From positions 62,001 to 126,000 of the IMG/VR virus record IMGVR_UViG_3300024336_000005: a stretch of DNA of 64,000 nt, one strand, 5' to 3'. Below the pieces are notes generated by a model. That model did not search any database. It was not told where the DNA came from and saw nothing but the letters and a program-made list of their open reading frames with translations. Numbering within the stretch: the first letter of the stretch is position 1; each line of letters opens with the position of its first letter. Made by a program: the position numbers and the translations under genes. Of this stretch, positions 1 through 64,000 are shown piece after piece.

Positions 1-6
1 GACGCC

Positions 7-2724
7 TTGACCGACGAGGAGTGGAAGGCGATGAAGCACGCCCGCTTCGCGGCCATCCAGGAGACGGAGGAAGAGCTGGTCACCCGGATGCGGGCGCAGG
101 AGTACGCCTTCGGGACGAGCGTGAAGATGGCCAAGATCATCTTCAACCTGGAGGTGACCGGGGTGGAGAGCTGGAAGCAGCTGATGCCCTACTACACCGA
201 CGAGAACTTCGATGCTCAAATGGTGAGCATCGACGAGGGGCTGACCAAGTGGGACGCCCTGGAGACCACGAAGAAGGCCGCCAAGAAGGCCCAGAAGGAG
301 CAGGACGTGAAGACCGACATCGAGACCCAGGTGGAGACGGCGATCAACGAGGGAAGCACCCTCACGGCGGAGGAGAAGGCGGAGGTCATGGAGAGCGAGC
401 ACGACGAGAACAATCGGCTCCAGGTGGAGCTGTTCGAGAAGGAGCAGGCCGCCGAGAAGGCGGAGGCGCGGGAGAAGCTCGCCCGCATGCTGCGGGCGGC
501 GTTGGGCCAGGGGTACATCACGAAGGAGGAGATGGCCGGGACGCTGAAGATGGCGGATGAGAAGGCGGTCGCCGAAGAGGTGGTCGAAGTCATGAAGAAG
601 GCGGTCGACCGCCTCAACGAGTTGGCCAACGAGCGCAAGGCGCTCAAGGCCACCAAGACCGACGAGGAGACCTCCATGGAGGAGCAGATGCGCTGCATCC
701 CCCGAGACCAGAAGAAGAACTTCTGGCACGCCGTGTGGACGGCGCTGCCGGAGGGCAGCGCGAAGGAGCAGGCCAAGAGGGTCCGCTCCGGGGTGAAGCG
801 GAACGGCAGCCTGGGCGTCAAGCCCACCGCTGCCACCATGGTGGAGATCCAGAAGCTGGGGGCCGATTGGGTCACCAGCACCATCAAGAACCTGGGCGTC
901 AAGACGACGCCCGTGAAGAAGGAGGCCCCCGTGGCCAAGCCCATCGAGACCGAGACCGTGACCACCCCCGTGATGGAGGAGAAGAAGATGAAGACGGCGA
1001 TCGAAAAGGCGATGGAGAAGACGGAGATGAAGGAAGAGGCCCCCACCGTGGAGGTGGCGATCAAGGAGGAGGCGGGCAGCACCGCCCGGCTGAACCAGAT
1101 GCTGGCCGAAAAGGTGGAGACGCTGGAGGAGCTCAGGGAGCTGGCCAAGGAGGCCGGACACGGCCGCATCGAGGCCAAGGCCTCGGCGGCGCTGCTGGCG
1201 GCGGAGCTCAAGATCGCCAAGGAGGCGCTCAACGAGGAGGGCACCGTGGGTGAGCCCACGGTCGAGTGCAAGGCGGGTCCCACCGTCGAGGCGGGTGAGC
1301 CCTGCCCGGTGGAGCCCAAGACCGATGAGCCCGAGATGGGCCGCATCGAGAAGGTCAGGCTGTGGTGGAAGGAGGCCGACTTCCTCGCCATGGCCAAGGA
1401 CTACAAGGAGCGGGCCATGAAGAAGGCCATGTGCCACCGGGAGCGGGTGGCGACGACCATGAAGCAGGACCGCAAGACCTACGAGGTCGCGGTGATGGGC
1501 TTCGAGCAGGCGCGCATCGCGGTTCACGCGGACAAGCACGTCCTGCTGCTGGGCCTGCTGGTCCGCAAGGGGAAGGCCGGCAAGCTGGCCCTCAAGTACA
1601 ACGAGGGCGACCTCGCCCTCAACATCACCGATGAGGAGAAGGCCGCACTGGCCAAGACCCTCTTGGGGATGACGAAGGACGACGCCAACGGCGCCTCCCA
1701 CGCCCTGCCGGGCATCAGCCTCTCCAAGGTGAACCGCGAGGAGATCGCGGCCAAGTGGGTGGAGAAGGCCATCGCGGGCTGGGAGAAGCTCGACATCGGC
1801 AAGAAGGCGTACATCCTCTGCCAGATGGAGGGGCGCACCAGCGTCTCCGTGGGGATGTTCAAGCCCGTGCGGACCGTGTACAACGCCCTGCGTGGTGGAG
1901 CGGTGTGGACCTGGGACCACTCGGGTGGTTGGGTGCTCTCCAAGGTGGACACGATCCGCCTGAAGCGGATCGTCAAGGGGCAGACCAGCCTGGCCAAGAA
2001 GATGATCGAGACGTCCGATAAGGGGGAGCTCGAGAAGATCTGGCGCGAGCTGGTCAAGGTCGGATGCAGCGCGAAGCTGCTGGCGAAGGGAATGACCGAG
2101 GAGGAGTCGGACGCCCTGTTGACCGATGAGGACGCCGAGGCGATCAACAACGCCGTGCTTCACCTGGAGGAGATCCTCGGTGAGGACCGCGTCGAGGTGA
2201 TCGGGGATGAGGTCACGGCCGCCATGGCTGACCGCATCCCGGCGTACCGCCTGGACAAGCACTTGGTCCGTGGGGCCAAGTGGAGCTACAAGCAGACCAT
2301 CGGTCGAGTGATCGGTTGGGTCAAGAAGGATGAGGCCGTGGTGGCCGAGTCCAACGAGGTGAAGGCCGATGAGGTCGCGAAGGAGGACAGCGTGAGCTGG
2401 TACCGTTTGGACAAGAAGGTCGTGGCGTGGAACGATAACCGCAAGGCCAAGAAGGCCGAGAAGGTCGCCGCGAAGGAGGCCGCGAAGGTGGAGAAGGTGG
2501 AGGCGCCGAAGGCGGCGTGGTACCGCATCGACCGCCACGTCGTGCGGGCGGCGCGGGCCGTGTGGGGTGGTGCCGTGAAGGCGAAGAACGCCGTGGTCAA
2601 GGCGTGGGGCTGGGTGACCGGCCTCTTCGGGAAGAAGGAGGAGGTCTCGACGGCCAACCCCTTCACCCCGGCCGCTGAGGCGGTCGTGACCGAGGCCACC
2701 GAGGCCACCCCCGCCACCAACTAG
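7..2724 (+). CDS. large hypothetical protein (5' end probably outside window), Lys/Glu/Ala-rich coiled-coil with C-terminal repeats
   Basis: 905-codon ORF with strong GC3 codon bias; no recognisable catalytic motif. Confidence 0.85.
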   Translation: MTDEEWKAMKHARFAAIQETEEELVTRMRAQEYAFGTSVKMAKIIFNLEVTGVESWKQLMPYYTDENFDAQMVSIDEGLTKWDALETTKKAAKKAQKEQDVKTDIETQVETAINEGSTLTAEEKAEVMESEHDENNRLQVELFEKEQAAEKAEAREKLARMLRAALGQGYITKEEMAGTLKMADEKAVAEEVVEVMKKAVDRLNELANERKALKATKTDEETSMEEQMRCIPRDQKKNFWHAVWTALPEGSAKEQAKRVRSGVKRNGSLGVKPTAATMVEIQKLGADWVTSTIKNLGVKTTPVKKEAPVAKPIETETVTTPVMEEKKMKTAIEKAMEKTEMKEEAPTVEVAIKEEAGSTARLNQMLAEKVETLEELRELAKEAGHGRIEAKASAALLAAELKIAKEALNEEGTVGEPTVECKAGPTVEAGEPCPVEPKTDEPEMGRIEKVRLWWKEADFLAMAKDYKERAMKKAMCHRERVATTMKQDRKTYEVAVMGFEQARIAVHADKHVLLLGLLVRKGKAGKLALKYNEGDLALNITDEEKAALAKTLLGMTKDDANGASHALPGISLSKVNREEIAAKWVEKAIAGWEKLDIGKKAYILCQMEGRTSVSVGMFKPVRTVYNALRGGAVWTWDHSGGWVLSKVDTIRLKRIVKGQTSLAKKMIETSDKGELEKIWRELVKVGCSAKLLAKGMTEEESDALLTDEDAEAINNAVLHLEEILGEDRVEVIGDEVTAAMADRIPAYRLDKHLVRGAKWSYKQTIGRVIGWVKKDEAVVAESNEVKADEVAKEDSVSWYRLDKKVVAWNDNRKAKKAEKVAAKEAAKVEKVEAPKAAWYRIDRHVVRAARAVWGGAVKAKNAVVKAWGWVTGLFGKKEEVSTANPFTPAAEAVVTEATEATPATN

Positions 2725-3109
2725 TTCCTATGGCGGACTGACTGCCATCCCTAGCGGGTAAAACGTCAGAGCCTGAATAGGGCAAATACTATTCAAACGG
2801 TTTCAAGCCCGTAACGAAAAGCAACTTGCCATGCCATCCCAAGCATGGAGTAAGCCCCGCCGATACTATGAATGGGAACATAGTAGCTACACCTAGCATG
2901 CACATAAGAGTGTGCTTATCCTCATGATTAGGGCTTCTCCCTCTTTCATTTGGACTTGCATATCACTCTTGCTGTTGTATTGCTAAAGGTGGGCTTGGTG
3001 TCTTTGGGCTAAACTGGATAATTGTTTTTTTTGGTTTCACGACCAGGGGGATATAGACCTCTCAGGGATGTTCTTGAGGGGTGTACGAACCCTGGTCTTT
3101 AAGGGATGA

Positions 3110-3418
3110 ATGATGAATTGGTTGCGTGAGAAGTTGAGTCAGGTGTGGAACTGGGTCAAGAAAGAGAATGATAAGTTCGTGGAGAGCATGGTGTGGCTGG
3201 GTGGCAGCGTGGCGGTTGGTGCGGGGAGTGCGGTGGTTGGCGTTCTGTCGGCCTGCGTGGTGATGAGCACCGGAGTCGGCGCGTTGATCTCGGCTGGTGC
3301 CATCTGGTACATCTGGGGTGCCGTGGATGCCCTGATCTTCCTGAGCATCGTGGTGGTTGGTTCGATGATTGAAAAGCTTACCTCCAACTGGTGGAACAAG
3401 CGCAAGGAGAACAAGTAA
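3110..3418 (+). CDS. hypothetical membrane protein, Gly/Ala/Val-rich
   Basis: hydrophobic ORF; stop abuts next start. Confidence 0.8.
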   Translation: MMNWLREKLSQVWNWVKKENDKFVESMVWLGGSVAVGAGSAVVGVLSACVVMSTGVGALISAGAIWYIWGAVDALIFLSIVVVGSMIEKLTSNWWNKRKENK

Positions 3419-4405
3419 ATGGAATGGTTGAAGACTCAGTGGGCCAGCCTTAAGGGCTGGCTTGGTGAGAAGAGCGAGAAGGTTGGAGGTCCCGCCGAGA
3501 AGCGGAACCTCCTGGGCGTGTGCATGGACATCGGTGGTGGAATCGTTTGTGCTCCTTTCAAGGTTGTGGGTGCGACTTGGCAGTTCGCCAAGCTCGTGTT
3601 CAACGACCCAACTGAGGGTATGAGGTACCTCCGCTTCCAGTGGGCTCGTGGTACCACTGCGTTCTTCGCTCTGGGCGGTGTCAAGCGCACCGTGCACGTG
3701 GACCGCGACGGTGAGTCTTACGTTCGGTGGGAAGGTCTAAACCGCGCCGTCATCTTCGGATACATCACCTTCATCATCTGGTGTTTTGTCCCGACTGCCA
3801 TCCAGTTGGGCTACGTCGGTGTGGCGAAGGGGCTCTTCTTCGGTCCGATGGGCATCTGGGCGGCGACTGGTGTCCGTGGGTGCCTCCGCGCCTGGAAGGC
3901 CTTCAAGTGGGAGACCTGGGCGACCCGCGACAAGGCGGATCAGCTGAACGCTGAGAGCGCTGGCATCCAGGACCAGGTGGAGGCCAATCAGCGTCTGAAC
4001 CAGGCCAAGCAGACTGCTGCTGCTCGCCAGGGGCAGATCGAGCAGGCTGCGCTGGAGAGCCACGCCCTGTTGGCTCAGAGCAACGAGCGCATGCTTGCAC
4101 TGGAGGCTGAGCTCCGGCGGGTGGCCGATGAGCGTGACAGCTTGAAGGCTCAGGCTGCTGAGCTGCCCGAGCTCACCTACGCCCATGATGGGAGCTTCAC
4201 CGATAACACGTTGCTGCGTGTGACCGGTGGTGCGGTGAACCCCATCTTGGGGAACGACCCTGAGCCTGAGGTGCCTGAGCCCAAGGCTCTGACGGAGGAC
4301 GAGGACGTCAGGGATACGGAGCTGATCCCCGACGAGAAGCCCCGCAAGGATGAGACCGGCGCACTCCTGTTGGGCGCGTCGTTCGGAAACCTGTTGGAGG
4401 AGTAA
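3419..4405 (+). CDS. hypothetical membrane protein with coiled coil
   Basis: ORF with hydrophobic segments followed by heptad-like QAKQ/LEAEL region. Confidence 0.85.
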   Translation: MEWLKTQWASLKGWLGEKSEKVGGPAEKRNLLGVCMDIGGGIVCAPFKVVGATWQFAKLVFNDPTEGMRYLRFQWARGTTAFFALGGVKRTVHVDRDGESYVRWEGLNRAVIFGYITFIIWCFVPTAIQLGYVGVAKGLFFGPMGIWAATGVRGCLRAWKAFKWETWATRDKADQLNAESAGIQDQVEANQRLNQAKQTAAARQGQIEQAALESHALLAQSNERMLALEAELRRVADERDSLKAQAAELPELTYAHDGSFTDNTLLRVTGGAVNPILGNDPEPEVPEPKALTEDEDVRDTELIPDEKPRKDETGALLLGASFGNLLEE

Positions 4406-4407
4406 GT

Positions 4408-4845
4408 ATGTTCGGTATGTTTGACAAGTTGGTCGGCTGGATCAAGGAGGGAGTCAAGACGACTCTCGACTGGTTCTCCAGTCTGACCGGGCGGCAGCGG
4501 CTTTACGCCGTTGCTGGGGTTGTAGTGGTGGGAGGAGCTGCCTGGGCGGGCGGCTTCTTGATGCAGGCCATGGCGGCGGCGCTGTTGATCAACGTTCTGA
4601 TGTGGATGTTGATCACCGAGAGCGGGTGGGCCATGCAGGTCCTGCGGCGTTGGGGCGGTAAGATTGATGCGATCTTGACGATCTGCAGCATCTTCTTCAG
4701 TCCGGCAACGGGCGTCCTCGCGTGGTTGGCTGGCGCCATGTTTGGTGCCATCTTCTCGATCTTCCGGAACTTGATTGTTCCGGTGGTCGAGGTTGTCAAG
4801 GATGCCACTGATGTGGCTGTTGTGGAGGTGCCCGTTGCGGCATAG
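4408..4845 (+). CDS. hypothetical multi-pass membrane protein
   Basis: several hydrophobic stretches; coupled to upstream gene. Confidence 0.8.
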   Translation: MFGMFDKLVGWIKEGVKTTLDWFSSLTGRQRLYAVAGVVVVGGAAWAGGFLMQAMAAALLINVLMWMLITESGWAMQVLRRWGGKIDAILTICSIFFSPATGVLAWLAGAMFGAIFSIFRNLIVPVVEVVKDATDVAVVEVPVAA

Positions 4846-4870
4846 TACGATTCGAGATGCGGCCAACTGG

Positions 4871-5221
4871 ATGAAGGCCGTTTATGACAAGGGGTACCAG
4901 TCCGGTGCCCCCACCCACGTTGGCAAGATGGGCATCGGCGGAGCCATCCGCTGGGGCTTCAGGCTCCTCGGTTGCGCGACCGTGGGGGCGAGCATCGCCC
5001 TCCTGGCCACCCCCTGGGCCTTGGGCTGGACGTGGATCGAGGCCATCGCGGGGTGTGGCTTCGGATTGGGCTTGGCGCGGCAGTTCTTGACCATCAACGA
5101 CACGTTGAACATGGTCGAGAGCACGTTCCATCTGTTGTGGGGCAAGCTCAAGGGCAACTCCTTTGAGACCACCTTCAACATGATGTCCGTCACCGGCGCA
5201 CCCGCCCCTCAGGCTGCCTAG
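4871..5221 (+). CDS. hypothetical membrane protein
   Basis: start moved to ATG at 4871; Gly-rich hydrophobic segments. Confidence 0.7.
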   Translation: MKAVYDKGYQSGAPTHVGKMGIGGAIRWGFRLLGCATVGASIALLATPWALGWTWIEAIAGCGFGLGLARQFLTINDTLNMVESTFHLLWGKLKGNSFETTFNMMSVTGAPAPQAA

Positions 5222-5367
5222 TCTAGGGGCTTTCTAGGCGAGTAGCTAGAATACGCTAGCCATTCGTACCGTTGAGTATTTCCAAGAAGCCCCTTGGGGG
5301 CTTGACTCTCGGGTTGATTCTTAGGATGAGCCCGGCTTGATTAAGCCTCTTAGGGCTTTTTGGACCA

Positions 5368-6021
5368 ATGAAGGAGAATGATATGTCGACTCGTAACAAG
5401 GTCATGCGTGACCTCTACAGCAACATCACCAAGATCTGCGCAGGATGGGGTGAGCCCTCCCTTGAGGGTATCACCATGCGCTCCATGAAGATGGGGAGGA
5501 TTGAGTGTGACGTGACGGCCGATGGCCGTCAGACTAACTGGAGGACCATGTGCCTCCGATGTGGGGGCACCGGTGTGCTCACGCAGCAGTGGGCCATCAA
5601 GAACCAGCACACCCATAAGGGCAACTTGGATTGCTTCTCGGGTTGCCAGCAGGGGTGGTTCCGTCTTCCCTCCCCTGGTCAGTACCAGCGGGCCATCATG
5701 GTGTGGATGGTGGACAAGATCGCTGCAGGTAAGCAGGAGGAGGTGGTGAGAGTTGCCACCAGTGAGGTGCACTTCTTGGATCACATCTGGGGAGACGCGC
5801 GGCCCGAGGGTACCTATGAGTACCAGATGTTCACGTGGTGGGACACCGTCATGGTGATCTTGGGGAACGATGGTGGGCTGGAGCGGCTCAAGGAGGGACT
5901 GCGCAAGAACAAGGCCGATGTGATGTGGTCCCGATGGAAGCGGCGCTCCAACTTGTTGGAGTGGGAGCGCTACGGGTACACCCCGGAGATGATCGCCTTC
6001 CTGCAGGACATGTGCAGCTGA
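5368..6021 (+). CDS. hypothetical protein with CxxC motif
   Basis: ORF with RBS (aaggag); CLRCGG. Confidence 0.8.
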   Translation: MKENDMSTRNKVMRDLYSNITKICAGWGEPSLEGITMRSMKMGRIECDVTADGRQTNWRTMCLRCGGTGVLTQQWAIKNQHTHKGNLDCFSGCQQGWFRLPSPGQYQRAIMVWMVDKIAAGKQEEVVRVATSEVHFLDHIWGDARPEGTYEYQMFTWWDTVMVILGNDGGLERLKEGLRKNKADVMWSRWKRRSNLLEWERYGYTPEMIAFLQDMCS

Positions 6022-6609
6022 GGGAGGAGAAAGGAGGAGGTCTAGGTGAGGACAGGGTGATAAGTGTGAGACTTCTCTGTATGACCTATGATGGCGTCCT
6101 AACGGCCGCTGTTGCTGGGGTGACAGCGGGAGGAGTCTTAGCAGCTTTGAGTGCAGACATCCTAAGGTGGGGCATAGAGGAGGAGGGAGGACAACTCTGC
6201 TCGTTTATGATTGTCTTTGCCCTCATCCAACCCTGGACAGGAGATCTAAACGAAAGAGCCACCTCTCGGGTGGCTCGGGACTCCATCTGTGCACAAAGGA
6301 GAGTAGCGTCCCTCGTTGATCAACACTCGCAGAGAATATCATACTTTGGTCTAATCTGCAAGCGTTTGGTCATATAATAGAGTATACCTCTCGTTACCTG
6401 CTTCAACTCGAAGGGCGTGACCTTCTTCGTTTCCGCTGAGGACTCACGCTATACTCTATTATAATGACTTAAGCAATCTCTAATTAGGGGTATTTGAAAT
6501 GATCTTTTCTACTGGACCACCAACATACTTCCCTCCTGGTTAATATGGGGTGAGGTAGTGATAGAAAAGGCCTCGCACGTAGGCGAGGCTAAATAGTTCC
6601 AATGTAAGG

Positions 6610-6716
6610 AACCACTAGGTACAAGGCTTTAGCCAACCAAGTGCAAGGCTTCTGGCCAGCCACTAGGTATGTACCATCAGGCCAGTATGTACATATTAGC
6701 CAACCAAGTATGTACC
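6610..6716. repeat. mosaic of short direct repeats
   Basis: CCACTAGGTA x2, TAGCCAACCAAGT x2, GTATGTAC x3, CAAGGCT x2 in an intergenic gap. Confidence 0.7.
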
Positions 6717-6733
6717 TGTAGAACAAGGGGTGA

Positions 6734-7057
6734 ATGATGATTCTGTCTTGGGATAAGATCTACTGTGGTGAGGAAGTCACTGTAGGGTGTGATGGGGAGT
6801 GTGATAAGGCATTCGGACGATGTAGTCGTCCTACTGCCTCTTGTGGTCTTCGAGAGGATGACTTGGAGTACCTCTCTGACGGGGAGCTGGGTGTTGCGGC
6901 GCGGTGCCCTGGCACCTGGGAAGGTGCCGACGGGAAGCCTCGTACTCCTTCCGAGTGTGGTAATCGCTGGTGTGTCCGCCAGTGTGAGCGTGCTGAAATG
7001 GTGGACCGAGGTCAGGAGCTGGTGCTTCCTGACTTCTCGAAGAGGAGGAAGCTGTGA
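6734..7057 (+). CDS. Cys-rich hypothetical phage protein
   Basis: ORF; CDGECDKA, NRWCVRQCER. Confidence 0.75.
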   Translation: MMILSWDKIYCGEEVTVGCDGECDKAFGRCSRPTASCGLREDDLEYLSDGELGVAARCPGTWEGADGKPRTPSECGNRWCVRQCERAEMVDRGQELVLPDFSKRRKL

Positions 7058-7467
7058 GCAGGGACCCTGGTTCTTTTGAGGTGCTTAGGTCAGACTATCG
7101 GTACAAGGGTGGCTTGAAGTGTCCGGCTTGTGGGAAGCATAGCGTTGCAATGGCCCATGGAGTTTCGGAGTCGTGTGGTTCTGTGTCGTGGGTTGCTTGG
7201 GGCAACGAGCTTGAGGTCACAAGGGCTCCTGCTCCTAGTGTGCACTCTGAGGAGCTGTTAGCTCTTAGCAAGGTGTTGCAACGGGTGGAGGCTCGGCTTG
7301 AGGCCGAGCTGGATCGACAGCGTGCTGGTGTTGTTGCTGAGGGTGATGATGTTTTCACTACTCCCAGTGAGTGTGTTGAACTTGGTTATGATTGTGCGGC
7401 GGTGGTGATGAAGGACGTGTTTCGTGTCTTTCAGAAGAGGATCATTGGCATCAAGGAGAGCATCTGA
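7054..7467 (+). CDS. hypothetical protein, Zn-ribbon
   Basis: 4-bp overlap with upstream gene; CPACG. Confidence 0.75.
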   Translation: MSRDPGSFEVLRSDYRYKGGLKCPACGKHSVAMAHGVSESCGSVSWVAWGNELEVTRAPAPSVHSEELLALSKVLQRVEARLEAELDRQRAGVVAEGDDVFTTPSECVELGYDCAAVVMKDVFRVFQKRIIGIKESI

Positions 7468-7501
7468 TGGGCATCTGCTTCTACCTTGAGACGAATGCCT
7501 G

Positions 7502-7909
7502 GTGGCCCCGATGAAGCACTACAGTGGTTGTGATGGTGGCAGGACATTCAAGTGTCCTGCCTGTGATCAGGAGGAGATGAAGGTGAAGGTTAGCGAGTGT
7601 GTTTGCGGCGCGGTGGTCCTTGGTGGACCGGACTGCTTCTGTCATGGAAGTCAGTGTGAGTGTGAGCGCTGTCTGGAGGCTGATGAGCAGCGTATGCTCG
7701 ACGAAGAGAACATCGACGAAAGTGAGGTTCCCATGAGCAAGAACGATTGCAAGCATGACTACCGAGTGGGCATCGCCTTGGGCCGTGTCGTTGAGGTGCA
7801 TGAGCGTGGTCACTGCTTGACCAACACCGGAGAGGACCTGATGAAGGTGCTGAAGTGCCGCAAGTGTGGTCACTCGGTTGGCAGGAAGTCCTGGTGGTTG
7901 AACCGATGA
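7502..7909 (+). CDS. Cys-rich hypothetical protein
   Basis: ORF in co-directional array. Confidence 0.7.
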   Translation: MAPMKHYSGCDGGRTFKCPACDQEEMKVKVSECVCGAVVLGGPDCFCHGSQCECERCLEADEQRMLDEENIDESEVPMSKNDCKHDYRVGIALGRVVEVHERGHCLTNTGEDLMKVLKCRKCGHSVGRKSWWLNR

Positions 7910-8268
7910 GGAAGATCTGTCGCAACTGTTACTCGATCTGTGGCCGCTGCGCTCGTTGTGAGCGCTTGCGGCTGATGAAGTTGACCAAGAGGAAGATCAA
8001 GAAGAACTCCGAGAAGAGCTCTCGGGTTAAGGAGTTGGGGTGTGGTTGGTCCTTCTCGTTGAAGGACCCGCTCTACTTCAAGGAGGAGGATGAACAGGGG
8101 GAGTTGATGGAGTTCAGCTTCCCCAGGGAGTTCGAGGTGAGCTGCGTCGGGCTGGAGGACGTGGATGTTTTGGCGGCGGCCCTCGATGGCTGCAACGGTG
8201 AGCTCAGCATCGCCGAGGAAGCGGCGGTCTGGGAGTACCGGATCGTCAGCTTGGATGAGGTGGCATGA
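7906..8268 (+). CDS. hypothetical protein
   Basis: ATGA overlap at 7906; start corrected from ORF track. Confidence 0.7.
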   Translation: MRKICRNCYSICGRCARCERLRLMKLTKRKIKKNSEKSSRVKELGCGWSFSLKDPLYFKEEDEQGELMEFSFPREFEVSCVGLEDVDVLAAALDGCNGELSIAEEAAVWEYRIVSLDEVA

Positions 8269-8834
8269 CTGTCTTCACTCGTCGTAGTGTCCACTGGAGT
8301 GGGAAGAGCACGCCTATCGAGGAGCTGCTTAGCTTCGAGATGGACAAGAATGATGGCCGTTTCACTGATGCTGAGAGGAGGAGGATTAAGCTTCTTCAGC
8401 GAGACAAGAAGTGCACCATCTGTGGCTTGGTTCCGACTAAGGCGCTGAATGTGCACTGGGGGCACTCCCATGGTGGCACCAGTCTGCATCTCTTTGGAGA
8501 TGTGAACGGGCGGCTGGAGTGCTTCAACGTAGATCACATCATCCCTAAGGCCTGCGGTGGCAACAACTCCTTCTTCAACTTGCAGCTCACTTGTGAGAGG
8601 TGCAACAGTGAGAAGGGGAACAACTTTGACATGGAGATGGTGCATCCTGAGCGGCTGAAGAGTGGAAGCACTCGACGGGCACACAACGTTCTGGTGCTTC
8701 GACAGAGAGATGAGTTGGCGAAGCAGGTCGCTTCGTTGACTGAGCAGTTGAAAGAGGCCCGTCGGCCTCAAACGTTCCGAGAGGTCCTGGAGAATAAGCT
8801 CCGCCGCCTCATCCCCACTGGTTACTGGAGTTAA
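8265..8834 (+). CDS. HNH endonuclease
   Basis: CTICG...VDHIIPKACGGNNSFFNLQLTCERCNSEKG HNH motif. Confidence 0.85.
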   Translation: MTVFTRRSVHWSGKSTPIEELLSFEMDKNDGRFTDAERRRIKLLQRDKKCTICGLVPTKALNVHWGHSHGGTSLHLFGDVNGRLECFNVDHIIPKACGGNNSFFNLQLTCERCNSEKGNNFDMEMVHPERLKSGSTRRAHNVLVLRQRDELAKQVASLTEQLKEARRPQTFREVLENKLRRLIPTGYWS

Positions 8835-8837
8835 GGA

Positions 8838-9668
8838 ATGCGCATTCGTACTGATCTGTTCTTCGCTTCGAAGGTTGAGTTCAATTTGTTCTGGATTGGA
8901 GACAGTGGGTTCTCCTGTGGGGGTGACACCTTGCGGAAGATCTTCGGCCTCAGCGCTACTGGTTGCGGTGAGTCCGCCCACTGGGAGATGGTCTCCTCGA
9001 AGGGAGCAATGGCACAGTTCACGCTGGGTGTCTGCAAGGGTTGCCTGAACAAGGCGGCACCTCAGGCCGAGACCCGCTACTGGGCGGCTGATATCATCAG
9101 TGCCGTGTGGCACCCCAATCATCGGGATGTGGCCTGTGAGGAGCCCGGTTGTGAGGAGACGATCTCCTACAACAGCAAGGCACATGGCAATGTGTGTGCC
9201 TTGCATGGATGCAAGTACATCCATGGGTATCTGAAGGAGATGTACATCGAGAAGGACTTCCTCGAGACGGAGAAGGAGCTGAAGTTGATCTGGGCAATGT
9301 TCCCGGAGAGTCGTCCTCAATACATCGAGGTCAAGAGCGACCGAGATGTGAGGGACTACATGCTGGTCCATGAGGGTGGCATGGAAGAGACCATCATGGT
9401 GGCTGCCAAGCGGTTGCTCAGCAACCCCGATGATCTGGCACACCACTTCCCTCCCTACCGGGAGCTCCGGGAGCTGGGTCGGACGTGCCTCTTACCGTTG
9501 CACCATCCTCGGGTGGTGTACTTGCAGCGACAGTGCGCCCCGGTCTTGGCGGCCATCCAGAGTGGTGACTTCAAGAGCTTGGCTGGGTTCATTCATGAGC
9601 CTCCCGTTGAGGTGGAGTTCTCCACCTTCGCGGCCTTCAACCCTGCTGATGTCATGGAGATGAAGTAA
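8838..9668 (+). CDS. hypothetical protein, Cys-rich
   Basis: ORF in array. Confidence 0.8.
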   Translation: MRIRTDLFFASKVEFNLFWIGDSGFSCGGDTLRKIFGLSATGCGESAHWEMVSSKGAMAQFTLGVCKGCLNKAAPQAETRYWAADIISAVWHPNHRDVACEEPGCEETISYNSKAHGNVCALHGCKYIHGYLKEMYIEKDFLETEKELKLIWAMFPESRPQYIEVKSDRDVRDYMLVHEGGMEETIMVAAKRLLSNPDDLAHHFPPYRELRELGRTCLLPLHHPRVVYLQRQCAPVLAAIQSGDFKSLAGFIHEPPVEVEFSTFAAFNPADVMEMK

Positions 9669-9669
9669 T

Positions 9670-10170
9670 ATGACCATCGAAGATATCATCCTTGAGAAGG
9701 AGTGGCTCATCAAGACGATGGGCCTGTGTCCTTCCTCAATGCTGACCCTCAAGGAGCTGCAGGCCATCCATGCAGGCCCCCTGGACGAACTCATGAACCA
9801 TGAGAAGGAGTGTGAGAAGCTCGAAGAGCAGGAGGTGGTTGCTGCGGCGGAGCCGGAATGGACGCCCAGTGGGGAGGTGAAGTCCTTCCACGCCCTGTGG
9901 GATTTCTGGGAGATGCCTGAGCACATTATTGAGGGGTGGGAGGATGCTCTCATCTGCCTCCTTCACTGGAAGGAGAGCTTCACTGAATATGGCACTCACA
10001 TGCAGTTGAGGTACGATGTGGGCCAGGATTATTGGAGCACCTCTACTGGAGTGAAGAACAAATCCTGGCGGGTTCGACTCCTTGACCCTGAGGTGGAGTG
10101 GCATTCGGCAGTGAAGGAGGTAGAGGCCGTCTTGGCTTGGTTGGCTGAGAGGGAGCTGATCTCCTTCTAG
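9670..10170 (+). CDS. hypothetical protein
   Basis: ORF in array. Confidence 0.8.
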   Translation: MTIEDIILEKEWLIKTMGLCPSSMLTLKELQAIHAGPLDELMNHEKECEKLEEQEVVAAAEPEWTPSGEVKSFHALWDFWEMPEHIIEGWEDALICLLHWKESFTEYGTHMQLRYDVGQDYWSTSTGVKNKSWRVRLLDPEVEWHSAVKEVEAVLAWLAERELISF

Positions 10171-10399
10171 GAGCTACATACTTAGGCCTCACCACGAATG
10201 TGGTGGGGTCAATAGGATGTAGGTCCGTTGTTCTGGCCCTCTTCCCTTGGAGCCGGCGGAGCCGGCTGTGTTTACTTTGGATAGTTCTGTGAATGTTAGG
10301 AGGACGTGATTGCTGATAGTTGGATGTTCCTGTTCGTTCCCCTGGAAGTGTAAACTTAGCACACCTCTTGAGGAGATGTGCTCAGGGGCTCAGGCCACT

Positions 10400-10495
10400 A
10401 TGGCCAAGCTTAGGAGGAAGAGTGAGAAAGGTAAGAAACCTCCTAAAAGAGGTCAGAAGAATAAGAAGCTGGCATCTCGAAGGAGGTCAGCTTAA
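10400..10495 (+). CDS. small basic peptide
   Basis: MAKLRRKSEKGKK... after AGGGG RBS-like motif. Confidence 0.4.
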   Translation: MAKLRRKSEKGKKPPKRGQKNKKLASRRRSA

Positions 10496-10535
10496 GAGCG
10501 GAGGATTCCACCTTCCGGAGCTCATTCTTTGGCAA

Positions 10536-10808
10536 ATGACTAAAGATGAGAATCTGGTGGTGGATGCTATGGACCTTCCCGTTGCTGCCTTGTGCGCAGC
10601 GGGGTTTTCTCAGTCGGATGCTACTGTCATAAACATGGCAGCCTATGCCCTGTTCTTAGATAAGGATTGGGTGGTGTCGATGGAGGAGTATGAGAGCTTC
10701 CCCTCAACTGTTGCAGTAGCGGAGCTGCTGTGGTTAGAGATGGTTGAAGCTGCATTTGAGGTTGATCGTCAGGTCAGCCTCGCCATGTTGGAACTAGTGA
10801 GGAAGTAA
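10536..10808 (+). CDS. hypothetical protein
   Basis: in-frame ATG at 10536; TAATG overlap with next gene. Confidence 0.6.
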   Translation: MTKDENLVVDAMDLPVAALCAAGFSQSDATVINMAAYALFLDKDWVVSMEEYESFPSTVAVAELLWLEMVEAAFEVDRQVSLAMLELVRK

Positions 10809-11116
10809 TGGGATTGAGAGTTCGTCGGTCAGTGATGGGATACTTTAGGGGAGCCTGTTGGTGCATCTCTCCCATTGTTGGGAACATTCTCGAGACTGCT
10901 GAGGAGGAGGAGCTGCAAGAGATGTATGAAGTACAGTTCTTCACAGAGAACTCGGAGCCTTCCCTCACGGAGGCGATGCGTGCCATGAGGGAAAATGTTG
11001 CTTCCCTCATTCGGTACAAGAAGGTCGCCGTTGGTCCCTTCGAGTGGTGTGCCGAAACCGGGAAGTTCGACGATTGGGGGGACTGGATCCCCCGAAAGCT
11101 GGCTGCAAAAGCGTAG
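10808..11116 (+). CDS. hypothetical protein
   Basis: ORF followed by hairpin and T-tract. Confidence 0.7.
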   Translation: MGLRVRRSVMGYFRGACWCISPIVGNILETAEEEELQEMYEVQFFTENSEPSLTEAMRAMRENVASLIRYKKVAVGPFEWCAETGKFDDWGDWIPRKLAAKA

Positions 11117-11121
11117 CCTTT

Positions 11122-11175
11122 GGAGCCGACGGAGTCGGCGGGGGAACCGGCTTCGCCGGTTGTCTTTTTGTTTGA
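11122..11175 (+). terminator. probable intrinsic terminator
   Basis: GCCGAC-GGA-GTCGGC and AACCGGC-TTC-GCCGGTT hairpins followed by T-rich tract. Confidence 0.6.
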
Positions 11176-11286
11176 CATCTTTTTAGGGTTTTAGGTTGTT
11201 TTCTTCTTTTACTTTCTCTGTGAGAGGGAGTGAGAGAGAGATTTCCCCCTAATTTGACTGAAAGCATAGCACTTTCCTAAAAGGAA

Positions 11287-11955
11287 GTGTTGCTTAGAAA
11301 AGAGGTATTTGTGAAGGGAATCAAGCTGGTTCTTCAGGACGGTCACAAGAAGATTGCGGCCATCAAGGCACTCCGCGCCGCCCTCCCGTTATGGGTGGGA
11401 CTGAAGAGGTGCAAGGAGTACGTCGAGGCGGGGTTTGTTCCCTTTACCTCGATTGAGGGAGTTGACCTCTGTGAACTCCAGAGGGTACTTTGGGGTTACA
11501 AGGTGGCGCTCTACCTTTGCGACGGAGAAAGGGCCACCCTCGGATGGCTCGTGGACCCCGATAACTTCTGGACGTCCTCATCCCTTCGGCTCACCCCCCC
11601 GGAGGGGATGGTGAGCCGGTACAAGGTGAGGGACATCCCGACCAAGCCGCTGACGGTGGAGATTCAGCTGCCTCCGCAACAGCGTCAGGATGTCCTCAAT
11701 CACGTTGATGATTGTACTGAGACCCGGCTGGCCTGGATTGACAGGCAGTTCGAAGAGATTCGATTCGCCGCGAAGTGCGGCGATTGGACCCTCACCTTGA
11801 CGGGCGACTTCCTCATCATCGGCAACGCCCATCTCGAGCCCCTACAGAGGCTGGTGGACAGCTTCTGCGTTCCGGTCGAGGAGCTCATCGGACAGATGGA
11901 GGCCACCATCAAAGACCTCCGGGAGCAGTTGAAGTCGGCAATGCCGACGGCCTAG
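11287..11955 (+). CDS. protein with N-terminal ribosomal protein bL12 C-terminal-domain-like motif
   Basis: KIAAIKALRAAL...GLKRCKEYVEAG resembles the bL12 CTD signature KVAVIKAVR...GLKEAKDLVE. Confidence 0.6.
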   Translation: MLLRKEVFVKGIKLVLQDGHKKIAAIKALRAALPLWVGLKRCKEYVEAGFVPFTSIEGVDLCELQRVLWGYKVALYLCDGERATLGWLVDPDNFWTSSSLRLTPPEGMVSRYKVRDIPTKPLTVEIQLPPQQRQDVLNHVDDCTETRLAWIDRQFEEIRFAAKCGDWTLTLTGDFLIIGNAHLEPLQRLVDSFCVPVEELIGQMEATIKDLREQLKSAMPTA

Positions 11956-11998
11956 TTGTTGTTGTTGAAAGCTTAGTGGAAATAGGAAGGAAGAAAAA

Positions 11999-12445
11999 AT
12001 GAACCAGCCGAACTTCATCGCCCTCACCTCCCGCATCTACCAGGCCAAGGGGCCCAAGGTCTCGACCATCGAGGATGTCAAGACGGGGCATGTGCGCATC
12101 ATGTCCTCGGACGTTGAGCCCGTGGACAGCCGGGATGTGTGGGCCGAGCAGTCCAAGGCCTACGAGGACTACCGCATCACCGTGAAGGCCTCCATCGAGG
12201 AGGAGGTGACCATCGAGGAGGCCAATGCGGACTCCCTCCAGGAGGCCTTGAGCACGGCCATCGCCAATGGCGACGAGGTGATGGCCGAGGGCCTCAAGAC
12301 GGCACTGGAGAACTCTGAGAAGGGCATCGTGGAGCTCAAGGTCTCCGAGGACTTGCTGGTCAAGGCGGAAGCGGAGCGCCTCGCCACCAACGCCATCAAC
12401 ATCTTCGAGCACAAGGTGGCCTGCTTCCAGGCTCTCGTCGGCTAG
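11999..12445 (+). CDS. hypothetical coiled-coil protein
   Basis: ORF with strong codon bias and RBS. Confidence 0.85.
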   Translation: MNQPNFIALTSRIYQAKGPKVSTIEDVKTGHVRIMSSDVEPVDSRDVWAEQSKAYEDYRITVKASIEEEVTIEEANADSLQEALSTAIANGDEVMAEGLKTALENSEKGIVELKVSEDLLVKAEAERLATNAINIFEHKVACFQALVG

Positions 12446-12830
12446 GGCAAGTTCACATTCACCGGAGTAGGAAGATGCTGGACTAGGCGGAGGGAAACCG
12501 CAGAACCTCTTTTACTTTACTTAGATATTAGTTCAAAATAAAGGCGCTGAGACTGTGAATCGCATCAGAGACGACCCTTAGGGGATTGGAGGGCGGCCAG
12601 AGGTCGCCACACTTTTGAATTAAAGTCTTATATGTGACTGGTTGCCGACTCGCCGGAGCAGAGTCGTGAGCTACAAGGCCTCCAATGTTGGAGGTTGGGT
12701 GCGAAGAGGTTGGACGCCTCATAACCGTAGGCCCAGGAACTGTTTCAGTTCGTGTGAACGAAGTGAACGGGGAACCGAGTAGATGGTATTCATTGTTGCC
12801 CTACCGAAGACGTGTGAGGGCACTTGAAGA
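12446..12830 (+). ncRNA. putative large structured ncRNA (copy A of a two-member family)
   Basis: hairpin-rich intergenic gap sharing ordered motifs with 19655-20110. Confidence 0.45.
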
Positions 12831-12842
12831 AAGGATAAGTCC

Positions 12843-13640
12843 ATGTTCGATTTGCAGAACGAGAAGACCGCCGTTGAGACCACCGCCCCGTTCCGGAAGG
12901 TGCTCGCCACCGGCGAGGTCCAGCCCGTGTCGTTCGCGGGATTCGTCGAGAAGACGGAGGATGGTGGCTACCAGTTGCAGGAGACGCTGGACATCGAGAC
13001 CTGCATCGGGGTGCTGGGCTTCGCCGCTGCGGTGAAGTTCAACCAGCACACCAACGACGATGGCACGACCACCATCCGGGTGTCGGCCATCCAGGAGGGT
13101 AACACGAGCAAGAAGCGGCAGCGTGGTGACAGCCAGCGCACGAGCAAGGGGGCGAGTGAGTTCGGTCTCGGGACGTGGGTCTTCGCGACTCGGCTCGAGG
13201 TGCCGGGGCTGGATGTCGGCTCCATCCACACCTGCTACGGGACCATGGGCGAGGCGACGGTCTCCACCCCCAATGGCCCGGCCTTCACCGCCTCCAAGCC
13301 CGCCTTCGCGGGTGCGTTCGAGCAGGAGGTGACCAAGGCGGTGCAGCTGATGCTCTCGTCCTTCGTGGGCGCCGCCAGTGGTGGTGAGAGCATCGTGACC
13401 AACGACGAGGGGCTCATGGACACCCTCCGTTGGTTGCAGCGTGTGGTGCCGAACAAGTTCGGTCGTCTGGTCTTCCAGGGGGCCGCCTTCGAGGGGGCAA
13501 CCAACACCAGCCGCGTGAAGGCCGTCATCAACGGCAAGGAGGTCCAGGTGGCGCAGTCCACCAAGGGCTCCAACCGCGTCAAGACCGCCTCCAAGGCCAC
13601 CGCCTCGGACCTCGACGCCCTCGCGGCGCTCGAGGCCTAA
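12843..13640 (+). CDS. hypothetical protein
   Basis: ORF with strong codon bias, RBS aaagga. Confidence 0.85.
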   Translation: MFDLQNEKTAVETTAPFRKVLATGEVQPVSFAGFVEKTEDGGYQLQETLDIETCIGVLGFAAAVKFNQHTNDDGTTTIRVSAIQEGNTSKKRQRGDSQRTSKGASEFGLGTWVFATRLEVPGLDVGSIHTCYGTMGEATVSTPNGPAFTASKPAFAGAFEQEVTKAVQLMLSSFVGAASGGESIVTNDEGLMDTLRWLQRVVPNKFGRLVFQGAAFEGATNTSRVKAVINGKEVQVAQSTKGSNRVKTASKATASDLDALAALEA

Positions 13641-13809
13641 TCCCACCTCCCTGAAGTCCGGTGAGTCGTTCCCTACGGGTTGAGCGACTCCCGGCAACCT
13701 CCCCTTGTTTATCTTTGTTGTTGATATAGGTGTGTATGAACGTAGTGTACGACTGTTGTTGTACCCTATGGGCATGCACACCTGTGTATGTTGGCAGACA
13801 GGAGTGTGT

Positions 13810-14379
13810 ATGAAGATTGCCATTATTGGCACCGCTGGTAGGAGCAAAGCTCCGCAGCATCGGATGACACGGAAATTGTATGGCAGCATGTTGGATGCTG
13901 CCTGGCAGATGATGTTGAAGAACTGTGAGGATTGGAGTGATGTGACACTTCAGTCTGGTGGAGCCGCGTGGGCTGACCATGTGGCTGTGAGCGCCTATAA
14001 GCTGGCATTGGTGTGTGGAAAGCCCTTCAAGGGGCTGAACCTGTACCTGCCGGCCCCCTTTGATGGGGACAAGTACGCCGCCACTAAGGCGGGTGGTATC
14101 TCCAACTACTATCATCGGCTTTTCACGCAGGCCGTTGGAACAGACACTCTTGTGGGGTTGGCTGATGTCATGCAGCTGCCCGGTGTGATGGTGGATGTTG
14201 GAGTGGGGTTCCATCAGCGGAACCTCGAAGTTGGGAAGGCTGACGTCCTGTTGGCCTTTACCTGGGGCGAAGGCAGCGGCCCCGCCGACGGTGGCACGAA
14301 GCACTGTTGGAAAAATTCTCATGCGCCGACGAAGGTGCACTTCAAGCTCTCTGAGCTGAACGGACAGTCCGATGAGTGA
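13810..14379 (+). CDS. SLOG/YspA-like Rossmann nucleotide-binding protein
   Basis: MKIAIIGTAGR, SGGAAWADH, RN...AFTWG...GGT motifs. Confidence 0.6.
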   Translation: MKIAIIGTAGRSKAPQHRMTRKLYGSMLDAAWQMMLKNCEDWSDVTLQSGGAAWADHVAVSAYKLALVCGKPFKGLNLYLPAPFDGDKYAATKAGGISNYYHRLFTQAVGTDTLVGLADVMQLPGVMVDVGVGFHQRNLEVGKADVLLAFTWGEGSGPADGGTKHCWKNSHAPTKVHFKLSELNGQSDE

Positions 14380-17300
14380 TACTCTTTTTGGTAAGAACGC
14401 TGACGAGAAGTCCCTCCTCGAGGAGGCAGGCGACGGTGTTGTGGACAACAGCACCGTCATCGACCACGACAAGAAGACTGACCGCATTCTCGCCGATACG
14501 GCCGTGGTTCGCGGTGCCGCCATGTTTGTCCAGACGGACGACTTGTGGCACCACGGGGTCAGTCAGCACGGGCTGGCCCGTTCGAACACCCGCTACGGGG
14601 AGACCACCCAGTTGGTCTTGGTCCCGGAGGGTTCCGATGGCTGTGAGACCATCATCATCCACAGTCTCCGTGGTGGAACTCAGGAGGTCACCGTTAAGCG
14701 CCGGGCCCTGCCGATGCAGGAGGAGGTGGTCGAGCGAGTCCTCGCCGCCACCGATGAGGCACTTGCGCCCTACATGCGGAAGTACTCCTGTCGCACGCGG
14801 GAGCAGTTGGTGGGGAGGTGGCCTGCGCAAGGCCGTGGCCCCATCTACATCGACAGTGTCGCCACGCGCTTGACGCACAACGACTGGGTCGATGACCTGG
14901 GAGACGTGCTGAGCGATGAGCTGCTGCGCTCGATGCAGCGGTACATGAAGGCCATGAGACAGGACATCCCGCCGAGTCAGGATGATGTGGAAATCATCCA
15001 CTGGGCCATGGGCGAGGCTGGCTTGAAGCCCGTTGAGCTCTACCAGATGTTGCTCATGCAGCAAGAGACCCGACAGCGGCTGCTGGTCCTTCTCGGTGAG
15101 GACGAGTTGAAGCGGGACTCCGCCCTCAACTCGTACGACCCTTCTCCGGCCATCCCGGACGGGTGGGGCTTGCCCTCCTCCTTGGAGGAGCCGATGAAGT
15201 GCAAGAAGGCGTGGAATGCCTTCCTCAAGTCCGGTGGCGAGGTGGCGCTCTCGTTGGACCACATCGTCTTCGATGACGGCGATGGCTTCGACCGGGTGAC
15301 CATTGAGGGCCTTGCGGCCATCAAGATGACCCGAGATGGAGTGAACCGTCTGGTCAAGGCTCACAGTGGCATCACGCTGCTGGAGACTACGGCCAACAAT
15401 GGTCAGTTCCCGCCGTCCCATCGGGAGTTGACCGCCGCAGTGGTGGCCGTTCACGAGAAGTGGGCGGACTCCTTCGAAGCGTGGCAGGAGCGACGTACGC
15501 CCAGTGTCCGCTGGGTGGCTCTGGGCAACCTCACGGGTGGCATCGGTGGCGGTGGGGGTGACCTCAACGGCACCGATGAGTTCGACGTCGACGCGGACAT
15601 CCGTCCGAAGCCCGGCTTCCAGGACATCGACCCGGTGGAGTTGAAGAACCCGGAGGAGGCCTGGCTCAAGAAGCAGGTCATGGGGATGTCCACTCCGGAC
15701 CCCATCACTCAGTTCTTTGGGGACACCGGGTCGTTCGCTTCGGACCTACCCATTGGCCGTCGGAAGATTGGGGAGGAAGTGTACCTCCCCGGAGGCCACC
15801 CGTTGGCTCAGGGCATCATGGACATCATGGCGGCTGCCAATGGCCAGCGGGACTACGTCTCCTTGGGTCTGACGGATGACGCCTCCTCGATGGTTCGCAT
15901 GGAGTGGCCGAAGAACCTCGTGGAGACCTCCACGATGATGATGCCGACCATGGCGGGCGACAAGGTGGAGGTGGAGGTGTTGGTCTTCCACCCCGTCTAT
16001 GAGGGGGTGGACTTGTTCAACCTCATCCTCAGCACCGATTGGGTGGACCACGCGGGCCAGGTGAAGGACTTCTTCGCCGACTACACTGTCAAGGTGAATG
16101 GCGTCAAGCAGTGGGGGCTCAACCAGCAGGTGAGCCCTGGGCAGAAGGTGATGGAGGCGTCCTATACCGACGACGAGGGCCAGTACTGGTTCAAGTCGGT
16201 GGACCTCGAGATTGAGCCCGGTGCTCGGGTGGCCTTCGACGCGGGCATGCCGGTGGGGGAGGTCATCGAGACCGTGCGGGACGGTCAGACCTTCTGCCAG
16301 GCCCTCGTTCGGGTCTGGCCGGCGAAGGTCAATGTCGGCTACCGTCATCGGTTGCACGAGATTGATGCGAATGGCGAGGCCGTTCCCATCGACGAGAACG
16401 ACCCTCTGTTGGCCATCTACGGCATCGAGCAGCAGGGAGATGTGCTCTGGCACGTGATGTTCAAGAGCCGCTTGGACTTCCTCATCACCAGCCTGGGCTG
16501 CACCAAGGTGCCGGTCCTGGCCCTGGTGGAGACGGGCGAGGAGGCCATCCCGATGGTGGTCGAGCAGTACGCGAAGGTGCACTTCCCGGCGCTGTTCAAC
16601 TGGCTCTCGCTGCTGAGCGAGAACTACCACGAGGCCGTCTCCGACATGACCGAGTGGTCGGAGGGGGACGGTGAGGACCTGCTGCGGCTGGTCACCGAGG
16701 AACTGATGACCATCCAGACGCTGGCCTTGGAGCTCATCGTCGAGGATAACATCGGTTGCGTGGCCGACTACATGGACGACGTCAACGTGGCATTGGGCGA
16801 TGCTTGCATCGGAACCTCCAGCAAGTTCCCTGACCGGAACGGCAACGAGACGAGCGCCTATGGTGCCCTCCTCGTTGGGAACACGGGGCGTCTCTACCCC
16901 CTGTTGGACAGCCTGAAGCCCGGTCCGCAGAACGTGTTCGACCTCCCGGAGGAGGCGCACACGAACATCACCAAGATGTTCAAGGCCATGGGCTACCTGT
17001 ACAACGACCGGAGGCCCTTGGGTGCCGACAGGTTGCAGCAGATGGTGGGAGAGCAGTTCTTCTTCACCCATCCCCTGCGTCGTGCTCCGCGTCGTGTGAA
17101 CGACCGCTGGCACCGGGCGGCGAAGGCCGTGACGTACACCAAGGACCCGAGCCTGTTCAGCTCGGGCATGGTCGGCAACTTGGTGAGCCAGTTGAGCGCC
17201 GCGATGTTCCCCATCAACGATGGTGGGCTGAACTTGTTCCACCCCTCGGAGGAGCACATGAAGGCGGCCAACTGGGACTATGAGAAGGCGATGCGTCTCC

Positions 17301-17761
17301 ACCTCATCGAAATCTTCCCGGAGGACCTCTGGGGTCGGACGGCGGCGAGTCGCGCTCACCGCTACCTGACGCGGTTCAACCAGGACCGTGGGTTCTTCAA
17401 GGAGGACGCCAAGGCGCTGCGTTGGCTCATCTGCAACATCTTCAACTTCGAGGACCGCACCTTGGTCCATCCCACCTTGTCGGGTGGGGAGGCCATCAAG
17501 GCCTTCGGTAGGGGTGTGTTGGTTGAGAGTTTTGTGAAGGGTTGGGTGAACGAGAGGAACGAGGACAAGAAGGCACAGCGCTTGACCGCCCTGGACCGTC
17601 GAGTCGCGCTCCTCACCCCCACGCCGCCCCTCCTCTTCCGTTTCTTGGCGCTCTTGGAGAAGAACGTCGAGTTGGAGGCCTTCAACCGGGCCTTGATGCA
17701 GGCCGCCCCGAAGTTGGGCCCCTTGGGGGTCCAGCACATCCGCAACCGTCAGAACGGTTGA
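14372..17761 (+). CDS. large hypothetical protein, possibly a highly diverged RNA polymerase beta-like subunit
   Basis: 1129 codons; only weak motif echoes (GLAR..YG..PEG..IHSL, SMQR). The ORF is certain, the function is not. Confidence 0.8.
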   Translation: MSDTLFGKNADEKSLLEEAGDGVVDNSTVIDHDKKTDRILADTAVVRGAAMFVQTDDLWHHGVSQHGLARSNTRYGETTQLVLVPEGSDGCETIIIHSLRGGTQEVTVKRRALPMQEEVVERVLAATDEALAPYMRKYSCRTREQLVGRWPAQGRGPIYIDSVATRLTHNDWVDDLGDVLSDELLRSMQRYMKAMRQDIPPSQDDVEIIHWAMGEAGLKPVELYQMLLMQQETRQRLLVLLGEDELKRDSALNSYDPSPAIPDGWGLPSSLEEPMKCKKAWNAFLKSGGEVALSLDHIVFDDGDGFDRVTIEGLAAIKMTRDGVNRLVKAHSGITLLETTANNGQFPPSHRELTAAVVAVHEKWADSFEAWQERRTPSVRWVALGNLTGGIGGGGGDLNGTDEFDVDADIRPKPGFQDIDPVELKNPEEAWLKKQVMGMSTPDPITQFFGDTGSFASDLPIGRRKIGEEVYLPGGHPLAQGIMDIMAAANGQRDYVSLGLTDDASSMVRMEWPKNLVETSTMMMPTMAGDKVEVEVLVFHPVYEGVDLFNLILSTDWVDHAGQVKDFFADYTVKVNGVKQWGLNQQVSPGQKVMEASYTDDEGQYWFKSVDLEIEPGARVAFDAGMPVGEVIETVRDGQTFCQALVRVWPAKVNVGYRHRLHEIDANGEAVPIDENDPLLAIYGIEQQGDVLWHVMFKSRLDFLITSLGCTKVPVLALVETGEEAIPMVVEQYAKVHFPALFNWLSLLSENYHEAVSDMTEWSEGDGEDLLRLVTEELMTIQTLALELIVEDNIGCVADYMDDVNVALGDACIGTSSKFPDRNGNETSAYGALLVGNTGRLYPLLDSLKPGPQNVFDLPEEAHTNITKMFKAMGYLYNDRRPLGADRLQQMVGEQFFFTHPLRRAPRRVNDRWHRAAKAVTYTKDPSLFSSGMVGNLVSQLSAAMFPINDGGLNLFHPSEEHMKAANWDYEKAMRLHLIEIFPEDLWGRTAASRAHRYLTRFNQDRGFFKEDAKALRWLICNIFNFEDRTLVHPTLSGGEAIKAFGRGVLVESFVKGWVNERNEDKKAQRLTALDRRVALLTPTPPLLFRFLALLEKNVELEAFNRALMQAAPKLGPLGVQHIRNRQNG

Positions 17762-18209
17762 GCGAGGTGGGTGGTTGATTGAGAGGTTGGTGGATTAGGT
17801 GAGATGAAGGTTCTCAGCTAGGGGCATCGGCCCCTTAGCTGGGCCTAGCCTAGTCGCCATTTCTTCCATCGTTGGAGTATCTTCAGCTTTGGGTTTTGGT
17901 TTTGAAAGGTTGGTTGTAGGTAATAAAGGTTAGAAAAAAATTCTTAAGGCAGCAGAAGCCGAACTGAGTGTGTCGGTACTGCCGTCTTTGAACCCTGGCC
18001 GGGGTTAAGGCAAAAAGGATCCCGGAACAAGCATAAGGGATCCGAAAAGTGACCGGTCCTGAGGTGGGTCGATGAGGGTTGAGCCAGGAGGGAGTAAGTT
18101 CTCTCGATAGTCTGGCTGTGTAGGGACCTTAGGTTGCTGTTGCGCTGCTAACGTAGAACCTTGGGGAATTAAAGAAACCCGTGAAGGTGCATTTCTCAAA
18201 GAGGCTGTC

Positions 18210-18977
18210 ATGCTTATTGTACTCTTCCTTATTATCGCTCCTCTTGTTATTCTCTCTCCTCTCTTCGCGGATCAGTGCTGTAAGCATTTTCAGCAGAAGA
18301 AGATTATGAGAATGTTGAAGGAGGGGGGACTGAAAGAGCCCATGACCCCACCAGAGTTCATCAAGAGGTGGGAACTGTTGTTGAAGGAAGGAGGGCTGAA
18401 AGAGCGGATCACCCCATCAGAGTTCACCAGGAGGTGGGATCTGTTGCAGGAGGAGGCAAAGCGTCTTGAGGAAAGGGAACTTGACCTTAAGGCGGAAGTG
18501 CAATGTCGGGCGGAGCTTCTTGTTGCAGAGGAGCTGGAGGAACTTCGCGCTGGCACAAGGGAGCTTCTTCAAGCCGAGGCCACCCTTGATGATAAGGTCG
18601 CAGACCAGCTGGAGGCTCGCCTGCTTGCTCTCGACGGGGAGGTCCGATCGGTAAATCACATCGGGACAGAGCAGAAGCTCTTCAAGGTGTGTGGGGACCC
18701 TGACAGACTTGAGGCGAATGTTTCATTCCTTTTGAACGAACAAGAGCGACCCTTTTCACAGGTCTCCATCGAATACCACAATGATGAGCCCTACGCCAGC
18801 GGCAGAAGGGGCATGACCTCTGGAGTCCTGATGGGATCGAGGCAAGCAATCCTGCAGCAGGTGCGCTTCATGGGGCGGCATGGCTATCGGTGGGCGGATG
18901 TGATTGTCTCTTTTGATGACGTCCTCAGCGAAGACTATCAGATCAAGATCTGTCCTTCCTGCAAGGACTCTCACTAG
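18210..18977 (+). CDS. membrane-anchored coiled-coil protein (paralog of next gene)
   Basis: N-terminal TM segment; C-terminal ADV.V.F...DY..KICPxC shared with 18998-19654. Confidence 0.8.
   Translation: MLIVLFLIIAPLVILSPLFADQCCKHFQQKKIMRMLKEGGLKEPMTPPEFIKRWELLLKEGGLKERITPSEFTRRWDLLQEEAKRLEERELDLKAEVQCRAELLVAEELEELRAGTRELLQAEATLDDKVADQLEARLLALDGEVRSVNHIGTEQKLFKVCGDPDRLEANVSFLLNEQERPFSQVSIEYHNDEPYASGRRGMTSGVLMGSRQAILQQVRFMGRHGYRWADVIVSFDDVLSEDYQIKICPSCKDSH
18313..18444 (+). repeat. 66-bp in-frame tandem duplication
   Basis: two copies of TGTTGAAGGA...GTGGGA(A/T)CTGT encoding LKEGGLKE..TP.EF..RW.L. Confidence 0.85.
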
Positions 18978-18997
18978 CTGTAGCCCCGGAGGGACTT

Positions 18998-19654
18998 GTG
19001 GAAATCATTGCTGGCATTACCATCATTGTCCTTGCGATTGTAATCGCAGTGCTATTGGTGGTGTATTCGAACAGAATTGAGGCGCTTCAGCGGAGGAACA
19101 CCAAAGAGTGGACGGCAAAGTTCTCTCAGGTTGAAGAGCTTGAAGCAAACGCGAAGGCTCACATCAAGAAAGAAGCCGAGAAACTGATCGCTGTAGACCT
19201 CAAGCGCCTGAAGGAGATGCAGAAGAGCCTTGAGCAAGCACACAAGCTGGTAGGTCAGACAGTGTCTGATACTGTTGACTCGCGTCTGAAGGCTTTTGAT
19301 GGGAAAGCAAGGCAAGCTCATCTTTCTCTGAGAGCCTACAAAGAGGAATATAACTTCACGGCCAATCCTGAAGTGATTCTGTCAATCATTGAAGACTTTC
19401 TGAAGAGTCATGATGGAGAAATCCGTAAGATTCGAGTGGGACTTCACAACGGAGAGTCTGGAGAGAAGAGAAACTGGACCAACGGCACCATGTCTGGGAA
19501 CTTGGACGTAGCCTGCAAGCAGTTGAAGTCTTTTGCTTCTTTGGAGATTCTGAAGAAGAATAACCTTCGCCACGCTGATGTCACCGTTTTCTTCAATGGT
19601 ACGCACAAAAAGGACTATGTCCTAAAGATCTGTCCCACTTGTGGGGAGAGCTAA
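18998..19654 (+). CDS. membrane-anchored coiled-coil protein
   Basis: N-terminal TM segment; KICPTCGES C-terminus. Confidence 0.8.
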   Translation: MEIIAGITIIVLAIVIAVLLVVYSNRIEALQRRNTKEWTAKFSQVEELEANAKAHIKKEAEKLIAVDLKRLKEMQKSLEQAHKLVGQTVSDTVDSRLKAFDGKARQAHLSLRAYKEEYNFTANPEVILSIIEDFLKSHDGEIRKIRVGLHNGESGEKRNWTNGTMSGNLDVACKQLKSFASLEILKKNNLRHADVTVFFNGTHKKDYVLKICPTCGES

Positions 19655-20110
19655 GATTTATGAGGGGTGACGGTTCTATTTCGGGATAATTACCCGCATG
19701 GTTCACGCCCGGCTGGTGAAAGTCCAGAACCTCTCGCGTTAGTCTGCAACCTTTGCGCGTTGTAGTGGCTTGGGGAAAGTAGGAGTAACCCTCCGCCCGC
19801 GAAGTCAACTTTCTGTAGTGGGTGGTTCCACTTTAAATAGGCACTAGTGGCTACAGACCACATAGGCCCTACCCCCTGGATGCAGGGTATACTAAGGCCG
19901 TTGAAACAAGGTGGTTGTTGACCATACCGAAGGGATGCGAGACCTGTACAAGCCTTGATGAGACTAGCGGGAGCCTTTTGAGGAGGGTCACCTGAAATGG
20001 CATATGTAACCTCCAATCCTAGTTGGAGCTATACGGCAGGAGTACTAGGGAACCCTGCAATCTACAAGATAAATGGGTGCGAAGTGGTAGGCCCATACCA
20101 GCAATTTTGT
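19655..20110 (+). ncRNA. putative large structured ncRNA (copy B)
   Basis: hairpin-rich gap; shares AGAACCTCT, CTCCAA..TTGGAG, GGGTGCGAAG, GTAGGCCC with 12446-12830. Confidence 0.45.
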
Positions 20111-20173
20111 TGGTCTAAGTAGATCCATATATGTTTAACATAGGAACCTCCGCCAGGAGGAAGGATAAAGACC

Positions 20174-20449
20174 GTGCCTGACAAGACCCCGAAGACTCCC
20201 ACCGCCATGCACAAGCTCCGCCGCGCCCATCGAAGCGCGGTGCGAGGTGGTCACACCACCTTGAGCTTGAAGCAGTGGGCCGCTGCGAACGACCAGGAGC
20301 AGGTCATCGTGGACGCCCACAAGAACGCCAACCCGAAGCCCAAGTACAAGGCCAAGACCTACAAGACCGGCGCTGGTGGCGCTCGGCCCAAGTCGAGCGG
20401 AGGCTCGAAGGTCAAGAAGGTCAAGAAGGTCACCTCTGAGGAGGAGTGA
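20174..20449 (+). CDS. small basic protein
   Basis: Lys-rich ORF with codon bias. Confidence 0.75.
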   Translation: MPDKTPKTPTAMHKLRRAHRSAVRGGHTTLSLKQWAAANDQEQVIVDAHKNANPKPKYKAKTYKTGAGGARPKSSGGSKVKKVKKVTSEEE

Positions 20450-20649
20450 TGGATGCCGTCGACATATCGCTCTCCCTCTTGATTGCTGCAGCATTTGTCT
20501 TCCTTGGTTTTGGGATGGGGGCTGCCCATGAAGGCACCGCCATCAAAGAGGGATGGTGTGAGGCAAATAGTGCAAAGATTGAGAGCAGTCTTTGTGTCCA
20601 CGACAATGGTGTCGACAAGGTTGTGATTCCCTTTCCTGATTGGATGTGA
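20446..20649 (+). CDS. small membrane/secreted protein
   Basis: overlapping start, TM segment. Confidence 0.65.
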   Translation: MMDAVDISLSLLIAAAFVFLGFGMGAAHEGTAIKEGWCEANSAKIESSLCVHDNGVDKVVIPFPDWM

Positions 20650-20650
20650 T

Positions 20651-21100
20651 ATGTCTCGTGTAATCATTCTTCGCGGACTTCCCGGCAGCGGGAAGAGTTC
20701 GCTCTGTACGAACTTTGATGTGGAGGCGGTTGTTTGTAGCGCCGATGACTTCTTCTACGATGAGGAGGACAACTACATCTTCGATGGCTCTAAGCTGGCG
20801 CTGGCCCATCAGGCTTGCCAGGAGAAGTTCTCGACTGCCCTCCTGGATGGCAGTCGACTCATTATCGTGGACAACACCAACACGCAGCACTGGGAGATGA
20901 AGCCCTACCTGGACATGGCCTATCTGGCCGATGCTCGGGTCACGGTCATCTCCGCCTTCGATGGAGGTTGCACCGATGAGGAGCTGGCCGAGCGGAACAC
21001 GCATGGCGTCCCTCAGGATTCCATCGCGGGCATGAGGGCTCGGTTCGAGCACGACTGGAAGGCCCATGACGCGCGTCCTCCATGGGAGCGGGGCAAGTGA
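20651..21100 (+). CDS. P-loop (AAA_33-type) polynucleotide kinase-like protein
   Basis: GLPGSGKS Walker A, SADDFF, IIVDNTN, RNTHGVP. Confidence 0.85.
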   Translation: MSRVIILRGLPGSGKSSLCTNFDVEAVVCSADDFFYDEEDNYIFDGSKLALAHQACQEKFSTALLDGSRLIIVDNTNTQHWEMKPYLDMAYLADARVTVISAFDGGCTDEELAERNTHGVPQDSIAGMRARFEHDWKAHDARPPWERGK

Positions 21101-21294
21101 TGGACCCCTCGAAGAAGTACCACATTTGGTACGTGGCTGACCCCACCATCCCCAGGAACTGCGAGGCTTCGGAGGACAATCAGCGGAGCAAGAGTTTTCG
21201 CTTCTGGATTGGGATGATCTGGGGGTGTCTGACCGATCCGGAGATCCGAGCCAGCCTGAAGGCTGACCGTATCAGGATGATGGTAATCAAGTAA
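21100..21294 (+). CDS. hypothetical protein
   Basis: coupled small ORF. Confidence 0.55.
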   Translation: MDPSKKYHIWYVADPTIPRNCEASEDNQRSKSFRFWIGMIWGCLTDPEIRASLKADRIRMMVIK

Positions 21295-21307
21295 ACAAGG
21301 GAGAGAT

Positions 21308-21568
21308 ATGAAGAATTTCCTTTTGGCGATGTGTATCGCCTTCGCATCGGTTGGCTGTCAGTCAGCTGGTGAGGTCAATGGCCGAGAGGTCGATTGTGTC
21401 GGGGCCTTCGAGGAGAAGAGCCCTCGTTACAAGTACAAGGTCGCAACTTGGAACATCATCGGCGGGGTGGTGTTCTCTGAGATGGCGTTCATTCCGCCTC
21501 TCTATGTGATCCTTTCAGCGACCCATTGCCCGGTCGCTGAGAAGGGCGAGGCTCCTCTTCGGAACTAG
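21308..21568 (+). CDS. putative lipoprotein
   Basis: signal peptide with lipobox-like SVGC. Confidence 0.75.
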   Translation: MKNFLLAMCIAFASVGCQSAGEVNGREVDCVGAFEEKSPRYKYKVATWNIIGGVVFSEMAFIPPLYVILSATHCPVAEKGEAPLRN

Positions 21569-21587
21569 GGTCTTTGGAGTTGTAAAA

Positions 21588-21962
21588 ATGGCAATTGAGA
21601 AAATGCTGGACGCGGCAGCTGATTGGTGGTTCGCACAGTTCCAGAACCCCACGAAGGACAACGGAGCTTCAGATTTTGCCAATTTGATGGCTCAAGGGAT
21701 GGCTCTGGAACTTGCGAACAGTACGCCGTGTCCTACCGACCCGCGTCCCTTCGGGGATGCGTTGAAGAAGGCTTACGCTGATCGTCCTTTTAACACCTTG
21801 TCAGCAGACTATGCTCCAGGCGGACCTCTCGCTGATGCGATGGATACGGCGGGTATCTCTCGGGAGAGAGCCCCTTGGAAGACGGTCATGTGGCTCGAGC
21901 TGGGCCGCGTGGTCGTGCGGGCGGGGTATGGAGCCCCGGAAGTGGTGATTTTTCGATCCTAA
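21588..21962 (+). CDS. hypothetical protein
   Basis: ORF in array. Confidence 0.8.
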   Translation: MAIEKMLDAAADWWFAQFQNPTKDNGASDFANLMAQGMALELANSTPCPTDPRPFGDALKKAYADRPFNTLSADYAPGGPLADAMDTAGISRERAPWKTVMWLELGRVVVRAGYGAPEVVIFRS

Positions 21963-21974
21963 AGGTTCACAGTC

Positions 21975-22014
21975 TAAGATACCCTTAAGTGGGCGGAGGG
22001 GTGAAAGGCCCCTA
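21975..22014 (+). repeat. 40-nt direct repeat copy 1 (copy 2 at 22183-22223)
   Basis: TAAGATACCCTTAA(G/C)TGGGCG..GGGGTG(A/G)AAGGCCCC..TA. Confidence 0.85.
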
Positions 22015-22032
22015 AGGTAAACAAGCTTTTTT

Positions 22033-22163
22033 AGAGGGATGCTCAGGGCAGGTTCATACCTGGAGGTTCGAATCCTCACGGGCTACGGCCCGGAGGGCAT
22101 TAAGTAGTCCTTCCTTTGAATCAGAGAGGAGGGAGCGCCGAAATCAACAGAGCTGATTCCTCT
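22033..22163 (+). ncRNA. circularly permuted tRNA-like RNA (YrlA-type topology)
   Basis: T-arm GAGG-TTCGAAT-CCTC, then closed stem CGGGC-TACG-GCCCG, then D-like GGGC-ATTAAGTA-GTCC; outer stem AGAGG..GCTC/GAGC..CCTCT. Confidence 0.6.
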
Positions 22164-22182
22164 ATTGATGCCTCTAAGAGTT

Positions 22183-22223
22183 TAAGATACCCTTAACTGG
22201 GCGAGGGGGTGGAAGGCCCCCTA
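22183..22223 (+). repeat. 40-nt direct repeat copy 2
   Basis: matches 21975-22014. Confidence 0.85.
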
Positions 22224-22224
22224 T

Positions 22225-22328
22225 GGACCATTAAGCTCAAGTGGTTGCAGTCGCTGTTAAGACTCAACCCAAAGGATAGAGCTTCTTCCCCAGAGGAGAG
22301 GTTGCAGGTTCGACACCTGCATGGTTCA
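22225..22328 (+). ncRNA. tRNA-like RNA with hairpin inserted in D-loop and 6-nt anticodon loop
   Basis: acceptor GGACCAT/ATGGTTC, T-arm GCAGG-TTCGACA-CCTGC, insert 22244-22268. Confidence 0.65.
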
Positions 22329-22333
22329 CTAAT

Positions 22334-22408
22334 GGGCCTCAAGCTTTAGCGGTGAAGCAGTTGACTTTTAATCTTCAGAACAGGGTTCGAGTCCCTGGGG
22401 GCCCACCA
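22334..22408 (+). tRNA. trnK: tRNA-Lys(UUU)
   Basis: cloverleaf, loop CTTTTAA, CCA end; two mismatches in anticodon stem. Confidence 0.8.
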
Positions 22409-22567
22409 TGATTCTTGCGTTTTTGTCTACTGTGATTATCTATCAGATTTGGGTGTTCATTTTTGGAGGGAGGCCATTTCTCCGCTTCTTCTTTGGATAT
22501 ATTCATTTTGGGTATGATATCTTCTTGACAATCTTCTTGATCTTTCTGGTAAAGGGAATGACTTGAG
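22409..22567 (+). CDS. small membrane protein
   Basis: hand-translated hydrophobic 52-aa ORF. Confidence 0.45.
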
Positions 22568-22763
22568 CAACCGCAAGAAGATCCTCGCTGGCATTTTGCG
22601 AGTAGAGGCTGAAAACAAACGTCGCTTAGATCCCAACGGTGAGTTTCCTTCGTGTAAGGCCATTTTGGGCACCACGCAGTGCGAGCGCTGTGGCTATGAG
22701 ACTTCTCCGGGAGTTTGCATTGCAGCTCGTTCGTATGAACGATGGACTGTTAGACCAGGCTGA
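22563..22763 (+). CDS. hypothetical protein
   Basis: small ORF. Confidence 0.5.
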   Translation: MSNRKKILAGILRVEAENKRRLDPNGEFPSCKAILGTTQCERCGYETSPGVCIAARSYERWTVRPG

Positions 22764-22880
22764 TGTAATCAAAATGAGGTGCTTATGCCTGTAGTCTTTT
22801 TATTGATGTGGCTGTTCAACTATATAAGTGGTGGAATCTTTCTGTTCTTGTTCTTGGCGTGGATAGTCTTATCAGATTGA

Positions 22881-22954
22881 TCGCGGATCGTCTAATGGCA
22901 GGACGCGGGTTTTTGGTGCCCGCTATCTAGGTTCGAATCCTAGTCCGCGAGCCA
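22881..22954 (+). tRNA. trnQ: tRNA-Gln(UUG)
   Basis: TCGCGGA/TCCGCGA acceptor, CGGGT-TTTTGGT-GCCCG, GCCA end. Confidence 0.9.
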
Positions 22955-22960
22955 AATCAT

Positions 22961-23035
22961 GGGTCTCGGACCGGCTGGTTGTCGGGGGGCGTCTTATAAG
23001 CGCCTTTAAGCAGAGTTCAATTCTCTGGGGGCCTA
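22961..23035 (+). tRNA. trnI: tRNA-Ile(UAU)
   Basis: GGCGT-CTTATAA-GCGCC anticodon arm, T-arm CAGAG-TTCAATT-CTCTG; atypical D arm. Confidence 0.75.
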
Positions 23036-23053
23036 CATAACGAAAGTAAAAAA

Positions 23054-23383
23054 ATGAATCGTGTTGCTGTTGCTTCCGTCATCGTAATCGTCCTCATGGG
23101 AGGCCTTCTGGGGTTTCAGTTGCTGAAAACGCAGGTGGAGCCTCCCCCTACGCCTCAGACCGAAGAGTACAAAGCCGAGGTTGCTTCTTGCTATCAGGAG
23201 AAGGAGTTGGCGCGATGTGAGTGTCTTGAGCGCGTGCTCATCACTTCGGCCAACGATGACTCCCTCCCCTCTGTGGTTGAGGGTTGTTACACTCGCTTTG
23301 GTCGTGGCAAGGATGGCAAGGCCAAGATGGCCGCCACAAAGGCTGCGAAGTGGGCCGCCAAGAAGTTCCTGGAAGAGAACTAG
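23054..23383 (+). CDS. secreted/membrane protein
   Basis: N-terminal TM segment, Cys pattern. Confidence 0.75.
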   Translation: MNRVAVASVIVIVLMGGLLGFQLLKTQVEPPPTPQTEEYKAEVASCYQEKELARCECLERVLITSANDDSLPSVVEGCYTRFGRGKDGKAKMAATKAAKWAAKKFLEEN

Positions 23384-23640
23384 TGGACTTCGTGCTTACG
23401 TATCTTCCCTCAGTCGCTTTCGTCGGGCTGATCTTTTCACTTTTTGTGTGGAATCATAAAGGCTGGGCTGCCCTTTTTGAGCTCGCGATGTTCATTAGCA
23501 TGATTGCCGTCCTGAGAACTGAAGGGCTTTCAATTTTCTTCGCAGTCCTTGCTGTTTTCTTTGGATTCTTTTTTGTGAAGTTTGCTAACGAGTATCTAGA
23601 GGAACGTGAGGAGAGAGTTGATGGCAAACCACAAGCTTGA
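23383..23640 (+). CDS. small membrane protein
   Basis: GTG start overlapping upstream stop; hydrophobic. Confidence 0.6.
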   Translation: MDFVLTYLPSVAFVGLIFSLFVWNHKGWAALFELAMFISMIAVLRTEGLSIFFAVLAVFFGFFFVKFANEYLEEREERVDGKPQA

Positions 23641-23860
23641 AGAACGAGAAGGGTTGGAATTCTTCTGGTTCTATCCCATCCTGTGGGGTGGTAGCACACT
23701 CTTGGCTACCTTGGTGGCTGCAGCTTTCTCTGACTTTAGAGCCATCACCCTCTTCTTTTCTCTCCTGACCAATGGTTCAATACTCTTTGTCTTTATTGTG
23801 TTCATGTGGGCGAAAGACATTCATTACGAAGTGGAGAAGATGAGAGACAAAAAGCTTTAA
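23621..23860 (+). CDS. small membrane protein
   Basis: two TM segments. Confidence 0.65.
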   Translation: MANHKLEEREGLEFFWFYPILWGGSTLLATLVAAAFSDFRAITLFFSLLTNGSILFVFIVFMWAKDIHYEVEKMRDKKL

Positions 23861-23868
23861 TAAATTTT

Positions 23869-24487
23869 GGGGGTGTCAGGTTTCGACAGGGTATAAATAG
23901 GAAGCGATAGCAGGTCCCGCTAAGAACGGCAGCGGGTTAGAAAGCAAGTTCAAATTGTAAACGGCAACGTAAACAACATGGCGGTGGCTGCCTGATAGCT
24001 TCCCTTCGGGGAATCTATTGGTAGTGCATACCCTCTAGTCTCTGAGTTAGACCTCTTTAAGTAAGGGCTAGAGTACGTGAAATTGAGGAATCGGACAAAG
24101 AAAAGTCCAATGTCGAGTGGATGGAAACTGAAGCTTCGTAGCTGCTTGCAGATACGAGATTGGGAACGTGGTAACACGTACAAGGATAAGCCAAACTAGT
24201 TGCGGAAGACCTCCTTGATGGTTAAGAGCTACCCGCTGACAGTAAACTCATCAAAGGAAATCGTATTACTCTTTTGATGAACCTATAAGTACGAACCTCC
24301 CTGGTTGTTTCTACCATGAGGGGAGTGAGAAAACAGAGCAAGGCGCAGCTTGGGGCCGACAGGAGTTAGCCTCAAGTGGAGTGGCAAGTGCAAATCCTCT
24401 CATTTGTTTTCATCTAAATGAAACTAAACCTGTAGAAGTTGTATTTCGAAAATGTTCTGGACGGGAGTTCAATTCTCCCCACCTCCA
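23869..24487 (+). ncRNA. ssrA: tmRNA (unusually long, 619 nt)
   Basis: 5' GGGGGTGTCAGGTTTCGAC, tag ORF 23957-23995 (A)VNGNVNNMAVAA*, 3' CTAAACCTGTAG...GGACGGGAGTTCAATTCTCCCCACCTCCA. Confidence 0.9.
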
Positions 24488-24808
24488 CATTTCTTCACGC
24501 TGAGTGGCCGTGCTGATTGACGGCGGCTGAAAGCAAACGCAATAAACTACTCGCGCGCTTGGGTTAACCAACCGGAATCAAACAGGATACTGTTCGCGCG
24601 AAATCGGTTAGCCAGCCCTAATAGGTAGTGAGCGTTTGTAGAAAGTGTCTTAGACGGTATGTCAGGGAAGGTACAACCTGGACTCCGGATAGGCGTGAGG
24701 TGGTTCAGGGTTGTAGGTAAGAGAACGGAAAAGGTAATCTGAAAACGCCTTTCTGAAACCCATAAACCTAACAAAGGGGAGCCCGAGTGGTGCAAGCAGC
24801 CCCCAGAG

Positions 24809-24950
24809 AGTTGAAAAGCTAGGCTCTCCAGTTTCTCATAACTTATAGCTCTAGCTTAAGTTCTAGAGCGCGCCCTCCGAAGGTTGAGATTTGGGTGTAA
24901 GAATCCCAAGAGCTATAAGTTATGAAAAATTAGAGCCTAGCTTTTCAGTT
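24809..24950 (+). ncRNA. degenerate tRNA-like core (loop CTCCGAA) inside a long inverted repeat
   Basis: TTGAAAAGCTAGGCTCT..TCATAACTTATAGCTCT pairs with AGAGCTATAAGTTATGA..AGAGCCTAGCTTTTCAG. Confidence 0.65.
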
Positions 24951-25039
24951 TCTGACATAGAGTAACCCTGGCCCGGGGAAATACAGGGCTTGAGTGATCC
25001 GATAAATGGGTCCTGACTTTAACCTCTATGTCGATTAGA

Positions 25040-25170
25040 CGTGCCAGCTAACCACTGGCTAGTGGGAGTGGCGAGAATCCCACGATGAGAAGCGGAGTCG
25101 TTTCCGTAAAAAAAGCCCCGGACCTCGGAGAGGTCGGCAATCTTCTGTCGTTAGTCCCTAAACCATGGAG
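25040..25170 (+). ncRNA. structured ncRNA, copy A (copy B at 36471-36614)
   Basis: conserved blocks with compensatory stem changes between copies. Confidence 0.7.
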
Positions 25171-26215
25171 TAGTGTGATGAGAGGCTTGCCTCAGTGATT
25201 CACAGTTATCGATGAAGTGGAGGGGATAGAGAAGCTGTGGTGTGCAGCCATAGTGGCTTGGGGTTTTAACCGCGAAGCCAAATTTCTGCCCCACCAATAG
25301 GGTAAAAATGGGATGCTTGGTGATCATCTAAAACATCCTTGAGCTATGCAGTATGCTCAAGCGCCCGCCTGGGTAATCCAGTGGGTTTAGAGAGGACATG
25401 GTGCTCCTCCTGGATACATAGCCATAAAGCCTTATTGGTTGGAGGCGGCTGTGTAATACCGACCACAATACTAGATAGTAATTTAATGTTGGAGCAACTT
25501 TCTAGTTACAGTTGCTCCCGTCTACTAGCGACGAATATAAACCGATTATGCTAGTTAAATCGGAGAATTAGGCCCTTCGGCGGTAGGAGTTCCCGCGTGG
25601 TCACTGTGCTTTTATACCCACAGACTACATATATGGATTGGGCCATTTTACCAGATGATCTGTCCCGGCAGATGCATAGGCAGCCACCTCGTTAAAAACT
25701 GGTACCGGGCACTATCTTGCAGTGGAAGCTCTTAGACCTCCGATATAAAGGGGGATTAGGTAAATCTTAGGTGCCTAAGTTAGCGAACCTGGAAGCGCCC
25801 CACGGGCAGGACTTAGCCATCCCTCATGGTGAAAGCACAAGCTGAGGGGCTTGTGTTGGTTCAATGTCTCTACACCGTTCCTGCCGGTTATGCAGGAGAG
25901 TGTTGTGAGTTCCGTGTGAGAACTCTCATGTGTGGCTGGCATTAATTGATAAGCGGGTAGAGTCGCTTATCAACAGCTCTCGACGCGGGCGAGTAAACAG
26001 AGGGGTTGCTCCTTCTGCCCGCACTCTTCTGTTCCGTCTGTAGGGTAAAAGCAGCGGGCCCGATTGGTGGGCTACGATATAATACGGACCAATTGAGGTT
26101 GGGAATCTTAAACAACAAGCTCTCGAAATTACAGAATCAGAGAGCATTCCTCTTGGCCTGGCAAGTTAAGAAGCTTAGCGGCTTCAACCAGGACCTTTTC
26201 TACAAGGAAAAAGAA

Positions 26216-26503
26216 ATGAAGTCTTTCTTGAATACTGTTCGGCACTACATCAAGATTATTCCCCTCCATCTGGCAATCTATTGGCCTCTTGGGCTGATTG
26301 CATTGGTTGCTTCGCTCTTTCTCCCTTGGTTGGGCTTGGCTCTGTGCCTTTCCTATCTTGTTACCCTTTTTGATACAATTAGCTTCCCCGCTGCACCCAG
26401 CGGGAATGGAGCAGGAGCCTGGGGCGATCTTGCGCTAATCGCTTGTTCTATCGTGGGTGCATTCTTGTTTGGAATTAGCTCTGTCATCGGTTTCTTGATC
26501 TAA
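26216..26503 (+). CDS. membrane protein
   Basis: start moved to ATG after AAGGA RBS; hydrophobic. Confidence 0.7.
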   Translation: MKSFLNTVRHYIKIIPLHLAIYWPLGLIALVASLFLPWLGLALCLSYLVTLFDTISFPAAPSGNGAGAWGDLALIACSIVGAFLFGISSVIGFLI

Positions 26504-26516
26504 CGAAGGAAGTCTA

Positions 26517-26723
26517 ATGAAGTTTGTAACTGAAATCCACCCACGAGGCATGGCTTGTCGAATGGGACCTCCCGAGTTTAAGGAGGTCCTTGAGCTTGGG
26601 CTCTCAGCTCTTCCCACCAATGGGACTGTGATTACCTTCGAGGGGCAGCGATACACTGTCATCAGGTATGAGCTGAACGTGGACCTGGGCACGGACCAAA
26701 TCGTGGTGGAAAAAGATGACTGA
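26517..26723 (+). CDS. hypothetical protein
   Basis: RBS, ORF. Confidence 0.7.
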   Translation: MKFVTEIHPRGMACRMGPPEFKEVLELGLSALPTNGTVITFEGQRYTVIRYELNVDLGTDQIVVEKDD

Positions 26724-27024
26724 AAGCAAAGAGAACGAATTTACGTGGGCGGGGCTGATTACAGTCCTGCTCTGCCTCCCCCTGATTTGGACTTTTCATG
26801 TATGGACGGGCCAGCACTTTTTGGTGCATGGCCTACCTTACTTGAATCTTGACCCTATTCATCTGCCTTTTTGGCAGATGTTCTGGGGCGGTATCGCCTT
26901 CAATCTTGCCTTTTCTCGTTCCAATATATTTACAAAGAGTGAAGATCACTCCTTGACTTATATGGGGCTGGTAGGCCTGGCAACTTCCATCCTCTCTTAT
27001 CTTGTTGTGTACGCCATCCTATAG
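26716..27024 (+). CDS. membrane protein
   Basis: overlap, TM segments. Confidence 0.7.
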   Translation: MTESKENEFTWAGLITVLLCLPLIWTFHVWTGQHFLVHGLPYLNLDPIHLPFWQMFWGGIAFNLAFSRSNIFTKSEDHSLTYMGLVGLATSILSYLVVYAIL

Positions 27025-27033
27025 GGAGAAAAA

Positions 27034-27321
27034 ATGAGTAAGAATTCTAAGGCGCGGTCAAAGCAGAAGAACAAGCTGCAGAAGGCTGCCCGTAGGGCTG
27101 CTAAGAAGGCCCTGTATGCATCCTATGCTGACTTGGCGGATAACTCCAAGCGGCGGGCCCGAAAGAAGAAGAAGGCAGGACATAAATTCTGCTTCTCTTC
27201 CCACCCAAATGGACCGTGTGGGAACCATGGGTGTAAGAGGGATAGCTGTCAAGCCTTTCAGGCTGAGTGCTGGCGAGAGACTCTGTATCGTCGAGAACTT
27301 GAGGCGCAAAAGGCGGCTTAA
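27034..27321 (+). CDS. basic hypothetical protein
   Basis: RBS, Lys/Arg-rich. Confidence 0.75.
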   Translation: MSKNSKARSKQKNKLQKAARRAAKKALYASYADLADNSKRRARKKKKAGHKFCFSSHPNGPCGNHGCKRDSCQAFQAECWRETLYRRELEAQKAA

Positions 27322-27332
27322 GAGGAGCTGCA

Positions 27333-27761
27333 ATGAAAGCCATTAAAAAGACCAAGACAGTGCATGTTCCTGCTCATGACAGAGAGGACACCCATCATCA
27401 TTGTCCCGTTTGCGATGGGATTTGTAAGCACATTGATGACACCAGGGGTGGCCCGATGTCATCTGGTTGGAGCTGGTGGGCGTGCGGCTCCTGTTTTTGG
27501 ACTGAGCTCCTTGACGAGGAAACAGTCCAAGAGATGATTATTCGTCGAGCAGTAAAGAATCAAGGCTTCAATCAGGATACTCCTCGAGATCAAGTGATTG
27601 CGATTCTGTCAGGTATTCATGGACATTTAGAGAATGCGCTAAATGGACATGTTTCTCGAACTAAGTTCTATGATGTTCGCCTGCCTGAAAGCCTCGGACA
27701 GCTTGAAAGCGTATTCAAACTTCTTCGAGGGTGGCCAGATTTGGATACCTGGAAGAAATAG
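27333..27761 (+). CDS. hypothetical protein, Zn-ribbon
   Basis: CPVCDG, CGSC. Confidence 0.75.
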   Translation: MKAIKKTKTVHVPAHDREDTHHHCPVCDGICKHIDDTRGGPMSSGWSWWACGSCFWTELLDEETVQEMIIRRAVKNQGFNQDTPRDQVIAILSGIHGHLENALNGHVSRTKFYDVRLPESLGQLESVFKLLRGWPDLDTWKK

Positions 27762-27768
27762 AGATTTC

Positions 27769-27854
27769 GCTGGTGTGGTGGAATTGGTCTTCACAGGGGA
27801 CTTAAAATCCCCCGAACTTTAATGTTCTTACGGGTTCGAGTCCCGTCTCCAGTA
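27769..27854 (+). tRNA. trnL: tRNA-Leu(UAA)
   Basis: GGGGA-CTTAAAA-TCCCC, long variable arm. Confidence 0.9.
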
Positions 27855-27867
27855 CAAAGGAAGAAGA

Positions 27868-28137
27868 ATGATTCTTGAGTCACTTGAGCAAGGGGAATAC
27901 ATTCTCTTTGTTGAGATAGACGCACAACAAGCCTTTGCAGTTGAAGGATCCTACGAAGGCCCTCAGTGAGTTCCTGTTCAGGATGGGTGGATTGCAACTA
28001 TTTATGCCCGTAAAGGGGACCTAAATATTGCCATACAAGATCATCTCGAGGCTGGAAGAAAGGCCTTCTGGGTCTCCGCCGAAGACGTGAGAGTTCCACA
28101 AATGCATGTGAAGCACACCTGGAGTGGCTTGGCATAA
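27868..28137 (+). pseudogene. small ORF interrupted by one in-frame TGA at 27967
   Basis: RBS+ATG; frame continues 55 sense codons past TGA to TAA. Confidence 0.45.
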
Positions 28138-28173
28138 TATTAAGCTGGGGGTTCGAATCCTCCCACCGGCTCC
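28121..28173 (+). other. tRNA remnant lacking anticodon arm
   Basis: GGAG/CTCC ends, GCTT..AAGC hairpin, T-arm GGGGG-TTCGAAT-CCTCC. Confidence 0.35.
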
Positions 28174-28196
28174 TTCAACAATAAGAAAGAAAAATC

Positions 28197-28724
28197 ATGA
28201 ATAAGATCCTTCCCCTTGCCTTTGTTCTCCTTGCGCCTCTTCTCTCTGGCTTCACTATGTGCAGCGAGATCCCTGACGGACCCTTGCTTTGTGGTAGCGC
28301 CGATGGAGGAGTGTGCTCTTCTCCCTTCTACATGAACCGCGCCTATGGCGAGGTCACGGATAAGAAGGGTAACGTCGTGATGAAGCTCAATGTGGTCTAC
28401 TCAGTAGATCCGGCCATCGCTTTTGTCACCGTCAATGGAGTGGCTATGGAACTGGGGTGGCACGCGCTCTCCATGACCTTCAGGGCCGACAATGATATCT
28501 GGACCTTCAAGCCGGAGAAGGCCGACCAGATTAGGCTTATCTACAGGGCGGCCCTTCCGGGTGGCGTTCGAGGGGAGGATGTTTATTACCTCTTCTCGGG
28601 AACGAATGCCCTTCAGGGCAACCAACCCTCACCGAGCGAAGAGGGCATTCTCACGGTACATGGGATCTTGGGGAATCGACTACACAAGGGCCTGGCCAGT
28701 GTGTACTGGAGCAAGAGAAAGTAA
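28197..28724 (+). CDS. secreted hypothetical protein
   Basis: signal peptide. Confidence 0.8.
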   Translation: MNKILPLAFVLLAPLLSGFTMCSEIPDGPLLCGSADGGVCSSPFYMNRAYGEVTDKKGNVVMKLNVVYSVDPAIAFVTVNGVAMELGWHALSMTFRADNDIWTFKPEKADQIRLIYRAALPGGVRGEDVYYLFSGTNALQGNQPSPSEEGILTVHGILGNRLHKGLASVYWSKRK

Positions 28725-28893
28725 GACTCCCCGGCTTAGCCTCGGCGGCTGGGGCAGCCTGGGATGCTGACCATAAAACTCACCCTGGTGGAGGCGTCGG
28801 TTACGACGCCCTAATTTGCATACACTTAGGATTAAGTTTCCGAAAGTGGTTAAAGCCTGACTGACAGACTTGGGTTGCAACGTCTGTCGACTT

Positions 28894-28985
28894 CAAGAAG
28901 TAAGCGTAAATGGTACTGCTACTGGCCTAAGGTCGAAAGACCTGAATCCGGTGTGTTGGAGGTTCGAATCCTCCCTTCTTGGCCA
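28894..28985 (+). tRNA. tRNA-like (probably Gln CUG-derived) with GAAA hairpin inserted in anticodon loop
   Basis: CAAGAAG/CTTCTTG acceptor, GCCA end, AGGTC-GAAA-GACCT in loop. Confidence 0.65.
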
Positions 28986-29003
28986 AATTCAAAAGGACAT
29001 TAC

Positions 29004-29225
29004 ATGAAAATCCCTAAGCCTGTTCGAAAGCGCCTGGCTCGATATGCCAGGTGTCATGAAGTTCCAAAGAAGTTCAAGTTTGAAGAGTGGCGCGGATTGA
29101 AGCGCCACGCCGAGGACCAGCTTCTGATGAAGGAGGTTCTTGCTTCTTGTAAGACCTCTTCTAATCCCCTTTTGAAGTTCTTGGCAAATGTCTCGACGGT
29201 GTTTGAAGGAACAGCTTGGTTCTAA
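29004..29225 (+). CDS. hypothetical protein
   Basis: ATG after AGGA. Confidence 0.65.
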   Translation: MKIPKPVRKRLARYARCHEVPKKFKFEEWRGLKRHAEDQLLMKEVLASCKTSSNPLLKFLANVSTVFEGTAWF

Positions 29226-29421
29226 TAGGAGTTGAGATCCAGTTCCCGTCGGGGTGCCTACTGGTTAAACAAAAAGGCTCGATGAGTAGACTTGTGTCTG
29301 GAGAGACTCCGCCGGTTCGAGGCAGACGGTGCTCAAAGCCTCCCTTTTCTTGGAGAGTGAGATGGTTAAACTAATAGGGCATGTCCCTGAGACAAAGAGG
29401 GGTCCCTTTAGGCGCAATACA

Positions 29422-30105
29422 ATGGAAGCTAAGGTAATGGAAACTCGACAGGAACGTCATGAGAGACATCTCAGGACGATGAGAGCGTATTTGGCAGGAG
29501 GGGAGAATTTCCTGGCCGCCAAGGCTCTCCAATTTGCAAAGAATCTAATGACAGGACTAAGGAAGGATGGGGAAACTCCAGCCTTCCACCATCCCCTGTC
29601 GGTGGCTCGCTACTTACGAGCTCACCGTCGTAGTCTTATTTATGGAGAGGAGACCATTGCGGCTGCCTTTCTTCATGATATCCTCGAAGACTTTGGTGAT
29701 ACTGTCACTAGAGAGCAACTTAGAGACCTGTTTGGGGAAAGAGTAGCGACTGCCGTATGGGCTCTCAGCAAGAAGAGCAACGGAACGTCAAAGACTCCCG
29801 ATACCTACTTCATGGGCATTGCATCTAATGAGATTGCATCTGTTGTGAAGGCTGTAGATCGATTGCACAATCTCCACACCATGGAGGGCGTGTTCTCTGT
29901 TGAGAAGCAATTGGACTACATCAAAGAAGCAAGAGATAGATTTATCCCCATGCTTATCGAAGCAGGAGATAGGTTTCCCGAACAGTTTGATGTCTATGAA
30001 AACCTCAAGATGAACTTGAGGCTTCAAACCATCCCGATGGAACGACTGTGCGAAGCTTTGATGAGGCTAAAAGATGAAGTTCGAAGCGGTGATTGTCGAG
30101 GGTGA
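29422..30105 (+). CDS. RelA/SpoT-type HD-domain hydrolase (small alarmone hydrolase-like)
   Basis: HPLSVA, AAFLHDILED, VKAVDRLHNLHTM. Confidence 0.8.
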   Translation: MEAKVMETRQERHERHLRTMRAYLAGGENFLAAKALQFAKNLMTGLRKDGETPAFHHPLSVARYLRAHRRSLIYGEETIAAAFLHDILEDFGDTVTREQLRDLFGERVATAVWALSKKSNGTSKTPDTYFMGIASNEIASVVKAVDRLHNLHTMEGVFSVEKQLDYIKEARDRFIPMLIEAGDRFPEQFDVYENLKMNLRLQTIPMERLCEALMRLKDEVRSGDCRG

Positions 30106-30234
30106 GGATTGTGGAGATCAGTGCGATAGGACCGCTGCCACGATTCTAGAAAAGATCGCAGAAGAAATTCCGAGCCTTGTGCTCACTGAAGAAGAACAAC
30201 AAAAGCTCCAGCAAATTGTAGCTGGAGTTGTGAG

Positions 30235-30474
30235 ATGGAGAAAGTAATGCAGCGCAAGCCTTGTCCTGGTGCGCAGGAGGTGATCATCGATCACCTCACC
30301 TCTAAGGGTCCTCAGACGGCACAGGCCGTTGGGCTCGCCCTCTACGGCACTGTGGTGCCGTGGGATCTTGAAGCGACGAAGCGTAAGCGCCGCATTTGGG
30401 CGCAGCATCAGCTTCAGCACATGCACGGTGATCAGGTTCGATTGACCGGCACTCTTTGGAGTCGAGGAAACTAA
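30235..30474 (+). CDS. hypothetical protein (possible wHTH)
   Basis: ORF in array. Confidence 0.6.
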   Translation: MEKVMQRKPCPGAQEVIIDHLTSKGPQTAQAVGLALYGTVVPWDLEATKRKRRIWAQHQLQHMHGDQVRLTGTLWSRGN

Positions 30475-30475
30475 G

Positions 30476-30886
30476 ATGAGTAACAATTCTTTGGAACTAA
30501 TTCGTGAGAATTTGGGACCTGATCCGGTGGGCATTGGCACTCCGGCACCCATGAACATTCCCAAGAGTGGCCCTTTGGCTTATGCCAAGGACCTGGCAGG
30601 TGGCGTTTGGGAGGGAGCTGTGAGGCTCATTCCCCATCTCTCCCTCTTTGAGTCCGAGGCTTGTCAGGGCCGCCGGATGCAGAGGAACGAATGGACCGGA
30701 AGAGGGAGCAAGGAGTTGAACTACGCCTTTGATCTTCCTCAGGGGTTCTCCGGTCTTCTCTCTCCTGCCAATGTGGCCTTCAACTTCCCGGCTGATTACA
30801 TTCAGCCTGCTCCGACTGGCTTCACCCATGGGTGGATGAAGCGGTGGTTGGCTGACATGGGCCCTGAGGGGGATTCAACGAACTAA
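30476..30886 (+). CDS. hypothetical protein
   Basis: ORF in array. Confidence 0.75.
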   Translation: MSNNSLELIRENLGPDPVGIGTPAPMNIPKSGPLAYAKDLAGGVWEGAVRLIPHLSLFESEACQGRRMQRNEWTGRGSKELNYAFDLPQGFSGLLSPANVAFNFPADYIQPAPTGFTHGWMKRWLADMGPEGDSTN

Positions 30887-30895
30887 GGAAGTAAC

Positions 30896-31639
30896 ATGGC
30901 CCGCTTTTATGAAAACTGTGAGCAACTTGACCAAGAAGGTCGGTTCCTCTCATTTATAAATAAAAAGAGGGCTGATTGGTATGTCAATCGTGGACTTGCC
31001 AAAGTTCTTTCTCATGAGCCCTATCGAATATCCCTAACCTTCCCTCCTGCTGGACAAGGCAGAAGGGAAGACCCTTTCTATCAAGTTCAAAGAGAGAATG
31101 TCTGTGTGGTTTGTGGGACTGAAGAGAGTCTCACAAGACATCACGTAGTGCCTCAGACCTTTAGAAAGCACTTCCCAGAAGAGTTCAAGGCAAATGCAAA
31201 TCATGATGTTCTTGCTGCGTGTGAAACATGCCATAGGGCCTATTGTGTATTTGAAGAAGAGCTTAAGGTAGAGCTAGCAAAGAAGCATGACCTTTCTTTG
31301 ACGGGAGCTCCCCTTGGGATTCCCGCTCACATTCAAAAGGCTGCCAGCTTGGCGCAAACAGCTTCTGCACGTTGGGACTCTATGGGAACCAAAGGCAAAG
31401 AGAGGATTGCAGCATCCTTTCTCTTTTTGTTCTCATCTGCAGGACCAACTCCTGACGAAATGAAGCAGATTGTTAGCATCCACTTGCATCAACAGACGTC
31501 TTCTTTTGGGAAAGCAATAGCTAACCTGTATGAAGATGACTTGAATAGTCTGGCTTCTTTGTGGAGAAATCATTTTGTTGAGACTATGGATCCTCAACAT
31601 CTGCCAAAGTTTTGGGATCCAAATAGGGAATTAGGATGA
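30896..31639 (+). CDS. HNH-like nuclease resembling the EXD2 C-terminal domain
   Basis: YENC...WY...ENVCVVCG...RHHVVP..FRKHFP...HDVL..CETCH. Confidence 0.75.
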   Translation: MARFYENCEQLDQEGRFLSFINKKRADWYVNRGLAKVLSHEPYRISLTFPPAGQGRREDPFYQVQRENVCVVCGTEESLTRHHVVPQTFRKHFPEEFKANANHDVLAACETCHRAYCVFEEELKVELAKKHDLSLTGAPLGIPAHIQKAASLAQTASARWDSMGTKGKERIAASFLFLFSSAGPTPDEMKQIVSIHLHQQTSSFGKAIANLYEDDLNSLASLWRNHFVETMDPQHLPKFWDPNRELG

Positions 31640-31986
31640 TTGACTTCATGGTTGGATTTTCTATTTGCTCCTCAATTCTTTATATAAGCGGATGTTTTAG
31701 CTTATTTATGGAGGGTCACTATAGAAACAGATGGAAGTCTATTCGTAAGAGAATTTTAACTCTTCCTTTGTTTCTTTTCCTTTTAGTCAGACCAATAGTC
31801 GCTCTTTATGTCTTCTTTACTCAGCCTTTGGTGCTTCTAAAAGAGTACCTCCCTACCGCTTTTAAGGAATTGAGAGAAGAACAAGTGCAAGCGCGTTGCG
31901 AACTTGCATCAGAAAAGGAAAAGAGCGTCAAGCAAGCAGGAATGCTAAGCGCTCCTCCAGATAAGTCTGGATGGCTTAGTGATTAG
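31636..31986 (+). CDS. membrane protein
   Basis: TM segments; C-terminal GMLS...GWLS tail. Confidence 0.65.
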
Positions 31987-32059
31987 CACCCGTAACTCAG
32001 CTGGATAGAGTAGTCGCCTCCTAAGCGATTTGTCGATGGTTCAAATCCATCCGGGTGCA
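31986..32059 (+). tRNA. trnR: tRNA-Arg(CCU)
   Basis: GCACCCG/CGGGTGC, GTCGC-CTCCTAA-GCGAT. Confidence 0.92.
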
Positions 32060-32076
32060 CAAATGAAAGAAGGATC

Positions 32077-32394
32077 ATGATTAGTTGGATCACTCCTGAA
32101 AAAATTGTAGAAAGCCGTCGGAGTTCTACTCCTGATTCGGTTTACCAAGCCATGAATAATTTGATAGCTGAGAACTATGCGAATTGTTCAACTGTTGTAA
32201 AAGTCGATGAGCTTAAGGTGGAAATTCTCAGGCTAATGGGAATAAATACAAAGATTTTAGACCATTGGCTTGATGTTGAACCAATATTTGCAGACCATGG
32301 GTGGGATTTGAAATTGGTCAGTCCAACAGGAAATCAATCCTTCCCTCCCTATTGGAAGTGTAAGTATCTCAAGGCTCTGGATCGGGGCCTTTAG
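32077..32394 (+). CDS. hypothetical protein
   Basis: RBS, ORF. Confidence 0.75.
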
Positions 32395-32457
32395 CTCAGT
32401 GGTTAGAGCCGTCGCCTCATAAGCGATTGGTCCAGGGTTCAAATCCCTGAGGGCCCA
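32385..32457 (+). tRNA. tRNA with CAU anticodon, Ile2-like acceptor
   Basis: GGGCCTT/AGGGCCC, GTCGC-CTCATAA-GCGAT. Confidence 0.88.
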
Positions 32458-32473
32458 CAAAGGATTTTGAATA

Positions 32474-32788
32474 ATGAATATGCAATCTATGGGCGAAGTG
32501 AAACGCCTTCATCTCAAGCGTGTGAAGGCGGTCCAGTTTGCTGAAGTACTTAAGTCGCGCTTCTCCGCCGGCGAATACCCAAATCTCTGCTTGACTTCTT
32601 CGGATGCAGTAGAGCTGGGGATTGAAATTACCAAGACTCTTGTTCCTGTGATTCTTGAAACCACCTGGAAGCGAATCCGAGAGTGGGAGCAAGAAATGTG
32701 CAATCTGGGGATGGAGTGCTCTCCCGCTCTGAAGTTTTACAATGAGAATACGGTAGTGACCTTAGACGGTTCGTATGAATCTATCTAG
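32474..32788 (+). CDS. hypothetical protein
   Basis: ORF. Confidence 0.7.
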   Translation: MNMQSMGEVKRLHLKRVKAVQFAEVLKSRFSAGEYPNLCLTSSDAVELGIEITKTLVPVILETTWKRIREWEQEMCNLGMECSPALKFYNENTVVTLDGSYESI

Positions 32789-32836
32789 CTCAAGGGAGAA
32801 TGGCTCTACGAGGACGTAAGGGCCCACAAGGAAAGC

Positions 32837-33616
32837 ATGAAACCCACTTATATTGTTGGAGACGTTCATGGATGTCTCCGAGAGCTTCAGACACTTCTTT
32901 CTCTTATCTTTCAAAAGATTGGTGCCAATCCAGGGACTATTGTCTTTGTTGGTGATCTGATTGACAAGGGGCCTGATAGCCTCGGATGCCTTCGTCAGGT
33001 CAAAGACCTACAGAAGTATCCGATGGGGATTGAAGTCGTCTTCGTCATCGGCAACCATGAGGATAAGTTGATCCGTTGGTTGCAGCACGAGCAGAAGATT
33101 GATCTGGGTCTTGCTGTAACTAATCCCATTAAGGCATTGCCTGAGTGGGATGCAGCCATGAGGACATGGGGGCTCAAGCAAGGTGGCCTTAGGTGGCTAC
33201 GTTCCTGTCCTATGTCTTGGTCTTCCGGTAATGGTAAGTACCATGTAGTCCATGCTGGGATTGAGCCCAAAAGGAAAGCAATTCCAGTTTGCCCCTGGCT
33301 TGAGGCCAAGGGCAAAGACAAGACTGTCTTCTTTACTCGGTATGTGAACCCTGAGAAGGGTAAGATGGTAGCACTTGGTCAGGAGGTTTTTCCTCGTGAC
33401 AAGTGGTGGGGTGAGCTTTATGATGGCCGTTTTGGTACTGTCATCTATGGACATCAGCCCTTTGATGAAGTTCGACGAGATGCCCATGCAGTAGGCATTG
33501 ATACCTCTTGTGTTTATGGAGGCTGCCTGACTGCATATGATCCAACTACTGGAGAGACTCTTGAGGTGAAGGCCTTTGATGTCTATTCAGAGAGAATGAA
33601 AGACTACCCTTCATGA
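32837..33616 (+). CDS. calcineurin-like metallophosphoesterase (ApaH/PrpE/Pnkp type)
   Basis: GDVHG, GDLIDKG, GNHE, VHAG, YGH, IDTSCVYGG. Confidence 0.9.
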   Translation: MKPTYIVGDVHGCLRELQTLLSLIFQKIGANPGTIVFVGDLIDKGPDSLGCLRQVKDLQKYPMGIEVVFVIGNHEDKLIRWLQHEQKIDLGLAVTNPIKALPEWDAAMRTWGLKQGGLRWLRSCPMSWSSGNGKYHVVHAGIEPKRKAIPVCPWLEAKGKDKTVFFTRYVNPEKGKMVALGQEVFPRDKWWGELYDGRFGTVIYGHQPFDEVRRDAHAVGIDTSCVYGGCLTAYDPTTGETLEVKAFDVYSERMKDYPS

Positions 33617-33652
33617 TTAAGTCTTTCTTAATATAATTCTGCAAGGAACAAG

Positions 33653-34711
33653 ATGAGTGATTATCCAGATGGAACCATTATTGTAGGTCTCCAGGATGGA
33701 GACGAAAGCAAGGGAAAGGTGGCGGCGGCTCTTTGTTCGCTACCGCAAGTGACCCATTGTGTTCGCTATAGTGGTGGACAGAATGCAGGCCATGTTTTCT
33801 ACAAGGATGGCCTACAGGTTGTCACTCATATCATTCCCTCTGGGATTGTATATGGGAAGGTCTCGGTGATTGGTCCTGGCTGCGCCTTCTCTGAGAAGGG
33901 CTTCTGGGCTGAGCTAGAAGACATTTGTGATGCACTGGGGGAGACCATGTTGAATCTCTCTCGCTTGATCAAGATCTCCCCTGCTGCTCATATCGTCCAG
34001 GACAAGCACATCGTTTTGGATGAGGCGACAGACAAGATTGGATCTACCAAGAGAGGGATCGCCCCAGTCTATGCCGATAAGGCTATGAGGACGGGCATCC
34101 GAGCCGAGAGCATTCCAAGCCTAAAGCCTTTCTTGTGGGATACGACTAAGCTCAATGACCCAAAGAATGTCATCGTATTTGAAGGGGCTCAAGGCTTTGG
34201 CCTTGATCCTGATGTAGGAGATTATCCCTATATCACCAGCTCCTCCTCTCTCCCTGGTGCGATCAACAATGTTGGTGTGCCCATCTGGGCAATCAATAAG
34301 ATTGTTGGAGTTGCAAAGCTCTATGCGACCTATGTTGGGACCAAGGAATTCGAGCCAGATCTAGAGATTTTCTCAAAGCTTCGTGAGCTCGGAGGGGAGT
34401 ATGGCTCGACCACAGGCCGTCCTCGACAGTGCAACTGGTTGAATCTTGATACTCTCATCACTGCTATTCGAACCTGTGGTTGTACTACGGTCGTCTTCAG
34501 CAAGTGCGACATCATTGAACAGCTTGGCGTTTTCAAGTTGATTGATGGTGGTACAGTTCGAGAGTTCGGGAATATGGCTGGCATGATTGCTCACATTAAG
34601 CGAGAGCTTAAGGAGGAGGCACCAAGTACAAGTCTAATCTTTAGTGGCAGTCAATACACAGTTGAAGATGACTATGGCCATCTTGCTGAAGAGCCGATGG
34701 GAGAGATTTGA
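33653..34711 (+). CDS. purA: adenylosuccinate synthetase (short form)
   Basis: GDESKGK, GGQNAGH, GSTKRGI, FEGAQG, YPYITSS, EYGSTTGRPR. Confidence 0.9.
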   Translation: MSDYPDGTIIVGLQDGDESKGKVAAALCSLPQVTHCVRYSGGQNAGHVFYKDGLQVVTHIIPSGIVYGKVSVIGPGCAFSEKGFWAELEDICDALGETMLNLSRLIKISPAAHIVQDKHIVLDEATDKIGSTKRGIAPVYADKAMRTGIRAESIPSLKPFLWDTTKLNDPKNVIVFEGAQGFGLDPDVGDYPYITSSSSLPGAINNVGVPIWAINKIVGVAKLYATYVGTKEFEPDLEIFSKLRELGGEYGSTTGRPRQCNWLNLDTLITAIRTCGCTTVVFSKCDIIEQLGVFKLIDGGTVREFGNMAGMIAHIKRELKEEAPSTSLIFSGSQYTVEDDYGHLAEEPMGEI

Positions 34712-34784
34712 TGTCCTCGATTACAGAGGGTATTCTTGCTAGGCTGATGGAGAAGCCTGGCAAATTTGAAGGAGAATTCTGAAT

Positions 34785-36146
34785 ATGTACCAAGCAATTG
34801 TTGCCAACATTCACACCCGTCCACATCCGGGAGCTGATCGAATTCAGCTAGGAACTGTATGTGGCCATCAGGTTGTATGCGGGCTTGACATTGCTGATGG
34901 TACTCTCGGTGTGTTCTTTCCTTGCGATGGCCAGCTAAGTCATGACTTCTGTGTGGCCAATGATGAGTACCCTCGGCTTGATGAACAGGGGAAGAAGGTC
35001 GGTGGCGGATTCATCAATCCTAAGAACCGTCGCGTAAAGGCACAAAGCTTTCGTGGTGAAAAGTCGGATGGCTACTGGGTTCCAATGGATAAGCTCATTA
35101 AGTGGGCAAATCATGTTTGGCGCGAGGATGACAAGGGAGACCATGTCCTCTTGTCCAACCGTGTGCAGAGCCTTGTAGAAGGTGACACCTTTGATTCCGT
35201 TGGCGATGTGCCTTTGTGTAACAAGTATGTAACTGAGAAGACCCTTAAGGCTCTTCAGAATCAGGCCAAGCAGGCTCGCAAGACTCATACTCAGTTCGCT
35301 CAGCATATTGATACCAAGCAGTTCCGATACAACATTGGAAACATCCCGGAGGGTTCCATTGTATGGATATCTGAAAAGCTTCACGGTACTAGCGGTCGCT
35401 ATGGGTACGTTCAAGCTCTTCGTGAGCTCGGTGGCCGTTTTAATGCTTTTGTTCGCAGGGCTTTTGATTGGTGCGCTGATAAGCTTGGTCTTGATGTAAG
35501 CCCTAAGTATGAACATGTTATGGGCTCACGAAGGGTTGAGCTCTCTGCTCAGTCAGAAGGGTTTTACGGCTCGATAGATTTCCGTGCAAATGTAGCAAAC
35601 AAGTTGAAGGGAAATCTCCTCAAGGGTGAGTGCATTTATGGAGAGCTAGTGGGTTGGACTGGTCCTGATTCTTTGATCATGGGCCGCCACTCAACCAAGA
35701 AGCTCGGCAAGGAGCTTCGCAAGCAGTACGGAGAAGAGGTCACCTATACTTATGGACAGCCAAACGGTTGTTCTGAGTTCTTCGTTTATCGAATCACTCG
35801 TGTTGGCCCAGATGGTCAGACGATTGAGCTCGGTGAGCGTGAGATGCGGGCAAGGGCGAGGGTCCTCGGCTTCAAGACTCCAGAGCTCTTTGCGGGGCCG
35901 ATGGTAGTTCACGACTATGCTGATGATAAGTGGGTCGATGGTGGCAAGACGCTCATGCAGGTCGTGGAAGCCTACCTAAATGGACCATCGATTGAAGACT
36001 CACGACATCCTCGAGAGGGCGTCGTGATTAGGGTTGACAGGCCTGACGGGACTACCATCTGGCTCAAGGACAAGAACCATCCGTTCAAGGTAATGGAGGG
36101 TATCGCTAAGGATTCCGGCGAAGCAGACATGGAAGAAAGCTCATGA
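34785..36146 (+). CDS. ATP-dependent RNA ligase, Rnl2/DRB0094-like with N-terminal OB fold
   Basis: HPGADRI, EKLHGTS (motif I), YGELVG, FFVYRI, REGVVIR, LKDKN. Confidence 0.85.
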   Translation: MYQAIVANIHTRPHPGADRIQLGTVCGHQVVCGLDIADGTLGVFFPCDGQLSHDFCVANDEYPRLDEQGKKVGGGFINPKNRRVKAQSFRGEKSDGYWVPMDKLIKWANHVWREDDKGDHVLLSNRVQSLVEGDTFDSVGDVPLCNKYVTEKTLKALQNQAKQARKTHTQFAQHIDTKQFRYNIGNIPEGSIVWISEKLHGTSGRYGYVQALRELGGRFNAFVRRAFDWCADKLGLDVSPKYEHVMGSRRVELSAQSEGFYGSIDFRANVANKLKGNLLKGECIYGELVGWTGPDSLIMGRHSTKKLGKELRKQYGEEVTYTYGQPNGCSEFFVYRITRVGPDGQTIELGEREMRARARVLGFKTPELFAGPMVVHDYADDKWVDGGKTLMQVVEAYLNGPSIEDSRHPREGVVIRVDRPDGTTIWLKDKNHPFKVMEGIAKDSGEADMEESS

Positions 36147-36466
36147 AAGCATTCTTATTTGTAATGATAGTGCTTTTGTTTGGCTGTGGTTCCACCTCGA
36201 CGCTAAGTCCGTTTGATAGTTCTATCAACAATCTGTTTAAGACTGTTGAAGATTCTAAGACGACGCTCAAACTTGAGACCATTCAGTGCCAACATAAGGA
36301 GACCCAAAGGAATACAACTTGTATTGTAAGGGCCTTCCTTTCGGACGGCACTCCCTTTCAACTGTCCTTAGAGTGTCCAACTGTACCCGGTGAGCTATGT
36401 GCGGTTACTGCACAGGCTCCAACTACTTCAGTTCAATCCAACCCAAGGGGCGGCTTGAGCCTATAG
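36143..36466 (+). CDS. putative lipoprotein
   Basis: lipobox LFGC. Confidence 0.7.
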   Translation: MKAFLFVMIVLLFGCGSTSTLSPFDSSINNLFKTVEDSKTTLKLETIQCQHKETQRNTTCIVRAFLSDGTPFQLSLECPTVPGELCAVTAQAPTTSVQSNPRGGLSL

Positions 36467-36470
36467 GATG

Positions 36471-36614
36471 CGTGCCGATTAACTACCGGCTAGTGGGGGT
36501 GGCGACAAGCCCCATGATTGAAGCAGGCTAGTTCCTGTCCATTAGCTTACGCTATAGACGCCCCGAACCTCGGAGAGGTCGGATTTGCTGTTATCGTTAG
36601 ACGTTACCATGGAG
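36471..36614 (+). ncRNA. structured ncRNA, copy B of 25040-25170
   Basis: CGTGCC..GGCTAGTGGG.GTGGCGA.AA.CCCA.GA..CCCCG.ACCTCGGAGAGGTCGG..TCGTTAG..ACCATGGAG shared. Confidence 0.7.
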
Positions 36615-36650
36615 GTTGTTCCTTTGAAGTGTGTACGTCAAACAGCGCCT

Positions 36651-36739
36651 GGAAGGGTGGCAGAGTGGTCTAATGCTACGGTCTTGAAAACCGTCGGGGC
36701 TAATTACCCCCGTGGGTTCGAATCCCACCCCTTCTTCCA
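36651..36739 (+). tRNA. trnS: tRNA-Ser(UGA)
   Basis: ACGGT-CTTGAAA-ACCGT, long variable arm, CCA. Confidence 0.93.
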
Positions 36740-36759
36740 TAGTTTAGACAAAGGATAAA

Positions 36760-37035
36760 ATGATGATTGATATTAGCGGAATTGATAAGGCAGAGCTTCT
36801 TGCTGCGCTCTATAATGCTTCTAAGCCTCAAGGGATGGGATTCCTACATTTCACCCCTGAGCCTCTTCCCATTGAGGAAGCCCGGGAGTTGCTCAAGGGA
36901 GGTTCCTCTTTTGACTATCTCAAGGGAAGGGTCATGAAGGTCGGGCTTGAGGGAAATGCATTGGATCCTCGATTGTATGATCGAGACCTTGGTGAGGGAG
37001 CTGCAGCAAGAGCTGTACAGTCCTTGAGGCGATGA
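36760..37035 (+). CDS. hypothetical phage protein
   Basis: RBS, ORF. Confidence 0.8.
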   Translation: MMIDISGIDKAELLAALYNASKPQGMGFLHFTPEPLPIEEARELLKGGSSFDYLKGRVMKVGLEGNALDPRLYDRDLGEGAAARAVQSLRR

Positions 37036-37241
37036 TGTGGGACCTAGTTAGCCTGTTGCTCTTATTGAGCATCCCCTTGGCAGTTCCTACCTTTCTTCTC
37101 CTTGAGCTTCTTGATTATCTTTGGGAAGCCTTAGAGGCTTTCACCCAAAAGGTAAGGTTCATGAAAGATTACGCTTCATATCTCTTTCTTGGAATCGGAG
37201 CTTTCTGGGGTCTTGGCGCCTACGCAGAGCTTTATAGTTAG
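37032..37241 (+). CDS. small membrane protein
   Basis: overlap, hydrophobic. Confidence 0.6.
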   Translation: MMWDLVSLLLLLSIPLAVPTFLLLELLDYLWEALEAFTQKVRFMKDYASYLFLGIGAFWGLGAYAELYS

Positions 37242-37249
37242 GAGCAGCC

Positions 37250-37807
37250 ATGTGGCTCTCAATGAGAGGCAGGGTAAAGTCCGGAGCCTCTCTTGGGGTC
37301 TTCGATAGAAACAGGCCCTTTTGGCTCATTCTTCAATGTCCTAAGGACATCATGTGGTTCTACATCAACCAGATCAACCAGGCCGTTGTAGACGGTCTGG
37401 AGAAGAAGGTTGTAGGTCCACCCCTGGCTGACTGTCACGTCTCTATTGTAAGGGACGAGAAGGCTCGTAGCGACCCCTGGAAGGCTGCTCAGGGCTATCC
37501 TCTGAGGTTTGAATACCAGCCATGCCTCCAGACCAATGGCAAGCACTGGTGGCTTCCTGTGCGTTCCAGAGAGGTGGAGAACCTTAGAGAGCGCATAGGG
37601 TTACGCCCTCGTGGTTATGTCCCCCTTCACCTTACTGTTGCCTGCACTTCTGTTCTTGAAGAGAAGACTCAAAGACGTGCTACCAAAGAGGTTATTGTTC
37701 GCAAAGCTCAGTTGGAGCTTATGCGAGAGAAGATGCCTAATGAGCTGTGGCCTTCATGTCCTGAAGCTCAAGAGTTGAAGACTCTGGAGGAGAGGTTTTA
37801 TGTATGA
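37250..37807 (+). CDS. 2H phosphoesterase superfamily protein
   Basis: two HxS/T motifs: CHVSIV and LHLTV. Confidence 0.7.
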   Translation: MWLSMRGRVKSGASLGVFDRNRPFWLILQCPKDIMWFYINQINQAVVDGLEKKVVGPPLADCHVSIVRDEKARSDPWKAAQGYPLRFEYQPCLQTNGKHWWLPVRSREVENLRERIGLRPRGYVPLHLTVACTSVLEEKTQRRATKEVIVRKAQLELMREKMPNELWPSCPEAQELKTLEERFYV

Positions 37808-38006
37808 TTCAGGTGTCCGTCAAGCCGAAAAGGCTAACTTCTTTGAGAATCTGAAGGAGCTTCTAAAGGAGCATCTTGAGATCCGCATTGATACTGAGAG
37901 TGAGCCTCACTTTTACAAAGATGGTGGCTATACTGAGGTCAAGGTGAAGGTCGTCTTTGCGGGAGAGGTGATTGATTCCGATAGCTTCTCCTTTGAGACA
38001 GACTGA
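37800..38006 (+). CDS. hypothetical protein
   Basis: overlapping small ORF. Confidence 0.65.
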   Translation: MYDSGVRQAEKANFFENLKELLKEHLEIRIDTESEPHFYKDGGYTEVKVKVVFAGEVIDSDSFSFETD

Positions 38007-38215
38007 TGTTACTCAAGGAACTTGAGTGGGAAGAAGTCCTTATCGGGATGAAGCTTTGTTCTCTTGCTGACCCAAATGTGATTGGCACCATTGTCAAAAA
38101 GAACTATGCTCCAGAAGAAGACCGTGAAAATTCGATTAACATTGAATGGTCAAATGGGAATACTTCGGCTAGGGTTTGGCATTGGTGGCAACATAATGAG
38201 ATTGTGGAGGACTAA
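38006..38215 (+). CDS. hypothetical protein
   Basis: TGATG coupling. Confidence 0.7.
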   Translation: MLLKELEWEEVLIGMKLCSLADPNVIGTIVKKNYAPEEDRENSINIEWSNGNTSARVWHWWQHNEIVED

Positions 38216-38436
38216 TGAAGGTTTATAAGATTCTAGAATTGGACTGGAGTGAAGCCTTTCTTGACAGGGATGGAGTTGAGGATGAGCTTTGGAGGAATGA
38301 AGTTCCTGTCCATTGCACTCAAGGAGTGGCGCGCTTGAACGCCGAAAACTTCCCTCTCTTGTATCCTCTTTTGCTCGAGAAGTTTTCCTCAGAAGAGCTA
38401 AACGAGTTCAAATACTTTACAGTAATCCCAGGCTGA
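38215..38436 (+). CDS. hypothetical protein
   Basis: TAATG coupling. Confidence 0.7.
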   Translation: MKVYKILELDWSEAFLDRDGVEDELWRNEVPVHCTQGVARLNAENFPLLYPLLLEKFSSEELNEFKYFTVIPG

Positions 38437-38455
38437 ATCAGGAGAGGAAGGGTTA

Positions 38456-38722
38456 ATGATTAAGGCATCTGAAGCCCGAAGGCTTTCTGATCTGCACAAG
38501 GTGAAGTTCTTAGATTTTTTGAATATCGTCAATAAGGATATTCGACATCAAGCTGAGAGCTTTGGAGGTAATGAAATAGTTTATCCTTTCTGTGCACATC
38601 CTGAAGATCTTATTCATAGAGTTATGTGTAGGCTTCAAGAATTTGGCTATGTGACCAGAGTTATCAAGGCGGATGTAGGCGTTTTTAACGTTACGATCTC
38701 TTGGCATGAAGAGGCAAACTAA
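38456..38722 (+). CDS. hypothetical protein
   Basis: RBS, ORF. Confidence 0.7.
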   Translation: MIKASEARRLSDLHKVKFLDFLNIVNKDIRHQAESFGGNEIVYPFCAHPEDLIHRVMCRLQEFGYVTRVIKADVGVFNVTISWHEEAN

Positions 38723-39030
38723 TGGCTAAGATTTATCAAATGTGGCGAGTGTTCCATACTGATGGTGGCGGCATGGGGTTTGACCAAGGGACCTTAGGCA
38801 TCTTCAAGGAGCAGGCCACTGCCGTAGCGATCAACAAAAGGAATCCTTATACTGACTTTTCACAAGTTTGGGTAGTGGAGACAGGTGGTTATGTCTATCA
38901 ACTGAAAGACAAGAAGCCAATTAAACCTGAAGTTAATCGTGTTGAACACGAGAAGAAAGTTAAGGAGATTGCTCTTGCAAAGCTCACTGATGAAGAGAAG
39001 AGCATTCTAGGCTTGCTTGAGGATGATTGA
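38722..39030 (+). CDS. hypothetical protein
   Basis: TAATG coupling. Confidence 0.75.
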   Translation: MAKIYQMWRVFHTDGGGMGFDQGTLGIFKEQATAVAINKRNPYTDFSQVWVVETGGYVYQLKDKKPIKPEVNRVEHEKKVKEIALAKLTDEEKSILGLLEDD

Positions 39031-39035
39031 AATCA

Positions 39036-39126
39036 GGAGAGGTGGCGGAGTGGTTTAACGCACTTGGTTGCTAACTAAGCGTGTCTCAAAAGGGCACCGA
39101 GGGTTCGAATCCCTCCCTCTCTTCCA
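39036..39126 (+). tRNA. trnS: tRNA-Ser(GCU)
   Basis: CTTGG-TTGCTAA-CTAAG, long variable arm, CCA. Confidence 0.92.
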
Positions 39127-39143
39127 CAATAGAAAGGTTGAGT

Positions 39144-39596
39144 ATGTCTGAAGAAGCTGTGGCAGAAAGACTTAGCCGGAATGAGTTGAACCTCATTGCT
39201 AAGACAATATCTGAGCCTCTACAAGAGGGAACGTTTACGTTAGCTCTTGTAGGTAATATAAGAAGTGAAGACCGAGGTGGTATTCAAGAAGGTGCTGAGA
39301 TTTTGATGAAGATGGATGGGATTGAGACGGTTGTGGTTTGCGCGATTGCGAACTCAGCTAAGCTCATAGGCTATCTTGTCACAAAATCAGCAACAGTTGA
39401 ACCTAAGCAGTGGATCGAAGAGCTGTTTTCTACTGATTCTGAGATTGTTTTTACACTTGAAAATAATGCAGAAGTTGTTTTTGAGATTCCACTTGGGTTT
39501 TTCGCTTCATGTAAAGATAGAGCCGCCCTTTGGGCTCTGACAAAGAACTTGTTGACTGATAGGTTCTTAAGTAAGATCGGAAAGGTTGTTGAATGA
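39144..39596 (+). CDS. hypothetical protein, weakly like the C-terminal part of DHH phosphoesterases
   Basis: start corrected (ORF track began inside tRNA); AEILMKMDGIETVVV. Confidence 0.65.
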   Translation: MSEEAVAERLSRNELNLIAKTISEPLQEGTFTLALVGNIRSEDRGGIQEGAEILMKMDGIETVVVCAIANSAKLIGYLVTKSATVEPKQWIEELFSTDSEIVFTLENNAEVVFEIPLGFFASCKDRAALWALTKNLLTDRFLSKIGKVVE

Positions 39597-39859
39597 TATT
39601 CCTTCTCATCTTTTTTGCTCTCTTTTTGGGAGCTTCTACTTGGTATGGGTGGACTAGGACCTTCCCGGAGGCCACAAAGTTAGCACGAGATTATCAGTAT
39701 GATTTGGTCGCGTCAGAAGACATTGCCGATTTTGCTTTTACAGAACTTCTTATTCCTTATTCTCTGATTGTCTTTGCTTCAATGTTTTGGCCCATCACCC
39801 TTTTTGGTTTGTTTGTTTACTTACTCTGGAAGTGGATTTACCCTACAGAGGAACTTTAA
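39593..39859 (+). CDS. membrane protein
   Basis: two TM segments. Confidence 0.7.
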   Translation: MIFLLIFFALFLGASTWYGWTRTFPEATKLARDYQYDLVASEDIADFAFTELLIPYSLIVFASMFWPITLFGLFVYLLWKWIYPTEEL

Positions 39860-40213
39860 TTGAAAGATAAGAAAATGCAGTATGAAATTCCTAGTTGGGC
39901 TCGTGTTGATGCAGTCCCAGCTCTACAAGAGATTAGTTTTGTTCACTTCCACCGAGAGGTGGAAGGTCACCGTAAGCTCGCTGCGACCATGGCTTGGACC
40001 CTAGATCCCAGGACGCAAGCTCCTGTTAGCACCTATGCTTTCGTGAGCAGGGAGGATCAGGGGGAGAAGTCGGTTGGTCGTCAGCTTGCTGGAGATCGTC
40101 TCGCACGATTCCTGAGCTTCGGACGCTCTGATGGAAAGGTCTCTGAGTTTTCCTCAGAAAAGGCCCTCTGGAATACCGTAGCGGCGCAGAAGGTTTCGTT
40201 TCTGACCTCTTGA
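39860..40213 (+). CDS. hypothetical protein
   Basis: ORF. Confidence 0.7.
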   Translation: MKDKKMQYEIPSWARVDAVPALQEISFVHFHREVEGHRKLAATMAWTLDPRTQAPVSTYAFVSREDQGEKSVGRQLAGDRLARFLSFGRSDGKVSEFSSEKALWNTVAAQKVSFLTS

Positions 40214-40232
40214 GAGGTCAAGGAGATAGATT

Positions 40233-40757
40233 ATGAGTCAAATTTTAGATAGCATTGAGGCGAGGTGGGAAGCATTGCTCACTGCCGCCAAAGACGCCCA
40301 AGCTGTTAAGATTAGCACTTATAATCTATACACTGGAATGACTTCTTACGGGACTATGGTGTCCTCTGGGAAGACCTTAAGTTCTCGCTTATTCATGAAT
40401 TTGGTGGCGCCTAAGGCAAGGTTCCTTGTTGGCATCCCTCCTTTTATTGAATGTGTTGAGAATTGTGAGCACTGTCAAGAGCAACGGAAGAGGTCGATGG
40501 CTAAGTTCGCCTTTCATAAGGAGACCTGGCCGTCGATTGACTTCCGCTTTGCGAAAGAACATCACCTTAAGCTTTACTTGTTTAAGATTGATGGTAAGTG
40601 GACTGGATTTACCGGTGGGGTGAATCTATCAAATTCCCAGTGGGATGATCTTTTAATTAGACTTAGTCCAGAAGATGCTGAGAAGTGTAACGTCCTTTTT
40701 GAGAGCCTTTGGGCCCCAGCTACTAACCCCCTTGAAACTTTTTCCTCTTGGAAATGA
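40233..40757 (+). CDS. phospholipase D-family (HKD) nuclease-like protein
   Basis: HHLKLYLFKID...TGGVNLS. Confidence 0.65.
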   Translation: MSQILDSIEARWEALLTAAKDAQAVKISTYNLYTGMTSYGTMVSSGKTLSSRLFMNLVAPKARFLVGIPPFIECVENCEHCQEQRKRSMAKFAFHKETWPSIDFRFAKEHHLKLYLFKIDGKWTGFTGGVNLSNSQWDDLLIRLSPEDAEKCNVLFESLWAPATNPLETFSSWK

Positions 40758-40772
40758 ACTGAAAGAATTAAA

Positions 40773-42416
40773 ATGAACTACGGTAAGACTGTTAGCAACG
40801 CTATCAACAATGGTCCAGTTTCTCAGCCTATCATCGGTAGGCCCGAGATGGTAAAGAACAGCACTGAGGGCTTTGTCTTCAACACCACTTCTGAGGCAGC
40901 GCTTGAGCGCTTCCTCATTCTTGGCACTGAAGGCGGCACTTACTATGCCAGCGAGAGCCGAGCTACAGTTGATGCGGCAAAGAATGTCATCGAGATGGCT
41001 GTTGCTGGCAACGTAGATGTAGTCAGTACCATCATCAAGGTCGCTACTGCTCGTCCCTCTCGTGCGCCAAAGATGGAGCCTTCCTTGTTTGCTCTTGCAG
41101 TTTGTACCGCAAAGGGCACCCCCGAGGTAAAAGCTAAGGCGCTCAGCGCGCTGAGCGCGGTTTGCCGTATCCCCACTCATCTGTTTACCTTTCTTCAGGC
41201 CCACAAGGATCTGGGAGGCAAGACCGGTGGGCGCAGCTTCCAGCGAGCCCTACAGAATTGGTATCTTGAGAAGGATCCCTCTAAGCTGGCTTATCAGGTT
41301 GTGAAGTATCAGGGGAGGAATGGCTGGACTCACCGTGATGTTCTTCGGCTTGCCCGCCCTAAGGCTCAGACCCCTGAGCAGAACTCTATTTTGAGTTGGG
41401 CTGTGAATGGTTCGCTGCCTCTGGCAGTAAGTTCTGAAGCGGGTGCTTATCTTGTGGCGGCGAATGAGCTGCTGCGAGGGGAGCCGACGAAGCAGCGTGC
41501 AATCAACTTGATTGAGTCTCATGGGTTCACCCATGAGATGGTTCCGACTAAGCTTCAGAAGGACCCTGATATCTGGGCAGCTTTGCTTCCCCGCATGCCT
41601 ATCAATGCAATGGTTCGCAACCTTGGTCGGATGACTGCCAATGGTCTGATTGTTCCATTCAGTGCCACAACTCAGAGCGTGGTGGAGAAGCTTGAGAATG
41701 TGGATGCCCTTCGCAAGAGCCGCATCCATCCGCTCAACGTTTACGTGGCCTTGCGTACCTATCAGCAGGGCAAGGGCACTCGAGGTTCGTTGACTTGGCG
41801 TCCTGATGCTCAGATCTTGAGCGCACTAGAAGGAGCATTCTACAATGCTTTCGGGAATGTAGAACCGACTGGTAAGCGCTTCATGGTGGGCCTGGATGTA
41901 AGCGGCAGCATGGGTGGATTCTATGGCTACGGCTATAACAGTACTGTGAACCAGACTGGCCTTATGGGGATTCCTGGGTTTACGCCTTATGAGGCAGAAA
42001 CCCTTATGTCCCTTTTGGTTGCAAAGACTGAGAAGCAGACCTTCTTTGGTGGGTTTTCAGACAACTTCACTCCCCTTGCTATCAACTCCCGTGATAACAT
42101 GAGCTCGGCTCTTCAGAAGATCCGATCACTCCGCATGGGTTCCACTAGGATTGCTGCTCCGATGGAGTATGCCACCAAGAACAGGATTCCGGTGGATTGC
42201 TTCCAGATCTACACCGACAATGAAGTGAACATGGGCGGACATCCTTGTCAGACCCTTGAGAAGTATCGTCAGGCTACTGGCATCAATGCGGCCATGGTCG
42301 TATGCGCTATGACCTCTACGAATTTCACTGTGGCCGACCCGAAGGATCCGAAGCAGCTTGATGTTGTTGGATTTGACACGGCAGTGCCAGCTTTGATTCG
42401 ACAGCTTTTGGTGTAA
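40773..42416 (+). CDS. rsr: Ro60/Rsr TROVE-domain RNA-binding protein
   Basis: LERFLILGTEGGTYY, KYQGRNGWTHRDVLRLARP, VRNLGRMT, IHP, vWA MIDAS DVSGSM, YTDNE, DVVGFD. Confidence 0.97.
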   Translation: MNYGKTVSNAINNGPVSQPIIGRPEMVKNSTEGFVFNTTSEAALERFLILGTEGGTYYASESRATVDAAKNVIEMAVAGNVDVVSTIIKVATARPSRAPKMEPSLFALAVCTAKGTPEVKAKALSALSAVCRIPTHLFTFLQAHKDLGGKTGGRSFQRALQNWYLEKDPSKLAYQVVKYQGRNGWTHRDVLRLARPKAQTPEQNSILSWAVNGSLPLAVSSEAGAYLVAANELLRGEPTKQRAINLIESHGFTHEMVPTKLQKDPDIWAALLPRMPINAMVRNLGRMTANGLIVPFSATTQSVVEKLENVDALRKSRIHPLNVYVALRTYQQGKGTRGSLTWRPDAQILSALEGAFYNAFGNVEPTGKRFMVGLDVSGSMGGFYGYGYNSTVNQTGLMGIPGFTPYEAETLMSLLVAKTEKQTFFGGFSDNFTPLAINSRDNMSSALQKIRSLRMGSTRIAAPMEYATKNRIPVDCFQIYTDNEVNMGGHPCQTLEKYRQATGINAAMVVCAMTSTNFTVADPKDPKQLDVVGFDTAVPALIRQLLV

Positions 42417-42432
42417 GAGAAAGGAGACTTTA

Positions 42433-42876
42433 GTGGACATTCGCACTCGCAAAGACATCCCCTCTAATTGGGGTGGCCCATATAAGGCCATCAAAATTAC
42501 CTCTGTTACAGCAACCGTATATAATGGCAAGGCCTCAGACTGCGCAATCACCGCCTCCTGGTTTAGTGATTTTAGCAGTCTGCAGTCTGACCCTTATTTG
42601 CTAATTAACCTAGGGACCGAAGACTGCTATCCATGTCGCATGGATGCCTTCTTCGATGCTTATTCTCCTAATGGCGATGGCAGCTTTTCCAAGCGAGACA
42701 GTGCCCCTGGTAAGGAAGAACGATTTTTAATTCCAGAGGGAATCAGTGTAAATGTTCATACACTTGAAGGAATTAGCGCCATAGTCGGTCCTAGCTATTT
42801 GGTTGTTGGCACTCAAGGTGAGGTGTATCACAATAGTATAGATTGGGCCAATGAGAATCTTCACTTTGTAAGTTAA
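42433..42876 (+). CDS. hypothetical phage protein
   Basis: ORF directly after rsr. Confidence 0.7.
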   Translation: MDIRTRKDIPSNWGGPYKAIKITSVTATVYNGKASDCAITASWFSDFSSLQSDPYLLINLGTEDCYPCRMDAFFDAYSPNGDGSFSKRDSAPGKEERFLIPEGISVNVHTLEGISAIVGPSYLVVGTQGEVYHNSIDWANENLHFVS

Positions 42877-42886
42877 TCATTTTCTG

Positions 42887-43080
42887 AAGAACTGATGTAA
42901 GAAGATTATCACAACTATAACGGCCCTAAGGTAGCGAGAGTCGGGCGACCGATGTTCCGCAATATAGACTCCTAATTCTCCAGTAGAATAAGAGTACGTG
43001 CTCAATGCCGTATCCCACTTTGTGGAGCGGTAATAGCGGCAGGGGTTCAACCCCTATTTCTTCTTCAACTCTTTGTTCTT
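42887..43080 (+). ncRNA. putative Y RNA 1
   Basis: 5' AAGAACTGA pairs with 3' TTGTTCTT; AAGAAGA/TCTTCTT upper stem. Confidence 0.7.
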
Positions 43081-43090
43081 GAGATTCAAA

Positions 43091-43816
43091 ATGAAAATAC
43101 AATATGTAAGTGATGTTCACACTGAATTTCACAAAGATTTGGGAATTCAGTGGGCTAAAACGATTCCTGTTGAAGGGGATGTTTTAGTTCTTGCTGGTGA
43201 TATTGTTATTTTCGAGAACCTCATTCAGGTCTTGACAATCATTTGTAATCGCTTTTCGAAGGTGGTATTTGTTAGCGGCAATCATGAGTATTACCGTTCA
43301 GATCGTAAAACGATTCATAACAAACTGCAAAAGATTGCAAATAAGTTTGACAATTTCCATCATTTAAATAATAATGTAGTTGTCATTGAGGATATACGCT
43401 TCGTCGGTACGACACTTTGGTGGAGCGCCCCTCCTTATGCTTGGCTAGCCATCATGAATGGCTTGAACGACTTTAGTCAGATACTTGGGTATCGCAAATG
43501 GGTCAGCCAGGCAAACATAAAAGCCAAACAGTTTCTACAAGAGAATGTGCGAGAAGGTGATATTGTTATCACCCATCATGCACCAACTTGGGAGGCGCAC
43601 CGACGGCGACAGTTGGGTAATGGAGTAATGCATTTTGCTTATTACAACAACTTAGATGATTTGATCCTTGATAACAAACCAAAATATTGGATTTATGGAC
43701 ACACGCACCATGAAGATCAATTTTCTATAGGGGATACACTTTTAGTGAATTCCCCGCATGATTATTGTCCTTATGAGGGCGGTTGGCCGAAGAAATTCGG
43801 CCTTTTAGATGTCTAG
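43091..43816 (+). CDS. metallophosphoesterase
   Basis: SDVH, LAGDI, GNHE, THHAP, YGHTH; AT-rich. Confidence 0.88.
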   Translation: MKIQYVSDVHTEFHKDLGIQWAKTIPVEGDVLVLAGDIVIFENLIQVLTIICNRFSKVVFVSGNHEYYRSDRKTIHNKLQKIANKFDNFHHLNNNVVVIEDIRFVGTTLWWSAPPYAWLAIMNGLNDFSQILGYRKWVSQANIKAKQFLQENVREGDIVITHHAPTWEAHRRRQLGNGVMHFAYYNNLDDLILDNKPKYWIYGHTHHEDQFSIGDTLLVNSPHDYCPYEGGWPKKFGLLDV

Positions 43817-43923
43817 AAGGGTAGGCTGTTTTAAGCCGAGGGCAGACCCGTTAAGGGTCTCGCGAGCTAAGGAGGCGGAAGGGCCTTAGCTGATAGAGGT
43901 GAATCATTAGAACGACCTCTTAT

Positions 43924-44012
43924 GCCAGATGATGACCTAATTGGATAGGCGACACACTGTGAATGTGTTTGGCGAAAGCCTTTAGCGGGTTCGAATCCCG
44001 TCATTTGGCCCA
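43924..44012 (+). tRNA. trnH: tRNA-His(GUG) with long variable arm
   Basis: G-1:C73, ACACA-CTGTGAA-TGTGT, GGC-GAAA-GCC extra arm, CCA. Confidence 0.88.
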
Positions 44013-44013
44013 T

Positions 44014-44100
44014 ATGAACTGAAGTGATTTCTTTATTACAAACCATTTAAGTTGGGTAACGGCGTTGTGGCACCCATTAGAAGTTACACTATTTGTTCAT
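44014..44100 (+). ncRNA. putative Y RNA 2
   Basis: ATGAACTGA / TTGTTCAT; starts right after tRNA CCA. Confidence 0.7.
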
Positions 44101-44103
44101 TTT

Positions 44104-44174
44104 GCTATTGTTTCTAGGTGAGAGGCCTGTGTGGTATACAGGTCAACAGGGTTCGATTCCCTGCAGTAGCACCA
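44104..44174 (+). tRNA. trnT: tRNA-Thr(GGU), short D arm
   Basis: GCTATTG/CAGTAGC, CCTGT-GTGGTAT-ACAGG, ACCA. Confidence 0.7.
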
Positions 44175-44250
44175 TAAGGGCGTGCACCGGGACTCATACT
44201 CCCCTTTAAAACCCTTAAGGTTAGTGAGATCTGATCACCTCGCTGGCTCT

Positions 44251-44324
44251 GAGACCCTAGTCTAATGGTAGGGCAGCGGATTGCAACCCCGCTAATTCCG
44301 GTTCAAGTCCGGAGGGTTTCTCCA
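44251..44324 (+). tRNA. trnC: tRNA-Cys(GCA)
   Basis: GCGGA-TTGCAAC-CCCGC, U73, CCA. Confidence 0.9.
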
Positions 44325-44379
44325 GATGTTACTAGCATCACCTGAGTCTCGACATGGCGTCAACTAGTCGAGGCTCTAC

Positions 44380-44455
44380 GGCCTTATAGGATAATGGCTA
44401 ATCCACCCGATTCTCATTCGGGATATGGCGGGTTCGACTCCCCCTAAGGTCACCA
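44380..44455 (+). tRNA. trnE: tRNA-Glu(CUC)
   Basis: CCCGA-TTCTCAT-TCGGG, ACCA. Confidence 0.88.
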
Positions 44456-44456
44456 T

Positions 44457-44523
44457 ACGAACTGAAGATATTACGTTACCAAACTGTTAATTTGCTCATG
44501 CGTAATTTCAACCATTTGTTCGT
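44457..44523 (+). ncRNA. putative Y RNA 3 (minimal, carries an Asn-type anticodon loop)
   Basis: ACGAACTGA / TTGTTCGT; CAAA-CTGTTAA-TTTG. Confidence 0.7.
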
Positions 44524-44528
44524 TTTAA

Positions 44529-44602
44529 GGCAGTACACCACGGGCTGGTAGGTGCGGTTCATATTCGTCATCGCAAGGGTTCGAGTCCCTTTGCTGCTAC
44601 CA
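44529..44602 (+). tRNA. degenerate tRNA, probable CAU anticodon
   Basis: GGCAGTA/TGCTGCT acceptor, T-arm, ACCA; weak D and anticodon stems. Confidence 0.5.
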
Positions 44603-44641
44603 CTGACTAGGGTGAGGTCATCAATTTGAAAGACAGGACGA

Positions 44642-44908
44642 ATGCATCCTTTTAGAAAACATCTAGAGATAGAAACTACAAAATCAGGTTCTCTGATTTC
44701 TGTCTATGGACAACCTTCTTGGGTGCAACTTTTCTTTCTTTACATAGATGCTATGGATAAGATGGGACATTCTTTTTACAGAGACTCATCCTTCTACAAA
44801 GAGAGGCTAGAGCTTCTAATCAGAACGGGAAGGTCCAATCGAATTCGTATATGTTGCAGGACGCTTAATAAGCGTTCTAAAAAGCTTCTAAAAGAGATAG
44901 TTGATTAG
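44642..44908 (+). CDS. hypothetical protein
   Basis: ORF. Confidence 0.6.
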   Translation: MHPFRKHLEIETTKSGSLISVYGQPSWVQLFFLYIDAMDKMGHSFYRDSSFYKERLELLIRTGRSNRIRICCRTLNKRSKKLLKEIVD

Positions 44909-44916
44909 AGGAACAA

Positions 44917-45204
44917 ATGGCTTGCAAGATTTGTGGATACAGAAAGAATGTGGCCTTTGGATGCTACGGTCACGAAGAAGAGGCTAAAGTAGAAGAGCCA
45001 AAGGCTGCCGCTTCTTTTGAAATGATGGTTGTAAGCTATCAGTTGGATCGTGGATATGGCCAAGGCTGGGAGAAGCTTTTCACTTGTGCTGACAACAAGA
45101 ATCTTGCTGGTGATTGGCGTGTAACGCCTAATGAATATGGGCATTGGCCGGCTTCGCAGATGCAGAAGCATATGAGAAATGAGGGCCTTCCCCTCTCCGA
45201 TTGA
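44917..45204 (+). CDS. hypothetical protein
   Basis: RBS, ORF. Confidence 0.75.
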   Translation: MACKICGYRKNVAFGCYGHEEEAKVEEPKAAASFEMMVVSYQLDRGYGQGWEKLFTCADNKNLAGDWRVTPNEYGHWPASQMQKHMRNEGLPLSD

Positions 45205-45306
45205 AGATCATAACTGAAGATTCAGTCTTTGTTTGTAAGGCTCCCTACACCGAATGGGAAGACACTGGCAAGATTCCTTTCTGAAGTCTTATGAGAGAGA
45301 GTTAAA

Positions 45307-45693
45307 ATGACTATTGGTTATGTTATCGCCTGGGCTTTATTTTATGTAATGTGTTCAACTCCTTTCCTCTTTGCTGTGGTTTCATCTAGTGGAAAGCAAA
45401 TTGATGCCTTCATTGAGACAAAAGCACATTGGCCAACATGGCTATATGCGTCTTTTTGCTTTTTCATCTGGAGTGGAGTCTTTTTGCTTTCCCCTCTGAT
45501 CGCACTTGTTTTGGGGATTTTCTATTCGACAAAAGGACTAAAGATCTCCTATCGAGAAAGAGAAGTCGAACGGCAGTACATTCTTAAGAAAAGGGAGAGG
45601 ATGACAAAGCTTCAAAAGCGTTCTGGTGGCAGTCTCTCCCTCTCTAAAAACCGACAGCAGGGCATGCTTTCTAAAATTCCTATAGAAAAGTGA
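45307..45693 (+). CDS. membrane protein
   Basis: TM segments. Confidence 0.7.
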   Translation: MTIGYVIAWALFYVMCSTPFLFAVVSSSGKQIDAFIETKAHWPTWLYASFCFFIWSGVFLLSPLIALVLGIFYSTKGLKISYREREVERQYILKKRERMTKLQKRSGGSLSLSKNRQQGMLSKIPIEK

Positions 45694-45810
45694 AAAAGTG
45701 CCCAAAAATATTGTTGGGTTTTAGAAAAAGGATTTTTCAAAAATGACGCTATGGTTCCTTGGGTTTATTACCGGCGCCGGCGCCGGCCTTCTCGGCCATT
45801 CGATTTTAAC

Positions 45811-46122
45811 ATGGAAAAAGTAGCAGACCTTTGGAGGTTGATCCTCCACATTTGGGACTGGCTGAGAGTGAGCCTTAGGGCTCACGCAGAGAAGTTGATC
45901 CTAATTGTTATGTTTGTTCTTCTTGGTCTCATTGCTTGGGACTATTGGAACGATGAGATTGTAGTGAAACACACAGTTGATCTGTGTGCTCAAGAGGGGA
46001 ATCTTGGTTATCCCGACGAATGTGAATGCATCATCATGCAAGCACTTCTGCAAGAGGATGATCATGCAATGAAGAGACTCTTGGGCAAAGCAGGAGAGTG
46101 TAGGACTCTTCTGGGCGAGTAA
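45811..46122 (+). CDS. membrane-anchored protein
   Basis: start corrected to ATG 45811. Confidence 0.6.
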   Translation: MEKVADLWRLILHIWDWLRVSLRAHAEKLILIVMFVLLGLIAWDYWNDEIVVKHTVDLCAQEGNLGYPDECECIIMQALLQEDDHAMKRLLGKAGECRTLLGE

Positions 46123-46125
46123 AAT

Positions 46126-46165
46126 ACGGCAGTGGTGTAATGGTAGCACGAGGGATTCCAAACCT
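46126..46165 (+). pseudogene. 5' half of split tRNA-Trp(CCA)
   Basis: ACGGCAG..AGGGA-TTCCAAA-CC; pairs 7/7 with CTGCCGT at 46849-46855. Confidence 0.85.
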
Positions 46166-46172
46166 GTTGCAT

Positions 46173-46244
46173 ACGCCCTTAGCCAAATGGTAAGGCAGCG
46201 GATTCCAAACCCGTGATTTGTAGGTTCGATCCCTACAGGGCGTG
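46173..46244 (+). tRNA. trnW: tRNA-Trp(CCA), intact copy inside the split gene
   Basis: ACGCCCT/AGGGCGT, GCGGA-TTCCAAA-CCCGT, G73. Confidence 0.93.
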
Positions 46245-46246
46245 CA

Positions 46247-46795
46247 TTATTTAAAGGGGCCATCTTGATTTAGATAGTGATCAACTTGATGACAGGTAGG
46301 ACAAAGAATTTCTAAGTTCTCAATAGAACTATCAAGCTTATCTCTATTTTTATGATGAACCTGTAATACATTTGGATACTCACTCCATCCACATTGTGCA
46401 CAAACAAGTTTAAGTTGCTCAAAAGCAATGGCCCTGTATCCACCTTTTATATATCTACCATTTTTGTAGTTGCTTCCTTTGGAGCCTGATCTAAAAAAGG
46501 TGTTAGCACAGCTTCTGCTACAAACAGTCTTTTCTTTTGGATGTCCTTTAAGAGTCTCAAATTCCTTTAGGCATTGTGGGCATTCTTTTAATACTGTCTG
46601 ATACTTCCTTCTAGGATTTTTCCAATGAGAAATATCTAAAGCCTCTTTTGAAATTCTTGAACGCAGAGCCTGATAAGGCGCATTGTCTATTCCAAGAATT
46701 TCAAATAATTCCTTTCCGCAGGAAGCTGTTTCTACTGCTGCAGCGAAAGATTTAGTCGAATATAACCAGATTCTTGATTTCTTTTTGTGGTTCAT
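46247..46795 (-). CDS. HNH homing endonuclease (antisense, AT-rich)
   Basis: CPQC..CSRSC Zn finger; CAQCG..LQVHHKNRDK..NLEILCPTCH. Confidence 0.9.
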   Translation of the reverse strand: MNHKKKSRIWLYSTKSFAAAVETASCGKELFEILGIDNAPYQALRSRISKEALDISHWKNPRRKYQTVLKECPQCLKEFETLKGHPKEKTVCSRSCANTFFRSGSKGSNYKNGRYIKGGYRAIAFEQLKLVCAQCGWSEYPNVLQVHHKNRDKLDSSIENLEILCPTCHQVDHYLNQDGPFK

Positions 46796-46827
46796 GCATA
46801 CCTCCTAAGGACACAATAACAAAGATT

Positions 46828-46856
46828 CGGTCAGGGTTCAAGTCCTTGCTGCCGTG
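46828..46856 (+). pseudogene. 3' half of split tRNA-Trp
   Basis: CAGGG-TTCAAGT-CCTTG T-arm, CTGCCGT-G acceptor strand. Confidence 0.85.
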
Positions 46857-46878
46857 CAAAATGAAAGAAGAAAACAAC

Positions 46879-47130
46879 ATGCAAGCACATCACTATTTGA
46901 GAGATCACTTCATTCGCAACAATGCCCTCTCTCGTTCTGAAACTCCCTATGGACCTTATAGGGGCTATGTTACTGGTACGTCAGTCTATGATAAGGCTAG
47001 CGGCAATGTGACAGTAGAAGATATTAAGATCCTGAATGGGATTTCCTTTGGGCAAGCAACAGCTGTTAGAATCTGCAAGGAGAATCCTAACCGTATTCTC
47101 ATCAAGTACACTTGTGATTCGACAGACTGA
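46879..47130 (+). CDS. hypothetical protein
   Basis: start corrected. Confidence 0.65.
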   Translation: MQAHHYLRDHFIRNNALSRSETPYGPYRGYVTGTSVYDKASGNVTVEDIKILNGISFGQATAVRICKENPNRILIKYTCDSTD

Positions 47131-47312
47131 TGAATGTTAACGATGTAGTTACAGTAAAGGCAGGTCCTAATAAGACCCCTTATGAATGTCTTGTAAGGTA
47201 TATTTATCCTAATGAAGATGTCCTCTTGGAGCTTCCTAATTTTCTGGGGAACAACCTTAGGTATCAACGTTGGAATAAGTCCTTAAAGAAGTATCGGTCC
47301 GCAAGGACCTAA
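47130..47312 (+). CDS. hypothetical protein
   Basis: TGATG coupling. Confidence 0.65.
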   Translation: MNVNDVVTVKAGPNKTPYECLVRYIYPNEDVLLELPNFLGNNLRYQRWNKSLKKYRSART

Positions 47313-47318
47313 AGATTT

Positions 47319-47493
47319 ATTGAACTGAAGAGATCTAGGTTATCACTATAAAGGCTCGGCCCTCTTAACAGAGGTTTGCAGGTTCGAATCCTGTCGATCC
47401 GAAAGGATCGTGGCGAAATGGTAAACGCACCGAATATAAGTACCGGGGACCTTGAAAGAGGAATCCAATCTCCTAACTCGTCCCTTGTTCAAT
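47319..47493 (+). ncRNA. putative Y RNA 4, YrlA-type with permuted tRNA domain
   Basis: ATTGAACTGA/TTGTTCAAT; T-arm GCAGG-TTCGAAT-CCTGT, CGATCC-GAAA-GGATCG, D-arm GCG-AAATGGTAAA-CGC. Confidence 0.85.
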
Positions 47494-47498
47494 GATTT

Positions 47499-47583
47499 GG
47501 CTCTCAGGTTCCACGGTGGGACAACCGGCTGTAAACCGGTCGCGTTAAATCGCTACTAGGTTCGATTCCTAGGGGAGCCACCA
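47499..47583 (+). tRNA. trnY: tRNA-Tyr(GUA)
   Basis: ACCGG-CTGTAAA-CCGGT, variable arm, ACCA; extended D stem. Confidence 0.88.
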
Positions 47584-47584
47584 C

Positions 47585-47737
47585 GAAAGTCTGGTAGCAG
47601 TTCAGGATGTTTCCCTTAAGGCTCCTGGAGTGGGTGCAACTCCTATACTTTCATTAGAGGAGCTTATAGCCTGCAGGCTTGTAAGAGCGACAGTGTGGCC
47701 ACACTGTGATAGGGTTTGAGTCCCTGTGCCTCTGCCA
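47585..47737 (+). other. two degenerate tRNA-like elements (about 47585-47651 and 47656-47737)
   Basis: acceptor-like ends and T-like arms (GTGGG-TGCAACT-CCTAT; TAGGG-TTTGAGT-CCCTG, GCCA) but no canonical anticodon arm. Confidence 0.4.
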
Positions 47738-47740
47738 CAA

Positions 47741-47774
47741 TCGGAAGTAGTCTAATTGGCAAAACAGGGGCCTC
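47741..47774 (+). pseudogene. 5' half of a split tRNA (identity uncertain, possibly Gln)
   Basis: TCGGAAG-TA-GTCTAATTGGC; pairs 7/7 with CTTCCGA at 48652-48658. Confidence 0.8.
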
Positions 47775-47777
47775 GTG

Positions 47778-48488
47778 CTACTTGAGCCATTTGCGAATAG
47801 CATTATCAGTAACTCCGTAATGTCTTCCTGTTTTAGAATATCCCCATAGCTTTATTTGATCCAATAGAACTTCCTTGGAGGGTCTATTCAAAACCTTACG
47901 TCTTGAGTGGTCTGCCTGCCTTGCACAAGATCTACACCTAGCGGCTGTTGCTGAAATTTTTTCTTGACAGTCTTGACAATGATTTTGCTTCTTTTTGTGC
48001 GAAACATTTCGTCCAGCAAAGGTGGCCGTCTGGCTATTGCAATTAGGACAAAGAAAGCGCAAATTCTCTAATCTATGATCATTATTAATTCCATTGATGT
48101 GATCAAGAATTAATACAAGTAATTCTTCATTCCAAATATTGTTTTGCTTGCACAAGAGGCATTCATAAGGAATTACGCCCTCTTTTAGGATGCGTTGCTT
48201 AAGAGTGCCACGGCTGTAGGATGAATTCTTAATCATGTATTCCTCAAGGGGCTTGCCTCTTGAGGATGAAACCAGCCTTCTTGCTTCATTGTTTGTAAGA
48301 TCAATCCTAATTAATTCTTCTTGTAGGCAATATTTAATTGCTAATTCCTTTAGGATTCTGTATGTAGACCCACAGCGATTGGCAATGTTTAGGATCTCTA
48401 AAGCCTGGGCTCTCGATTCTGCTTGTTGTATTGCAGAAATAAATTCTATTTTGGGGACTTTATACAGGGGATGACTTTTCTTTCTCAT
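47778..48488 (-). CDS. HNH homing endonuclease (antisense, AT-rich)
   Basis: LILDHINGINNDHRLENLRFLCPNCNSQ; start set at MRKKSH with AGGAG RBS. Confidence 0.9.
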   Translation of the reverse strand: MRKKSHPLYKVPKIEFISAIQQAESRAQALEILNIANRCGSTYRILKELAIKYCLQEELIRIDLTNNEARRLVSSSRGKPLEEYMIKNSSYSRGTLKQRILKEGVIPYECLLCKQNNIWNEELLVLILDHINGINNDHRLENLRFLCPNCNSQTATFAGRNVSHKKKQNHCQDCQEKISATAARCRSCARQADHSRRKVLNRPSKEVLLDQIKLWGYSKTGRHYGVTDNAIRKWLK

Positions 48489-48500
48489 GATACTCCTTGA

Positions 48501-48583
48501 TCGGGGGTGATGAAACTGGCATATATGCTCGACTCTGAATCGAGTGCTTCGGCGTGAGGGTTCGAATCCCTCCTCCCGATCCA
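48501..48583 (+). tRNA. tRNA with CUG (Gln) anticodon on a class II (Leu/Ser-like) body
   Basis: CTCGA-CTCTGAA-TCGAG, variable arm TGCTTCGGCGT, U73, CCA. Confidence 0.85.
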
Positions 48584-48596
48584 ATGCATATTTGTT

Positions 48597-48625
48597 ATTA
48601 TATGGCAAAGTACAAATAATAGCAA
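48597..48625 (-). promoter_or_regulatory. sigma70-type promoter for antisense HNH
   Basis: TTGCTA-17bp-TATAAT on minus strand. Confidence 0.7.
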
Positions 48626-48630
48626 TATAT

Positions 48631-48662
48631 GTTTGCAGGTTCAAGTCCTGCCTTCCGAACCA
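48631..48662 (+). pseudogene. 3' half of split tRNA
   Basis: GCAGG-TTCAAGT-CCTGC, CTTCCGA-A-CCA. Confidence 0.8.
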
Positions 48663-48675
48663 TTAAGGAGATAAG

Positions 48676-48906
48676 ATGGATGCCTTAAGGGCGATCAAAG
48701 AGCATCAGTGGACGATTGAGCGCAAAGATAGTGACGTTCTGATAAGCATCCAAGGTAATCTGTCGTCAGATCACTTTGGTGATCTTAAGGACATGATTGA
48801 TGAGTTTTTGAGAGAGAAGTGTGAATGTGAGTCTTGTCAGGCTCCTGTTTATCTTTCAATGGAACTCTGTTCCCGATGCCATGTCTCTGAATATGGGCCA
48901 GCATAG
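48676..48906 (+). CDS. hypothetical protein
   Basis: AAGGAG RBS. Confidence 0.7.
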   Translation: MDALRAIKEHQWTIERKDSDVLISIQGNLSSDHFGDLKDMIDEFLREKCECESCQAPVYLSMELCSRCHVSEYGPA

Positions 48907-49055
48907 GCCCACAAAGATGGAGCTTCATCTAACCAATAGAGCCTGAACAATGATTACACTCGCATAGAGTGTTCACAGGCATGTGGCAACAAGGTAAATA
49001 CAGTATCCTGAATGAAACCTGTAGCAAATGATGAATACGCTACAAAACTGTATAT

Positions 49056-49131
49056 GGGAAGCTAACTCAATTGGCAGAGTAACGGGCTCTTACCCCGTAG
49101 GTTCTCGGTTCGAATCCGAGGCTTCCCACCA
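49056..49131 (+). tRNA. trnK: tRNA-Lys(CUU)
   Basis: ACGGG-CTCTTAC-CCCGT, ACCA. Confidence 0.93.
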
Positions 49132-49132
49132 T

Positions 49133-49250
49133 TTGAACTGAAGGATATTGGTTATCTTTTCTGAACAAAAACGTGCTGGGTTCGATTCCCAGGGGTTCCA
49201 TAAGGGGCCCGCAGGCGCCTAGTAAACTTCCGATTCCACCCCTTGTTCAA
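49133..49250 (+). ncRNA. putative Y RNA 5, YrlA-type
   Basis: TTGAACTGA/TTGTTCAA; T-arm CTGGG-TTCGATT-CCCAG then closed stem GGGTTCC-ATAA-GGGGCCC. Confidence 0.8.
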
Positions 49251-49451
49251 TTCATTCTAAAAGTTCCTATACAAATCTCAAAAAAGTCAGAAAAATATTT
49301 TGGGCTTTTGAAAAGATCTTTTCACCGTTCGAAAGGTGAAAAGGAACGCCTTAATCTAGCTACAACGAGTGGTTGTTTCAGTTCATCCCATCTCAATAGT
49401 TAGTTGCTGTCTCTAAATCAACTGAATAAAAGCAGCAAAGATTAAGGTCAT

Positions 49452-49525
49452 CGAGGTGCGCGCGCCTGGGCTGTGCGAGAGGATTGTCTATCCTCTGTGG
49501 GCGGGTTCGATTCCCGTCACCTCGG
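49452..49525 (+). tRNA. trnD: tRNA-Asp(GUC), atypical D arm
   Basis: CGAGGTG/CACCTCG, GAGGA-TTGTCTA-TCCTC, G73. Confidence 0.8.
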
Positions 49526-49686
49526 CACCCTTACTCCCAGATGGGAGGAGGAATAGTACGAGTTCACGTGGTATTTACACTACGATTATAACCTCTCCGT
49601 TTAAAATACTCCCTGAACTCGTAGTGACAAGTGTGAGTGGGACGCCACGCCTGAATGTATTCGACGGTTTACATTCAGCAACTTGT

Positions 49687-49763
49687 GGGGGAATCGTCAA
49701 GTGGTTTAAGACACCTGCTTTACACGCAGGCATGCGCAGGTTCGACTCCTGCTTCCCCTACCA
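49687..49763 (+). tRNA. trnV: tRNA-Val(UAC)
   Basis: CCTGC-TTTACAC-GCAGG, ACCA. Confidence 0.92.
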
Positions 49764-49985
49764 ATACTTTACGTTAAGTAGATCCCATACTGCATGATCC
49801 AGTGTGGCTCAAGCTGTACACTTGAGATAGGTGGTATTGCACCATCAAGCCTGAATACAAGGCAGGTCATAACTATATCTTCCCTGCCGTTGGCGGTCAG
49901 TCATCAACCTCTAAGAATGCCAGGAGGTCGGAAGAAAGTGGAACTGAACGGTGTGATGTTCCAGCTATTTCTTTAAGGAGGAAGA

Positions 49986-50189
49986 ATGAGTGGTAAGATA
50001 ACTAAGAGTGCATATGTTCAGCTAATAAAAGAAAATATTGCATGGTTAAAGACCATGCCTAGGACCCTAGAGCGAAACCATATTATGCTTATAGTTGAAA
50101 AGTCTATTGACTTTTACTACCCCACTTCCCATCCCCATTTTGAAAGTGTTCAACCTCATGGCAAGTTGGGCACAGGATCTTTAGATTAG
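49986..50189 (+). CDS. small hypothetical protein (3' end overlaps HNH tail)
   Basis: AGGAGG RBS. Confidence 0.7.
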   Translation: MSGKITKSAYVQLIKENIAWLKTMPRTLERNHIMLIVEKSIDFYYPTSHPHFESVQPHGKLGTGSLD

Positions 50190-50628
50190 ATAAAGAACTA
50201 TTTGCTCTGTCACGATCTTTATGGTGGACATGAAGAACCTCTGGCACTTGGTTGAAGCCACATTCAGAGCACTGATGGGGCAAATGCTTGAAAGCTAACT
50301 TGCGATACTCTACTCCTCCCTTCCAAGAGCCATGATTTTCATTGCTTCGGAAATGGGTATTAGAACATCCGTAAGAGCAGGTTGTTGTTTCTTTTGGGTG
50401 TCCCTTTAGTGTTTCAAATTCTTTTGAGCATACAGGGCATTCCTTAGTTACCTTAAGATATTTTCTTCTATCTCTAGAGCTTTTGTACCTATCGAAATGA
50501 GAGGTGTCAAAAGGCTCGCAATCTTTTTTAGCCTTTCTTGTTCCAGATCCATTTAATGGATATCCGATATATCTACAAATATCTGAATAAGAATTGAAGG
50601 TACTGATAAGGTTTTGTGTAAGTTTCAT
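50104..50628 (-). CDS. HNH homing endonuclease, paralog of 46247-46795
   Basis: shared KEFETLKGHPKE..CS and HH.(N/D)RD...NL.ILCPTCH. Confidence 0.9.
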   Translation of the reverse strand: MKLTQNLISTFNSYSDICRYIGYPLNGSGTRKAKKDCEPFDTSHFDRYKSSRDRRKYLKVTKECPVCSKEFETLKGHPKETTTCSYGCSNTHFRSNENHGSWKGGVEYRKLAFKHLPHQCSECGFNQVPEVLHVHHKDRDRANSSLSNLKILCPTCHEVEHFQNGDGKWGSKSQ

Positions 50629-50640
50629 TTTTTCTCCTAT

Positions 50641-50719
50641 CTGCGCGTAGCTCAGTCTGGTTTAGAGTAACCGCCTTGGAAGCGGTAAGTCGTTGGTTCA
50701 AATCCAACCGTGCAGACCA
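50641..50719 (+). tRNA. trnP: tRNA-Pro(UGG)
   Basis: ACCGC-CTTGGAA-GCGGT, ACCA. Confidence 0.93.
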
Positions 50720-50737
50720 AAATATTCAATATTCCTT

Positions 50738-50765
50738 ATTATAACACAGACTTTTGTCTTGTCAA
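50738..50765 (-). promoter_or_regulatory. consensus sigma70 promoter for antisense HNH
   Basis: TTGACA-16bp-TATAAT with TG extended -10 on minus strand. Confidence 0.8.
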
Positions 50766-50780
50766 TAAGATTTGAATTAA

Positions 50781-50868
50781 CTAGCGAGCGGGCGGTGGAC
50801 GCCCAACCGTGCTGTACAGCGGTGGTGCTTTGATGCACAACTGGGTTCGATTCCTAGGCGCTAGACCA
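50781..50868 (+). tRNA. Tyr-like class II tRNA with 8-nt anticodon loop
   Basis: ACCGT-GCTGTACA-GCGGT, GTGC..GCAC arm, 5-bp D stem, ACCA. Confidence 0.65.
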
Positions 50869-50975
50869 CTGAAGAAGGAATCAAGAATGGATTGGGTCCC
50901 GTCTGAAATAGAAAATTACGTCCTAAAGGCAATGTATGGCCAAGAATTCTTCTATTGGCATCAAGAGGCAAAGAA

Positions 50976-51272
50976 ATGAAGCAAACCCTTATTGAATCCT
51001 TCCCTACAATTAAAGAGATGGAAGAAAAAGAGAAGAAGCGACAGATGGAGGCAAGCCAAGCAGTAGCGAACTATTGCACAAGGATTGGGAATCTCTTAAG
51101 AGATAAAGATGGATTTCCCCCCTACAGGATTGCTGAGCCAGCATTCCGAATCTCACCCGCTGTCCCCGTGAATCTTGCTCTTGTGTGGTTGAATGCCAAT
51201 ACGGAGTGGACGGTAACATTTGAAGCCGGAGATCGCGGGCGTGGGCACTATGTGTTCACTTTTCAGGAATAG
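50976..51272 (+). CDS. hypothetical protein
   Basis: ORF. Confidence 0.7.
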   Translation: MKQTLIESFPTIKEMEEKEKKRQMEASQAVANYCTRIGNLLRDKDGFPPYRIAEPAFRISPAVPVNLALVWLNANTEWTVTFEAGDRGRGHYVFTFQE

Positions 51273-51275
51273 AGA

Positions 51276-51461
51276 ATGATTATTCTACTTCTTGTCATCC
51301 TAATTGTAGTGTGTATACTCTCTATTATTGGGTTTCTTTCCTTGGAGGAAAGGGTAAGCAAGGGGGAGAGTGAGCGTGCGGCGATGAGGGTTCTCCTCTT
51401 TAATGAGGAGAAGGATCCTGTGATAGATGTATCTTATACAGAAAGAGGCCGGTATGGATGA
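51276..51461 (+). CDS. small membrane protein
   Basis: TM segment. Confidence 0.65.
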   Translation: MIILLLVILIVVCILSIIGFLSLEERVSKGESERAAMRVLLFNEEKDPVIDVSYTERGRYG

Positions 51462-51729
51462 TGTGATTGTTTCTGCAGCTGAGATGAGAGATAAGATGGT
51501 GGATGTAACTAATGAAGCCAACCGGGGCTTCTTGATTAAGTTGATGACTGACATCTCAATTGCTGCCGCTGCCGGTAAGGGATGTCTTTACTCGTATGAG
51601 ACTCAAGCAATCAAGAGAGTCGCTCTCCACTTAGAGCAAGCAGGATACACTCTTAAGTATGACAACTATCAGGATGAAAGAGATCCTGGTTCCAGAGCTA
51701 GCTATTGTATCACTTGGGGAAAGAGTTAG
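51454..51729 (+). CDS. hypothetical protein
   Basis: overlap; start corrected. Confidence 0.7.
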   Translation: MDDVIVSAAEMRDKMVDVTNEANRGFLIKLMTDISIAAAAGKGCLYSYETQAIKRVALHLEQAGYTLKYDNYQDERDPGSRASYCITWGKS

Positions 51730-51736
51730 GAACATA

Positions 51737-52033
51737 ATGGATTTGCAAATTGGGAACATCTTTGAGTCTGAAAAGCTGTGCAAGAAGCATGGCCTCTACG
51801 GAGCAAAGTTCCTTTGTGTAGGCGTCGAACACATTAGCGCTCGCGATGGCATGGGCGGCATGGATCAAGGCTCTCCTGCTAGCACTATACTCCGGTATCG
51901 TCTGGCCATCAATGGTAGCCTTAGCGGACAAACTCATATGCTAGAATGGAGTGGCTGGCATCCTAAGGACAAGCAATTTGAACCAGATGCAATCGTTGGT
52001 CAAGCCGAGTGGAAGCTTCCAGAATTGACCTAA
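51737..52033 (+). CDS. hypothetical protein
   Basis: start corrected. Confidence 0.7.
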   Translation: MDLQIGNIFESEKLCKKHGLYGAKFLCVGVEHISARDGMGGMDQGSPASTILRYRLAINGSLSGQTHMLEWSGWHPKDKQFEPDAIVGQAEWKLPELT

Positions 52034-52038
52034 GACAT

Positions 52039-52121
52039 GTGCCCTTTGGCGGAATGGTAGACGCACGTAATGGTCCCCTCCGGCTTAGAGGGGTGCAGGT
52101 TCGACTCCTGTAAGGGTGCCA
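52039..52121 (+). ncRNA. tRNA-like RNA lacking a normal anticodon arm
   Basis: acceptor, Leu-type D arm and T arm present; only CGTAATGGT then CCCCTC-CGGCTTA-GAGGGG. Confidence 0.6.
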
Positions 52122-52129
52122 TAAAATAA

Positions 52130-52215
52130 GGCTTGGTGGTGAAACTGGTAGACGCACCAGGCTCAAACCCTGGCGGGGTGAAAGCTCCGTGTCGGTTCGA
52201 TTCCGACCCAAGTCA
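52130..52215 (+). tRNA. trnL: tRNA-Leu(CAA)
   Basis: CCAGG-CTCAAAC-CCTGG, variable arm. Confidence 0.92.
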
Positions 52216-52218
52216 CAC

Positions 52219-52638
52219 ATGAAAGAAATTGAAATGCATATTGATAAGCAATTCTTAGTAAAGCGTAAGGCCTGCCAGCCACAAGTAGATTTATTTGTTG
52301 AGGCTTTTGGGGAGAAGGCTTCCGTTGAGGTGACTACAGAGAACCTCAAGAAAGCCTTCGCTGTTGGACTTGATGTTAGATGGCTGACTGGTCAGTTTAC
52401 TGAGCTCAAGCCCCTGCTAACAGGAAAGTTTGAGTCTTCTGAGATTGTAATCTACTTCCAAGATGGCTTGTTTCATCGTGAAGATGGTCCTGCCATCCAA
52501 TGGAAGGATGGCAATGGAAAGTTTTGGTATCGTCATGGAAAGTCCCACAGGACAGATGGTCCTGCAAGGATGACCCCATGGGGGGACAGCTGGTGGGTTG
52601 ATGGGGTTAAGCAACCCGCTCCCACTGATAAGACTTAA
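52219..52638 (+). CDS. hypothetical protein with HRxDGPA repeats
   Basis: FHREDGPAI, SHRTDGPAR; start corrected. Confidence 0.8.
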   Translation: MKEIEMHIDKQFLVKRKACQPQVDLFVEAFGEKASVEVTTENLKKAFAVGLDVRWLTGQFTELKPLLTGKFESSEIVIYFQDGLFHREDGPAIQWKDGNGKFWYRHGKSHRTDGPARMTPWGDSWWVDGVKQPAPTDKT

Positions 52639-52705
52639 AGCTGAGAGGAAAGCCCCATATTCTAGGAAGCCTTGACAGTTCGGAGAGACGAACGCTTTAT
52701 CTTAT

Positions 52706-53039
52706 CCAGGAGGTGGGCTTAGAAGCAGCCATCCTTTAAAGAGTGGGCATAGATGAAGCTTAACCGATTGATCTTATCTAATCATGACACGGATAGGAGA
52801 AGCTTAAGTTAGCACCTCTCAATAAATTCGAATTGGACCCAGGTTGGCTTCCTGGTTGGCCTTTACGAGAGAGTCTTGTAAGAAAGCGGGAAGAGACTTA
52901 GTCAGTCTTATAAAGAGAGCGAAACCGAACGCAACTCTTTGTTCTATTTTAGAACTGGTGTGAATCCTATGACGGGATGTATTTGGTTAACAAACGAGAG
53001 AATTGACTCTGCCCTCCTTTTAGCGTAATAGCACACTGG
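52706..53039 (+). ncRNA. 23S rRNA H43-H44 (uL11-binding GTPase centre) mimic with 278-nt insertion
   Basis: CCAGGAGGTGGGCTTAGAAGCAGCCATCCTTTAAAGAGT [insert 52745-53022] GCGTAATAGCACACTGG; no other rRNA sequence nearby. Confidence 0.85.
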
Positions 53040-53051
53040 ATAGATAACTTT

Positions 53052-53137
53052 GGCCGGGTGGTGGAACGGTATTCACACTGCGCTTAGAACGCAGCGCCCT
53101 TACGGGATTGAGAGTTCGAATCTCTCCTCGGCTACCA
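53052..53137 (+). tRNA. trnL: tRNA-Leu(UAG)
   Basis: CTGCG-CTTAGAA-CGCAG, ACCA. Confidence 0.93.
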
Positions 53138-53152
53138 TTAGAAAGAGATAAA

Positions 53153-53344
53153 ATGTTTCCAATAGTAAGACTCCTTGACGGAAGAGTTGCGCGTTTTGTT
53201 ATAGAGATGCGTGCCTATCCATCCCACATTGATAGATTCCAAACTCTTGGCAAGAACTCTCAGCAATTAGACCTCCCAGTTGAAGGGTGGACACTGGATG
53301 GTATTGAAAACCATCCAGAAAACCTCCAGTACAAAGAAAGATAA
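53153..53344 (+). CDS. hypothetical protein
   Basis: start corrected. Confidence 0.55.
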   Translation: MFPIVRLLDGRVARFVIEMRAYPSHIDRFQTLGKNSQQLDLPVEGWTLDGIENHPENLQYKER

Positions 53345-53347
53345 ACG

Positions 53348-53641
53348 ATGAGATATGTTTTGATGTGCCTTCTCTTCATGGGATGCACTACAGTGACCTT
53401 CCAGTTGGTGCCCACTCCTGCTCCTACTCTTCCTCCCTCGGCTCAGATGTTGATGGAGGATTGCGATGGCGTTACAGCAGATGATATTTATACACTCATT
53501 GAAGTCGAGCCCTGCAAAGGGCTCGTTCAGATGAGAGAACAAAGACTGTTAGATGCAGAGAGAATTTGTGAAGAATACTGCACTGAAAAAGATTGGTGCC
53601 ATGATCCAGATGAACGATTCGATTACGAAAGGGTAGAATAA
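53348..53641 (+). CDS. putative lipoprotein
   Basis: lipobox FMGC. Confidence 0.7.
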   Translation: MRYVLMCLLFMGCTTVTFQLVPTPAPTLPPSAQMLMEDCDGVTADDIYTLIEVEPCKGLVQMREQRLLDAERICEEYCTEKDWCHDPDERFDYERVE

Positions 53642-54369
53642 TGAAGTTGAACCAAGCTCTAGCCATTGAGACTGGCACGAAGACTAACACCAAGAGGAAG
53701 ATGACTGATCTTTACAAGCTGATTCAGAAGGCTTCTGCCTTTAATGGATTCGTAAAGACCTACGAGCCTCGAGCTGAAGATGGGATTGAGTTCCCGTCTG
53801 AGTCACAGGTTGTGCAGACGACCGCAGAGGAGGCTCTGCGGGGCGTCCTTGAGGCATCAGAGGAGCTGGTAAACATCACTGCTACGATTGCTTTCTCTAA
53901 CCTTTCTGCTCTTGCGGATGTGGTTGTTGACGGTGAGGTTGTGGCTAAGGATGTTCCTGCCACTCATCTGATCTACTTGGAGAAGCACCTGGCTGAGCTA
54001 GCGACTGTGGTCGCTGCTCTTCCGACGTTGGATCCAAGCAAGCAGTGGACCAAGAATGAAGCCACTGGATACTACGAGACGAAGCCGACAACGACTACTC
54101 GTACTCAGAAGATCCAGGAGGCTCTCGTTCTGTACCCTGCAACTCCTGAGCATCCAGCTCAGACTCAGCTCATCAGCAAGGATGTAGTGATCGGTGACTG
54201 GACTGTGATTTCACAGTCAGGTGCTATCCCTGCTCCTGAGAAGAAGAGGCTACAGAAGAGGGTTCAGTCCCTCCTAGAGGCCACGAAGATTGCTCGCGCC
54301 AAGGCGAACCTGGCTAACGCACCGCGTCAGGACCTGGGCACTGCGGTAAGCAACTTCCTTCTTGCATAA
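53641..54369 (+). CDS. conserved hypothetical protein (KLNQ..A.E.G family)
   Basis: MKLNQALAIETG, TYEPRAEDG, LEKHL, ATPEHPAQ; I recall similar proteins in actinobacteria and phages, function unknown. Confidence 0.85.
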   Translation: MKLNQALAIETGTKTNTKRKMTDLYKLIQKASAFNGFVKTYEPRAEDGIEFPSESQVVQTTAEEALRGVLEASEELVNITATIAFSNLSALADVVVDGEVVAKDVPATHLIYLEKHLAELATVVAALPTLDPSKQWTKNEATGYYETKPTTTTRTQKIQEALVLYPATPEHPAQTQLISKDVVIGDWTVISQSGAIPAPEKKRLQKRVQSLLEATKIARAKANLANAPRQDLGTAVSNFLLA

Positions 54370-54378
54370 GAATTCCGA

Positions 54379-54598
54379 GAGGACAATCTAAGATTTAATC
54401 TTAGACTAAACGTCACTGACATCTAGGTTCGAATCCTAGGCCCGCAACCATGTGCCTGCGCGATGCATCATAAGCAGCTCTTCAATGGGGGAGTGGTGGG
54501 TGAAAGTCCCATGGCACAACATAATGCGGGTTGGCGAAACTGGTATACGCGGGGACTTGTCCCTGTCAGACATGACACTTAAGCTTAAGCTATTCCTC
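54379..54598 (+). ncRNA. circularly permuted tRNA-like RNA on a long stem
   Basis: T-arm + GCCCGCA-ACCA precede TGCGGGT + D-arm; closed by CTGACA/TGTCAG and GAGGA/TCCTC. Confidence 0.8.
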
Positions 54599-54658
54599 TA
54601 CGCTTAGCTTGCTGAATCAATATCTAAATCAACGGATACAATCAAACTATAGGAAGAC

Positions 54659-54686
54659 GAAGGTTGGATTCCTTCCGGGGTGACCA
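54659..54686 (+). other. orphan tRNA 3' fragment
   Basis: GAAGG-TTGGATT-CCTTC, CGGGGTG-A-CCA; no matching 5' half seen nearby. Confidence 0.45.
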
Positions 54687-54687
54687 T

Positions 54688-54746
54688 AGATGAACTGTTT
54701 GAGAGGGGTTGATCATGACTTTTCGCTATGCACAGATGGTTCATCT
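54688..54746 (+). ncRNA. hairpin RNA, possible variant Y RNA
   Basis: AGATGAACTG / GGTTCATCT; lacks the exact UUGUUC strand. Confidence 0.4.
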
Positions 54747-54838
54747 TTAACACCTTGTCGTACAGCTGCAAGTACATCCTTTATAAAGCTCAGAGTGTAT
54801 CGATGCCGTTAGATAATGAGACAGGATAAAATAAAATT

Positions 54839-54873
54839 GGTCTAGCAGACAGGTTAGTTCTGCTGGACCACCA
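54839..54873 (+). ncRNA. 11-bp minihelix ending in ACCA
   Basis: GGTCTAGCAGA/TCTGCTGGACC + ACCA. Confidence 0.5.
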
Positions 54874-54874
54874 A

Positions 54875-54948
54875 GGGCCTTTAGCTCATTTGGGCAGAGC
54901 GCTGCACTTGCAATGCGGAGGTGATCGGTTCAATCCCGATAAGGTCCA
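54875..54948 (+). tRNA. trnA: tRNA-Ala(UGC)
   Basis: CTGCA-CTTGCAA-TGCGG, G3:U70. Confidence 0.93.
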
Positions 54949-54978
54949 GTTAGTTAGAATCATTGAAGGAAGAAGAAG

Positions 54979-55359
54979 ATGTTTAAAGATTGTATTCTTA
55001 TAGTTTGGGCTCCTGATGCAGCTAAACTTGAGAGCCTACCTTCAGGCTCAGTTGCTGCACTGATGGAGACAATGTGGTTTGCTCCTCCTGATCCTTATGA
55101 ATCCTTTCAATACTTGAAAGAGAAATTCAACATAAAGGACAGAGCTTTGCGTCTGGCTGGAAGGTCTTACGATCTTGATATCGTAAGCCTTAACCTATCT
55201 TCAGCTCAGATGAAAGAGTGGGCAAAGGATGCACACATTCCCTATCTTAGGTTTAATGAGACATCGTGGAAGGATCGGAACTTGGATGTTGGCGATTTAG
55301 CAGCTGTTACGATGTGTCTGTTGGGTTCATCAGACACTAGGTATATTGATACACTATAG
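54979..55359 (+). CDS. hypothetical protein, weakly Pth2-like
   Basis: ORF; C-terminal AHIPYLRFNE..G..AAVT pattern. Confidence 0.7.
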   Translation: MFKDCILIVWAPDAAKLESLPSGSVAALMETMWFAPPDPYESFQYLKEKFNIKDRALRLAGRSYDLDIVSLNLSSAQMKEWAKDAHIPYLRFNETSWKDRNLDVGDLAAVTMCLLGSSDTRYIDTL

Positions 55360-55372
55360 AAAGGGATTCGAA

Positions 55373-55636
55373 ATGAAGATTAATCGCGAGACAGAGAGTA
55401 CTTTTATTGCCGAGCTTAATGAGCTCGAGCTTAAGATTTTTGTGGGTCTGTTGGCCTTCGTTAGGATGGAAGAGACTGGTGCGGGTGAAGCTGTATATGA
55501 CATGCTTGAGGCATGTGAAGGCGCACTTGAGCTAAACGATGATGAGCTAGACGATCAGATCTTTAGCAAGGTCTTCTCCTATGAGGTTGATGGTGGCCAT
55601 CATGGACTTGATGTAAGTGGCTTTGATGTCCAGTAG
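55373..55636 (+). CDS. acidic hypothetical protein
   Basis: ORF. Confidence 0.7.
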   Translation: MKINRETESTFIAELNELELKIFVGLLAFVRMEETGAGEAVYDMLEACEGALELNDDELDDQIFSKVFSYEVDGGHHGLDVSGFDVQ

Positions 55637-56045
55637 TGGGGTCCATGATCTCATAAAGGAGAGGTTTAATCAGGGGGATGTGCGCGCCGGGTGCAGTTGT
55701 CCTGATGGATGGGTCCCCTTGGTTGAGAAGCTTGTGAATCATATCCACTGGGTCTTAACTCATGGGATCACATGGGACCAACAGCACGGTGGCTTTCCTG
55801 ATAGAAGTCTTGCCTTTGAGGTGACTCAAGTTAAGAGTAAGTTTGGCGGCCTTAGATTTTACTATGATATGCGAGGGGATACAGACTGTTCTCTCGCGTA
55901 TAAGATAAGAGGGGCGATGGCTTTTGCTGAGTCCCTCTCGTACACAATCTGTATGGATTGTGGTGCGACAGATGATGTTTGCATAAGGAAGCCGGGGTGG
56001 TTAGCTACCCTCTGTCCTTCTTGTGCTGCTAAAGGGGTGGCTTAG
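55626..56045 (+). CDS. conserved phage hypothetical protein
   Basis: GWVPLV..QVKSKFGGLRFYY..CMDCG. Confidence 0.8.
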   Translation: MSSSGVHDLIKERFNQGDVRAGCSCPDGWVPLVEKLVNHIHWVLTHGITWDQQHGGFPDRSLAFEVTQVKSKFGGLRFYYDMRGDTDCSLAYKIRGAMAFAESLSYTICMDCGATDDVCIRKPGWLATLCPSCAAKGVA

Positions 56046-56058
56046 CGGCCACCTTATT

Positions 56059-56195
56059 AAAGAACTGACGATTTTAGATTATCATTATACCAAACCAATA
56101 AAGAGAGGGTTCGACTCCCCAGGGATGGTGAAGTGGTTTCACACATAGGCTCAAATCCTATGGAATTCCTTATTCTAAATCAATTTTTGTTCTTT
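56059..56195 (+). ncRNA. putative Y RNA 6 with T-arm, D-like arm and anticodon stem-loop
   Basis: AAAGAACTGA/TTGTTCTTT; GAGGG-TTCGACT-CCCC; ATAGG-CTCAAAT-CCTAT. Confidence 0.75.
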
Positions 56196-56197
56196 AT

Positions 56198-56274
56198 GCC
56201 CATGTCGACTAGTGGCCTAAGTCGCTTGTTTTTCACACAAGTCATCGTCGGTTCGAATCCGTCCATGGGTACCA
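56198..56274 (+). tRNA. trnE: tRNA-Glu(UUC)
   Basis: CTTGT-TTTTCAC-ACAAG, ACCA. Confidence 0.9.
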
Positions 56275-56294
56275 ATTAAGAAGAAAGGAAGAGA

Positions 56295-57542
56295 ATGAGC
56301 AGCTTGAAGCAAGATCATATAAATGCAGAAGCGCTTACGAAGACTAAGCTCCGCAAGCGTCTGCGCCACCACAATAAGACGCAAGATGTGCGCTATGAGC
56401 TCTATCAGAGAGAAGAGGATGAGTATACTTTTTGCCTTGTTATCTCAGCGTGTGATTATTACATTCATTTGTATCTTGATCCTAATGGATCTGGCACCTT
56501 CATTAGGAAGGGATACCACAGCTCCAGAGCTCCTGAGTTAACTAAAGCTCTTGAGAGGCTTAACCGCAAAAGTTGTCTTGACGATCTTAATGCTGGCCAG
56601 GTTTTTTCTCATCTTGTAGATGATCCTGACCTCTCTTTTACCGTCCTCCAGCTTGCTTCCCAGGCGGAAGAGGACGTCGAAGAGAGGTCACCTGATAAGA
56701 CTTGTGTGACTGTCAATGGGCTTAGATTTAAAGTAGAGGCTGGAGATGAACATGCTTTCATCCATCTCTTGGGCACGCCTCTTTGTTTGATTTTTGAGTG
56801 GGGGCCCAACTGGTGGAGCCCGGTCGATGTAGAGTTCTTGGAAGATGACTTCGAAGGCTTTGATCTGTGGAATACAACAGATTTTCCTAACTTGCATGCC
56901 TTACACAAGGCGTTCTTCCAGGACTACGTAGAGCGTAGCCTTGGTTTTACTAAGCCTGAGATCCTTTTAAGGAAATTTACAAATAACTATTACTCTCTTA
57001 TTCATTCTGTAGTTCAAGAATTTAAGCAGGACTCAAACCATTTTAACTCTAGTCCTGTCGTTGAAAAGGAAAAGGAAGAAAAAATGAGCACTACTCCCAC
57101 CGATACCTTCACCAACTTGCTGAAGCTCTCTGGTAAGACCGCTGCTTCTACTACTGTTGCAGATAAGATCCGAGGCATTCTGTCTAGGCGATTGGAGGGG
57201 ACTCCCTTCTCGCCGATGGTAAATGCTCTGCCTGATGAGGTGATGAACTTCCTTATGGCAAGCGCCGTGTTCTATGCTGCCAACTATGCGCCTGATGGCG
57301 TTCCAGGCAGGCATAAGGCTGCACTCATCAGTGAGTATGCAGTGCAGGGCTCCAGTCATGAGGCTTTCCGAATGATGTTTGGCCTATTGACCGAGGTCTT
57401 CGGTGAAGTTTTGGACATCGCTAAGGACATCGCCATCCCTGCTAAGGATGACGATGATGCCATAGTAGCTCCTGCTCCTGCCAAGAAGGCTCCTCGCAAG
57501 CGTGCAGCAGTAAAGAAGTCACCTGCTGTCACAGACCTATAG
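56295..57542 (+). CDS. hypothetical protein
   Basis: 415-codon ORF with RBS. Confidence 0.85.
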   Translation: MSSLKQDHINAEALTKTKLRKRLRHHNKTQDVRYELYQREEDEYTFCLVISACDYYIHLYLDPNGSGTFIRKGYHSSRAPELTKALERLNRKSCLDDLNAGQVFSHLVDDPDLSFTVLQLASQAEEDVEERSPDKTCVTVNGLRFKVEAGDEHAFIHLLGTPLCLIFEWGPNWWSPVDVEFLEDDFEGFDLWNTTDFPNLHALHKAFFQDYVERSLGFTKPEILLRKFTNNYYSLIHSVVQEFKQDSNHFNSSPVVEKEKEEKMSTTPTDTFTNLLKLSGKTAASTTVADKIRGILSRRLEGTPFSPMVNALPDEVMNFLMASAVFYAANYAPDGVPGRHKAALISEYAVQGSSHEAFRMMFGLLTEVFGEVLDIAKDIAIPAKDDDDAIVAPAPAKKAPRKRAAVKKSPAVTDL

Positions 57543-57550
57543 GATGTATC

Positions 57551-57799
57551 ATGTGGAATAAGTTTTGGAACCATCCCTTATGGGATTGGTCCCCTCTTCT
57601 CTTTGTGGCAGCCCTTCTGCTTTCCGGAGGTTTGTCTATCTTGACTGTCGTTGGCGCACCTGAACAGTGTCAGTACTGTCCAGTAGATGCAGCTGTCGAG
57701 AAGACTCTACCCCCTGTTACTGTCACCCCAGGAGAGATTCAATTTGAAGTTGAAGATGCTGGGGTTGTTGCTCCTGCTGTATGCCCTGCTGGGTTCTAG
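57551..57799 (+). CDS. membrane-anchored protein
   Basis: TM segment. Confidence 0.65.
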   Translation: MWNKFWNHPLWDWSPLLFVAALLLSGGLSILTVVGAPEQCQYCPVDAAVEKTLPPVTVTPGEIQFEVEDAGVVAPAVCPAGF

Positions 57800-57959
57800 C
57801 TGTCAAGAGGAGGTAAGGATCTATGATGCAGACGATATGGAAGAAAGTGAAACATATATCTGCCATCACCTTGGCTCCCCTCTTCACGGAGCTGAATGTA
57901 CAGATGAGTGTTTTGTTCCTGGAGATGCTACTAAGTACTGTTGGTTAAAAGATGAGTAG
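57756..57959 (+). CDS. putative lipoprotein, Cys-rich
   Basis: signal-like LLGSSC; start corrected. Confidence 0.55.
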   Translation: MLGLLLLLYALLGSSCQEEVRIYDADDMEESETYICHHLGSPLHGAECTDECFVPGDATKYCWLKDE

Positions 57960-58158
57960 ACCTACTTTAGTTCTAACTTGTAGCGACCCTCTCTGCTCTC
58001 ACAGAGAGCCTCGTATCTTTAATACACCAAAGGCTCTTGCAGAATACAAGAGCCGCATCCTTAAGAATCATCCATGGAGATGCCCCAAGCATTGGGCTTG
58101 TCCTTGTGTGTGCGTTCTATGCAAGAGGTTCAATGCTGCTACGTTGGAAGAGAAGTGA
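57952..58158 (+). CDS. Cys-rich small protein
   Basis: overlap. Confidence 0.6.
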   Translation: MSRPTLVLTCSDPLCSHREPRIFNTPKALAEYKSRILKNHPWRCPKHWACPCVCVLCKRFNAATLEEK

Positions 58159-58432
58159 GCTCATAGAGTGTAGGCCTCTTAGCGAGGAGCTCGATCCTGA
58201 TTGGATCATCACTCATCAGATTAAAGTTGTGCCGACGTGGTTGGGCAAACTCTTTGGAGTTATGCCTGAACAGAAGGAGGTCAGCTATGTTGGTCGATGG
58301 ATGTGGCGCAATGCTGAAACAGGAGAGGTTGTCGGGCGAGATGTAGAAGGGGAGCTGTGTGATATCCGCTATCAGTACCAATGGTCTGCTGCTCTCTTTA
58401 GAGACTTAGAGGAAACGCTGGAGGACAAATGA
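58133..58432 (+). CDS. hypothetical protein
   Basis: start uncertain. Confidence 0.65.
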   Translation: MLLRWKRSELIECRPLSEELDPDWIITHQIKVVPTWLGKLFGVMPEQKEVSYVGRWMWRNAETGEVVGRDVEGELCDIRYQYQWSAALFRDLEETLEDK

Positions 58433-58647
58433 AAGACGGAAGAGATAGGACAGAACGTACTGATGGGTCTGGAGACTCTTGGCTTATCGATAGTGAGGGT
58501 AAGTATGTGCGCGACCATAACGGGAGGAAGATTCCTGGCGCACCACAAGAGCTAACAACAGACGGGGGCTTCACCCACTATGACTCTTCAAGGGGGCACT
58601 GTGGTCTCTGTGGCAGTCTGATGTGCCATGGTAGTTGCTTCAAATGA
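58429..58647 (+). CDS. hypothetical protein
   Basis: overlap; C-terminal CGLCGSLMC. Confidence 0.7.
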   Translation: MKDGRDRTERTDGSGDSWLIDSEGKYVRDHNGRKIPGAPQELTTDGGFTHYDSSRGHCGLCGSLMCHGSCFK

Positions 58648-58853
58648 AGGACGTAGTATTTGAACTTGTATCTACACATGAGACTGCGGAGAAGGGCACG
58701 ACCTTCTCGATCCTCTACCATAAGGACCTCAAGGTCGGAGATCATATGGTCTTTGATGGCGTGAAGTTTCTTGTCGTAGGAGAGGAGTTCTATACACATC
58801 TTAACTGTCGCAGACCCGGTAGCCTTCTTGTTAAGAAGGTAGAAGATTTATAG
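58644..58853 (+). CDS. hypothetical protein
   Basis: ATGA overlap. Confidence 0.65.
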   Translation: MKDVVFELVSTHETAEKGTTFSILYHKDLKVGDHMVFDGVKFLVVGEEFYTHLNCRRPGSLLVKKVEDL

Positions 58854-58915
58854 GAGTAAAGCATGCGATGTTCTATGAGAACAGACGTACGTAGCGGAAA
58901 ATGGGAAATAATTAA

Positions 58916-59164
58916 ATGATAATCCTTCAGGTTGATGAGTACACTAATCGGTATGACATTCCTGGAAGGGGAACTATTTTTGTAGTTCCGGCCCAACACC
59001 GCCTGGCAGTCGGTCAACTTGTTTGTATTAATGATTGGATATATGAAGTCACAGGGATGGAGTCTTTTGGTTGTCTTTGTGGGGGTTGCCACTCTGAGAC
59101 TGTTGGTCTTCTAGTAAAGAAAATTCGTTCAAGGGAAGAGGACATGCGTCTTCATCCCTTTTGA
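58916..59164 (+). CDS. hypothetical protein
   Basis: ORF. Confidence 0.7.
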   Translation: MIILQVDEYTNRYDIPGRGTIFVVPAQHRLAVGQLVCINDWIYEVTGMESFGCLCGGCHSETVGLLVKKIRSREEDMRLHPF

Positions 59165-59297
59165 TCTGGTGTCGCTTAATGGTAGAGCAGGCGGCTGTGG
59201 TTTATTGCAAGGGCATTACAAGGGTCTTAACCTTGGTAGGCCTCATAACCGCCCGGGGGAAACTCCATTGTAGGTTCGACTCCTACCACCAGAGCCA
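59165..59297 (+). tRNA. interrupted tRNA (Asn-like) with 47-nt insert in anticodon loop and long variable arm
   Basis: TCTGGTG/CACCAGA, G73, CCA; GGCGG-CTGT[59199-59245]TAA-CCGCC. Confidence 0.75.
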
Positions 59298-59328
59298 TAG
59301 AAATTAATGCTCGAAAGGCTAGAAGAAA

Positions 59329-59907
59329 ATGAATAAACTGTTTGCAGCATGTACTCTCATTTTGCTATCGGTTGCACTATCTGGTGCTACTGGTGATTGT
59401 ATCAGCCTTGTCCCTGATGGCGGTGGTGATGGGGGAGTGCCTTACGCTCCCAAGATCATTCACAGAGGTCAGGGACCAGTTTGTGATTGGGCTCAGAACT
59501 GTAACTATCAGCTGACTGCTACAATTTTCCACAACCGTCTTGACGGCAATTATGATGCTGCTGTAATCGTCTTTGAAGATACGATTACGCACACATCTAC
59601 CAGTTGGAAGTGTCGTTATGCTCCTCATGCAGTGGGGAATACAGTGATCCTACGACAGTGGCTTTGCACCGATGGTGCTAGCATCAAGCAAAGCTTTGGG
59701 TCAAATGAAATGACCGTCCACATTCCAACGAGTGGTGGTCGACATGTTGATGTTCTCTATAGACTTGATGACAAGTGGTATGGGGATTGTCCTGACCCTA
59801 GCGGTCCATGTGTTGTAGAGCATTGCACTACTCGTACCTATGGTCCCCGTGATGTTAAGCACGGTGGGTGGATGGATGCGGAATGCAGCTGGGTTCCGGG
59901 TGCATAG
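59329..59907 (+). CDS. secreted Cys-rich protein
   Basis: signal peptide. Confidence 0.8.
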   Translation: MNKLFAACTLILLSVALSGATGDCISLVPDGGGDGGVPYAPKIIHRGQGPVCDWAQNCNYQLTATIFHNRLDGNYDAAVIVFEDTITHTSTSWKCRYAPHAVGNTVILRQWLCTDGASIKQSFGSNEMTVHIPTSGGRHVDVLYRLDDKWYGDCPDPSGPCVVEHCTTRTYGPRDVKHGGWMDAECSWVPGA

Positions 59908-59937
59908 AATGTCAATTCCAGCTGCTGGAGTCTTCTC

Positions 59938-60234
59938 ATGAAGGATGCTCTCACACCTCAAGAGAAACTTCTGTTCAGACTCCTCGCTTTGGATGCTGAG
60001 TGGTGGAGCGAAGACTGTCCTGGTGCTATGATGAGAAGCGGATGGTTCATGGAGTTGGGCGAAGGTCCAATGGTTGAACTCTCTACCAAATTCGTCGCCG
60101 CTGGTTGGGATGAGATGACCTCCTATGTAAGAGAGAAGGTGAATTCCGAGCCACTGGCCGTGGAAATTCTCACATGGCTTCGTCGAATGAAAAGGCATAT
60201 TAATGCTTGGCTCCATGAAAATCCTCTCCAATAG
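59938..60234 (+). CDS. hypothetical protein
   Basis: ORF. Confidence 0.7.
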   Translation: MKDALTPQEKLLFRLLALDAEWWSEDCPGAMMRSGWFMELGEGPMVELSTKFVAAGWDEMTSYVREKVNSEPLAVEILTWLRRMKRHINAWLHENPLQ

Positions 60235-60251
60235 AAGAAGGATGGTGTGGA

Positions 60252-60455
60252 ATGAGAATTGTTATAAAAAGCGATCCATTGTTTAAGGTCTTTCATGAAG
60301 ACGGTGAGGATGATGGTGACGAAGTTTTTCGCAGTAAGGATAAGTACACTTGTTGGAAGTGGATCCAACAGCACCGTAAAACATATGCACACCCCCTTAT
60401 CCTTCATGATATGACTTGTACTGAATACTCTGATGGTGCAGTTTCCTTTGGGTGA
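60252..60455 (+). CDS. hypothetical protein
   Basis: ORF. Confidence 0.6.
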   Translation: MRIVIKSDPLFKVFHEDGEDDGDEVFRSKDKYTCWKWIQQHRKTYAHPLILHDMTCTEYSDGAVSFG

Positions 60456-60491
60456 GCCCAAAAAGTCTGAAAAATAAAATTAGGAATTAGA

Positions 60492-62045
60492 ATGGGATCA
60501 TCTAACGTTACGTGTGGTATTACTCATGCTTCAATTGGTGGAGGAGATGAGTGTGTATTAATTCCTCTTCATGCTTCGAAGAAGCCTGAAGATCCTTTTA
60601 ATTATACTCCTTATGCAGCACTCCCTGTTGTTATCCGAGGTAGGTATGATGACTACGGAAGGATTGAGGACATCGTAGAGACTGCAGGCACTAAGGTTCT
60701 TGAAAAAGAATTTGGGATGCCTATTAAGAGGTTTGCAGACCTCCTCGTTGAGGGGAGAGATGATTACATTGGTGAGTTTGGTACACTGATGAGCCCAGAT
60801 CTTGTGGACCTATTGAAAGACTATAGTCCCTTTGATCAGGAGCATCTCAAAGCTTGCGGCTTTGAGCCTTATGAGCTAGACCGAGAGGCTTACCTTTCGC
60901 CTGAGCTGGTAGACCAGGAGAGCTGGTGGAGTCATCCCCGATTGGAAAAGATTCTTGTACGCCTTAGGTCTTGGGTCTCCGGAGGGGAAACGCTGCCAGA
61001 AAAACTATGGAACAGTTACCAGATTTCCTCACCCTGGCGCAACCATGAAGACGAACGTCCCTGCTTGACCAGTCTAACGATTGCTTGGGAGAGTGGTCAT
61101 AAGGTGATGGGACTTCTTAACAACTTGTATCAAAATACAGGCATCCATCTGGCCTATAAGGAGAAGAACTCTGGTGTTTTTCATAGGCTGAATGAGATGG
61201 ACTACGTTTGGGTACATGCAACAGCCTTTGATGGACTTTCTAAGCCCCTCCCACATGAGGGGCAGGGGGGCTCCTGGTGGGGCGAAGACAGTTGGATCAG
61301 TGGAATTAAGCCTGACAGCTTAGAGATGCTCGGCTTTGTTTATGACAAAGAAGCCTCTGAAAAGAGAAGGGCTGTCAAGCCCAAGGGGCCGACGGAAAAG
61401 CATCGTTGGTGGATGATCTATCGTCATCCTGAATGTACAACGCATGTTGCTGTAAGCGATGGCAGATGGAGTCACATCATTGAAGAGGGTGATAACACCT
61501 ATCATGGCACGATGAACCTATTCAGCCTTAGGCTTACTCAATTTGTTCAGGCATGGAAGAAGGCTACAAAGAAACGCCTTGTTGTTCCTAAGGAAGAATA
61601 TTCTCTCTGTTCTTATAGAAAGAACTTCCGTCACGCTCGCGCTGCCGTCTTAGCCTTTGAAAAGGACCAGGCAGAGGAGCTTGAATTTTACGAAAGCTCT
61701 GGCCTTGATGAACAAGCCATCGCTCTTAAGAGAATGAGGGCGGAGTATAACAGCATCTGGAGACGCGATAACATTCGAGAGTATCCTTCAATTTCCTTCG
61801 AGCCAGAGTGGCCACGTTGGTCATTCATGAAGGACTTGTTTGCTGGTGTGATTAAGGATGGCACCCTCGAAGATGAGTGTGTGCAACTACAGTGGCTGCG
61901 AGCGAACCTTGGGATGCTCGCACATCCTCTTAGGCCGATGCCCTATAATGGACCTCAGTGTGGTGACTACCACATGCTTAAGGCCTTTGGTGATATCATT
62001 GTAGAGATTGCAGAAGACAAGCTAAAAGAAAGAGATGACTGGTAA
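60492..62045 (+). CDS. hypothetical protein
   Basis: 517-codon ORF. Confidence 0.85.
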   Translation: MGSSNVTCGITHASIGGGDECVLIPLHASKKPEDPFNYTPYAALPVVIRGRYDDYGRIEDIVETAGTKVLEKEFGMPIKRFADLLVEGRDDYIGEFGTLMSPDLVDLLKDYSPFDQEHLKACGFEPYELDREAYLSPELVDQESWWSHPRLEKILVRLRSWVSGGETLPEKLWNSYQISSPWRNHEDERPCLTSLTIAWESGHKVMGLLNNLYQNTGIHLAYKEKNSGVFHRLNEMDYVWVHATAFDGLSKPLPHEGQGGSWWGEDSWISGIKPDSLEMLGFVYDKEASEKRRAVKPKGPTEKHRWWMIYRHPECTTHVAVSDGRWSHIIEEGDNTYHGTMNLFSLRLTQFVQAWKKATKKRLVVPKEEYSLCSYRKNFRHARAAVLAFEKDQAEELEFYESSGLDEQAIALKRMRAEYNSIWRRDNIREYPSISFEPEWPRWSFMKDLFAGVIKDGTLEDECVQLQWLRANLGMLAHPLRPMPYNGPQCGDYHMLKAFGDIIVEIAEDKLKERDDW

Positions 62046-62535
62046 TAAGATGTCTATAAAAAGCTTCCACTATGTGTTGGACAATCTTGAGGATGGCAGT
62101 GCAGGCATTACCTTCTACTCAAGTGAAGAGCTGGCTGACTTTGCTAGCGAATATGATTTGAATAAGGGCGGCTCCTCCTTTAGCAATAATACAGGATGCA
62201 TTAGTGTGTATTATGAAGGCGATGTCGTGCCACATCTTGGGTGTCATCTTCTTACCCCCTTAGGCTTCTTGCTGAAAGCTGCTTATGATTGGAATCCTAG
62301 GCATGATAAGGGCGGATGGAGTGAAGGTTGGGTGGTTCTAAAAAGAATGAACTTTGTTGAGAAGCTCATGGACAACCTAGCATTGCGCGCAGAAGAGATT
62401 GGTGAGCCCCACACGCCTCGATATATAAATATTGTATCTGATCATGGTGAGGTTGTTCAGTACTTTACGTGCAAGAGTGCCGAGGATACGTTAACTCACA
62501 TCTTGGAATTCTATCTAAAGTGCAGCCCATCATGA
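62035..62535 (+). CDS. hypothetical protein
   Basis: overlap. Confidence 0.75.
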   Translation: MTGNKMSIKSFHYVLDNLEDGSAGITFYSSEELADFASEYDLNKGGSSFSNNTGCISVYYEGDVVPHLGCHLLTPLGFLLKAAYDWNPRHDKGGWSEGWVVLKRMNFVEKLMDNLALRAEEIGEPHTPRYINIVSDHGEVVQYFTCKSAEDTLTHILEFYLKCSPS

Positions 62536-62954
62536 AGCTTGTAGTCTTTGTGGGGGATCCCAAGTCAGAGCAAATTAAGGTTCTGACGGAGCCCCATGGG
62601 AGTGCCTTTAAGCATAACATTGATATCTTGCGACCTTGCAATCAGATCGAACAATTAGATTCTTTGTTTCATAACTTTCAGAACAGCAGCAGACTTCTCA
62701 GTGGCAATCTTCTTCTCGTCACTGAATCTGAAATCATATTCAATCAGATTAGAATCAATGTAATGAATGGTGTAGTAAGCCATGAAGATGTTGAGATCTA
62801 TTTTGAAGATGAATCAGGGGAGATTTGGAAGTTGGGGTTGGATGCCGATGGCAGGATGGAAGTCTGGCCAAAGGGATTCTTCGACACAATAGGCAACCAG
62901 CTGCAAGAAATAATGAACTGCTACTTTAATAAAGTGACACTTAAGGAGGATTGA
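62532..62954 (+). CDS. DUF3696-like domain protein
   Basis: TESEIIFNQIR..LDADGRMEVWPKGFFD. Confidence 0.65.
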   Translation: MKLVVFVGDPKSEQIKVLTEPHGSAFKHNIDILRPCNQIEQLDSLFHNFQNSSRLLSGNLLLVTESEIIFNQIRINVMNGVVSHEDVEIYFEDESGEIWKLGLDADGRMEVWPKGFFDTIGNQLQEIMNCYFNKVTLKED

Positions 62955-63149
62955 ATGGGACTGTTTGATATTTTTACATCTGTTGTAGACACAGCGGGCA
63001 GTGTTGTTAAGACTGTCGTTGATGTGGCTGTCATTCCCGTGAGGGTTGTCGAGGATCTTGTTGATCCCGACACTGACTTCATAGAGTTAGAGCACACAAG
63101 AGATCAACTTGATAAGGTCGTAGATGATCTTGAGGATGCAATCAATTAA
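62955..63149 (+). CDS. small hypothetical protein
   Basis: RBS, coupling. Confidence 0.65.
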   Translation: MGLFDIFTSVVDTAGSVVKTVVDVAVIPVRVVEDLVDPDTDFIELEHTRDQLDKVVDDLEDAIN

Positions 63150-63634
63150 TGAAGTTTACAATAGGTCATATCCTATCTGTTGTTTGTGACAGAATGTTTG
63201 TGTCAGAGAAGGAGCTTAAGAAGTTCCTTGATTATGTGTGCGGCCAGAAGTTGAGCACGGTGCACCTCGCCGCCGCATCAGACTACGCTAAGATCCCACT
63301 GTTCGAACAGTTCCCTTGGGTCGATAAGATCAACACAAGAAGCCTTGATAGTACGATAGCTAGGATCCATTCTGAGGCCCCTCGGGCTGACTTGGAACTC
63401 GACACTGCACCGAAGGCTTACAACCCCTCAGTGGCCGCTCAGATCGTAGCAAACGCTACTGCTAGCAGCAATAGAGAAGCGCTTTGCGCTGCTCGAGACA
63501 AGTGGCTTGCTGGTGTGGCTAAGAAGGTGCGTGGTAATACTTTTGAAGTAAAGACTGCCACTGAGATGGGCTACCGTAAGTTTGATAAGGGATACTTCAC
63601 CAGATGGTGGATGAAGCAGAGAGCTAAGCCCTGA
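63149..63634 (+). CDS. hypothetical protein
   Basis: TAATG coupling. Confidence 0.8.
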   Translation: MKFTIGHILSVVCDRMFVSEKELKKFLDYVCGQKLSTVHLAAASDYAKIPLFEQFPWVDKINTRSLDSTIARIHSEAPRADLELDTAPKAYNPSVAAQIVANATASSNREALCAARDKWLAGVAKKVRGNTFEVKTATEMGYRKFDKGYFTRWWMKQRAKP

Positions 63635-63648
63635 GGGCTGCTCTCCAT

Positions 63649-63725
63649 GCCAGGTTAGCTCAGTGGATTAGAGCAGGGAGTTTCTACCTCCAAGGTCATA
63701 GGTTCGATCCCTATACCTGGTACCA
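63649..63725 (+). tRNA. trnR: tRNA-Arg(UCU)
   Basis: GCCAGGT/ACCTGGT, loop TTTCTAC, ACCA. Confidence 0.9.
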
Positions 63726-63741
63726 ATGAAAAGGGAAGAGT

Positions 63742-64000
63742 ATGAAGAAGTTTAATGTGTGGTTGTGTGTGCTGTTGTTCTCATTTGCTTGTTCAAATCA
63801 GGTGGGATTGGAATATGCATCAGTTAAGGTTCCCACTCCAGCTGAAATTGGAGTGGACTTCAACATAATTGAGACCCAGCTTCCTCCGGTGGAGATAGCA
63901 GTCACTCGAGCAGTTGGATATCTTACGCATACAGAATGGGGGGCCCTGACCATTAGAGATGGAAAGAATGTTTATCTAAGCTTTCTTATGGATGACCAGA
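63742..64000 (+). CDS. putative lipoprotein (truncated by window end)
   Basis: hand-translated open frame, lipobox FAC. Confidence 0.6.
   Translation, partial: MKKFNVWLCVLLFSFACSNQVGLEYASVKVPTPAEIGVDFNIIETQLPPVEIAVTRAVGYLTHTEWGALTIRDGKNVYLSFLMDDQ

What the first reader, a model, noticed from the sequence alone, without database searches (positions are those of the whole stretch)
22225..22328. tRNA body with an anticodon-like hairpin grafted into its D-loop
Seen: good acceptor and T arms, and a defective 6-nt true anticodon loop. The D-loop carries GTTG.AGTC-GCTGTTAA-GACT.CAAC, whose loop contains CUGUUAA (the Asn anticodon loop). Inference: a non-translating decoy for anticodon nucleases or modification enzymes.
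Basis: partly seen in the sequence, partly recalled or inferred. Interest (0 to 1): 0.6.

Follow-up and report, generated by a model that had tools for sequence, protein, structure and literature searches.

The report
tRNA-shaped RNA with extra hairpin
At the head of a giant phage's tRNA gene cluster sits a well-folded tRNA look-alike that cannot decode and carries an extra hairpin showing the asparagine anticodon loop; it is most likely a tRNA mimic, but no relative or expression data could be found to test this.

Summary
Window 22225-22328 (+) folds as a tRNA: a 7-bp acceptor stem, a 5-bp D stem, a 5-bp anticodon stem with only a 6-nt loop (CCCAGA), and a canonical T arm. A 9-bp bulged hairpin sits in the D-loop, and its 8-nt loop GCUGUUAA contains the tRNA-Asn heptamer. 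All 31 pairs are Watson-Crick or G-U. The nucleotides for tertiary pairs are present (by inspection).

Neither ARAGORN nor Rfam calls it a tRNA. With the 31-nt insert removed in silico, ARAGORN at a relaxed threshold finds a tRNA with a 6-nt anticodon loop.

It is the first tRNA-shaped unit of a cluster of about 32 tRNAs in a 204-kb uncultivated phage. That cluster has no canonical tRNA-Asn or tRNA-Gly. The phage also encodes tmRNA, Ro60, an RNA ligase and a kinase.

"Non-translating" is supported by structure. "Decoy" is untested. No homologue was found in viral, bacterial or metagenome collections, and four assemblies are 100% identical, so covariation could not be tested.

Best reading: a non-decoding tRNA mimic that displays an anticodon-loop-like hairpin. 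The main rival is a recently disabled tRNA gene. Weaker leads are a link to a newly noticed YrlA-like Y RNA and a shared 42-nt leader.

Interest is moderate: an unusual architecture seen in a single genome.

The parts
22225..22328 (+). tRNA-shaped RNA gene (104 nt, including discriminator A22328; no encoded CCA: ...UUCA|CUAAU)
   Evidence: not called by ARAGORN at default or by Rfam
22225..22231 (+). acceptor stem, 5' strand GGACCAU (pairs with 22321-22327 AUGGUUC)
   Evidence: 7 of 7 pairs, probability 0.65-1.0
22234..22238 (+). D stem, 5' strand AGCUC (pairs with 22279-22283 GAGCU); flanked by canonical D-loop residues AAGUGG ... GGAUA
   Evidence: 5 of 5 pairs; ensemble probability 0.27 because of a competing helix
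22243..22269 (+). hairpin inserted in the D-loop: GGUUG[C]AGUC / GACUCAACC, 9 bp with one bulged C; 8-nt loop GCUGUUAA (22253-22260) containing CUGUUAA
   Evidence: pair probabilities 0.87-1.0; CTGTTAA at 22254; single copy in IMG/VR
22284..22299 (+). arm in the canonical anticodon position: UCUUC-CCCAGA-GGAGA, 5 bp, 6-nt loop (22289-22294)
22304..22320 (+). T arm GCAGG-UUCGACA-CCUGC
   Evidence: 5 of 5 pairs, probability about 1.0
22179..22220 (+). 42-nt leader, copy B, immediately 5' of the tRNA-like RNA. Small hairpin UAAG-AUACC-CUUA, then CUGGGCGA, then hairpin GGGGG-UGGAAGG-CCCCC. It contains CUUAAC/UGGG (22192-22201), complementary to both odd loops.
21971..22012 (+). 42-nt leader, copy A (88% identical to copy B). 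Its second hairpin is one base pair shorter through a paired G/C difference.
   Evidence: only two copies in the whole 204-kb contig and none elsewhere in IMG/VR
22013..22178 (+). Body behind leader A. Four consecutive hairpins with a T-arm look-alike second (GAGG-UUCGAAU-CCUC). Then two long hairpins whose 7-nt loops GAAUCAG (22118-22124) and CUGAUUC (22153-22159) are exact complements.
22334..22408 (+). tRNA-Lys(UUU), 5 nt downstream. Low Rfam score (32.4 bits), with two U.U mismatches in the anticodon stem.

Best explanation
It is a non-decoding tRNA mimic, transcribed as the first tRNA-shaped unit of the phage's tRNA cluster.

Shown:
- It has every helix of a tRNA, and the residues for the tertiary pairs are in place (by inspection).
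- Its anticodon-position loop has only 6 nt.
- A 9-bp hairpin is placed in the length-variable part of the D-loop, between AAGU and GGAUA, so G18-G19, A21 and the Levitt pair A15-U48 can still form.

Inferred:
- It is cut out like a tRNA: RNase P at G22225, and RNase P at tRNA-Lys 5 nt downstream, followed by 3' trimming.
- It folds into an L-shape and is stable.
- It cannot read codons. Instead it holds out from the elbow a hairpin whose loop copies the tRNA-Asn anticodon loop.

The mechanism I think most likely is that the hairpin, on a tRNA body, occupies a host or phage factor that recognises tRNA-Asn-type (UGUU) anticodon loops. Candidates are an anticodon nuclease of a defence system, a modification enzyme such as Tgt, or AsnRS. 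This would spare real tRNA or titrate the factor.

My probabilities: about 0.5 that it is a functional non-decoding tRNA-like RNA, and about 0.2-0.25 that the function is this anticodon-loop mimicry. The 0.3 confidence given for this explanation applies to the statement as a whole, mechanism included.
For: Structure:
- All 31 pairs in five helices are Watson-Crick or G-U; the T-loop is UUCGACA.
- By inspection of the sequence: U8, A14, A15/U48, GG and A21 are present, and the insert lies exactly in a variable D-loop pocket, with a canonical 3' half of the D-loop (GGAUAGAGC) retained.
- z = -2.86, and 0 of 200 shuffles fold as well.
- ARAGORN calls the insert-less body a tRNA with a 6-nt loop.

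Sequence and context:
- The loop holds the exact heptamer of bacterial and phage tRNA-Asn anticodon loops. Compare Catera tRNA-Asn, GGACUGUUAAUCC.
- Asn is one of only two amino acids without a canonical tRNA among about 32 tRNAs over about 83 kb.
- It is 5 nt from the next tRNA, on the same strand as all the others.
- The cluster carries an RNA ligase, a polynucleotide-kinase-like kinase, two metallophosphoesterases, Ro60 and tmRNA. This is an RNA repair and surveillance toolkit.
- It is preceded by a 42-nt leader kept in two copies, with a paired G/C change that lengthens a hairpin.

Parallels:
- tRNA-shaped genes with perfect stems but 6-nt anticodon loops recur in other dense, phage-like tRNA arrays (L025, L109/L137).
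- This phage repeatedly grafts small hairpins onto tRNAs.
- PARIS AriB is published to cleave tRNA-Lys(UUU), Thr(UGU) and Asn(GUU), and phage tRNAs counter it (PMC12409363).
Against: - No homologue was found, so there is no evidence of conservation or covariation.
- Four independent assemblies are 100% identical over all the DNA compared (4.5 to 20 kb per pair), so there is no population signal either.
- There is no expression evidence, and no sigma-70-like promoter in 21500-23100.
- The mimic is imperfect. The loop has 8 nt, not 7, and is closed by C-G on a 4-bp segment plus a bulge. Positions 36-39 read UAAG, whereas AriB targets share UAAU.
- A decoy has to be abundant or bind tightly, and neither is known.
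- The D stem is only a minority fold in the thermodynamic ensemble (0.27).
- CCA is not encoded, although 19 of 26 neighbouring tRNAs encode it.
Confidence: 0.3

Rival explanations
1. A recently disabled tRNA gene (pseudogene). A class I tRNA lost one anticodon-loop nucleotide and acquired a 31-nt palindromic insertion in its D-loop. The CUGUUAA is a coincidence and the RNA has no role.
For: - It is not recognised by tRNA finders.
- It has a 6-nt anticodon loop and a large insert.
- There is no encoded CCA and no homologue anywhere.
- The same window holds several other damaged or orphan tRNA-like pieces: 28894-28982, 52040-52120, 59165-59297, and T-arm orphans near 28151 and 54427. Decay products are therefore plausible in this cluster.
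Against: - Every helix is perfect (31 of 31 pairs) and the tertiary-pair residues are intact, which is not what drift gives unless the damage is very recent.
- The insert is itself a clean 9-bp hairpin placed in a structurally tolerant pocket.
- It is not a repeated mobile element; it is a single copy in IMG/VR.
- It has no close parent among the phage's own tRNAs; the best identity is about 74%, which is background level.
- GUU matches one of the two missing isotypes.
- The leader is kept in two copies with a paired change.
Confidence: 0.3
2. It is part of the phage's Ro60/Y-RNA system. Leader plus body A and leader plus body B would be two Y-RNA-like RNAs that share a 5' protein-binding module, as YrlA and YrlB do. 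Alternatively, the candidate's loop (G)CUGUUAA kisses the V-loop UUAACA(G) of the YrlA-like RNA at 47347-47428, joining it to Ro60.
For: - The phage encodes Ro60 (TROVE plus vWA_Ro60, 40773-42416).
- A YrlA-like module (T arm, closed acceptor hairpin, D arm) lies at 47376-47428: Rfam YrlA 21.1 bits, E = 0.028 in a local search.
- Its preceding hairpin carries the only TTAACAG on the + strand of the window, the exact complement of CUGUUAA.
- In mycobacteriophage Catera, two adjacent RNAs upstream of the Ro gene share a 5' module.
- Bacterial Y RNAs mimic tRNA, and D. radiodurans Yrn1 has a 6-nt 'anticodon' loop (PMC4201824).
- Body A has the V-T-AS-D order of hairpins and two exactly complementary 7-nt loops, so loop-loop pairing seems to be used at this locus.
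Against: - The candidate is 18.4 kb from the Ro60 gene, whereas published Y RNAs lie within 4 kb.
- There is no GNCGAAN0-1G or CGAA motif in 22173-22328.
- The only Rfam YrlA signal there (14.4 bits) is the known tandem-tRNA artefact.
- The candidate's acceptor stem is open, not closed.
- In the MFE fold the partner loop is only UAAC, with U and A,G paired.
- A single 7-mer match is a post hoc finding.
Confidence: 0.12
3. It is the phage's working tRNA-Asn, made usable by an unknown rearrangement or splicing step or by an unconventional fold. One such fold is D-armless: 22243-22269 as a long anticodon arm and 22280-22303 as a variable arm.
For: - No canonical tRNA-Asn was found in the cluster.
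- The loop carries CUGUUAA.
- The MFE fold is acceptor + hairpin + 9-bp hairpin + T arm.
- Other phage-like arrays carry odd 92-nt tRNA-Asn(GUU) genes with a long extra arm beside a normal one (L025, L058).
- The phage has an RNA ligase and a kinase.
Against: - The loop has 8 nt on a 9-bp stem, nested inside the D stem.
- No contiguous deletion gives a canonical tRNA-Asn; a transposition of segments would be needed (inspection).
- There is no bulge-helix-bulge motif at the insert borders (inspection).
- At 31 nt it is far too short for a group I intron.
- The discriminator is A, whereas G73 is the rule for bacterial tRNA-Asn (general knowledge).
- The arm in the true anticodon position, with a canonical 4-nt variable loop and Levitt partner, marks the body as an ordinary class I tRNA.
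Confidence: 0.05
4. The tRNA-like fold is only one state of a longer structured transcript (about 21965-22333). The 5' leader either pairs with both odd loops (CUUAAC with GUUAAG, CUGGG with CCCAG) until RNase P removes it, or acts as a nut-like antitermination signal (a boxA-like CCCUUAAC, an 8-nt spacer, then a boxB-like GGGGU-GAAAG-GCCCC hairpin) for the long, hairpin-rich tRNA operon.
For: - The leader is kept twice, each time directly 5' of a structured body.
- Adjacent 6-nt and 5-nt complements to the two loops occur in 0.5% of shuffled leaders or of genomic windows.
- The single leader difference at 22197 (C in copy B, G in copy A) extends both pairings.
- The resemblance to lambda nut sites is recalled from memory.
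Against: - The complementarity was found post hoc and is short.
- The same leader in copy A has no equivalent partners beyond one 5-mer.
- The E. coli boxA consensus is not matched within 2 mismatches.
- The host is unknown.
- This reading explains the leader, not the D-loop hairpin.
Confidence: 0.1

Closest known systems
YrlA-type bacterial and phage Y RNAs (Rfam RF02553; Chen et al. 2014, PMC4201824)
   Same: A non-decoding RNA with a tRNA-like module (T arm, D arm, acceptor-like stem), in genomes that encode Ro60, including tRNA-rich phages. M. smegmatis YrlA is cut by RNase P, and D. radiodurans Yrn1 has a 6-nt 'anticodon' loop.
   Different: YrlA is circularly permuted: its ends lie in the Ro-binding stem and its acceptor is closed by a loop. 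It carries GNCGAAN0-1G and lies within 4 kb of the Ro gene. The candidate has open acceptor ends, no such motif, lies 18.4 kb away and gets no genuine model hit. A better YrlA candidate lies at 47347-47428.
Phage tRNA variants that counter anticodon nucleases, e.g. T5 tRNA-Lys/Thr/Asn against PARIS AriB (PMC12409363; also PMC10264068, PMC11555353)
   Same: Phage-encoded, tRNA-shaped, and concerned with the anticodon loops of Lys(UUU) and Asn(GUU). The candidate is adjacent to an atypical tRNA-Lys(UUU).
   Different: Those are decoding tRNAs with a few substitutions in a normal 7-nt anticodon stem-loop. This RNA cannot decode and shows the Asn-like loop on an extra arm.
Anticodon-arm mimics that bind tRNA-recognising proteins, e.g. 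the E. coli thrS operator bound by ThrRS (from memory, not tested here)
   Same: A hairpin that copies an anticodon loop and acts by binding a protein, not by decoding.
   Different: Those mimics sit in mRNA leaders and regulate translation. This one sits on a free tRNA-shaped RNA.
Stable non-tRNA RNAs in phage tRNA clusters (T4 species 1 and 2 RNAs), and tRNA bodies used as carriers of other hairpins (engineered tRNA scaffolds, MHV68 tRNA-miRNA units) (from memory)
   Same: Co-transcribed and co-processed with tRNAs. The tRNA fold provides processing and stability for an attached element.
   Different: No sequence relation is known. In those cases the extra element replaces the anticodon arm or follows the tRNA; it is not inserted in the D-loop.
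Natural non-canonical tRNAs (review PMC7609411)
   Same: [quoted passage not shown]
   Different: In the passages of the review that I searched (terms D-loop, D-arm, phage, extra; 12 of 26 shown), D-loops of 4-11 nt and D stems of 3-6 bp are given and no hairpin inserted in a D-loop appears.

Membership tests
tRNA (Rfam RF00005 / ARAGORN) | 7-bp acceptor stem and a T arm with a T-Psi-C-type loop | tested here: met
   7 of 7 and 5 of 5 pairs; loop UUCGACA
tRNA (Rfam RF00005 / ARAGORN) | D arm with a 3-5-bp stem and a loop of about 7-11 nt | tested here: not met
   The stem is present, but it encloses 40 nt including a 9-bp hairpin
tRNA (Rfam RF00005 / ARAGORN) | 7-nt anticodon loop with U33 on a 5-bp stem in the canonical position | tested here: not met
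   5-bp stem, but a 6-nt loop CCCAGA
tRNA (Rfam RF00005 / ARAGORN) | Model score at or above the curated threshold (29 bits), or a default ARAGORN call | tested here: not met
   No tRNA hit at gathering score or at E<=10 on 21900-22450; not in the ARAGORN list
tRNA-Asn anticodon stem-loop | Loop heptamer CUGUUAA | tested here: met
   22254-22260; the same heptamer as in Catera tRNA-Asn
tRNA-Asn anticodon stem-loop | 7-membered loop closed by a regular 5-bp stem | tested here: not met
   8-nt loop GCUGUUAA; 4 bp, a bulged C, then 5 bp
YrlA / bacterial Y RNA | Encoded within about 4 kb of the Ro60 gene, on the same strand | tested here: not met
   Same strand, but 18.4 kb upstream of 40773-42416
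YrlA / bacterial Y RNA | GNCGAAN0-1G motif near the 5' end | tested here: not met
   No match between 22173 and 22328 in the motif list
YrlA / bacterial Y RNA | T arm, then a closed acceptor-like hairpin, then a D arm; a hit by the Rfam model | tested here: not met
   The only hit is 14.4 bits, spanning the candidate's T arm and the next tRNA's D arm. This is the tandem-tRNA artefact described in PMC4201824
YrlA / bacterial Y RNA | Bound by Ro60 | not testable with these tools
   Needs co-purification or a gel shift
Archaeal/eukaryal-type tRNA intron | Bulge-helix-bulge motif at the exon-intron borders, with removal giving a functional tRNA | tested here: not met
   Only a 1-nt bulge is present. 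The body without the insert still has a 6-nt anticodon loop. Genuine intron-bearing tRNA-Asn genes from metagenomes look different: their insert follows CUGUUA and ends in ACAG
Group I intron in a bacterial or phage tRNA | Insert of some 200 nt or more with a group I fold, usually in the anticodon loop | tested here: not met
   The insert is 31 nt and lies in the D-loop. No intron family hit
   Context only

The most novel reading that the evidence does not exclude
A new class of phage RNA: a tRNA body used as a processed, stable carrier. From its D-loop it displays a copy of a host anticodon loop, with its own anticodon loop shortened so that it cannot decode. It would act either as a trap for a tRNA-Asn-directed defence nuclease, or as an adaptor that kisses the complementary loop of the phage's YrlA-like Y RNA and so links tRNA-like substrates to the phage Ro60 particle. 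The 6-nt-loop tRNA-shaped genes seen in other phage arrays would be simpler members of the same idea.
Probability: 0.1. Interest if true: 0.8.

Novelty: new variant of a known kind. Interest (0 to 1): 0.5.

Why it matters
Phage tRNAs are now understood partly as counter-measures to bacterial nucleases that cut tRNA anticodon loops. All characterised examples are working tRNAs with small changes. An RNA that keeps the tRNA shape, gives up decoding and shows an anticodon loop on an extra arm would be a different tactic: mimicry or titration rather than replacement. It would be easy to test in laboratory strains.

It would also show that the D-loop of a tRNA fold can carry a sizeable hairpin in nature, which matters for RNA engineering. 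If it is only a broken gene, it is still a useful warning. In that case this phage's otherwise near-complete tRNA set lacks Asn and Gly, and the cluster contains many tRNA-like pieces that standard finders miss.

Tried and rejected
1. Close relatives by neighbouring proteins. The 124-aa ORF just upstream and the 1129-aa ORF have no relatives in 5.8 billion protein clusters. The IMG/VR loci L004 and L005 hold no tRNAs.

2. Population variation. L006, L007, L008 and L014/L015 are 100% identical to the window or to each other, so there is no signal.

3. DNA patterns in IMG/VR for the hairpin, the D-loop architecture and the leader found only the source contig or chance hits.

4. The one metagenome scan was badly chosen. 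The gap I allowed between CUGUUAA and the T-loop also fits ordinary intron-bearing tRNA-Asn genes. That collection therefore remains effectively unsearched for homologues.

5. The genome-contig scan for the same D arm with an 18-42-nt insert gave 62 hits, about as many as I estimate chance would give. None has a matching acceptor and T arm around an inserted D-loop.

6. GenBank phages (blastn, distant mode) returned only tRNA-Gln matches.

7. ARAGORN's relaxed alternative, tRNA-Leu(AAG) with a 13-nt intron, is rejected: weak D stem, a G.A pair, and it ignores the better helices.

8. A reading with the GUU hairpin as a normal anticodon arm is rejected. The D-stem 3' strand lies after the hairpin, and no acceptor partner exists upstream (inspection).

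9. The shared 8-mer UUGCAGUC and loop CCAGA with the 92-nt tRNA-Asn of L025 are rejected as homology, because both differ in the sister locus L058.

10. A repeated mobile palindrome is rejected: single copy.

11. A sigma-70 promoter or terminator in the leader: none found.

12. An exact boxA: not matched.

13. Literature searches for a described D-loop-inserted or decoy tRNA found none.
Full report
WHERE THE WINDOW COMES FROM

The window is positions 62,001-126,000 of IMGVR_UViG_3300024336_000005, a 204,008-bp uncultivated phage contig. The same phage is assembled in many samples. Four independent assemblies are identical to the window base for base wherever they overlap, and that includes the finding.

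All genes read on the + strand. From 22225 onward lies a long tRNA cluster:
- 26 ARAGORN tRNAs in the window.
- Six further tRNAs within 10 kb downstream, and none after that.
- A tmRNA at 23869-24490.

Interspersed proteins include a Ro60 orthologue (TROVE plus vWA_Ro60), an RNA ligase, two metallophosphoesterases, an HD phosphohydrolase and an adenylosuccinate-synthetase homologue. Just upstream is an AAA_33 kinase that also matches a polynucleotide-kinase PHROG. The Ro60 protein is 39% identical to the Ro-like proteins of Bxz1-type mycobacteriophages, which also carry many tRNAs and a tmRNA.

THE OBSERVATION

The helices are:
- Acceptor stem: GGACCAU/AUGGUUC.
- D stem: AGCUC/GAGCU.
- An arm in the canonical anticodon position: UCUUC-CCCAGA-GGAGA.
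- T arm: GCAGG-UUCGACA-CCUGC.
- Inside the D-loop, a hairpin GGUUG[C]AGUC-GCUGUUAA-GACUCAACC.

All 31 pairs are Watson-Crick or G-U. The fold is better than all 200 shuffles (z = -2.86).

The hairpin has one bulged C on its 5' arm rather than a symmetric mismatch, and it gains a ninth pair (G-C) at its base.

The insert sits between AAGU and GGAUA. The flanks read GCUC-AAGU...GGAUA-GAGC, which is a textbook D arm. U8, A14, an A15/U48 Levitt pair, GG for the T-loop contacts, A21 and U54/A58 are all available (inspection). Deleting the 31-nt insert in silico makes ARAGORN call a tRNA with a 6-nt anticodon loop at its 90% threshold.

As it stands, neither ARAGORN nor the Rfam tRNA model sees it, at gathering score or at E<=10 on the local stretch. 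The only Rfam signal is a 14.4-bit YrlA match that joins its T arm to the D arm of the next tRNA. The YrlA authors describe that artefact.

The thermodynamic MFE prefers to extend the anticodon hairpin to 9 bp at the expense of the D stem (cloverleaf -33.5 against -37.6 kcal/mol; D-stem probability 0.27). This is common for real tRNAs but should be kept in mind.

IS THE ASN-LIKE LOOP MEANINGFUL?

A loop fitting Y-U-NNN-R-N is cheap. But the cluster's 32 canonical tRNAs cover 18 amino acids and lack only Asn and Gly, and the loop carries exactly CUGUUAA. That is the heptamer of, for example, the Catera phage tRNA-Asn. I put the joint chance at about 1% (my arithmetic). So the hairpin probably is, or derives from, an Asn anticodon loop.

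It cannot work as one in the usual way:
- The loop has 8 nt.
- The stem has 9 bp.
- The hairpin leaves the D stem on its elbow side, so it points away from where an anticodon must be (inference from tRNA architecture).
- No contiguous deletion yields a canonical tRNA-Asn.
- There is no bulge-helix-bulge motif.
- 31 nt is far below group I intron size.

The arm in the true anticodon position has a canonical 5-bp stem, a 4-nt variable loop and a Levitt partner. The body is therefore an ordinary class I tRNA with one loop nucleotide too few.

WHAT SURROUNDS IT

A 42-nt stretch directly 5' of the RNA (22179-22220) is repeated 208 nt upstream (21971-22012, 88% identity). These are the only two copies in the contig and in IMG/VR. 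Each copy has a small hairpin (UAAG-AUACC-CUUA) and a G/C hairpin that differs between copies by one extra, compensated pair.

Behind the upstream copy lies a second structured body (22013-22178). It has four consecutive hairpins, the second being a T-arm look-alike. Two long hairpins follow, and their 7-nt loops GAAUCAG and CUGAUUC are exact complements.

In copy B the leader contains CUUAAC-UGGG (22192-22201). This is complementary to GUUAAG of the D-loop hairpin loop and to CCCAG of the 6-nt loop. Such an adjacent double match occurs in 0.5% of shuffled leaders or genomic windows, but I found it post hoc. From memory, the leader also looks like a lambda nut site (a boxA-like run, an 8-nt spacer, a GAAAG-capped 5-bp hairpin). 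However, the boxA consensus is not matched within two mismatches.

THIS PHAGE DECORATES ITS tRNAs

Several class I tRNAs carry an extra mini-hairpin capped by GAAA or UUCG in the variable region: His 43925, Gln 48501 and a second Lys(CUU). A Phe(GAA) copy has a 17-nt GAAA hairpin in its anticodon loop, and a His(GUG) copy has a 47-nt insert plus such an arm.

There are also T-arm-bearing orphans near 28151 and 54427, and an acceptor/D/T-complete RNA with an aberrant middle at 52040-52120. These can be read two ways. Either the cluster is littered with decaying tRNAs, or it makes many tRNA-shaped RNAs on purpose.

In favour of purpose: other dense, phage-like tRNA arrays fetched by chance contain perfect cloverleaves with 6-nt anticodon loops (L025, L109/L137). 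They also contain 92-nt tRNA-Asn(GUU) genes with a long extra arm beside a normal tRNA-Asn (L025, L058).

THE Ro60 LEAD

Bacterial and phage Ro60 proteins bind Y RNAs whose effector module mimics tRNA (PMC4201824; PMC12135203). Rfam finds the expected YrlA just upstream of the Ro gene in phage Catera (36 bits) but nothing at gathering score in our window.

By eye and then with a local search, I found a YrlA-like module at 47376-47428: T arm, GAAA-closed acceptor hairpin, UG, D arm (21.1 bits, E = 0.028). It lies 5 kb downstream of the Ro gene on the same strand. The hairpin just before it carries the only TTAACAG on the + strand of the window, the exact complement of the candidate's CUGUUAA.

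This could mean loop-loop pairing between the two RNAs, or it could be chance. In the MFE fold only UAAC of that heptamer is unpaired. The candidate itself fails each YrlA criterion that I could test: distance, motif, topology and model score.

SEARCH FOR RELATIVES

Every route failed.
- Neighbouring ORFs are orphans.
- The kinase's relatives are not syntenic.
- Five DNA patterns in IMG/VR found only the source contig or chance matches.
- A D-arm-with-insert pattern in 185,579 bacterial and archaeal genomes gave only chance matches.
- GenBank phages gave nothing.
- The body has no close parent among the phage's own tRNAs.

So there is no covariation, no conservation and no expression evidence. 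Everything functional below is inference.

WHAT IT MOST LIKELY IS

I think it is a non-decoding tRNA mimic (about 0.5). The argument rests on the perfect helices, the intact tertiary residues, the placement of a clean hairpin in a tolerant D-loop pocket, the conserved leader, the tight spacing to tRNA-Lys, and the recurrence of 6-nt-loop tRNA shapes in other arrays.

The hairpin copies the tRNA-Asn anticodon loop for a protein that recognises it. That protein could be a defence nuclease, Tgt, or AsnRS. PARIS AriB is published to cut Lys(UUU), Thr(UGU) and Asn(GUU), and the neighbour here is an atypical tRNA-Lys(UUU). The mimic is imperfect, with 8 nt and UAAG instead of UAAU.

The main rival (0.3) is a recently disabled tRNA gene. 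Smaller rivals are:
- A role with Ro60 and the YrlA-like RNA (0.12).
- A leader-dependent precursor structure or antitermination unit, which would explain the leader more than the hairpin (0.1).
- A true tRNA-Asn made by unknown processing (0.05).

NOVELTY AND SCORE

tRNA-like non-coding RNAs in phage tRNA clusters are a known kind (Y RNAs, tmRNA, T4 stable RNAs). Phage tRNAs as counter-defence are also known. A hairpin inserted in the D-loop of an otherwise intact tRNA body, bearing an anticodon-loop copy, is not among the natural non-canonical tRNAs in the passages I searched of PMC7609411, and I found no paper describing one.

I rate it a new variant of a known kind. Interest is 0.5. The architecture is unusual and readily testable, but it comes from a single clonal genome with no comparative or expression support.

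Noticed in passing
window 47347-47428 (+): An unannotated YrlA-like Y RNA module. It has a hairpin CCUC-UUAACA-GAGG, a T arm GCAGG-UUCGAAU-CCUGU, a GAAA-closed acceptor-like hairpin CGAUCC/GGAUCG, UG, and a D arm GCG-AAAUGGUAAA-CGC. Rfam YrlA scores 21.1 bits, E = 0.028 locally. It lies 5 kb downstream of the Ro60 gene (40773-42416) on the same strand. Its first loop holds the only TTAACAG on the + strand of the window, the complement of the finding's CUGUUAA.
   Followed up: partly
window 22013-22178 (+): A second structured RNA behind the other copy of the 42-nt leader. Four consecutive hairpins lie in the order V-like, T-like (GAGG-UUCGAAU-CCUC), closed stem CGGGC-UACG-GCCCG, D-like. Then come two long hairpins whose 7-nt loops GAAUCAG (22118-22124) and CUGAUUC (22153-22159) are exact complements, a likely kissing-loop pair.
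   Followed up: partly
window 21971-22012 and 22179-22220 (+): A 42-nt leader repeated twice, found nowhere else in the contig or in IMG/VR. The layout recalls a nut site: a pyrimidine-rich run CCCUUAA, an 8-nt spacer, and a 5-6-bp G/C hairpin capped by GAAAG or GGAAG. The boxA consensus is not matched. In copy B it is complementary to both odd loops of the finding.
   Followed up: partly
window 43925-44012, 48501-48583, 59165-59297; L015 14103-14190: Class I tRNAs (His, Gln-CUG, His copy 2, Lys-CUU copy 2) carry an extra mini-hairpin in the variable region, capped by a GAAA or UUCG tetraloop.
   Followed up: partly
window 28894-28982 and 59165-59297 (+): tRNA-Phe(GAA) with a 17-nt insert (AGGUC-GAAA-GACCU hairpin) in the anticodon loop, and tRNA-His(GUG) with a 47-nt insert after the anticodon. 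Uninterrupted Phe (L015 14234-14306) and His (43925) copies also exist. Both inserts are too short for group I introns.
   Followed up: partly
window 52040-52120 (+): A tRNA-like gene just below the Rfam threshold (28.6 bits), with good acceptor, D and T arms and encoded CCA. Its middle is aberrant (hairpin CCCCUC-CGGCUUA-GAGGGG).
   Followed up: partly
window 50781-50868 (+): A tRNA with an 8-nt anticodon loop (ARAGORN 'tgta') and a long extra arm. It could be a frameshifting tRNA or another non-decoding one.
   Followed up: no
window about 28100-28175 and about 54370-54450 (+): Orphan T-arm look-alikes (GGGGG-UUCGAAU-CCUCC; CUAGG-UUCGAAU-CCUAG) in non-coding gaps, without a recognisable cloverleaf. 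The first lies downstream of a GCCGAAG motif at 28078.
   Followed up: no
window 23869-26005 (+): The tmRNA match spans 622 nt, with about 340 nt not aligned to the model. It is followed by about 1.5 kb without ORFs of 60 aa or more (24490-26005) that looks highly structured. No Rfam family is matched.
   Followed up: no
window 52694-52759 (+): A 26.7-bit match to positions 1163-1246 of archaeal LSU rRNA (the L11/GTPase-centre region) in an intergenic gap. It could be an rRNA-fragment mimic.
   Followed up: no
window 33653-34711 and 29329-30105 (+): An adenylosuccinate-synthetase homologue of 352 aa, with an HD phosphohydrolase nearby. From memory, this pairing recalls PurZ/DatZ of phages with 2-aminoadenine DNA. 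Not tested.
   Followed up: no
L016 13986-16003: Further along the contig, a ThiF-family protein sits next to a 284-aa reverse transcriptase (RVT_1).
   Followed up: no
L025 (650-723, 3081-3172), L058 (943-1034), L109, L137: Other dense, phage-like tRNA arrays from metagenomes contain perfect cloverleaves with 6-nt anticodon loops. They also contain 92-nt tRNA-Asn(GUU) genes with a long extra arm next to a normal tRNA-Asn.
   Followed up: partly
L019-L138 (metagenome loci): More than 120 metagenomic tRNA-Asn(GUU) genes carry inserts of roughly 15-50 nt right after CUGUUA(A). The insert often ends in ACAG, which can pair with the anticodon loop. They look like canonical position-37/38 introns of archaeal or eukaryal type.
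   Followed up: no

Follow-up and report, generated by a model that had tools for sequence, protein, structure and literature searches.

Phage RNase III hairpins, whether of the T7 R1.1 type or belonging to the RNase III step in T4 tRNA-cluster processing, are about 50-60 nt long and have simple loops. The TMERs of murine gammaherpesvirus 68 consist of hairpins arranged in tandem after a tRNA-like unit, from which they are separated by tRNase Z.

The RNAs associated with Ro60/Rsr offer a further set of tRNA-like architectures. YrlA is a permuted tRNA mimic in which a T arm is followed by a closed acceptor hairpin and a D arm. Its elbow nucleotides are conserved, the 5' strand of its terminal stem carries the motif GNCGAAN0-1G close to the 5' end, and its gene is found no more than about 4 kb from rsr on the same strand (PMC4201824; 10.1101/312249). 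In Yrn1 of D. radiodurans, the paired 5' and 3' ends continue the acceptor-like helix of a degenerate tRNA-like head that includes an anticodon-arm-like hairpin (PMC4201824). The Thermus phage phiLo encodes Yrl1 and Yrl2, which bind both the phage Ro60 and the host PNPase, and for which the presence of CGAA in a bulge or hairpin served as the search criterion (PMC12135203).

We analysed a 64,000-nt stretch of a jumbo phage genome, referred to here as the window (bases 62001-126000 of a 204,008-bp IMG/VR virus record rated complete by CheckV; all positions are those of the window unless a locus is named). At 24805-24953 on the plus strand lies an element in which a near-perfect 44-bp duplex (5+17+5+17 bp) carries a 58-nt tRNA-like head. 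It resembles Yrn1 in the continuation of the acceptor-like helix, in its anticodon-arm-like hairpin and in the presence of Ro60/Rsr in the genome. Unlike Yrn1, it has neither the metazoan-type Ro-binding helix nor a conserved T arm and is not beside rsr, and its stalk is far longer and more perfect than the Yrn1 stem. With YrlA (RF02553, which includes mycobacteriophage members) the element shares the form of a tRNA mimic without a free CCA end on a terminal stem, and, like the mycobacteriophage YrlA, it belongs to a phage with tRNA arrays, a tmRNA and Ro60. YrlA differs in its circular permutation, its conserved elbow, the GNCGAA of its 5' strand and its closeness to rsr.

The phiLo Yrl1 and Yrl2 RNAs are likewise phage-encoded stem-bulge-stem or hairpin RNAs with CGAA, but they do not have the shape of a tRNA and are encoded immediately upstream of the Ro60 gene, whereas the CGAA of the element sits in an anticodon-like loop. 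The RNase III hairpins are comparable in being long, bulged and part of a polycistronic transcript beside stable-RNA genes, with bulges that could direct cleavage. The element departs from them in its 58-nt tRNA-like head on 44 bp, and its cleavage is only predicted. The TMERs provide a viral precedent for joining a non-chargeable tRNA-like unit to a long hairpin destined for a dsRNA-processing pathway, although the element has its hairpin in the lengthened acceptor stem and belongs to a virus of bacteria.

A tRNA-like head on an extended acceptor stem

The sequence-only reading had described a long, near-perfect inverted repeat extending the acceptor stem TAGCTCT/AGAGCTA, a loop CT-CCG-AA and the lack of a CCA end. 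All of this proved correct: the repeat forms 44 bp in the predicted fold, the loop lies within the anticodon-like arm (Table 1), and AGT stands in place of CCA. The predicted minimum free energy of the element is -68.6 kcal/mol, against -36.7 +/- 3.5 in dinucleotide shuffles (z = -9.1), and the element remains an independent domain when 660 nt are folded jointly. With 11 exact 12-mer seeds, where others have at most 5, it is the strongest inverted repeat of the 204-kb genome; with 9-mer seeds the corresponding figures in the window are 17 and at most 5. The stalk reaches 32-37 bp beyond the 7-bp acceptor, and the divergence of its arms over 44 bp amounts to one mismatch and three bulged bases. 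Two features of interest for its possible fate are both present in the predicted fold, namely two turns or so, or more, of double-stranded RNA as at RNase III sites (17, 5, 17 (+5) bp), and ends paired in a bulged terminal helix as in Y RNAs (CC bulge, G bulge and C/A mismatch).

Table 1. Features of the element and of its surroundings, in window positions
Feature	Position	Strand	Remarks
PNK-like ATPase gene	20651-21100		
Phage tmRNA	23869-24490	+	Rfam RF00023, 83.5 bits
Stalk, 5' arm	24805-24852	+	pair probability about 1
Stalk helix, 5 bp	24805-24809 / 24949-24953	+	
Stalk, bulged G	24810	+	
Stalk helix, 17 bp	24811-24827 / 24932-24948	+	
Stalk, CC bulge	24828-24829	+	
Stalk helix, 5 bp	24830-24834 / 24927-24931	+	
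Stalk, C/A mismatch	24835 / 24926	+	
Stalk helix, 17 bp	24836-24852 / 24909-24925	+	
Stalk, 3' arm	24909-24953	+	pair probability about 1
tRNA-Arg(CCG)-like head	24844-24918	+	ARAGORN -ps95; called in 1/3000 shuffles; own-tRNA covariance model 21.5 bits
Acceptor of head	24845-24851 / 24910-24916	+	7-8 bp in the ARAGORN call
D-like arm	24854-24869	+	stem GCTT/GAGC, 8-nt loop; P 0.86
Anticodon-like arm	24870-24886	+	7-nt loop CTCCGAA at 24875-24881; anticodon CCG at 24877-24879
CGAA / TCCGAAGG motif in anticodon-like arm	24876-24883	+	
T-like arm	24891-24909	+	stem TTGGG/CCCAA, 9-nt loop; P 0.2
HD phosphohydrolase gene	29329-30105		
Metallophosphoesterase gene	32837-33616		
RNA ligase gene	34785-36146		
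Ro60/Rsr orthologue (TROVE + vWA_Ro60)	40773-42416	+	Pfam E 9e-47 and 2e-39
YrlA-like T-AS-D core	47376-47428 (region 47340-47450)	+	RF02553, 21.1 bits, below the gathering score

Both strands of so long and near-perfect an inverted repeat fold strongly, and a role in DNA alone would account for this, be it as a cruciform, as a protein-binding palindrome (origin, packaging or recombination) or as a mobile palindromic element. We consider such a role hardly credible. The plus strand folds better (-68.6, against -63.0 on the minus strand), with three stalk positions that are G-U wobbles on the plus strand and would be A/C on the minus strand, and one position the reverse. The cumulative GC skew rises steadily through the element, and no target-site duplication is visible. 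The repeat is present in a single copy in the genome, and the arm pattern gave no multi-copy match in 185,579 species genomes, only eight scattered chance matches, none with a partner arm; a MITE or REP-like repeat was rejected on the same grounds, there being no flanking duplication. A role in DNA alone would also leave the significantly tRNA-like interior unexplained.

The head was not called by ARAGORN at its default setting, but was called as tRNA-Arg(CCG) at -ps95 (95% of the default threshold). The call was obtained on the plus strand only, the strand that also carries every tRNA, the tmRNA and the genes. When the stalk was kept and the 58 nt of the interior were randomised, 1/3000 shuffles were called at -ps95 and 8/3000 at -ps90. 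We also built a covariance model from 15 tRNAs of the phage; it aligned 24845-24917 along its entire length with a score of 21.5 bits (E about 2.6e-4 in 88 kb), and it gives the ordinary tRNAs of this phage 45-76 bits and the odd ones 17-40. The head is therefore tRNA-like beyond chance by three measures, but weakly so. It keeps T8, A9 and a discriminator A at 24918, with a variable region of 4 nt. The Rfam tRNA model RF00005 gave no match at E <= 10 in 2.4 kb around the element. ViennaRNA prefers a different fold of the head, with a helix GCGCCC/GGGTGT (P about 0.75) and the anticodon stem at P 0.03, and the cloverleaf, at -65.8 against -68.6 for the minimum free energy structure, is not the thermodynamic optimum. 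The tRNA of the phage most similar to the head is Arg(ACG) (68% identity), but its margin over the others (61-67%) is not a clear one.

The element is not a working tRNA. Its D loop (AAGTTCTA) is without GG, so that G18G19 are absent; its T loop (TGTAAGAAT) has 9 nt and no TTC, so that T54-psi55-C56 are absent; its anticodon stem is paired at only three of five positions; and its acceptor end is not free, as leader and trailer pair for 37 further bp. A related proposal is that the element is the precursor of a working tRNA-Arg(CCG), from which RNase III would remove the stalk before trimming by RNases P and Z and CCA addition by the host, yielding a tRNA that reads CGG. The anticodon loop is canonical (U33, CCG, A37), and the 7-bp acceptor, U8 and the discriminator A would suit this role. 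Moreover, the phage has Arg tRNAs for ACG, UCU and CCU, which leaves CGG as the only Arg codon without one; an encoded CCA is likewise missing from about half of the phage tRNAs; and M. smegmatis YrlA shows that such mimics can be acted on by RNase P and CCA addition (PMC4201824). We nonetheless regard a functional precursor as very unlikely, given the missing elbow nucleotides and 9-nt T loop, the two mispaired positions of the anticodon stem, the score of 21.5 bits against 45-76 for ordinary phage tRNAs and the silence of the Rfam tRNA model. No other tRNA of the phage needs a stalk.

The stalk itself sets the element apart from genuine tRNAs. Whereas the 40-nt flanks of 32 genuine tRNAs pair at -5 to -19 kcal/mol, those of the element do so at -43 kcal/mol. 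The flank duplex of the element is also the extreme among relaxed tRNA-like calls in the genome (-44.5 kcal/mol), and the best of 307 tRNA-like calls in 80 other Ro60-phage loci reached -30.6 kcal/mol. Since such flanks occur in none of the 32 true tRNAs and none of the 307 calls, the stalk is not a general processing feature, and a general pre-tRNA processing stem was rejected as an explanation. The proposal of a tRNA mimic on a dsRNA stalk is thus supported as a description of the anatomy, with a head that is significantly tRNA-like and a stalk that is unique among tRNA-like calls.

An RNA island and the search for counterparts of the element

ARAGORN finds 32 tRNAs in the whole genome and 26 in the window, all of the latter on the plus strand. 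The tmRNA lies 320 nt upstream of the element on the same strand and starts 6-8 nt past the stop of the preceding ORF, a sign that transcription probably runs through the island and that its product is then cut up. This tmRNA was missed by ARAGORN and owes its length of 622 nt to about 340 nt inserted into the pseudoknot region; by our own, tentative reading, the tag frame runs from GGC at 23963 as GNVNNMAVAA and then a stop. Genes for RNA handling (a PNK-like ATPase, HD, metallophosphoesterases, RNA ligase and Rsr) set the neighbourhood of the element. Neither an RNase III gene nor a gene for a CCA-adding enzyme was found in the phage.

Gene callers and ORF reading gave no convincing gene between 23861 and about 26100. 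This 2.3-kb gap contains the tmRNA and 1.7 kb of unassigned sequence, about 1.2 kb of which is left beyond the tmRNA and the element. No sigma-70-like promoter was found near the element and no plus-strand terminator adjoining it. Locally structured stretches also occur in the gap at 24954-25032, 25150-25300 and 25350-25550. A clean minus-strand terminator at 25116-25130, below a 58-aa minus-strand ORF at 25151-25327, makes up with that ORF the only minus-strand signals in an otherwise plus-strand island. The idea that the gap is a tRNA graveyard was rejected, as relaxed ARAGORN calls are no more frequent there than in coding controls, and no other tRNA relic stood out above coding-region noise.

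Several further features of the island were noted. Its G+C content (43-51% in the tRNA and RNA-repair part, 18000-64000) is lower than that of the structural-gene part (53-65%, 1-18000), which suggests a different history for the island. At 21960-22360 (plus strand), just upstream of tRNA-Lys, two tandem units of about 215 nt share a 13-nt opening motif (at about 21973 and 22186), and each closes with a T-arm-like hairpin (22061-22110 and 22300-22330) that gives a weak match to RF02553 or tRNA models; the units may be further tRNA-derived small RNAs. The motif TGAACTGAAG occurs on the plus strand at 44015, 44458, 47321 and 49134, directly after tRNA-His, tRNA-Glu and tRNA-Lys and before a YrlA-like RNA, and the last copy opens a 67-nt stretch (49134-49200) that scores 26.4 bits with the phage-tRNA model and is called by neither ARAGORN nor Rfam. 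Odd tRNAs are found at 50781-50868, 59165-59294, 28894-28982 and 52040-52119. They comprise, in this order, one call with a 4-base anticodon (tgta), one Rfam tRNA that spans 130 nt, probably because of an insertion or intron, and two borderline tRNA-like genes.

The same phage is present in at least 24 contigs from several samples, all about 100% identical. Beyond these copies, no homologue of the element was recovered from INPHARED (searched by blastn with the element, the tmRNA and the gap) or from IMG/VR (through three neighbouring proteins and a 19-mer of the head). The element is equally without a homologue among 85 loci searched with nhmmer and among 50 whole Ro60-phage records searched with a covariance model of the element, and the surroundings of the true tmRNAs in those 50 records held nothing alike. 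The head pattern gave only chance matches or the same phage in metagenome contigs. Over the element, Rfam (at the gathering score and at E <= 10) returned chance matches to miRNA hairpins only, with no ribozyme, GOLLD, ROOL, skipping-rope or similar family. Because there is no homologue and the copies are about 100% identical, no covariation can be counted in the stalk.

In a word-based protein search, the next relative of Rsr is 57% identical, and the ORF at 27333-27761 beside the element has no relative and is an ORFan. Two related jumbo phages, a 152-kb Logan contig (Rsr 53%) and a 204.2-kb ENA contig (Rsr 43%), are syntenic with the window only from 30896 onward; the tmRNA, the gap and the element are absent from the 40 kb and 31 kb examined in them, and three related phages yielded no homologue of the element. 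An amber-suppressor tRNA with anticodon CTA is encoded by both related Ro60 jumbo phages (L006:15814-15887, equivalent to L019:5481-5554, and 29557-29634 of the merged L135+L134) but not by the phage of the window, and it may reflect TAG recoding in the relatives.

The isolation of the element bears on a serious rival to the stalked mimic, namely that it is a dead, functionless tRNA-Arg(CCG) gene, in which a template switch nucleated at the acceptor (a quasipalindrome event) copied the leader in inverted form and decay followed. Since CGG is the rarest Arg codon (8.6% of Arg codons), loss of such a gene would have been cheap. The degenerate head fits decay, and so does the position of the element as a singleton in a non-conserved, ORFan-rich part that is missing from three related phages. 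In addition, the stalk is almost purely Watson-Crick, while old functional RNA stems usually contain many wobbles and mismatches, and its near-perfect pairing could equally reflect a recent inverted duplication at the DNA level. Three points lead us to regard a dead gene as somewhat unlikely. No second tRNA relic rises above coding-region noise in the gap; so long a palindrome (44 bp) endangers replication and is usually purged by phages; and decay has gone much further in the head than divergence has in the arms, which neutrality of both since a single event would not predict. The last point weighs most with us against pure decay: many tRNA features are gone from the head while the arms still match almost throughout, which suggests that pairing is maintained.

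Ro60/Rsr and the comparison with Y RNAs

The rsr gene lies 15.8 kb downstream of the element on the same strand. It gives concrete form to the Y RNA idea of the sequence-only reading, since the genome encodes a Ro60, and Ro60/Rsr is a possible protein partner for the element. Orthologues of Rsr, less than 60% identical, occur in 354 cultured phages, most of them cluster C mycobacteriophages and Streptomyces phages. The element has none of the four defining features of YrlA. Its arms follow the order D, anticodon arm, T and open extended acceptor, so that it is not permuted as YrlA is, and its distance from rsr exceeds that of YrlA genes, although the strand is shared. RF02553 gave no match at the element at E <= 10, while the controls were found (mycobacteriophage Catera at 36.1 bits and the relative L006 at 40.7 bits). 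There is no CGAA in the 5' arm of the stalk; when the head motif was compared with GNCGAAN0-1G and with GGUCCGA (PMC4201824), the only near-match was TCCGAAGG in the apical anticodon-like loop, which agrees with GNCGAA(N)G at 7/8 positions. A CGAA is expected by chance in about 1 in 5 heads of 58 nt.

A better candidate Y RNA for Rsr than the element, judging from its sequence, is the YrlA-like core 5 kb downstream of rsr, just before tRNA-Tyr. The surrounding candidate RNA consists of a V-like hairpin, a T arm, a closed acceptor hairpin capped by GAAA and a D arm; the YrlA-like RNA of L006 (40.7 bits), which has GCCGAATG upstream of it, occupies the corresponding position. Long near-perfect hairpins adjoin rsr in other Ro60 phages. 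Two lie less than 700 nt upstream of the gene with CGAA in the loop or 5' strand (L034:9260-9335 and L044:9305-9410, the head of the latter also carrying GGTCCGAGG), and a third is directly downstream of it (L006:11616-11665). These hairpins of L034, L044 and L006 could be unrecognised Y RNAs.

Could the phage Ro60/Rsr have the element as a second Y RNA, non-permuted like Yrn1 of D. radiodurans, with the protein on the paired ends and an effector, PNPase for instance, bound by the head? It is common for bacteria to have more than one Y RNA, and the two-module architecture, with a stem continuing the acceptor, is that of Yrn1 (PMC4201824). The helix is bulged (CC bulge, C/A mismatch), the genome carries rsr on the same strand, and the head has CGAA, by which the phiLo Yrl RNAs are defined (PMC12135203), within the 7/8 match. 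The CGAA-bearing hairpins upstream of rsr in L034 and L044 also fit such a role. The Yrn1-like topology, the bulged helix, the CGAA match and the hairpins in other phages are individually not significant, the CGAA of the head being of a kind that chance supplies readily. Known Y RNAs lie within about 4 kb of rsr, RF02553 detects its controls and is silent here, the 5' strand is without GNCGAA, and neither the T nor the D arm is conserved. Furthermore, a YrlA-like core already lies close to rsr, other Ro60 phages showed no counterpart of the element in 80 loci and 50 whole records, and perfect 17-bp helices, unlike known Y stems, would be targets of RNase III. On balance, we judge a second Y RNA to be an improbable explanation.

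A candidate stalked tRNA mimic

The explanation that we favour tentatively, in view of the strong and unique predicted structure, the tRNA-like head on the plus strand and the RNA-centred surroundings, is that the element is an orphan, plus-strand tRNA mimic derived from tRNA-Arg(CCG), transcribed but non-chargeable and carried on a stalk that RNase III could cleave. Such descent is plausible, since the phage tRNA set has a gap at CGG. The element would be transcribed within the long plus-strand precursor of the island. Judging from its anatomy, RNase P, RNase Z and aminoacyl-tRNA synthetase would be barred by the pairing of leader and trailer and by the lack of CCA and of elbow nucleotides, and for these reasons no decoding tRNA is likely to be made from it. 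The 17+5+17(+5) bp duplex would be a substrate for the RNase III of the host, and the cut would split the precursor and free a stable, stalked, non-chargeable tRNA-shaped RNA. More speculatively, the freed RNA may display an Arg-CCG anticodon-like loop with the CGAA motif and may bait or tether the phage Ro60 or some factor directed at tRNAs. The role of the stalked mimic may be that of a decoy or of a processing signal.

A bolder interpretation is that the element represents a new class of phage tRNA mimic, non-permuted and non-chargeable, resembling tRNA-Arg(CCG) and placed on a dsRNA stalk, which would be either a Y RNA of Yrn1 topology for Ro60 or bait for a host tRNA-directed defence enzyme (for example, an anticodon nuclease acting on arginine tRNA). 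We think this unlikely. As bait for a host defence enzyme, the element would complement the RNA-repair genes of the phage.

Phage tRNA arrays, tmRNAs, RNA-repair enzymes and Ro60 are increasingly seen as weapons in the conflict over host tRNA cleavage and RNA decay, and an unchargeable RNA with the shape of a tRNA, encoded among such genes, would offer a concrete candidate for a decoy or tether made of RNA. If Ro60 binds the element, the Yrn1 topology, in place of the permuted one of YrlA, would be represented among phage Y RNAs for the first time. If the element instead arose from a dead tRNA gene and a template switch, it would provide a clean example of the birth of a palindrome at tRNA acceptor stems.

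Follow-up and report, generated by a model that had tools for sequence, protein, structure and literature searches.

Organization of the locus

We analysed a 64,000-nt stretch of phage DNA (the window), bases 62001-126000 of a 204,008-bp IMG/VR virus record that is rated complete. The window belongs to the genome of a 204-kb marine jumbo phage, and the DNA runs that bear it are seawater metagenomes. The + strand carries all of the RNA genes detected in the window (26 tRNAs and a tmRNA) as well as every ORF of at least 250 aa that is not nested within a longer + strand ORF. Two copies of a structured RNA element, the only two in the 204-kb genome, are found in this block (Table 1). Because tRNAs, tmRNA, repair genes and a Ro60/Rsr homologue share the same block, the element sits in a phage translation and RNA-repair island.

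No + strand ORF of 60 aa or more was found around copy 1 (24491-25338). A long, nearly perfect hairpin (inverted repeat of ~116 nt, 24822-24937) lies between the tmRNA and copy 1 and has no RNA-library coverage. Copy 2 begins 5 nt past the stop codon of the ORF that precedes it and ends 4 nt before a tRNA-Ser gene (36651). Directly upstream of copy 2 is an RNA-repair-like row of + strand genes (32837-36466), made up of the phosphoesterase, the PurA/PurZ-like enzyme, the RNA ligase and the 107-aa ORF. The tmRNA, 622 nt against the 374 positions of the model, has an insert of ~340 nt where the model has 104, and was missed by ARAGORN. Three odd tRNAs (50781-50868, 59165-59294 and 43925-44012) comprise a four-base anticodon call (tgta), a 130-nt match to the tRNA model with a possible intron, and an 88-nt tRNA-His.

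Table 1. Coordinates of the RNA element, its parts and neighbouring genes in the window
Feature	Position	Strand	Remarks
tmRNA	23869-24490	+	Rfam match, 622 nt
Copy 1, whole RNA as inferred	25040-25234	+	Core 25040-25158 plus 3' domain
P1 hairpin	25043-25059	+	GCCAG, 7-nt loop CUAACCA, CUGGC
J1/2	25060-25061	+	UA, invariant in 19/19
P2 hairpin	25062-25083	+	GUGGGA/UCCCAC, 6 bp; loop starts with GUGGCGA (25068-25074)
J2/3	25084-25091	+	Purine joint of GA..GAAG type; GA right after P2 invariant, GAAG nearly so
P3 hairpin	25092-25107	+	GCGGA, loop GUCGUU, UCCGU
J3/4	25108-25121	+	A-rich run, then AGCCCC; GCCCC at 25115-25119
P4 hairpin	25122-25134	+	ACCUC-GGA-GAGGU; CUCGGAGAG invariant
P5 hairpin	25135-25150	+	CGGCA, loop AUCUUC, UGUCG
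3' domain	25151-25234	+	J5/6 UUAG, P6 (likely), inner hairpins with UGGAG...GAAG
P6, copy 1 (likely)	25155-59 with 25222-26	+	UCCCU with GGGGA
Pseudoknot, copy 1 (tentative)	25142-46 with 25230-34	+	CUUCU with AGAAG
RelA/SpoT-type hydrolase	29329-30105	+	
Pnkp-like phosphoesterase	32837-33616	+	
PurA/PurZ-like enzyme	33653-34711	+	Adenylosuccinate synthase relative
RNA ligase	34785-36146	+	phrog_968
107-aa ORF	36143-36466	+	No match; directly before copy 2
Copy 2, whole RNA as inferred	36471-36646	+	3' end set by P6/pseudoknot
Extra small hairpin	36543-36554	+	UAGC-UUAC-GCUA; in J3/4, copy 2 only
P6, copy 2 (likely)	36600-04 with 36635-39	+	GACGU with ACGUC
Pseudoknot, copy 2 (likely)	36587-92 with 36641-46	+	GCUGUU with AACAGC
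Ro60/Rsr homologue	40773-42416	+	NF041674, E 9e-127

The two copies belong to a family with a five-hairpin core

A sequence-only reading of this DNA had proposed a duplicated noncoding RNA of ~135 nt with compensatory base changes between the copies. The stems that it described are present in both: P1 reads GCCAG/CTGGC (25043-47/25055-59) in copy 1 and GCCG/CGGC (36474-77/36487-90) in copy 2, P2 reads GTGGGA/TCCCAC (25062-67/25078-83) and GTGGGG/CCCCAT (36493-98/36510-15), and P3 reads CGGA/TCCG and CAGG/CCTG. Both copies have the same ACCTC-GGA-GAGGT hairpin and the same GTGGCGA loop. The duplication thus stands and the length does not, since P5 and a 3' domain extend the RNA to ~25234 and 36646; for copy 1 this 3' limit is set by the assignment of P6 and the pseudoknot described below. 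Covariance-model scores were 128.7 bits (R1) and 114.2 bits (R2) for copy 1 (25040-25158), and 110.6 bits (R1) and 92.1 bits (R2) for copy 2 (36471-36604), in which J3/4 carries a 14-nt insertion relative to all other members. The copies are ~64-67% identical to each other (BLAST E 3.8e-6), no higher than their identity to homologues in other phages; they are therefore paralogues of long standing or were acquired separately.

We scanned for patterns drawn from the invariant parts and filtered the matches with covariance models, which, once duplicates had been removed, left a family of 19 distinct sequences from 29 loci. The helices are kept through compensatory changes in the 17 further distinct homologues, and the covariation of P1-P5 across all 19 sequences bears out the proposal of a selected, structured noncoding RNA. 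Standard pairs occupied 96.5% of the cells of the 19-sequence alignment, compared with 35-50% when the partners were slid by 1-3 columns. Changes on both sides were observed for 19 of the 26 pairs, and none of 500 shuffles reached the observed values. RNAalifold, run without an imposed structure, returned the same 26 pairs.

The core runs in the order P1, UA, P2, GA..GAAG, P3, an A-rich run with AGCCCC, P4, P5 and U-(N)-A-G. P1 is a 5-bp helix whose 7-nt loop follows the pattern N-U-N-R-Y-Y-A in the family; every pair of P1 (5/5) and of P3 (5/5) changes on both sides somewhere among the members. P2 is paired in 100% of cells, with both-side changes at 3 pairs. The outer two of the five P4 pairs covary (AU/GC, CG/UA), and the inner three and the GGA loop never vary. 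A longer P4 with a CCG...CGG extension was initially considered and was replaced once more sequences came in, the extension being the base of P5. P5, which RNAalifold predicts independently, changes on both sides at 4 of 5 pairs and has a variable loop. The loops and joints that do not vary are UA, GUGGCGA, GA..GAAG, AGCCCC and CUC-GGA-GAG. GUGGCGA at the start of the P2 loop is invariant in 19/19 sequences, and the GCCCC of J3/4 occurs in 18/19, the remaining one having GCUCC. The invariant U23-A24 and G53-A54 could extend P2 by a U-A and an A-G pair, and the GCC of J3/4 may pair with the GGC of the P2 loop.

Seventeen of the 19 sequences have G-U at pair 25-52, where the other strand would give A-C. 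Since the G-U pairs fit the + strand only, the RNA is encoded on this strand, and the tRNAs near the element, wherever present, share its strand. Our confidence is high that the family is genuine and phage-specific, that it is under selection and that its RNAs adopt the P1-P5 fold.

A variable 3' domain with a likely pseudoknot

Conservation runs past P5: in most members the joint is followed after 7-20 nt by UGGAG, and this in turn by a hairpin and GAAG. A layout script required P6 to start 2-6 nt after P5 and to be followed, after 0-3 nt, by a segment that can pair with the P5 loop. This arrangement (J5/6, P6, 0-3 nt, pseudoknot) fitted 13 of the 17 testable sequences and gave total RNA lengths of 158-220 nt; very often a single A separates P6 from the pseudoknot. 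Close relatives are the best evidence for a pseudoknot. L023 and L054 (loci are given by L numbers) are 92% identical over 180 columns, and ~9 of the ~21 columns that differ fall in the P5 loop or the 3' segment, where GUGGUG/CACCAC is matched by UGAGCGG/CCGCUCA. Changes in the P5 loop and the 3' strand likewise match between L039/L056 and L022. For the 13 fitting sequences, between 0 and 52 of 100 per-sequence shuffles reached the observed layout score, and a test of cognate against non-cognate pseudoknots gave p=0.078. The pseudoknot has only 3-4 bp in the subgroup of L028, L025 and L062. Because these statistical controls are weak, we regard P6 and the pairing of the P5 loop with the 3' end as likely, with moderate support.

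The 3' stretch of L060 (CUAGUGGAG...AUGAAGC) resembles the P2 module. In addition, ~60-110 nt past the core, L060 and L061 have another partial module (GGAGAGGCCCCCGUAUGUGGAGCUAUGAAGC) that repeats the part from P4 to UGGAG and suggests an internal duplication.

The family is found in uncultured phages

Members were recovered from five further IMG/VR lineages and from many marine metagenome contigs (TARA and other ocean and sediment samples). A survey of 185,579 prokaryote species (one genome each) gave 11 pattern matches and no member, and blastn of GenBank phages with both copies gave chance matches only. Within reach of these searches, uncultured and mostly marine phages are the only carriers of the RNA. 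A pattern for the 3' half only (GCCCC-N4-CTCGGAGAG-N2-CG) brought back known members, with no new member and none without the 5' motifs. As this search found no member without GUGGCGA, the invariance of the 5' motif is not only a product of the search pattern. Several candidates were rejected: L087 is partly similar and is not a member, L004, L007, L008 and L035 are chance pattern matches, and L019 matches the pattern without a covariance-model match.

The sequence-only reading had not recognised the family, and the Rfam search that it called for agrees. At gathering thresholds Rfam 15 detected only tRNAs and the tmRNA in the whole window, and at E<=10 nothing matched over either copy. The RNA family is previously undescribed; its kind is already known, namely orphan structured phage RNAs, often beside tRNAs. 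It may stand anonymously among the 10,006 viral structured-RNA candidates of PMC10690425.

Genomic context of the members

Same-strand tRNA genes were present in the fetched flanks of 7 of the 19 variants, and the remaining variants lie between small ORFs. The element is located within a phage tRNA cluster, on the tRNA strand, in the window and at L005/L006, L025, L036, L038, L042, L016 and L018. At L025 it fills the gap between a tRNA-Tyr gene (ending at 323, 4 nt before the element) and a tRNA gene with a CUA anticodon (starting at 528, 9 nt after the pseudoknot), so that a tRNA gene follows 4-9 nt past the 3' end of the RNA at two loci, L025 and copy 2. L028, L036 and L038 carry the identical RNA sequence in differently arranged tRNA arrays. 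In a complete phage of 56.8 kb the element is found 3 kb from the left end, among small ORFs taken to be early genes.

No ORF within 4 kb of the element was shared among 21 loci, and no protein family was common to the six carrier genomes compared (42-62% GC, 57-207 kb). Searches of other carriers found neither Rsr (six records) nor the RNA ligase of the window.

The tRNA arrays of two carriers contain CUA-anticodon tRNAs, which are amber suppressors (L025 528-601; L016 8661-8734, the same as L062 4168-4241). These may point to TAG recoding in those phages. In the array of L006, a 152-aa ORF on the - strand (13391-13849) adjoins a tRNA-His gene (13312-13386) and by eye looks like an HNH-type homing endonuclease.

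The element is present in an RNA library

Lack of expression had been named as a ground for giving up the sequence-only reading. Part of the region is represented in one seawater metatranscriptome (X13), in which a 171-nt contig matches the element (25042-25212, starting one base before P1); the element is thus present in an RNA library. Contigs from X13 also cover the tmRNA, while 24588-24981 and most ORF stretches are empty; in the DNA run X10, unlike X13, every bin has depth. The X13 evidence consists of contigs, which give neither ends nor strand and could include DNA carry-over. Real transcripts are favoured because the coverage is patchy and centred on RNA genes. Just downstream of copy 1, X13 has a 344-nt contig (25300-25643) with a word depth of 17, above that of the element. 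It overlaps a doubtful 71-aa TTG ORF, and no homologue was found at other loci.

Possible roles of the RNA

We favour, tentatively and at somewhat less than even confidence, the reading that the element is a stable RNA which is cut from longer polycistronic transcripts (tRNA or early ones) and has a conserved cellular factor as its target in trans. The RNA would be part of a long + strand transcript that also contains the neighbouring tRNA genes and ORFs, and would be released from it at least partly by tRNA-trimming enzymes: RNase P would cut at the 5' end of a following tRNA, and 3' tRNA trimming would act where a tRNA precedes. Such tRNA-linked processing cannot be general, since only 7 of the 19 variants have tRNAs in the fetched flank. 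The RNA would then persist, folded and stable. Its five hairpins, in which sequence drifts and pairing is kept, would be joined by the invariant single-stranded nucleotides and followed by the variable P6 domain, probably locked by the pseudoknot. The invariant nucleotides may build a tertiary core, through which the RNA would serve as binder, decoy or scaffold for a partner that possibly belongs to the machinery of translation, tRNAs or RNA quality control. We infer trans action on a conserved cellular partner because no phage protein travels with the RNA and its carriers are otherwise unrelated phages. This anatomy would also be compatible with a cis role (antitermination or stabilisation of the transcript) or with catalysis.

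A ribozyme, self-cleaving or other, might for example help to cut long tRNA transcripts, and small ribozymes beside phage tRNAs are known (the HDV-like theta ribozymes). Invariant joint and loop nucleotides around covarying helices, together with the likely pseudoknot, give the element a complexity typical of ribozymes and riboswitch aptamers; catalysis would need no phage protein, and the element abuts tRNAs in two loci. We nevertheless consider a ribozyme decidedly unlikely. No Rfam 15 ribozyme model matches, including those of the self-cleaving classes (HDV-like/theta, hammerhead, twister, twister-sister, pistol and hatchet), and the row of simple local hairpins is unlike the topology of HDV, twister, hammerhead, pistol or hatchet ribozymes. 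Most members are not beside a tRNA, and the X13 contig spans nearly the whole element unbroken. That contig is a separate piece whose flanks are empty, which points towards a stable RNA cut out of its transcript. It also speaks against a cis-acting element, which might render RNA polymerase resistant to terminators in the manner of put or shield its own transcript from nucleases. Such a role too would need no phage protein. It would suit an element that is always encoded on the strand of the surrounding genes, within long blocks that run in one direction, and that in the 57-kb phage lies among presumed early genes; the presence of two copies in a single long block, 11 kb apart, would also be understandable. 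The element is, however, 2-3 times larger and far more elaborate than the HK022 put RNA, and neither a sigma-70 promoter of its own nor a terminator was found beside it on the + strand, which leaves a cis role distinctly improbable. A riboswitch or protein-binding leader for a downstream gene is more improbable still, given that the genes downstream are unrelated between loci, with no constant gene family, and that the next gene is a tRNA in several of them; the conserved core could be an aptamer, and L003 has a Shine-Dalgarno sequence and an ATG ~40 nt past the element. We give hardly any credence to a signal acting as DNA, or to an antisense terminator formed by P4 and the A-run read on the - strand. 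A scan does call a terminator-like site there (25130-25116, - strand), but the A-run is not conserved across the family (AAAACAUA in L023), the five helices covary, the G-U pairs fit the + strand only and the RNA-library contig covers the element.

The Ro60/Rsr homologue suggests a partner. As a Y RNA-like molecule, the element would contact Ro60 through the GGCGA of the P2 loop and would tether or gate a phage or host Ro60 ring, as Y RNAs do with PNPase. The proposed Ro60 contact of bacterial and phage Y RNAs is GNCGAA(N)G or CGAA, and these RNAs lie within ~4 kb of the Ro60 gene on the same strand (PMC4201824, PMC12135203). Copy 2 is 4.1 kb upstream of rsr on its strand, and the Rfam search revealed no recognisable Y RNA beside the rsr of the window. 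In a Thermus phage the Ro60 gene is preceded by two Y-like RNAs (PMC12135203), and in the window too two copies lie upstream of rsr. Against this, six other phage records that carry the RNA, one rated 100% complete, lack Rsr. The element also has no stem joining its 5' and 3' ends, and L025 leaves 4 nt between the preceding tRNA and the element; its motif, GGCGA-N (CGAA in one member only), is part of a hairpin loop; and no tRNA-like T or D arm was detected (the tRNA model and ARAGORN gave no match over the element). We therefore consider a Y RNA-like role quite improbable, on a level with the cis-acting one. The GGCGA loop and the nearby rsr gene still allow for a functional link to Ro60. A candidate Y RNA beside rsr (42905-43065) folds no better than shuffles and was rejected; by eye, this segment ends in a terminator-like hairpin (GGGG-UUCAA-CCCC and then a U-rich run). 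We noticed no sizeable gap between ORFs upstream of the Ro60/Rsr gene.

Beyond the excised, trans-acting RNA that we favour, a bolder version, which we consider unlikely, is that the family is a new functional RNA class that works without a phage protein. It would work as a ribozyme or else bind tightly to a universal cellular machine, and unrelated marine phages would exchange it and use it to gain control of host RNA metabolism or to weaken defences that target RNA. For a tight binder the machine could be the ribosome, RNase P, RNA polymerase, tRNA 3' ends or Ro60-type quality control. It is rare for an elaborately folded RNA with an invariant core to have no assigned function, and RNAs of this sort have repeatedly proved to be ribozymes, riboswitches or parts of machines that had not been known. 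The ~120-nt core is small enough for probing, crystallography or cryo-EM. The RNA is common to phages that share almost no proteins and occurs in the tRNA/RNA-repair islands of jumbo phages, whose purpose is debated; its partner, once found, could explain how such phages handle host translation, RNA repair or tRNA-directed defence.

Comparison with known RNAs

The Y RNAs (YrlA, Yrl1/2) resemble the element in being small and structured, often in two copies, near a Ro60 gene on its strand, with a motif of the G-N-C-G-A type. They differ in having a terminal stem with the Ro60 site and a tRNA-like domain, whereas the element carries its motif in the P2 hairpin loop. By published criteria, then, it is not a Y RNA.

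The tRNA mimics (skipping-rope, DUF2693-FD and salivarius-1) are small RNAs, processed and stable, that contain a 5-bp hairpin capped by a 7-nt loop. P1 is like this hairpin in both respects, and its loop has a U-N-R turn. The core of these tLRNAs is an acceptor-like helix of 5-8 bp joined gaplessly to a 5-bp hairpin with a 7-nt UUYRANY loop. In the element no acceptor helix adjoins P1 and the loop pattern is different, so we rejected membership.

GOLLD and ROOL are often found beside tRNA genes. Like the element, they are orphan, elaborately folded RNAs of phages and prophages (PMC12286853). They are ~600-800 nt long against the 158-220 nt of the element, which does not match their Rfam models, and nothing in it suggests multimeric cages.

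In position the element resembles the species 1 and 2 RNAs of T4 (rnaC and rnaD), small stable RNAs of 119-139 nt located in the phage tRNA cluster, on the tRNA strand and beside a tRNA. The likeness lies in place and strand, not in family: with filters off, the best R1 score over the T4 tRNA region was only 8.7 bits, and rnaC by eye ends in a tRNA-like T arm and acceptor, which the element lacks. Stable RNAs in phage tRNA clusters have been a puzzle for fifty years, and the present family provides a second, better conserved case.
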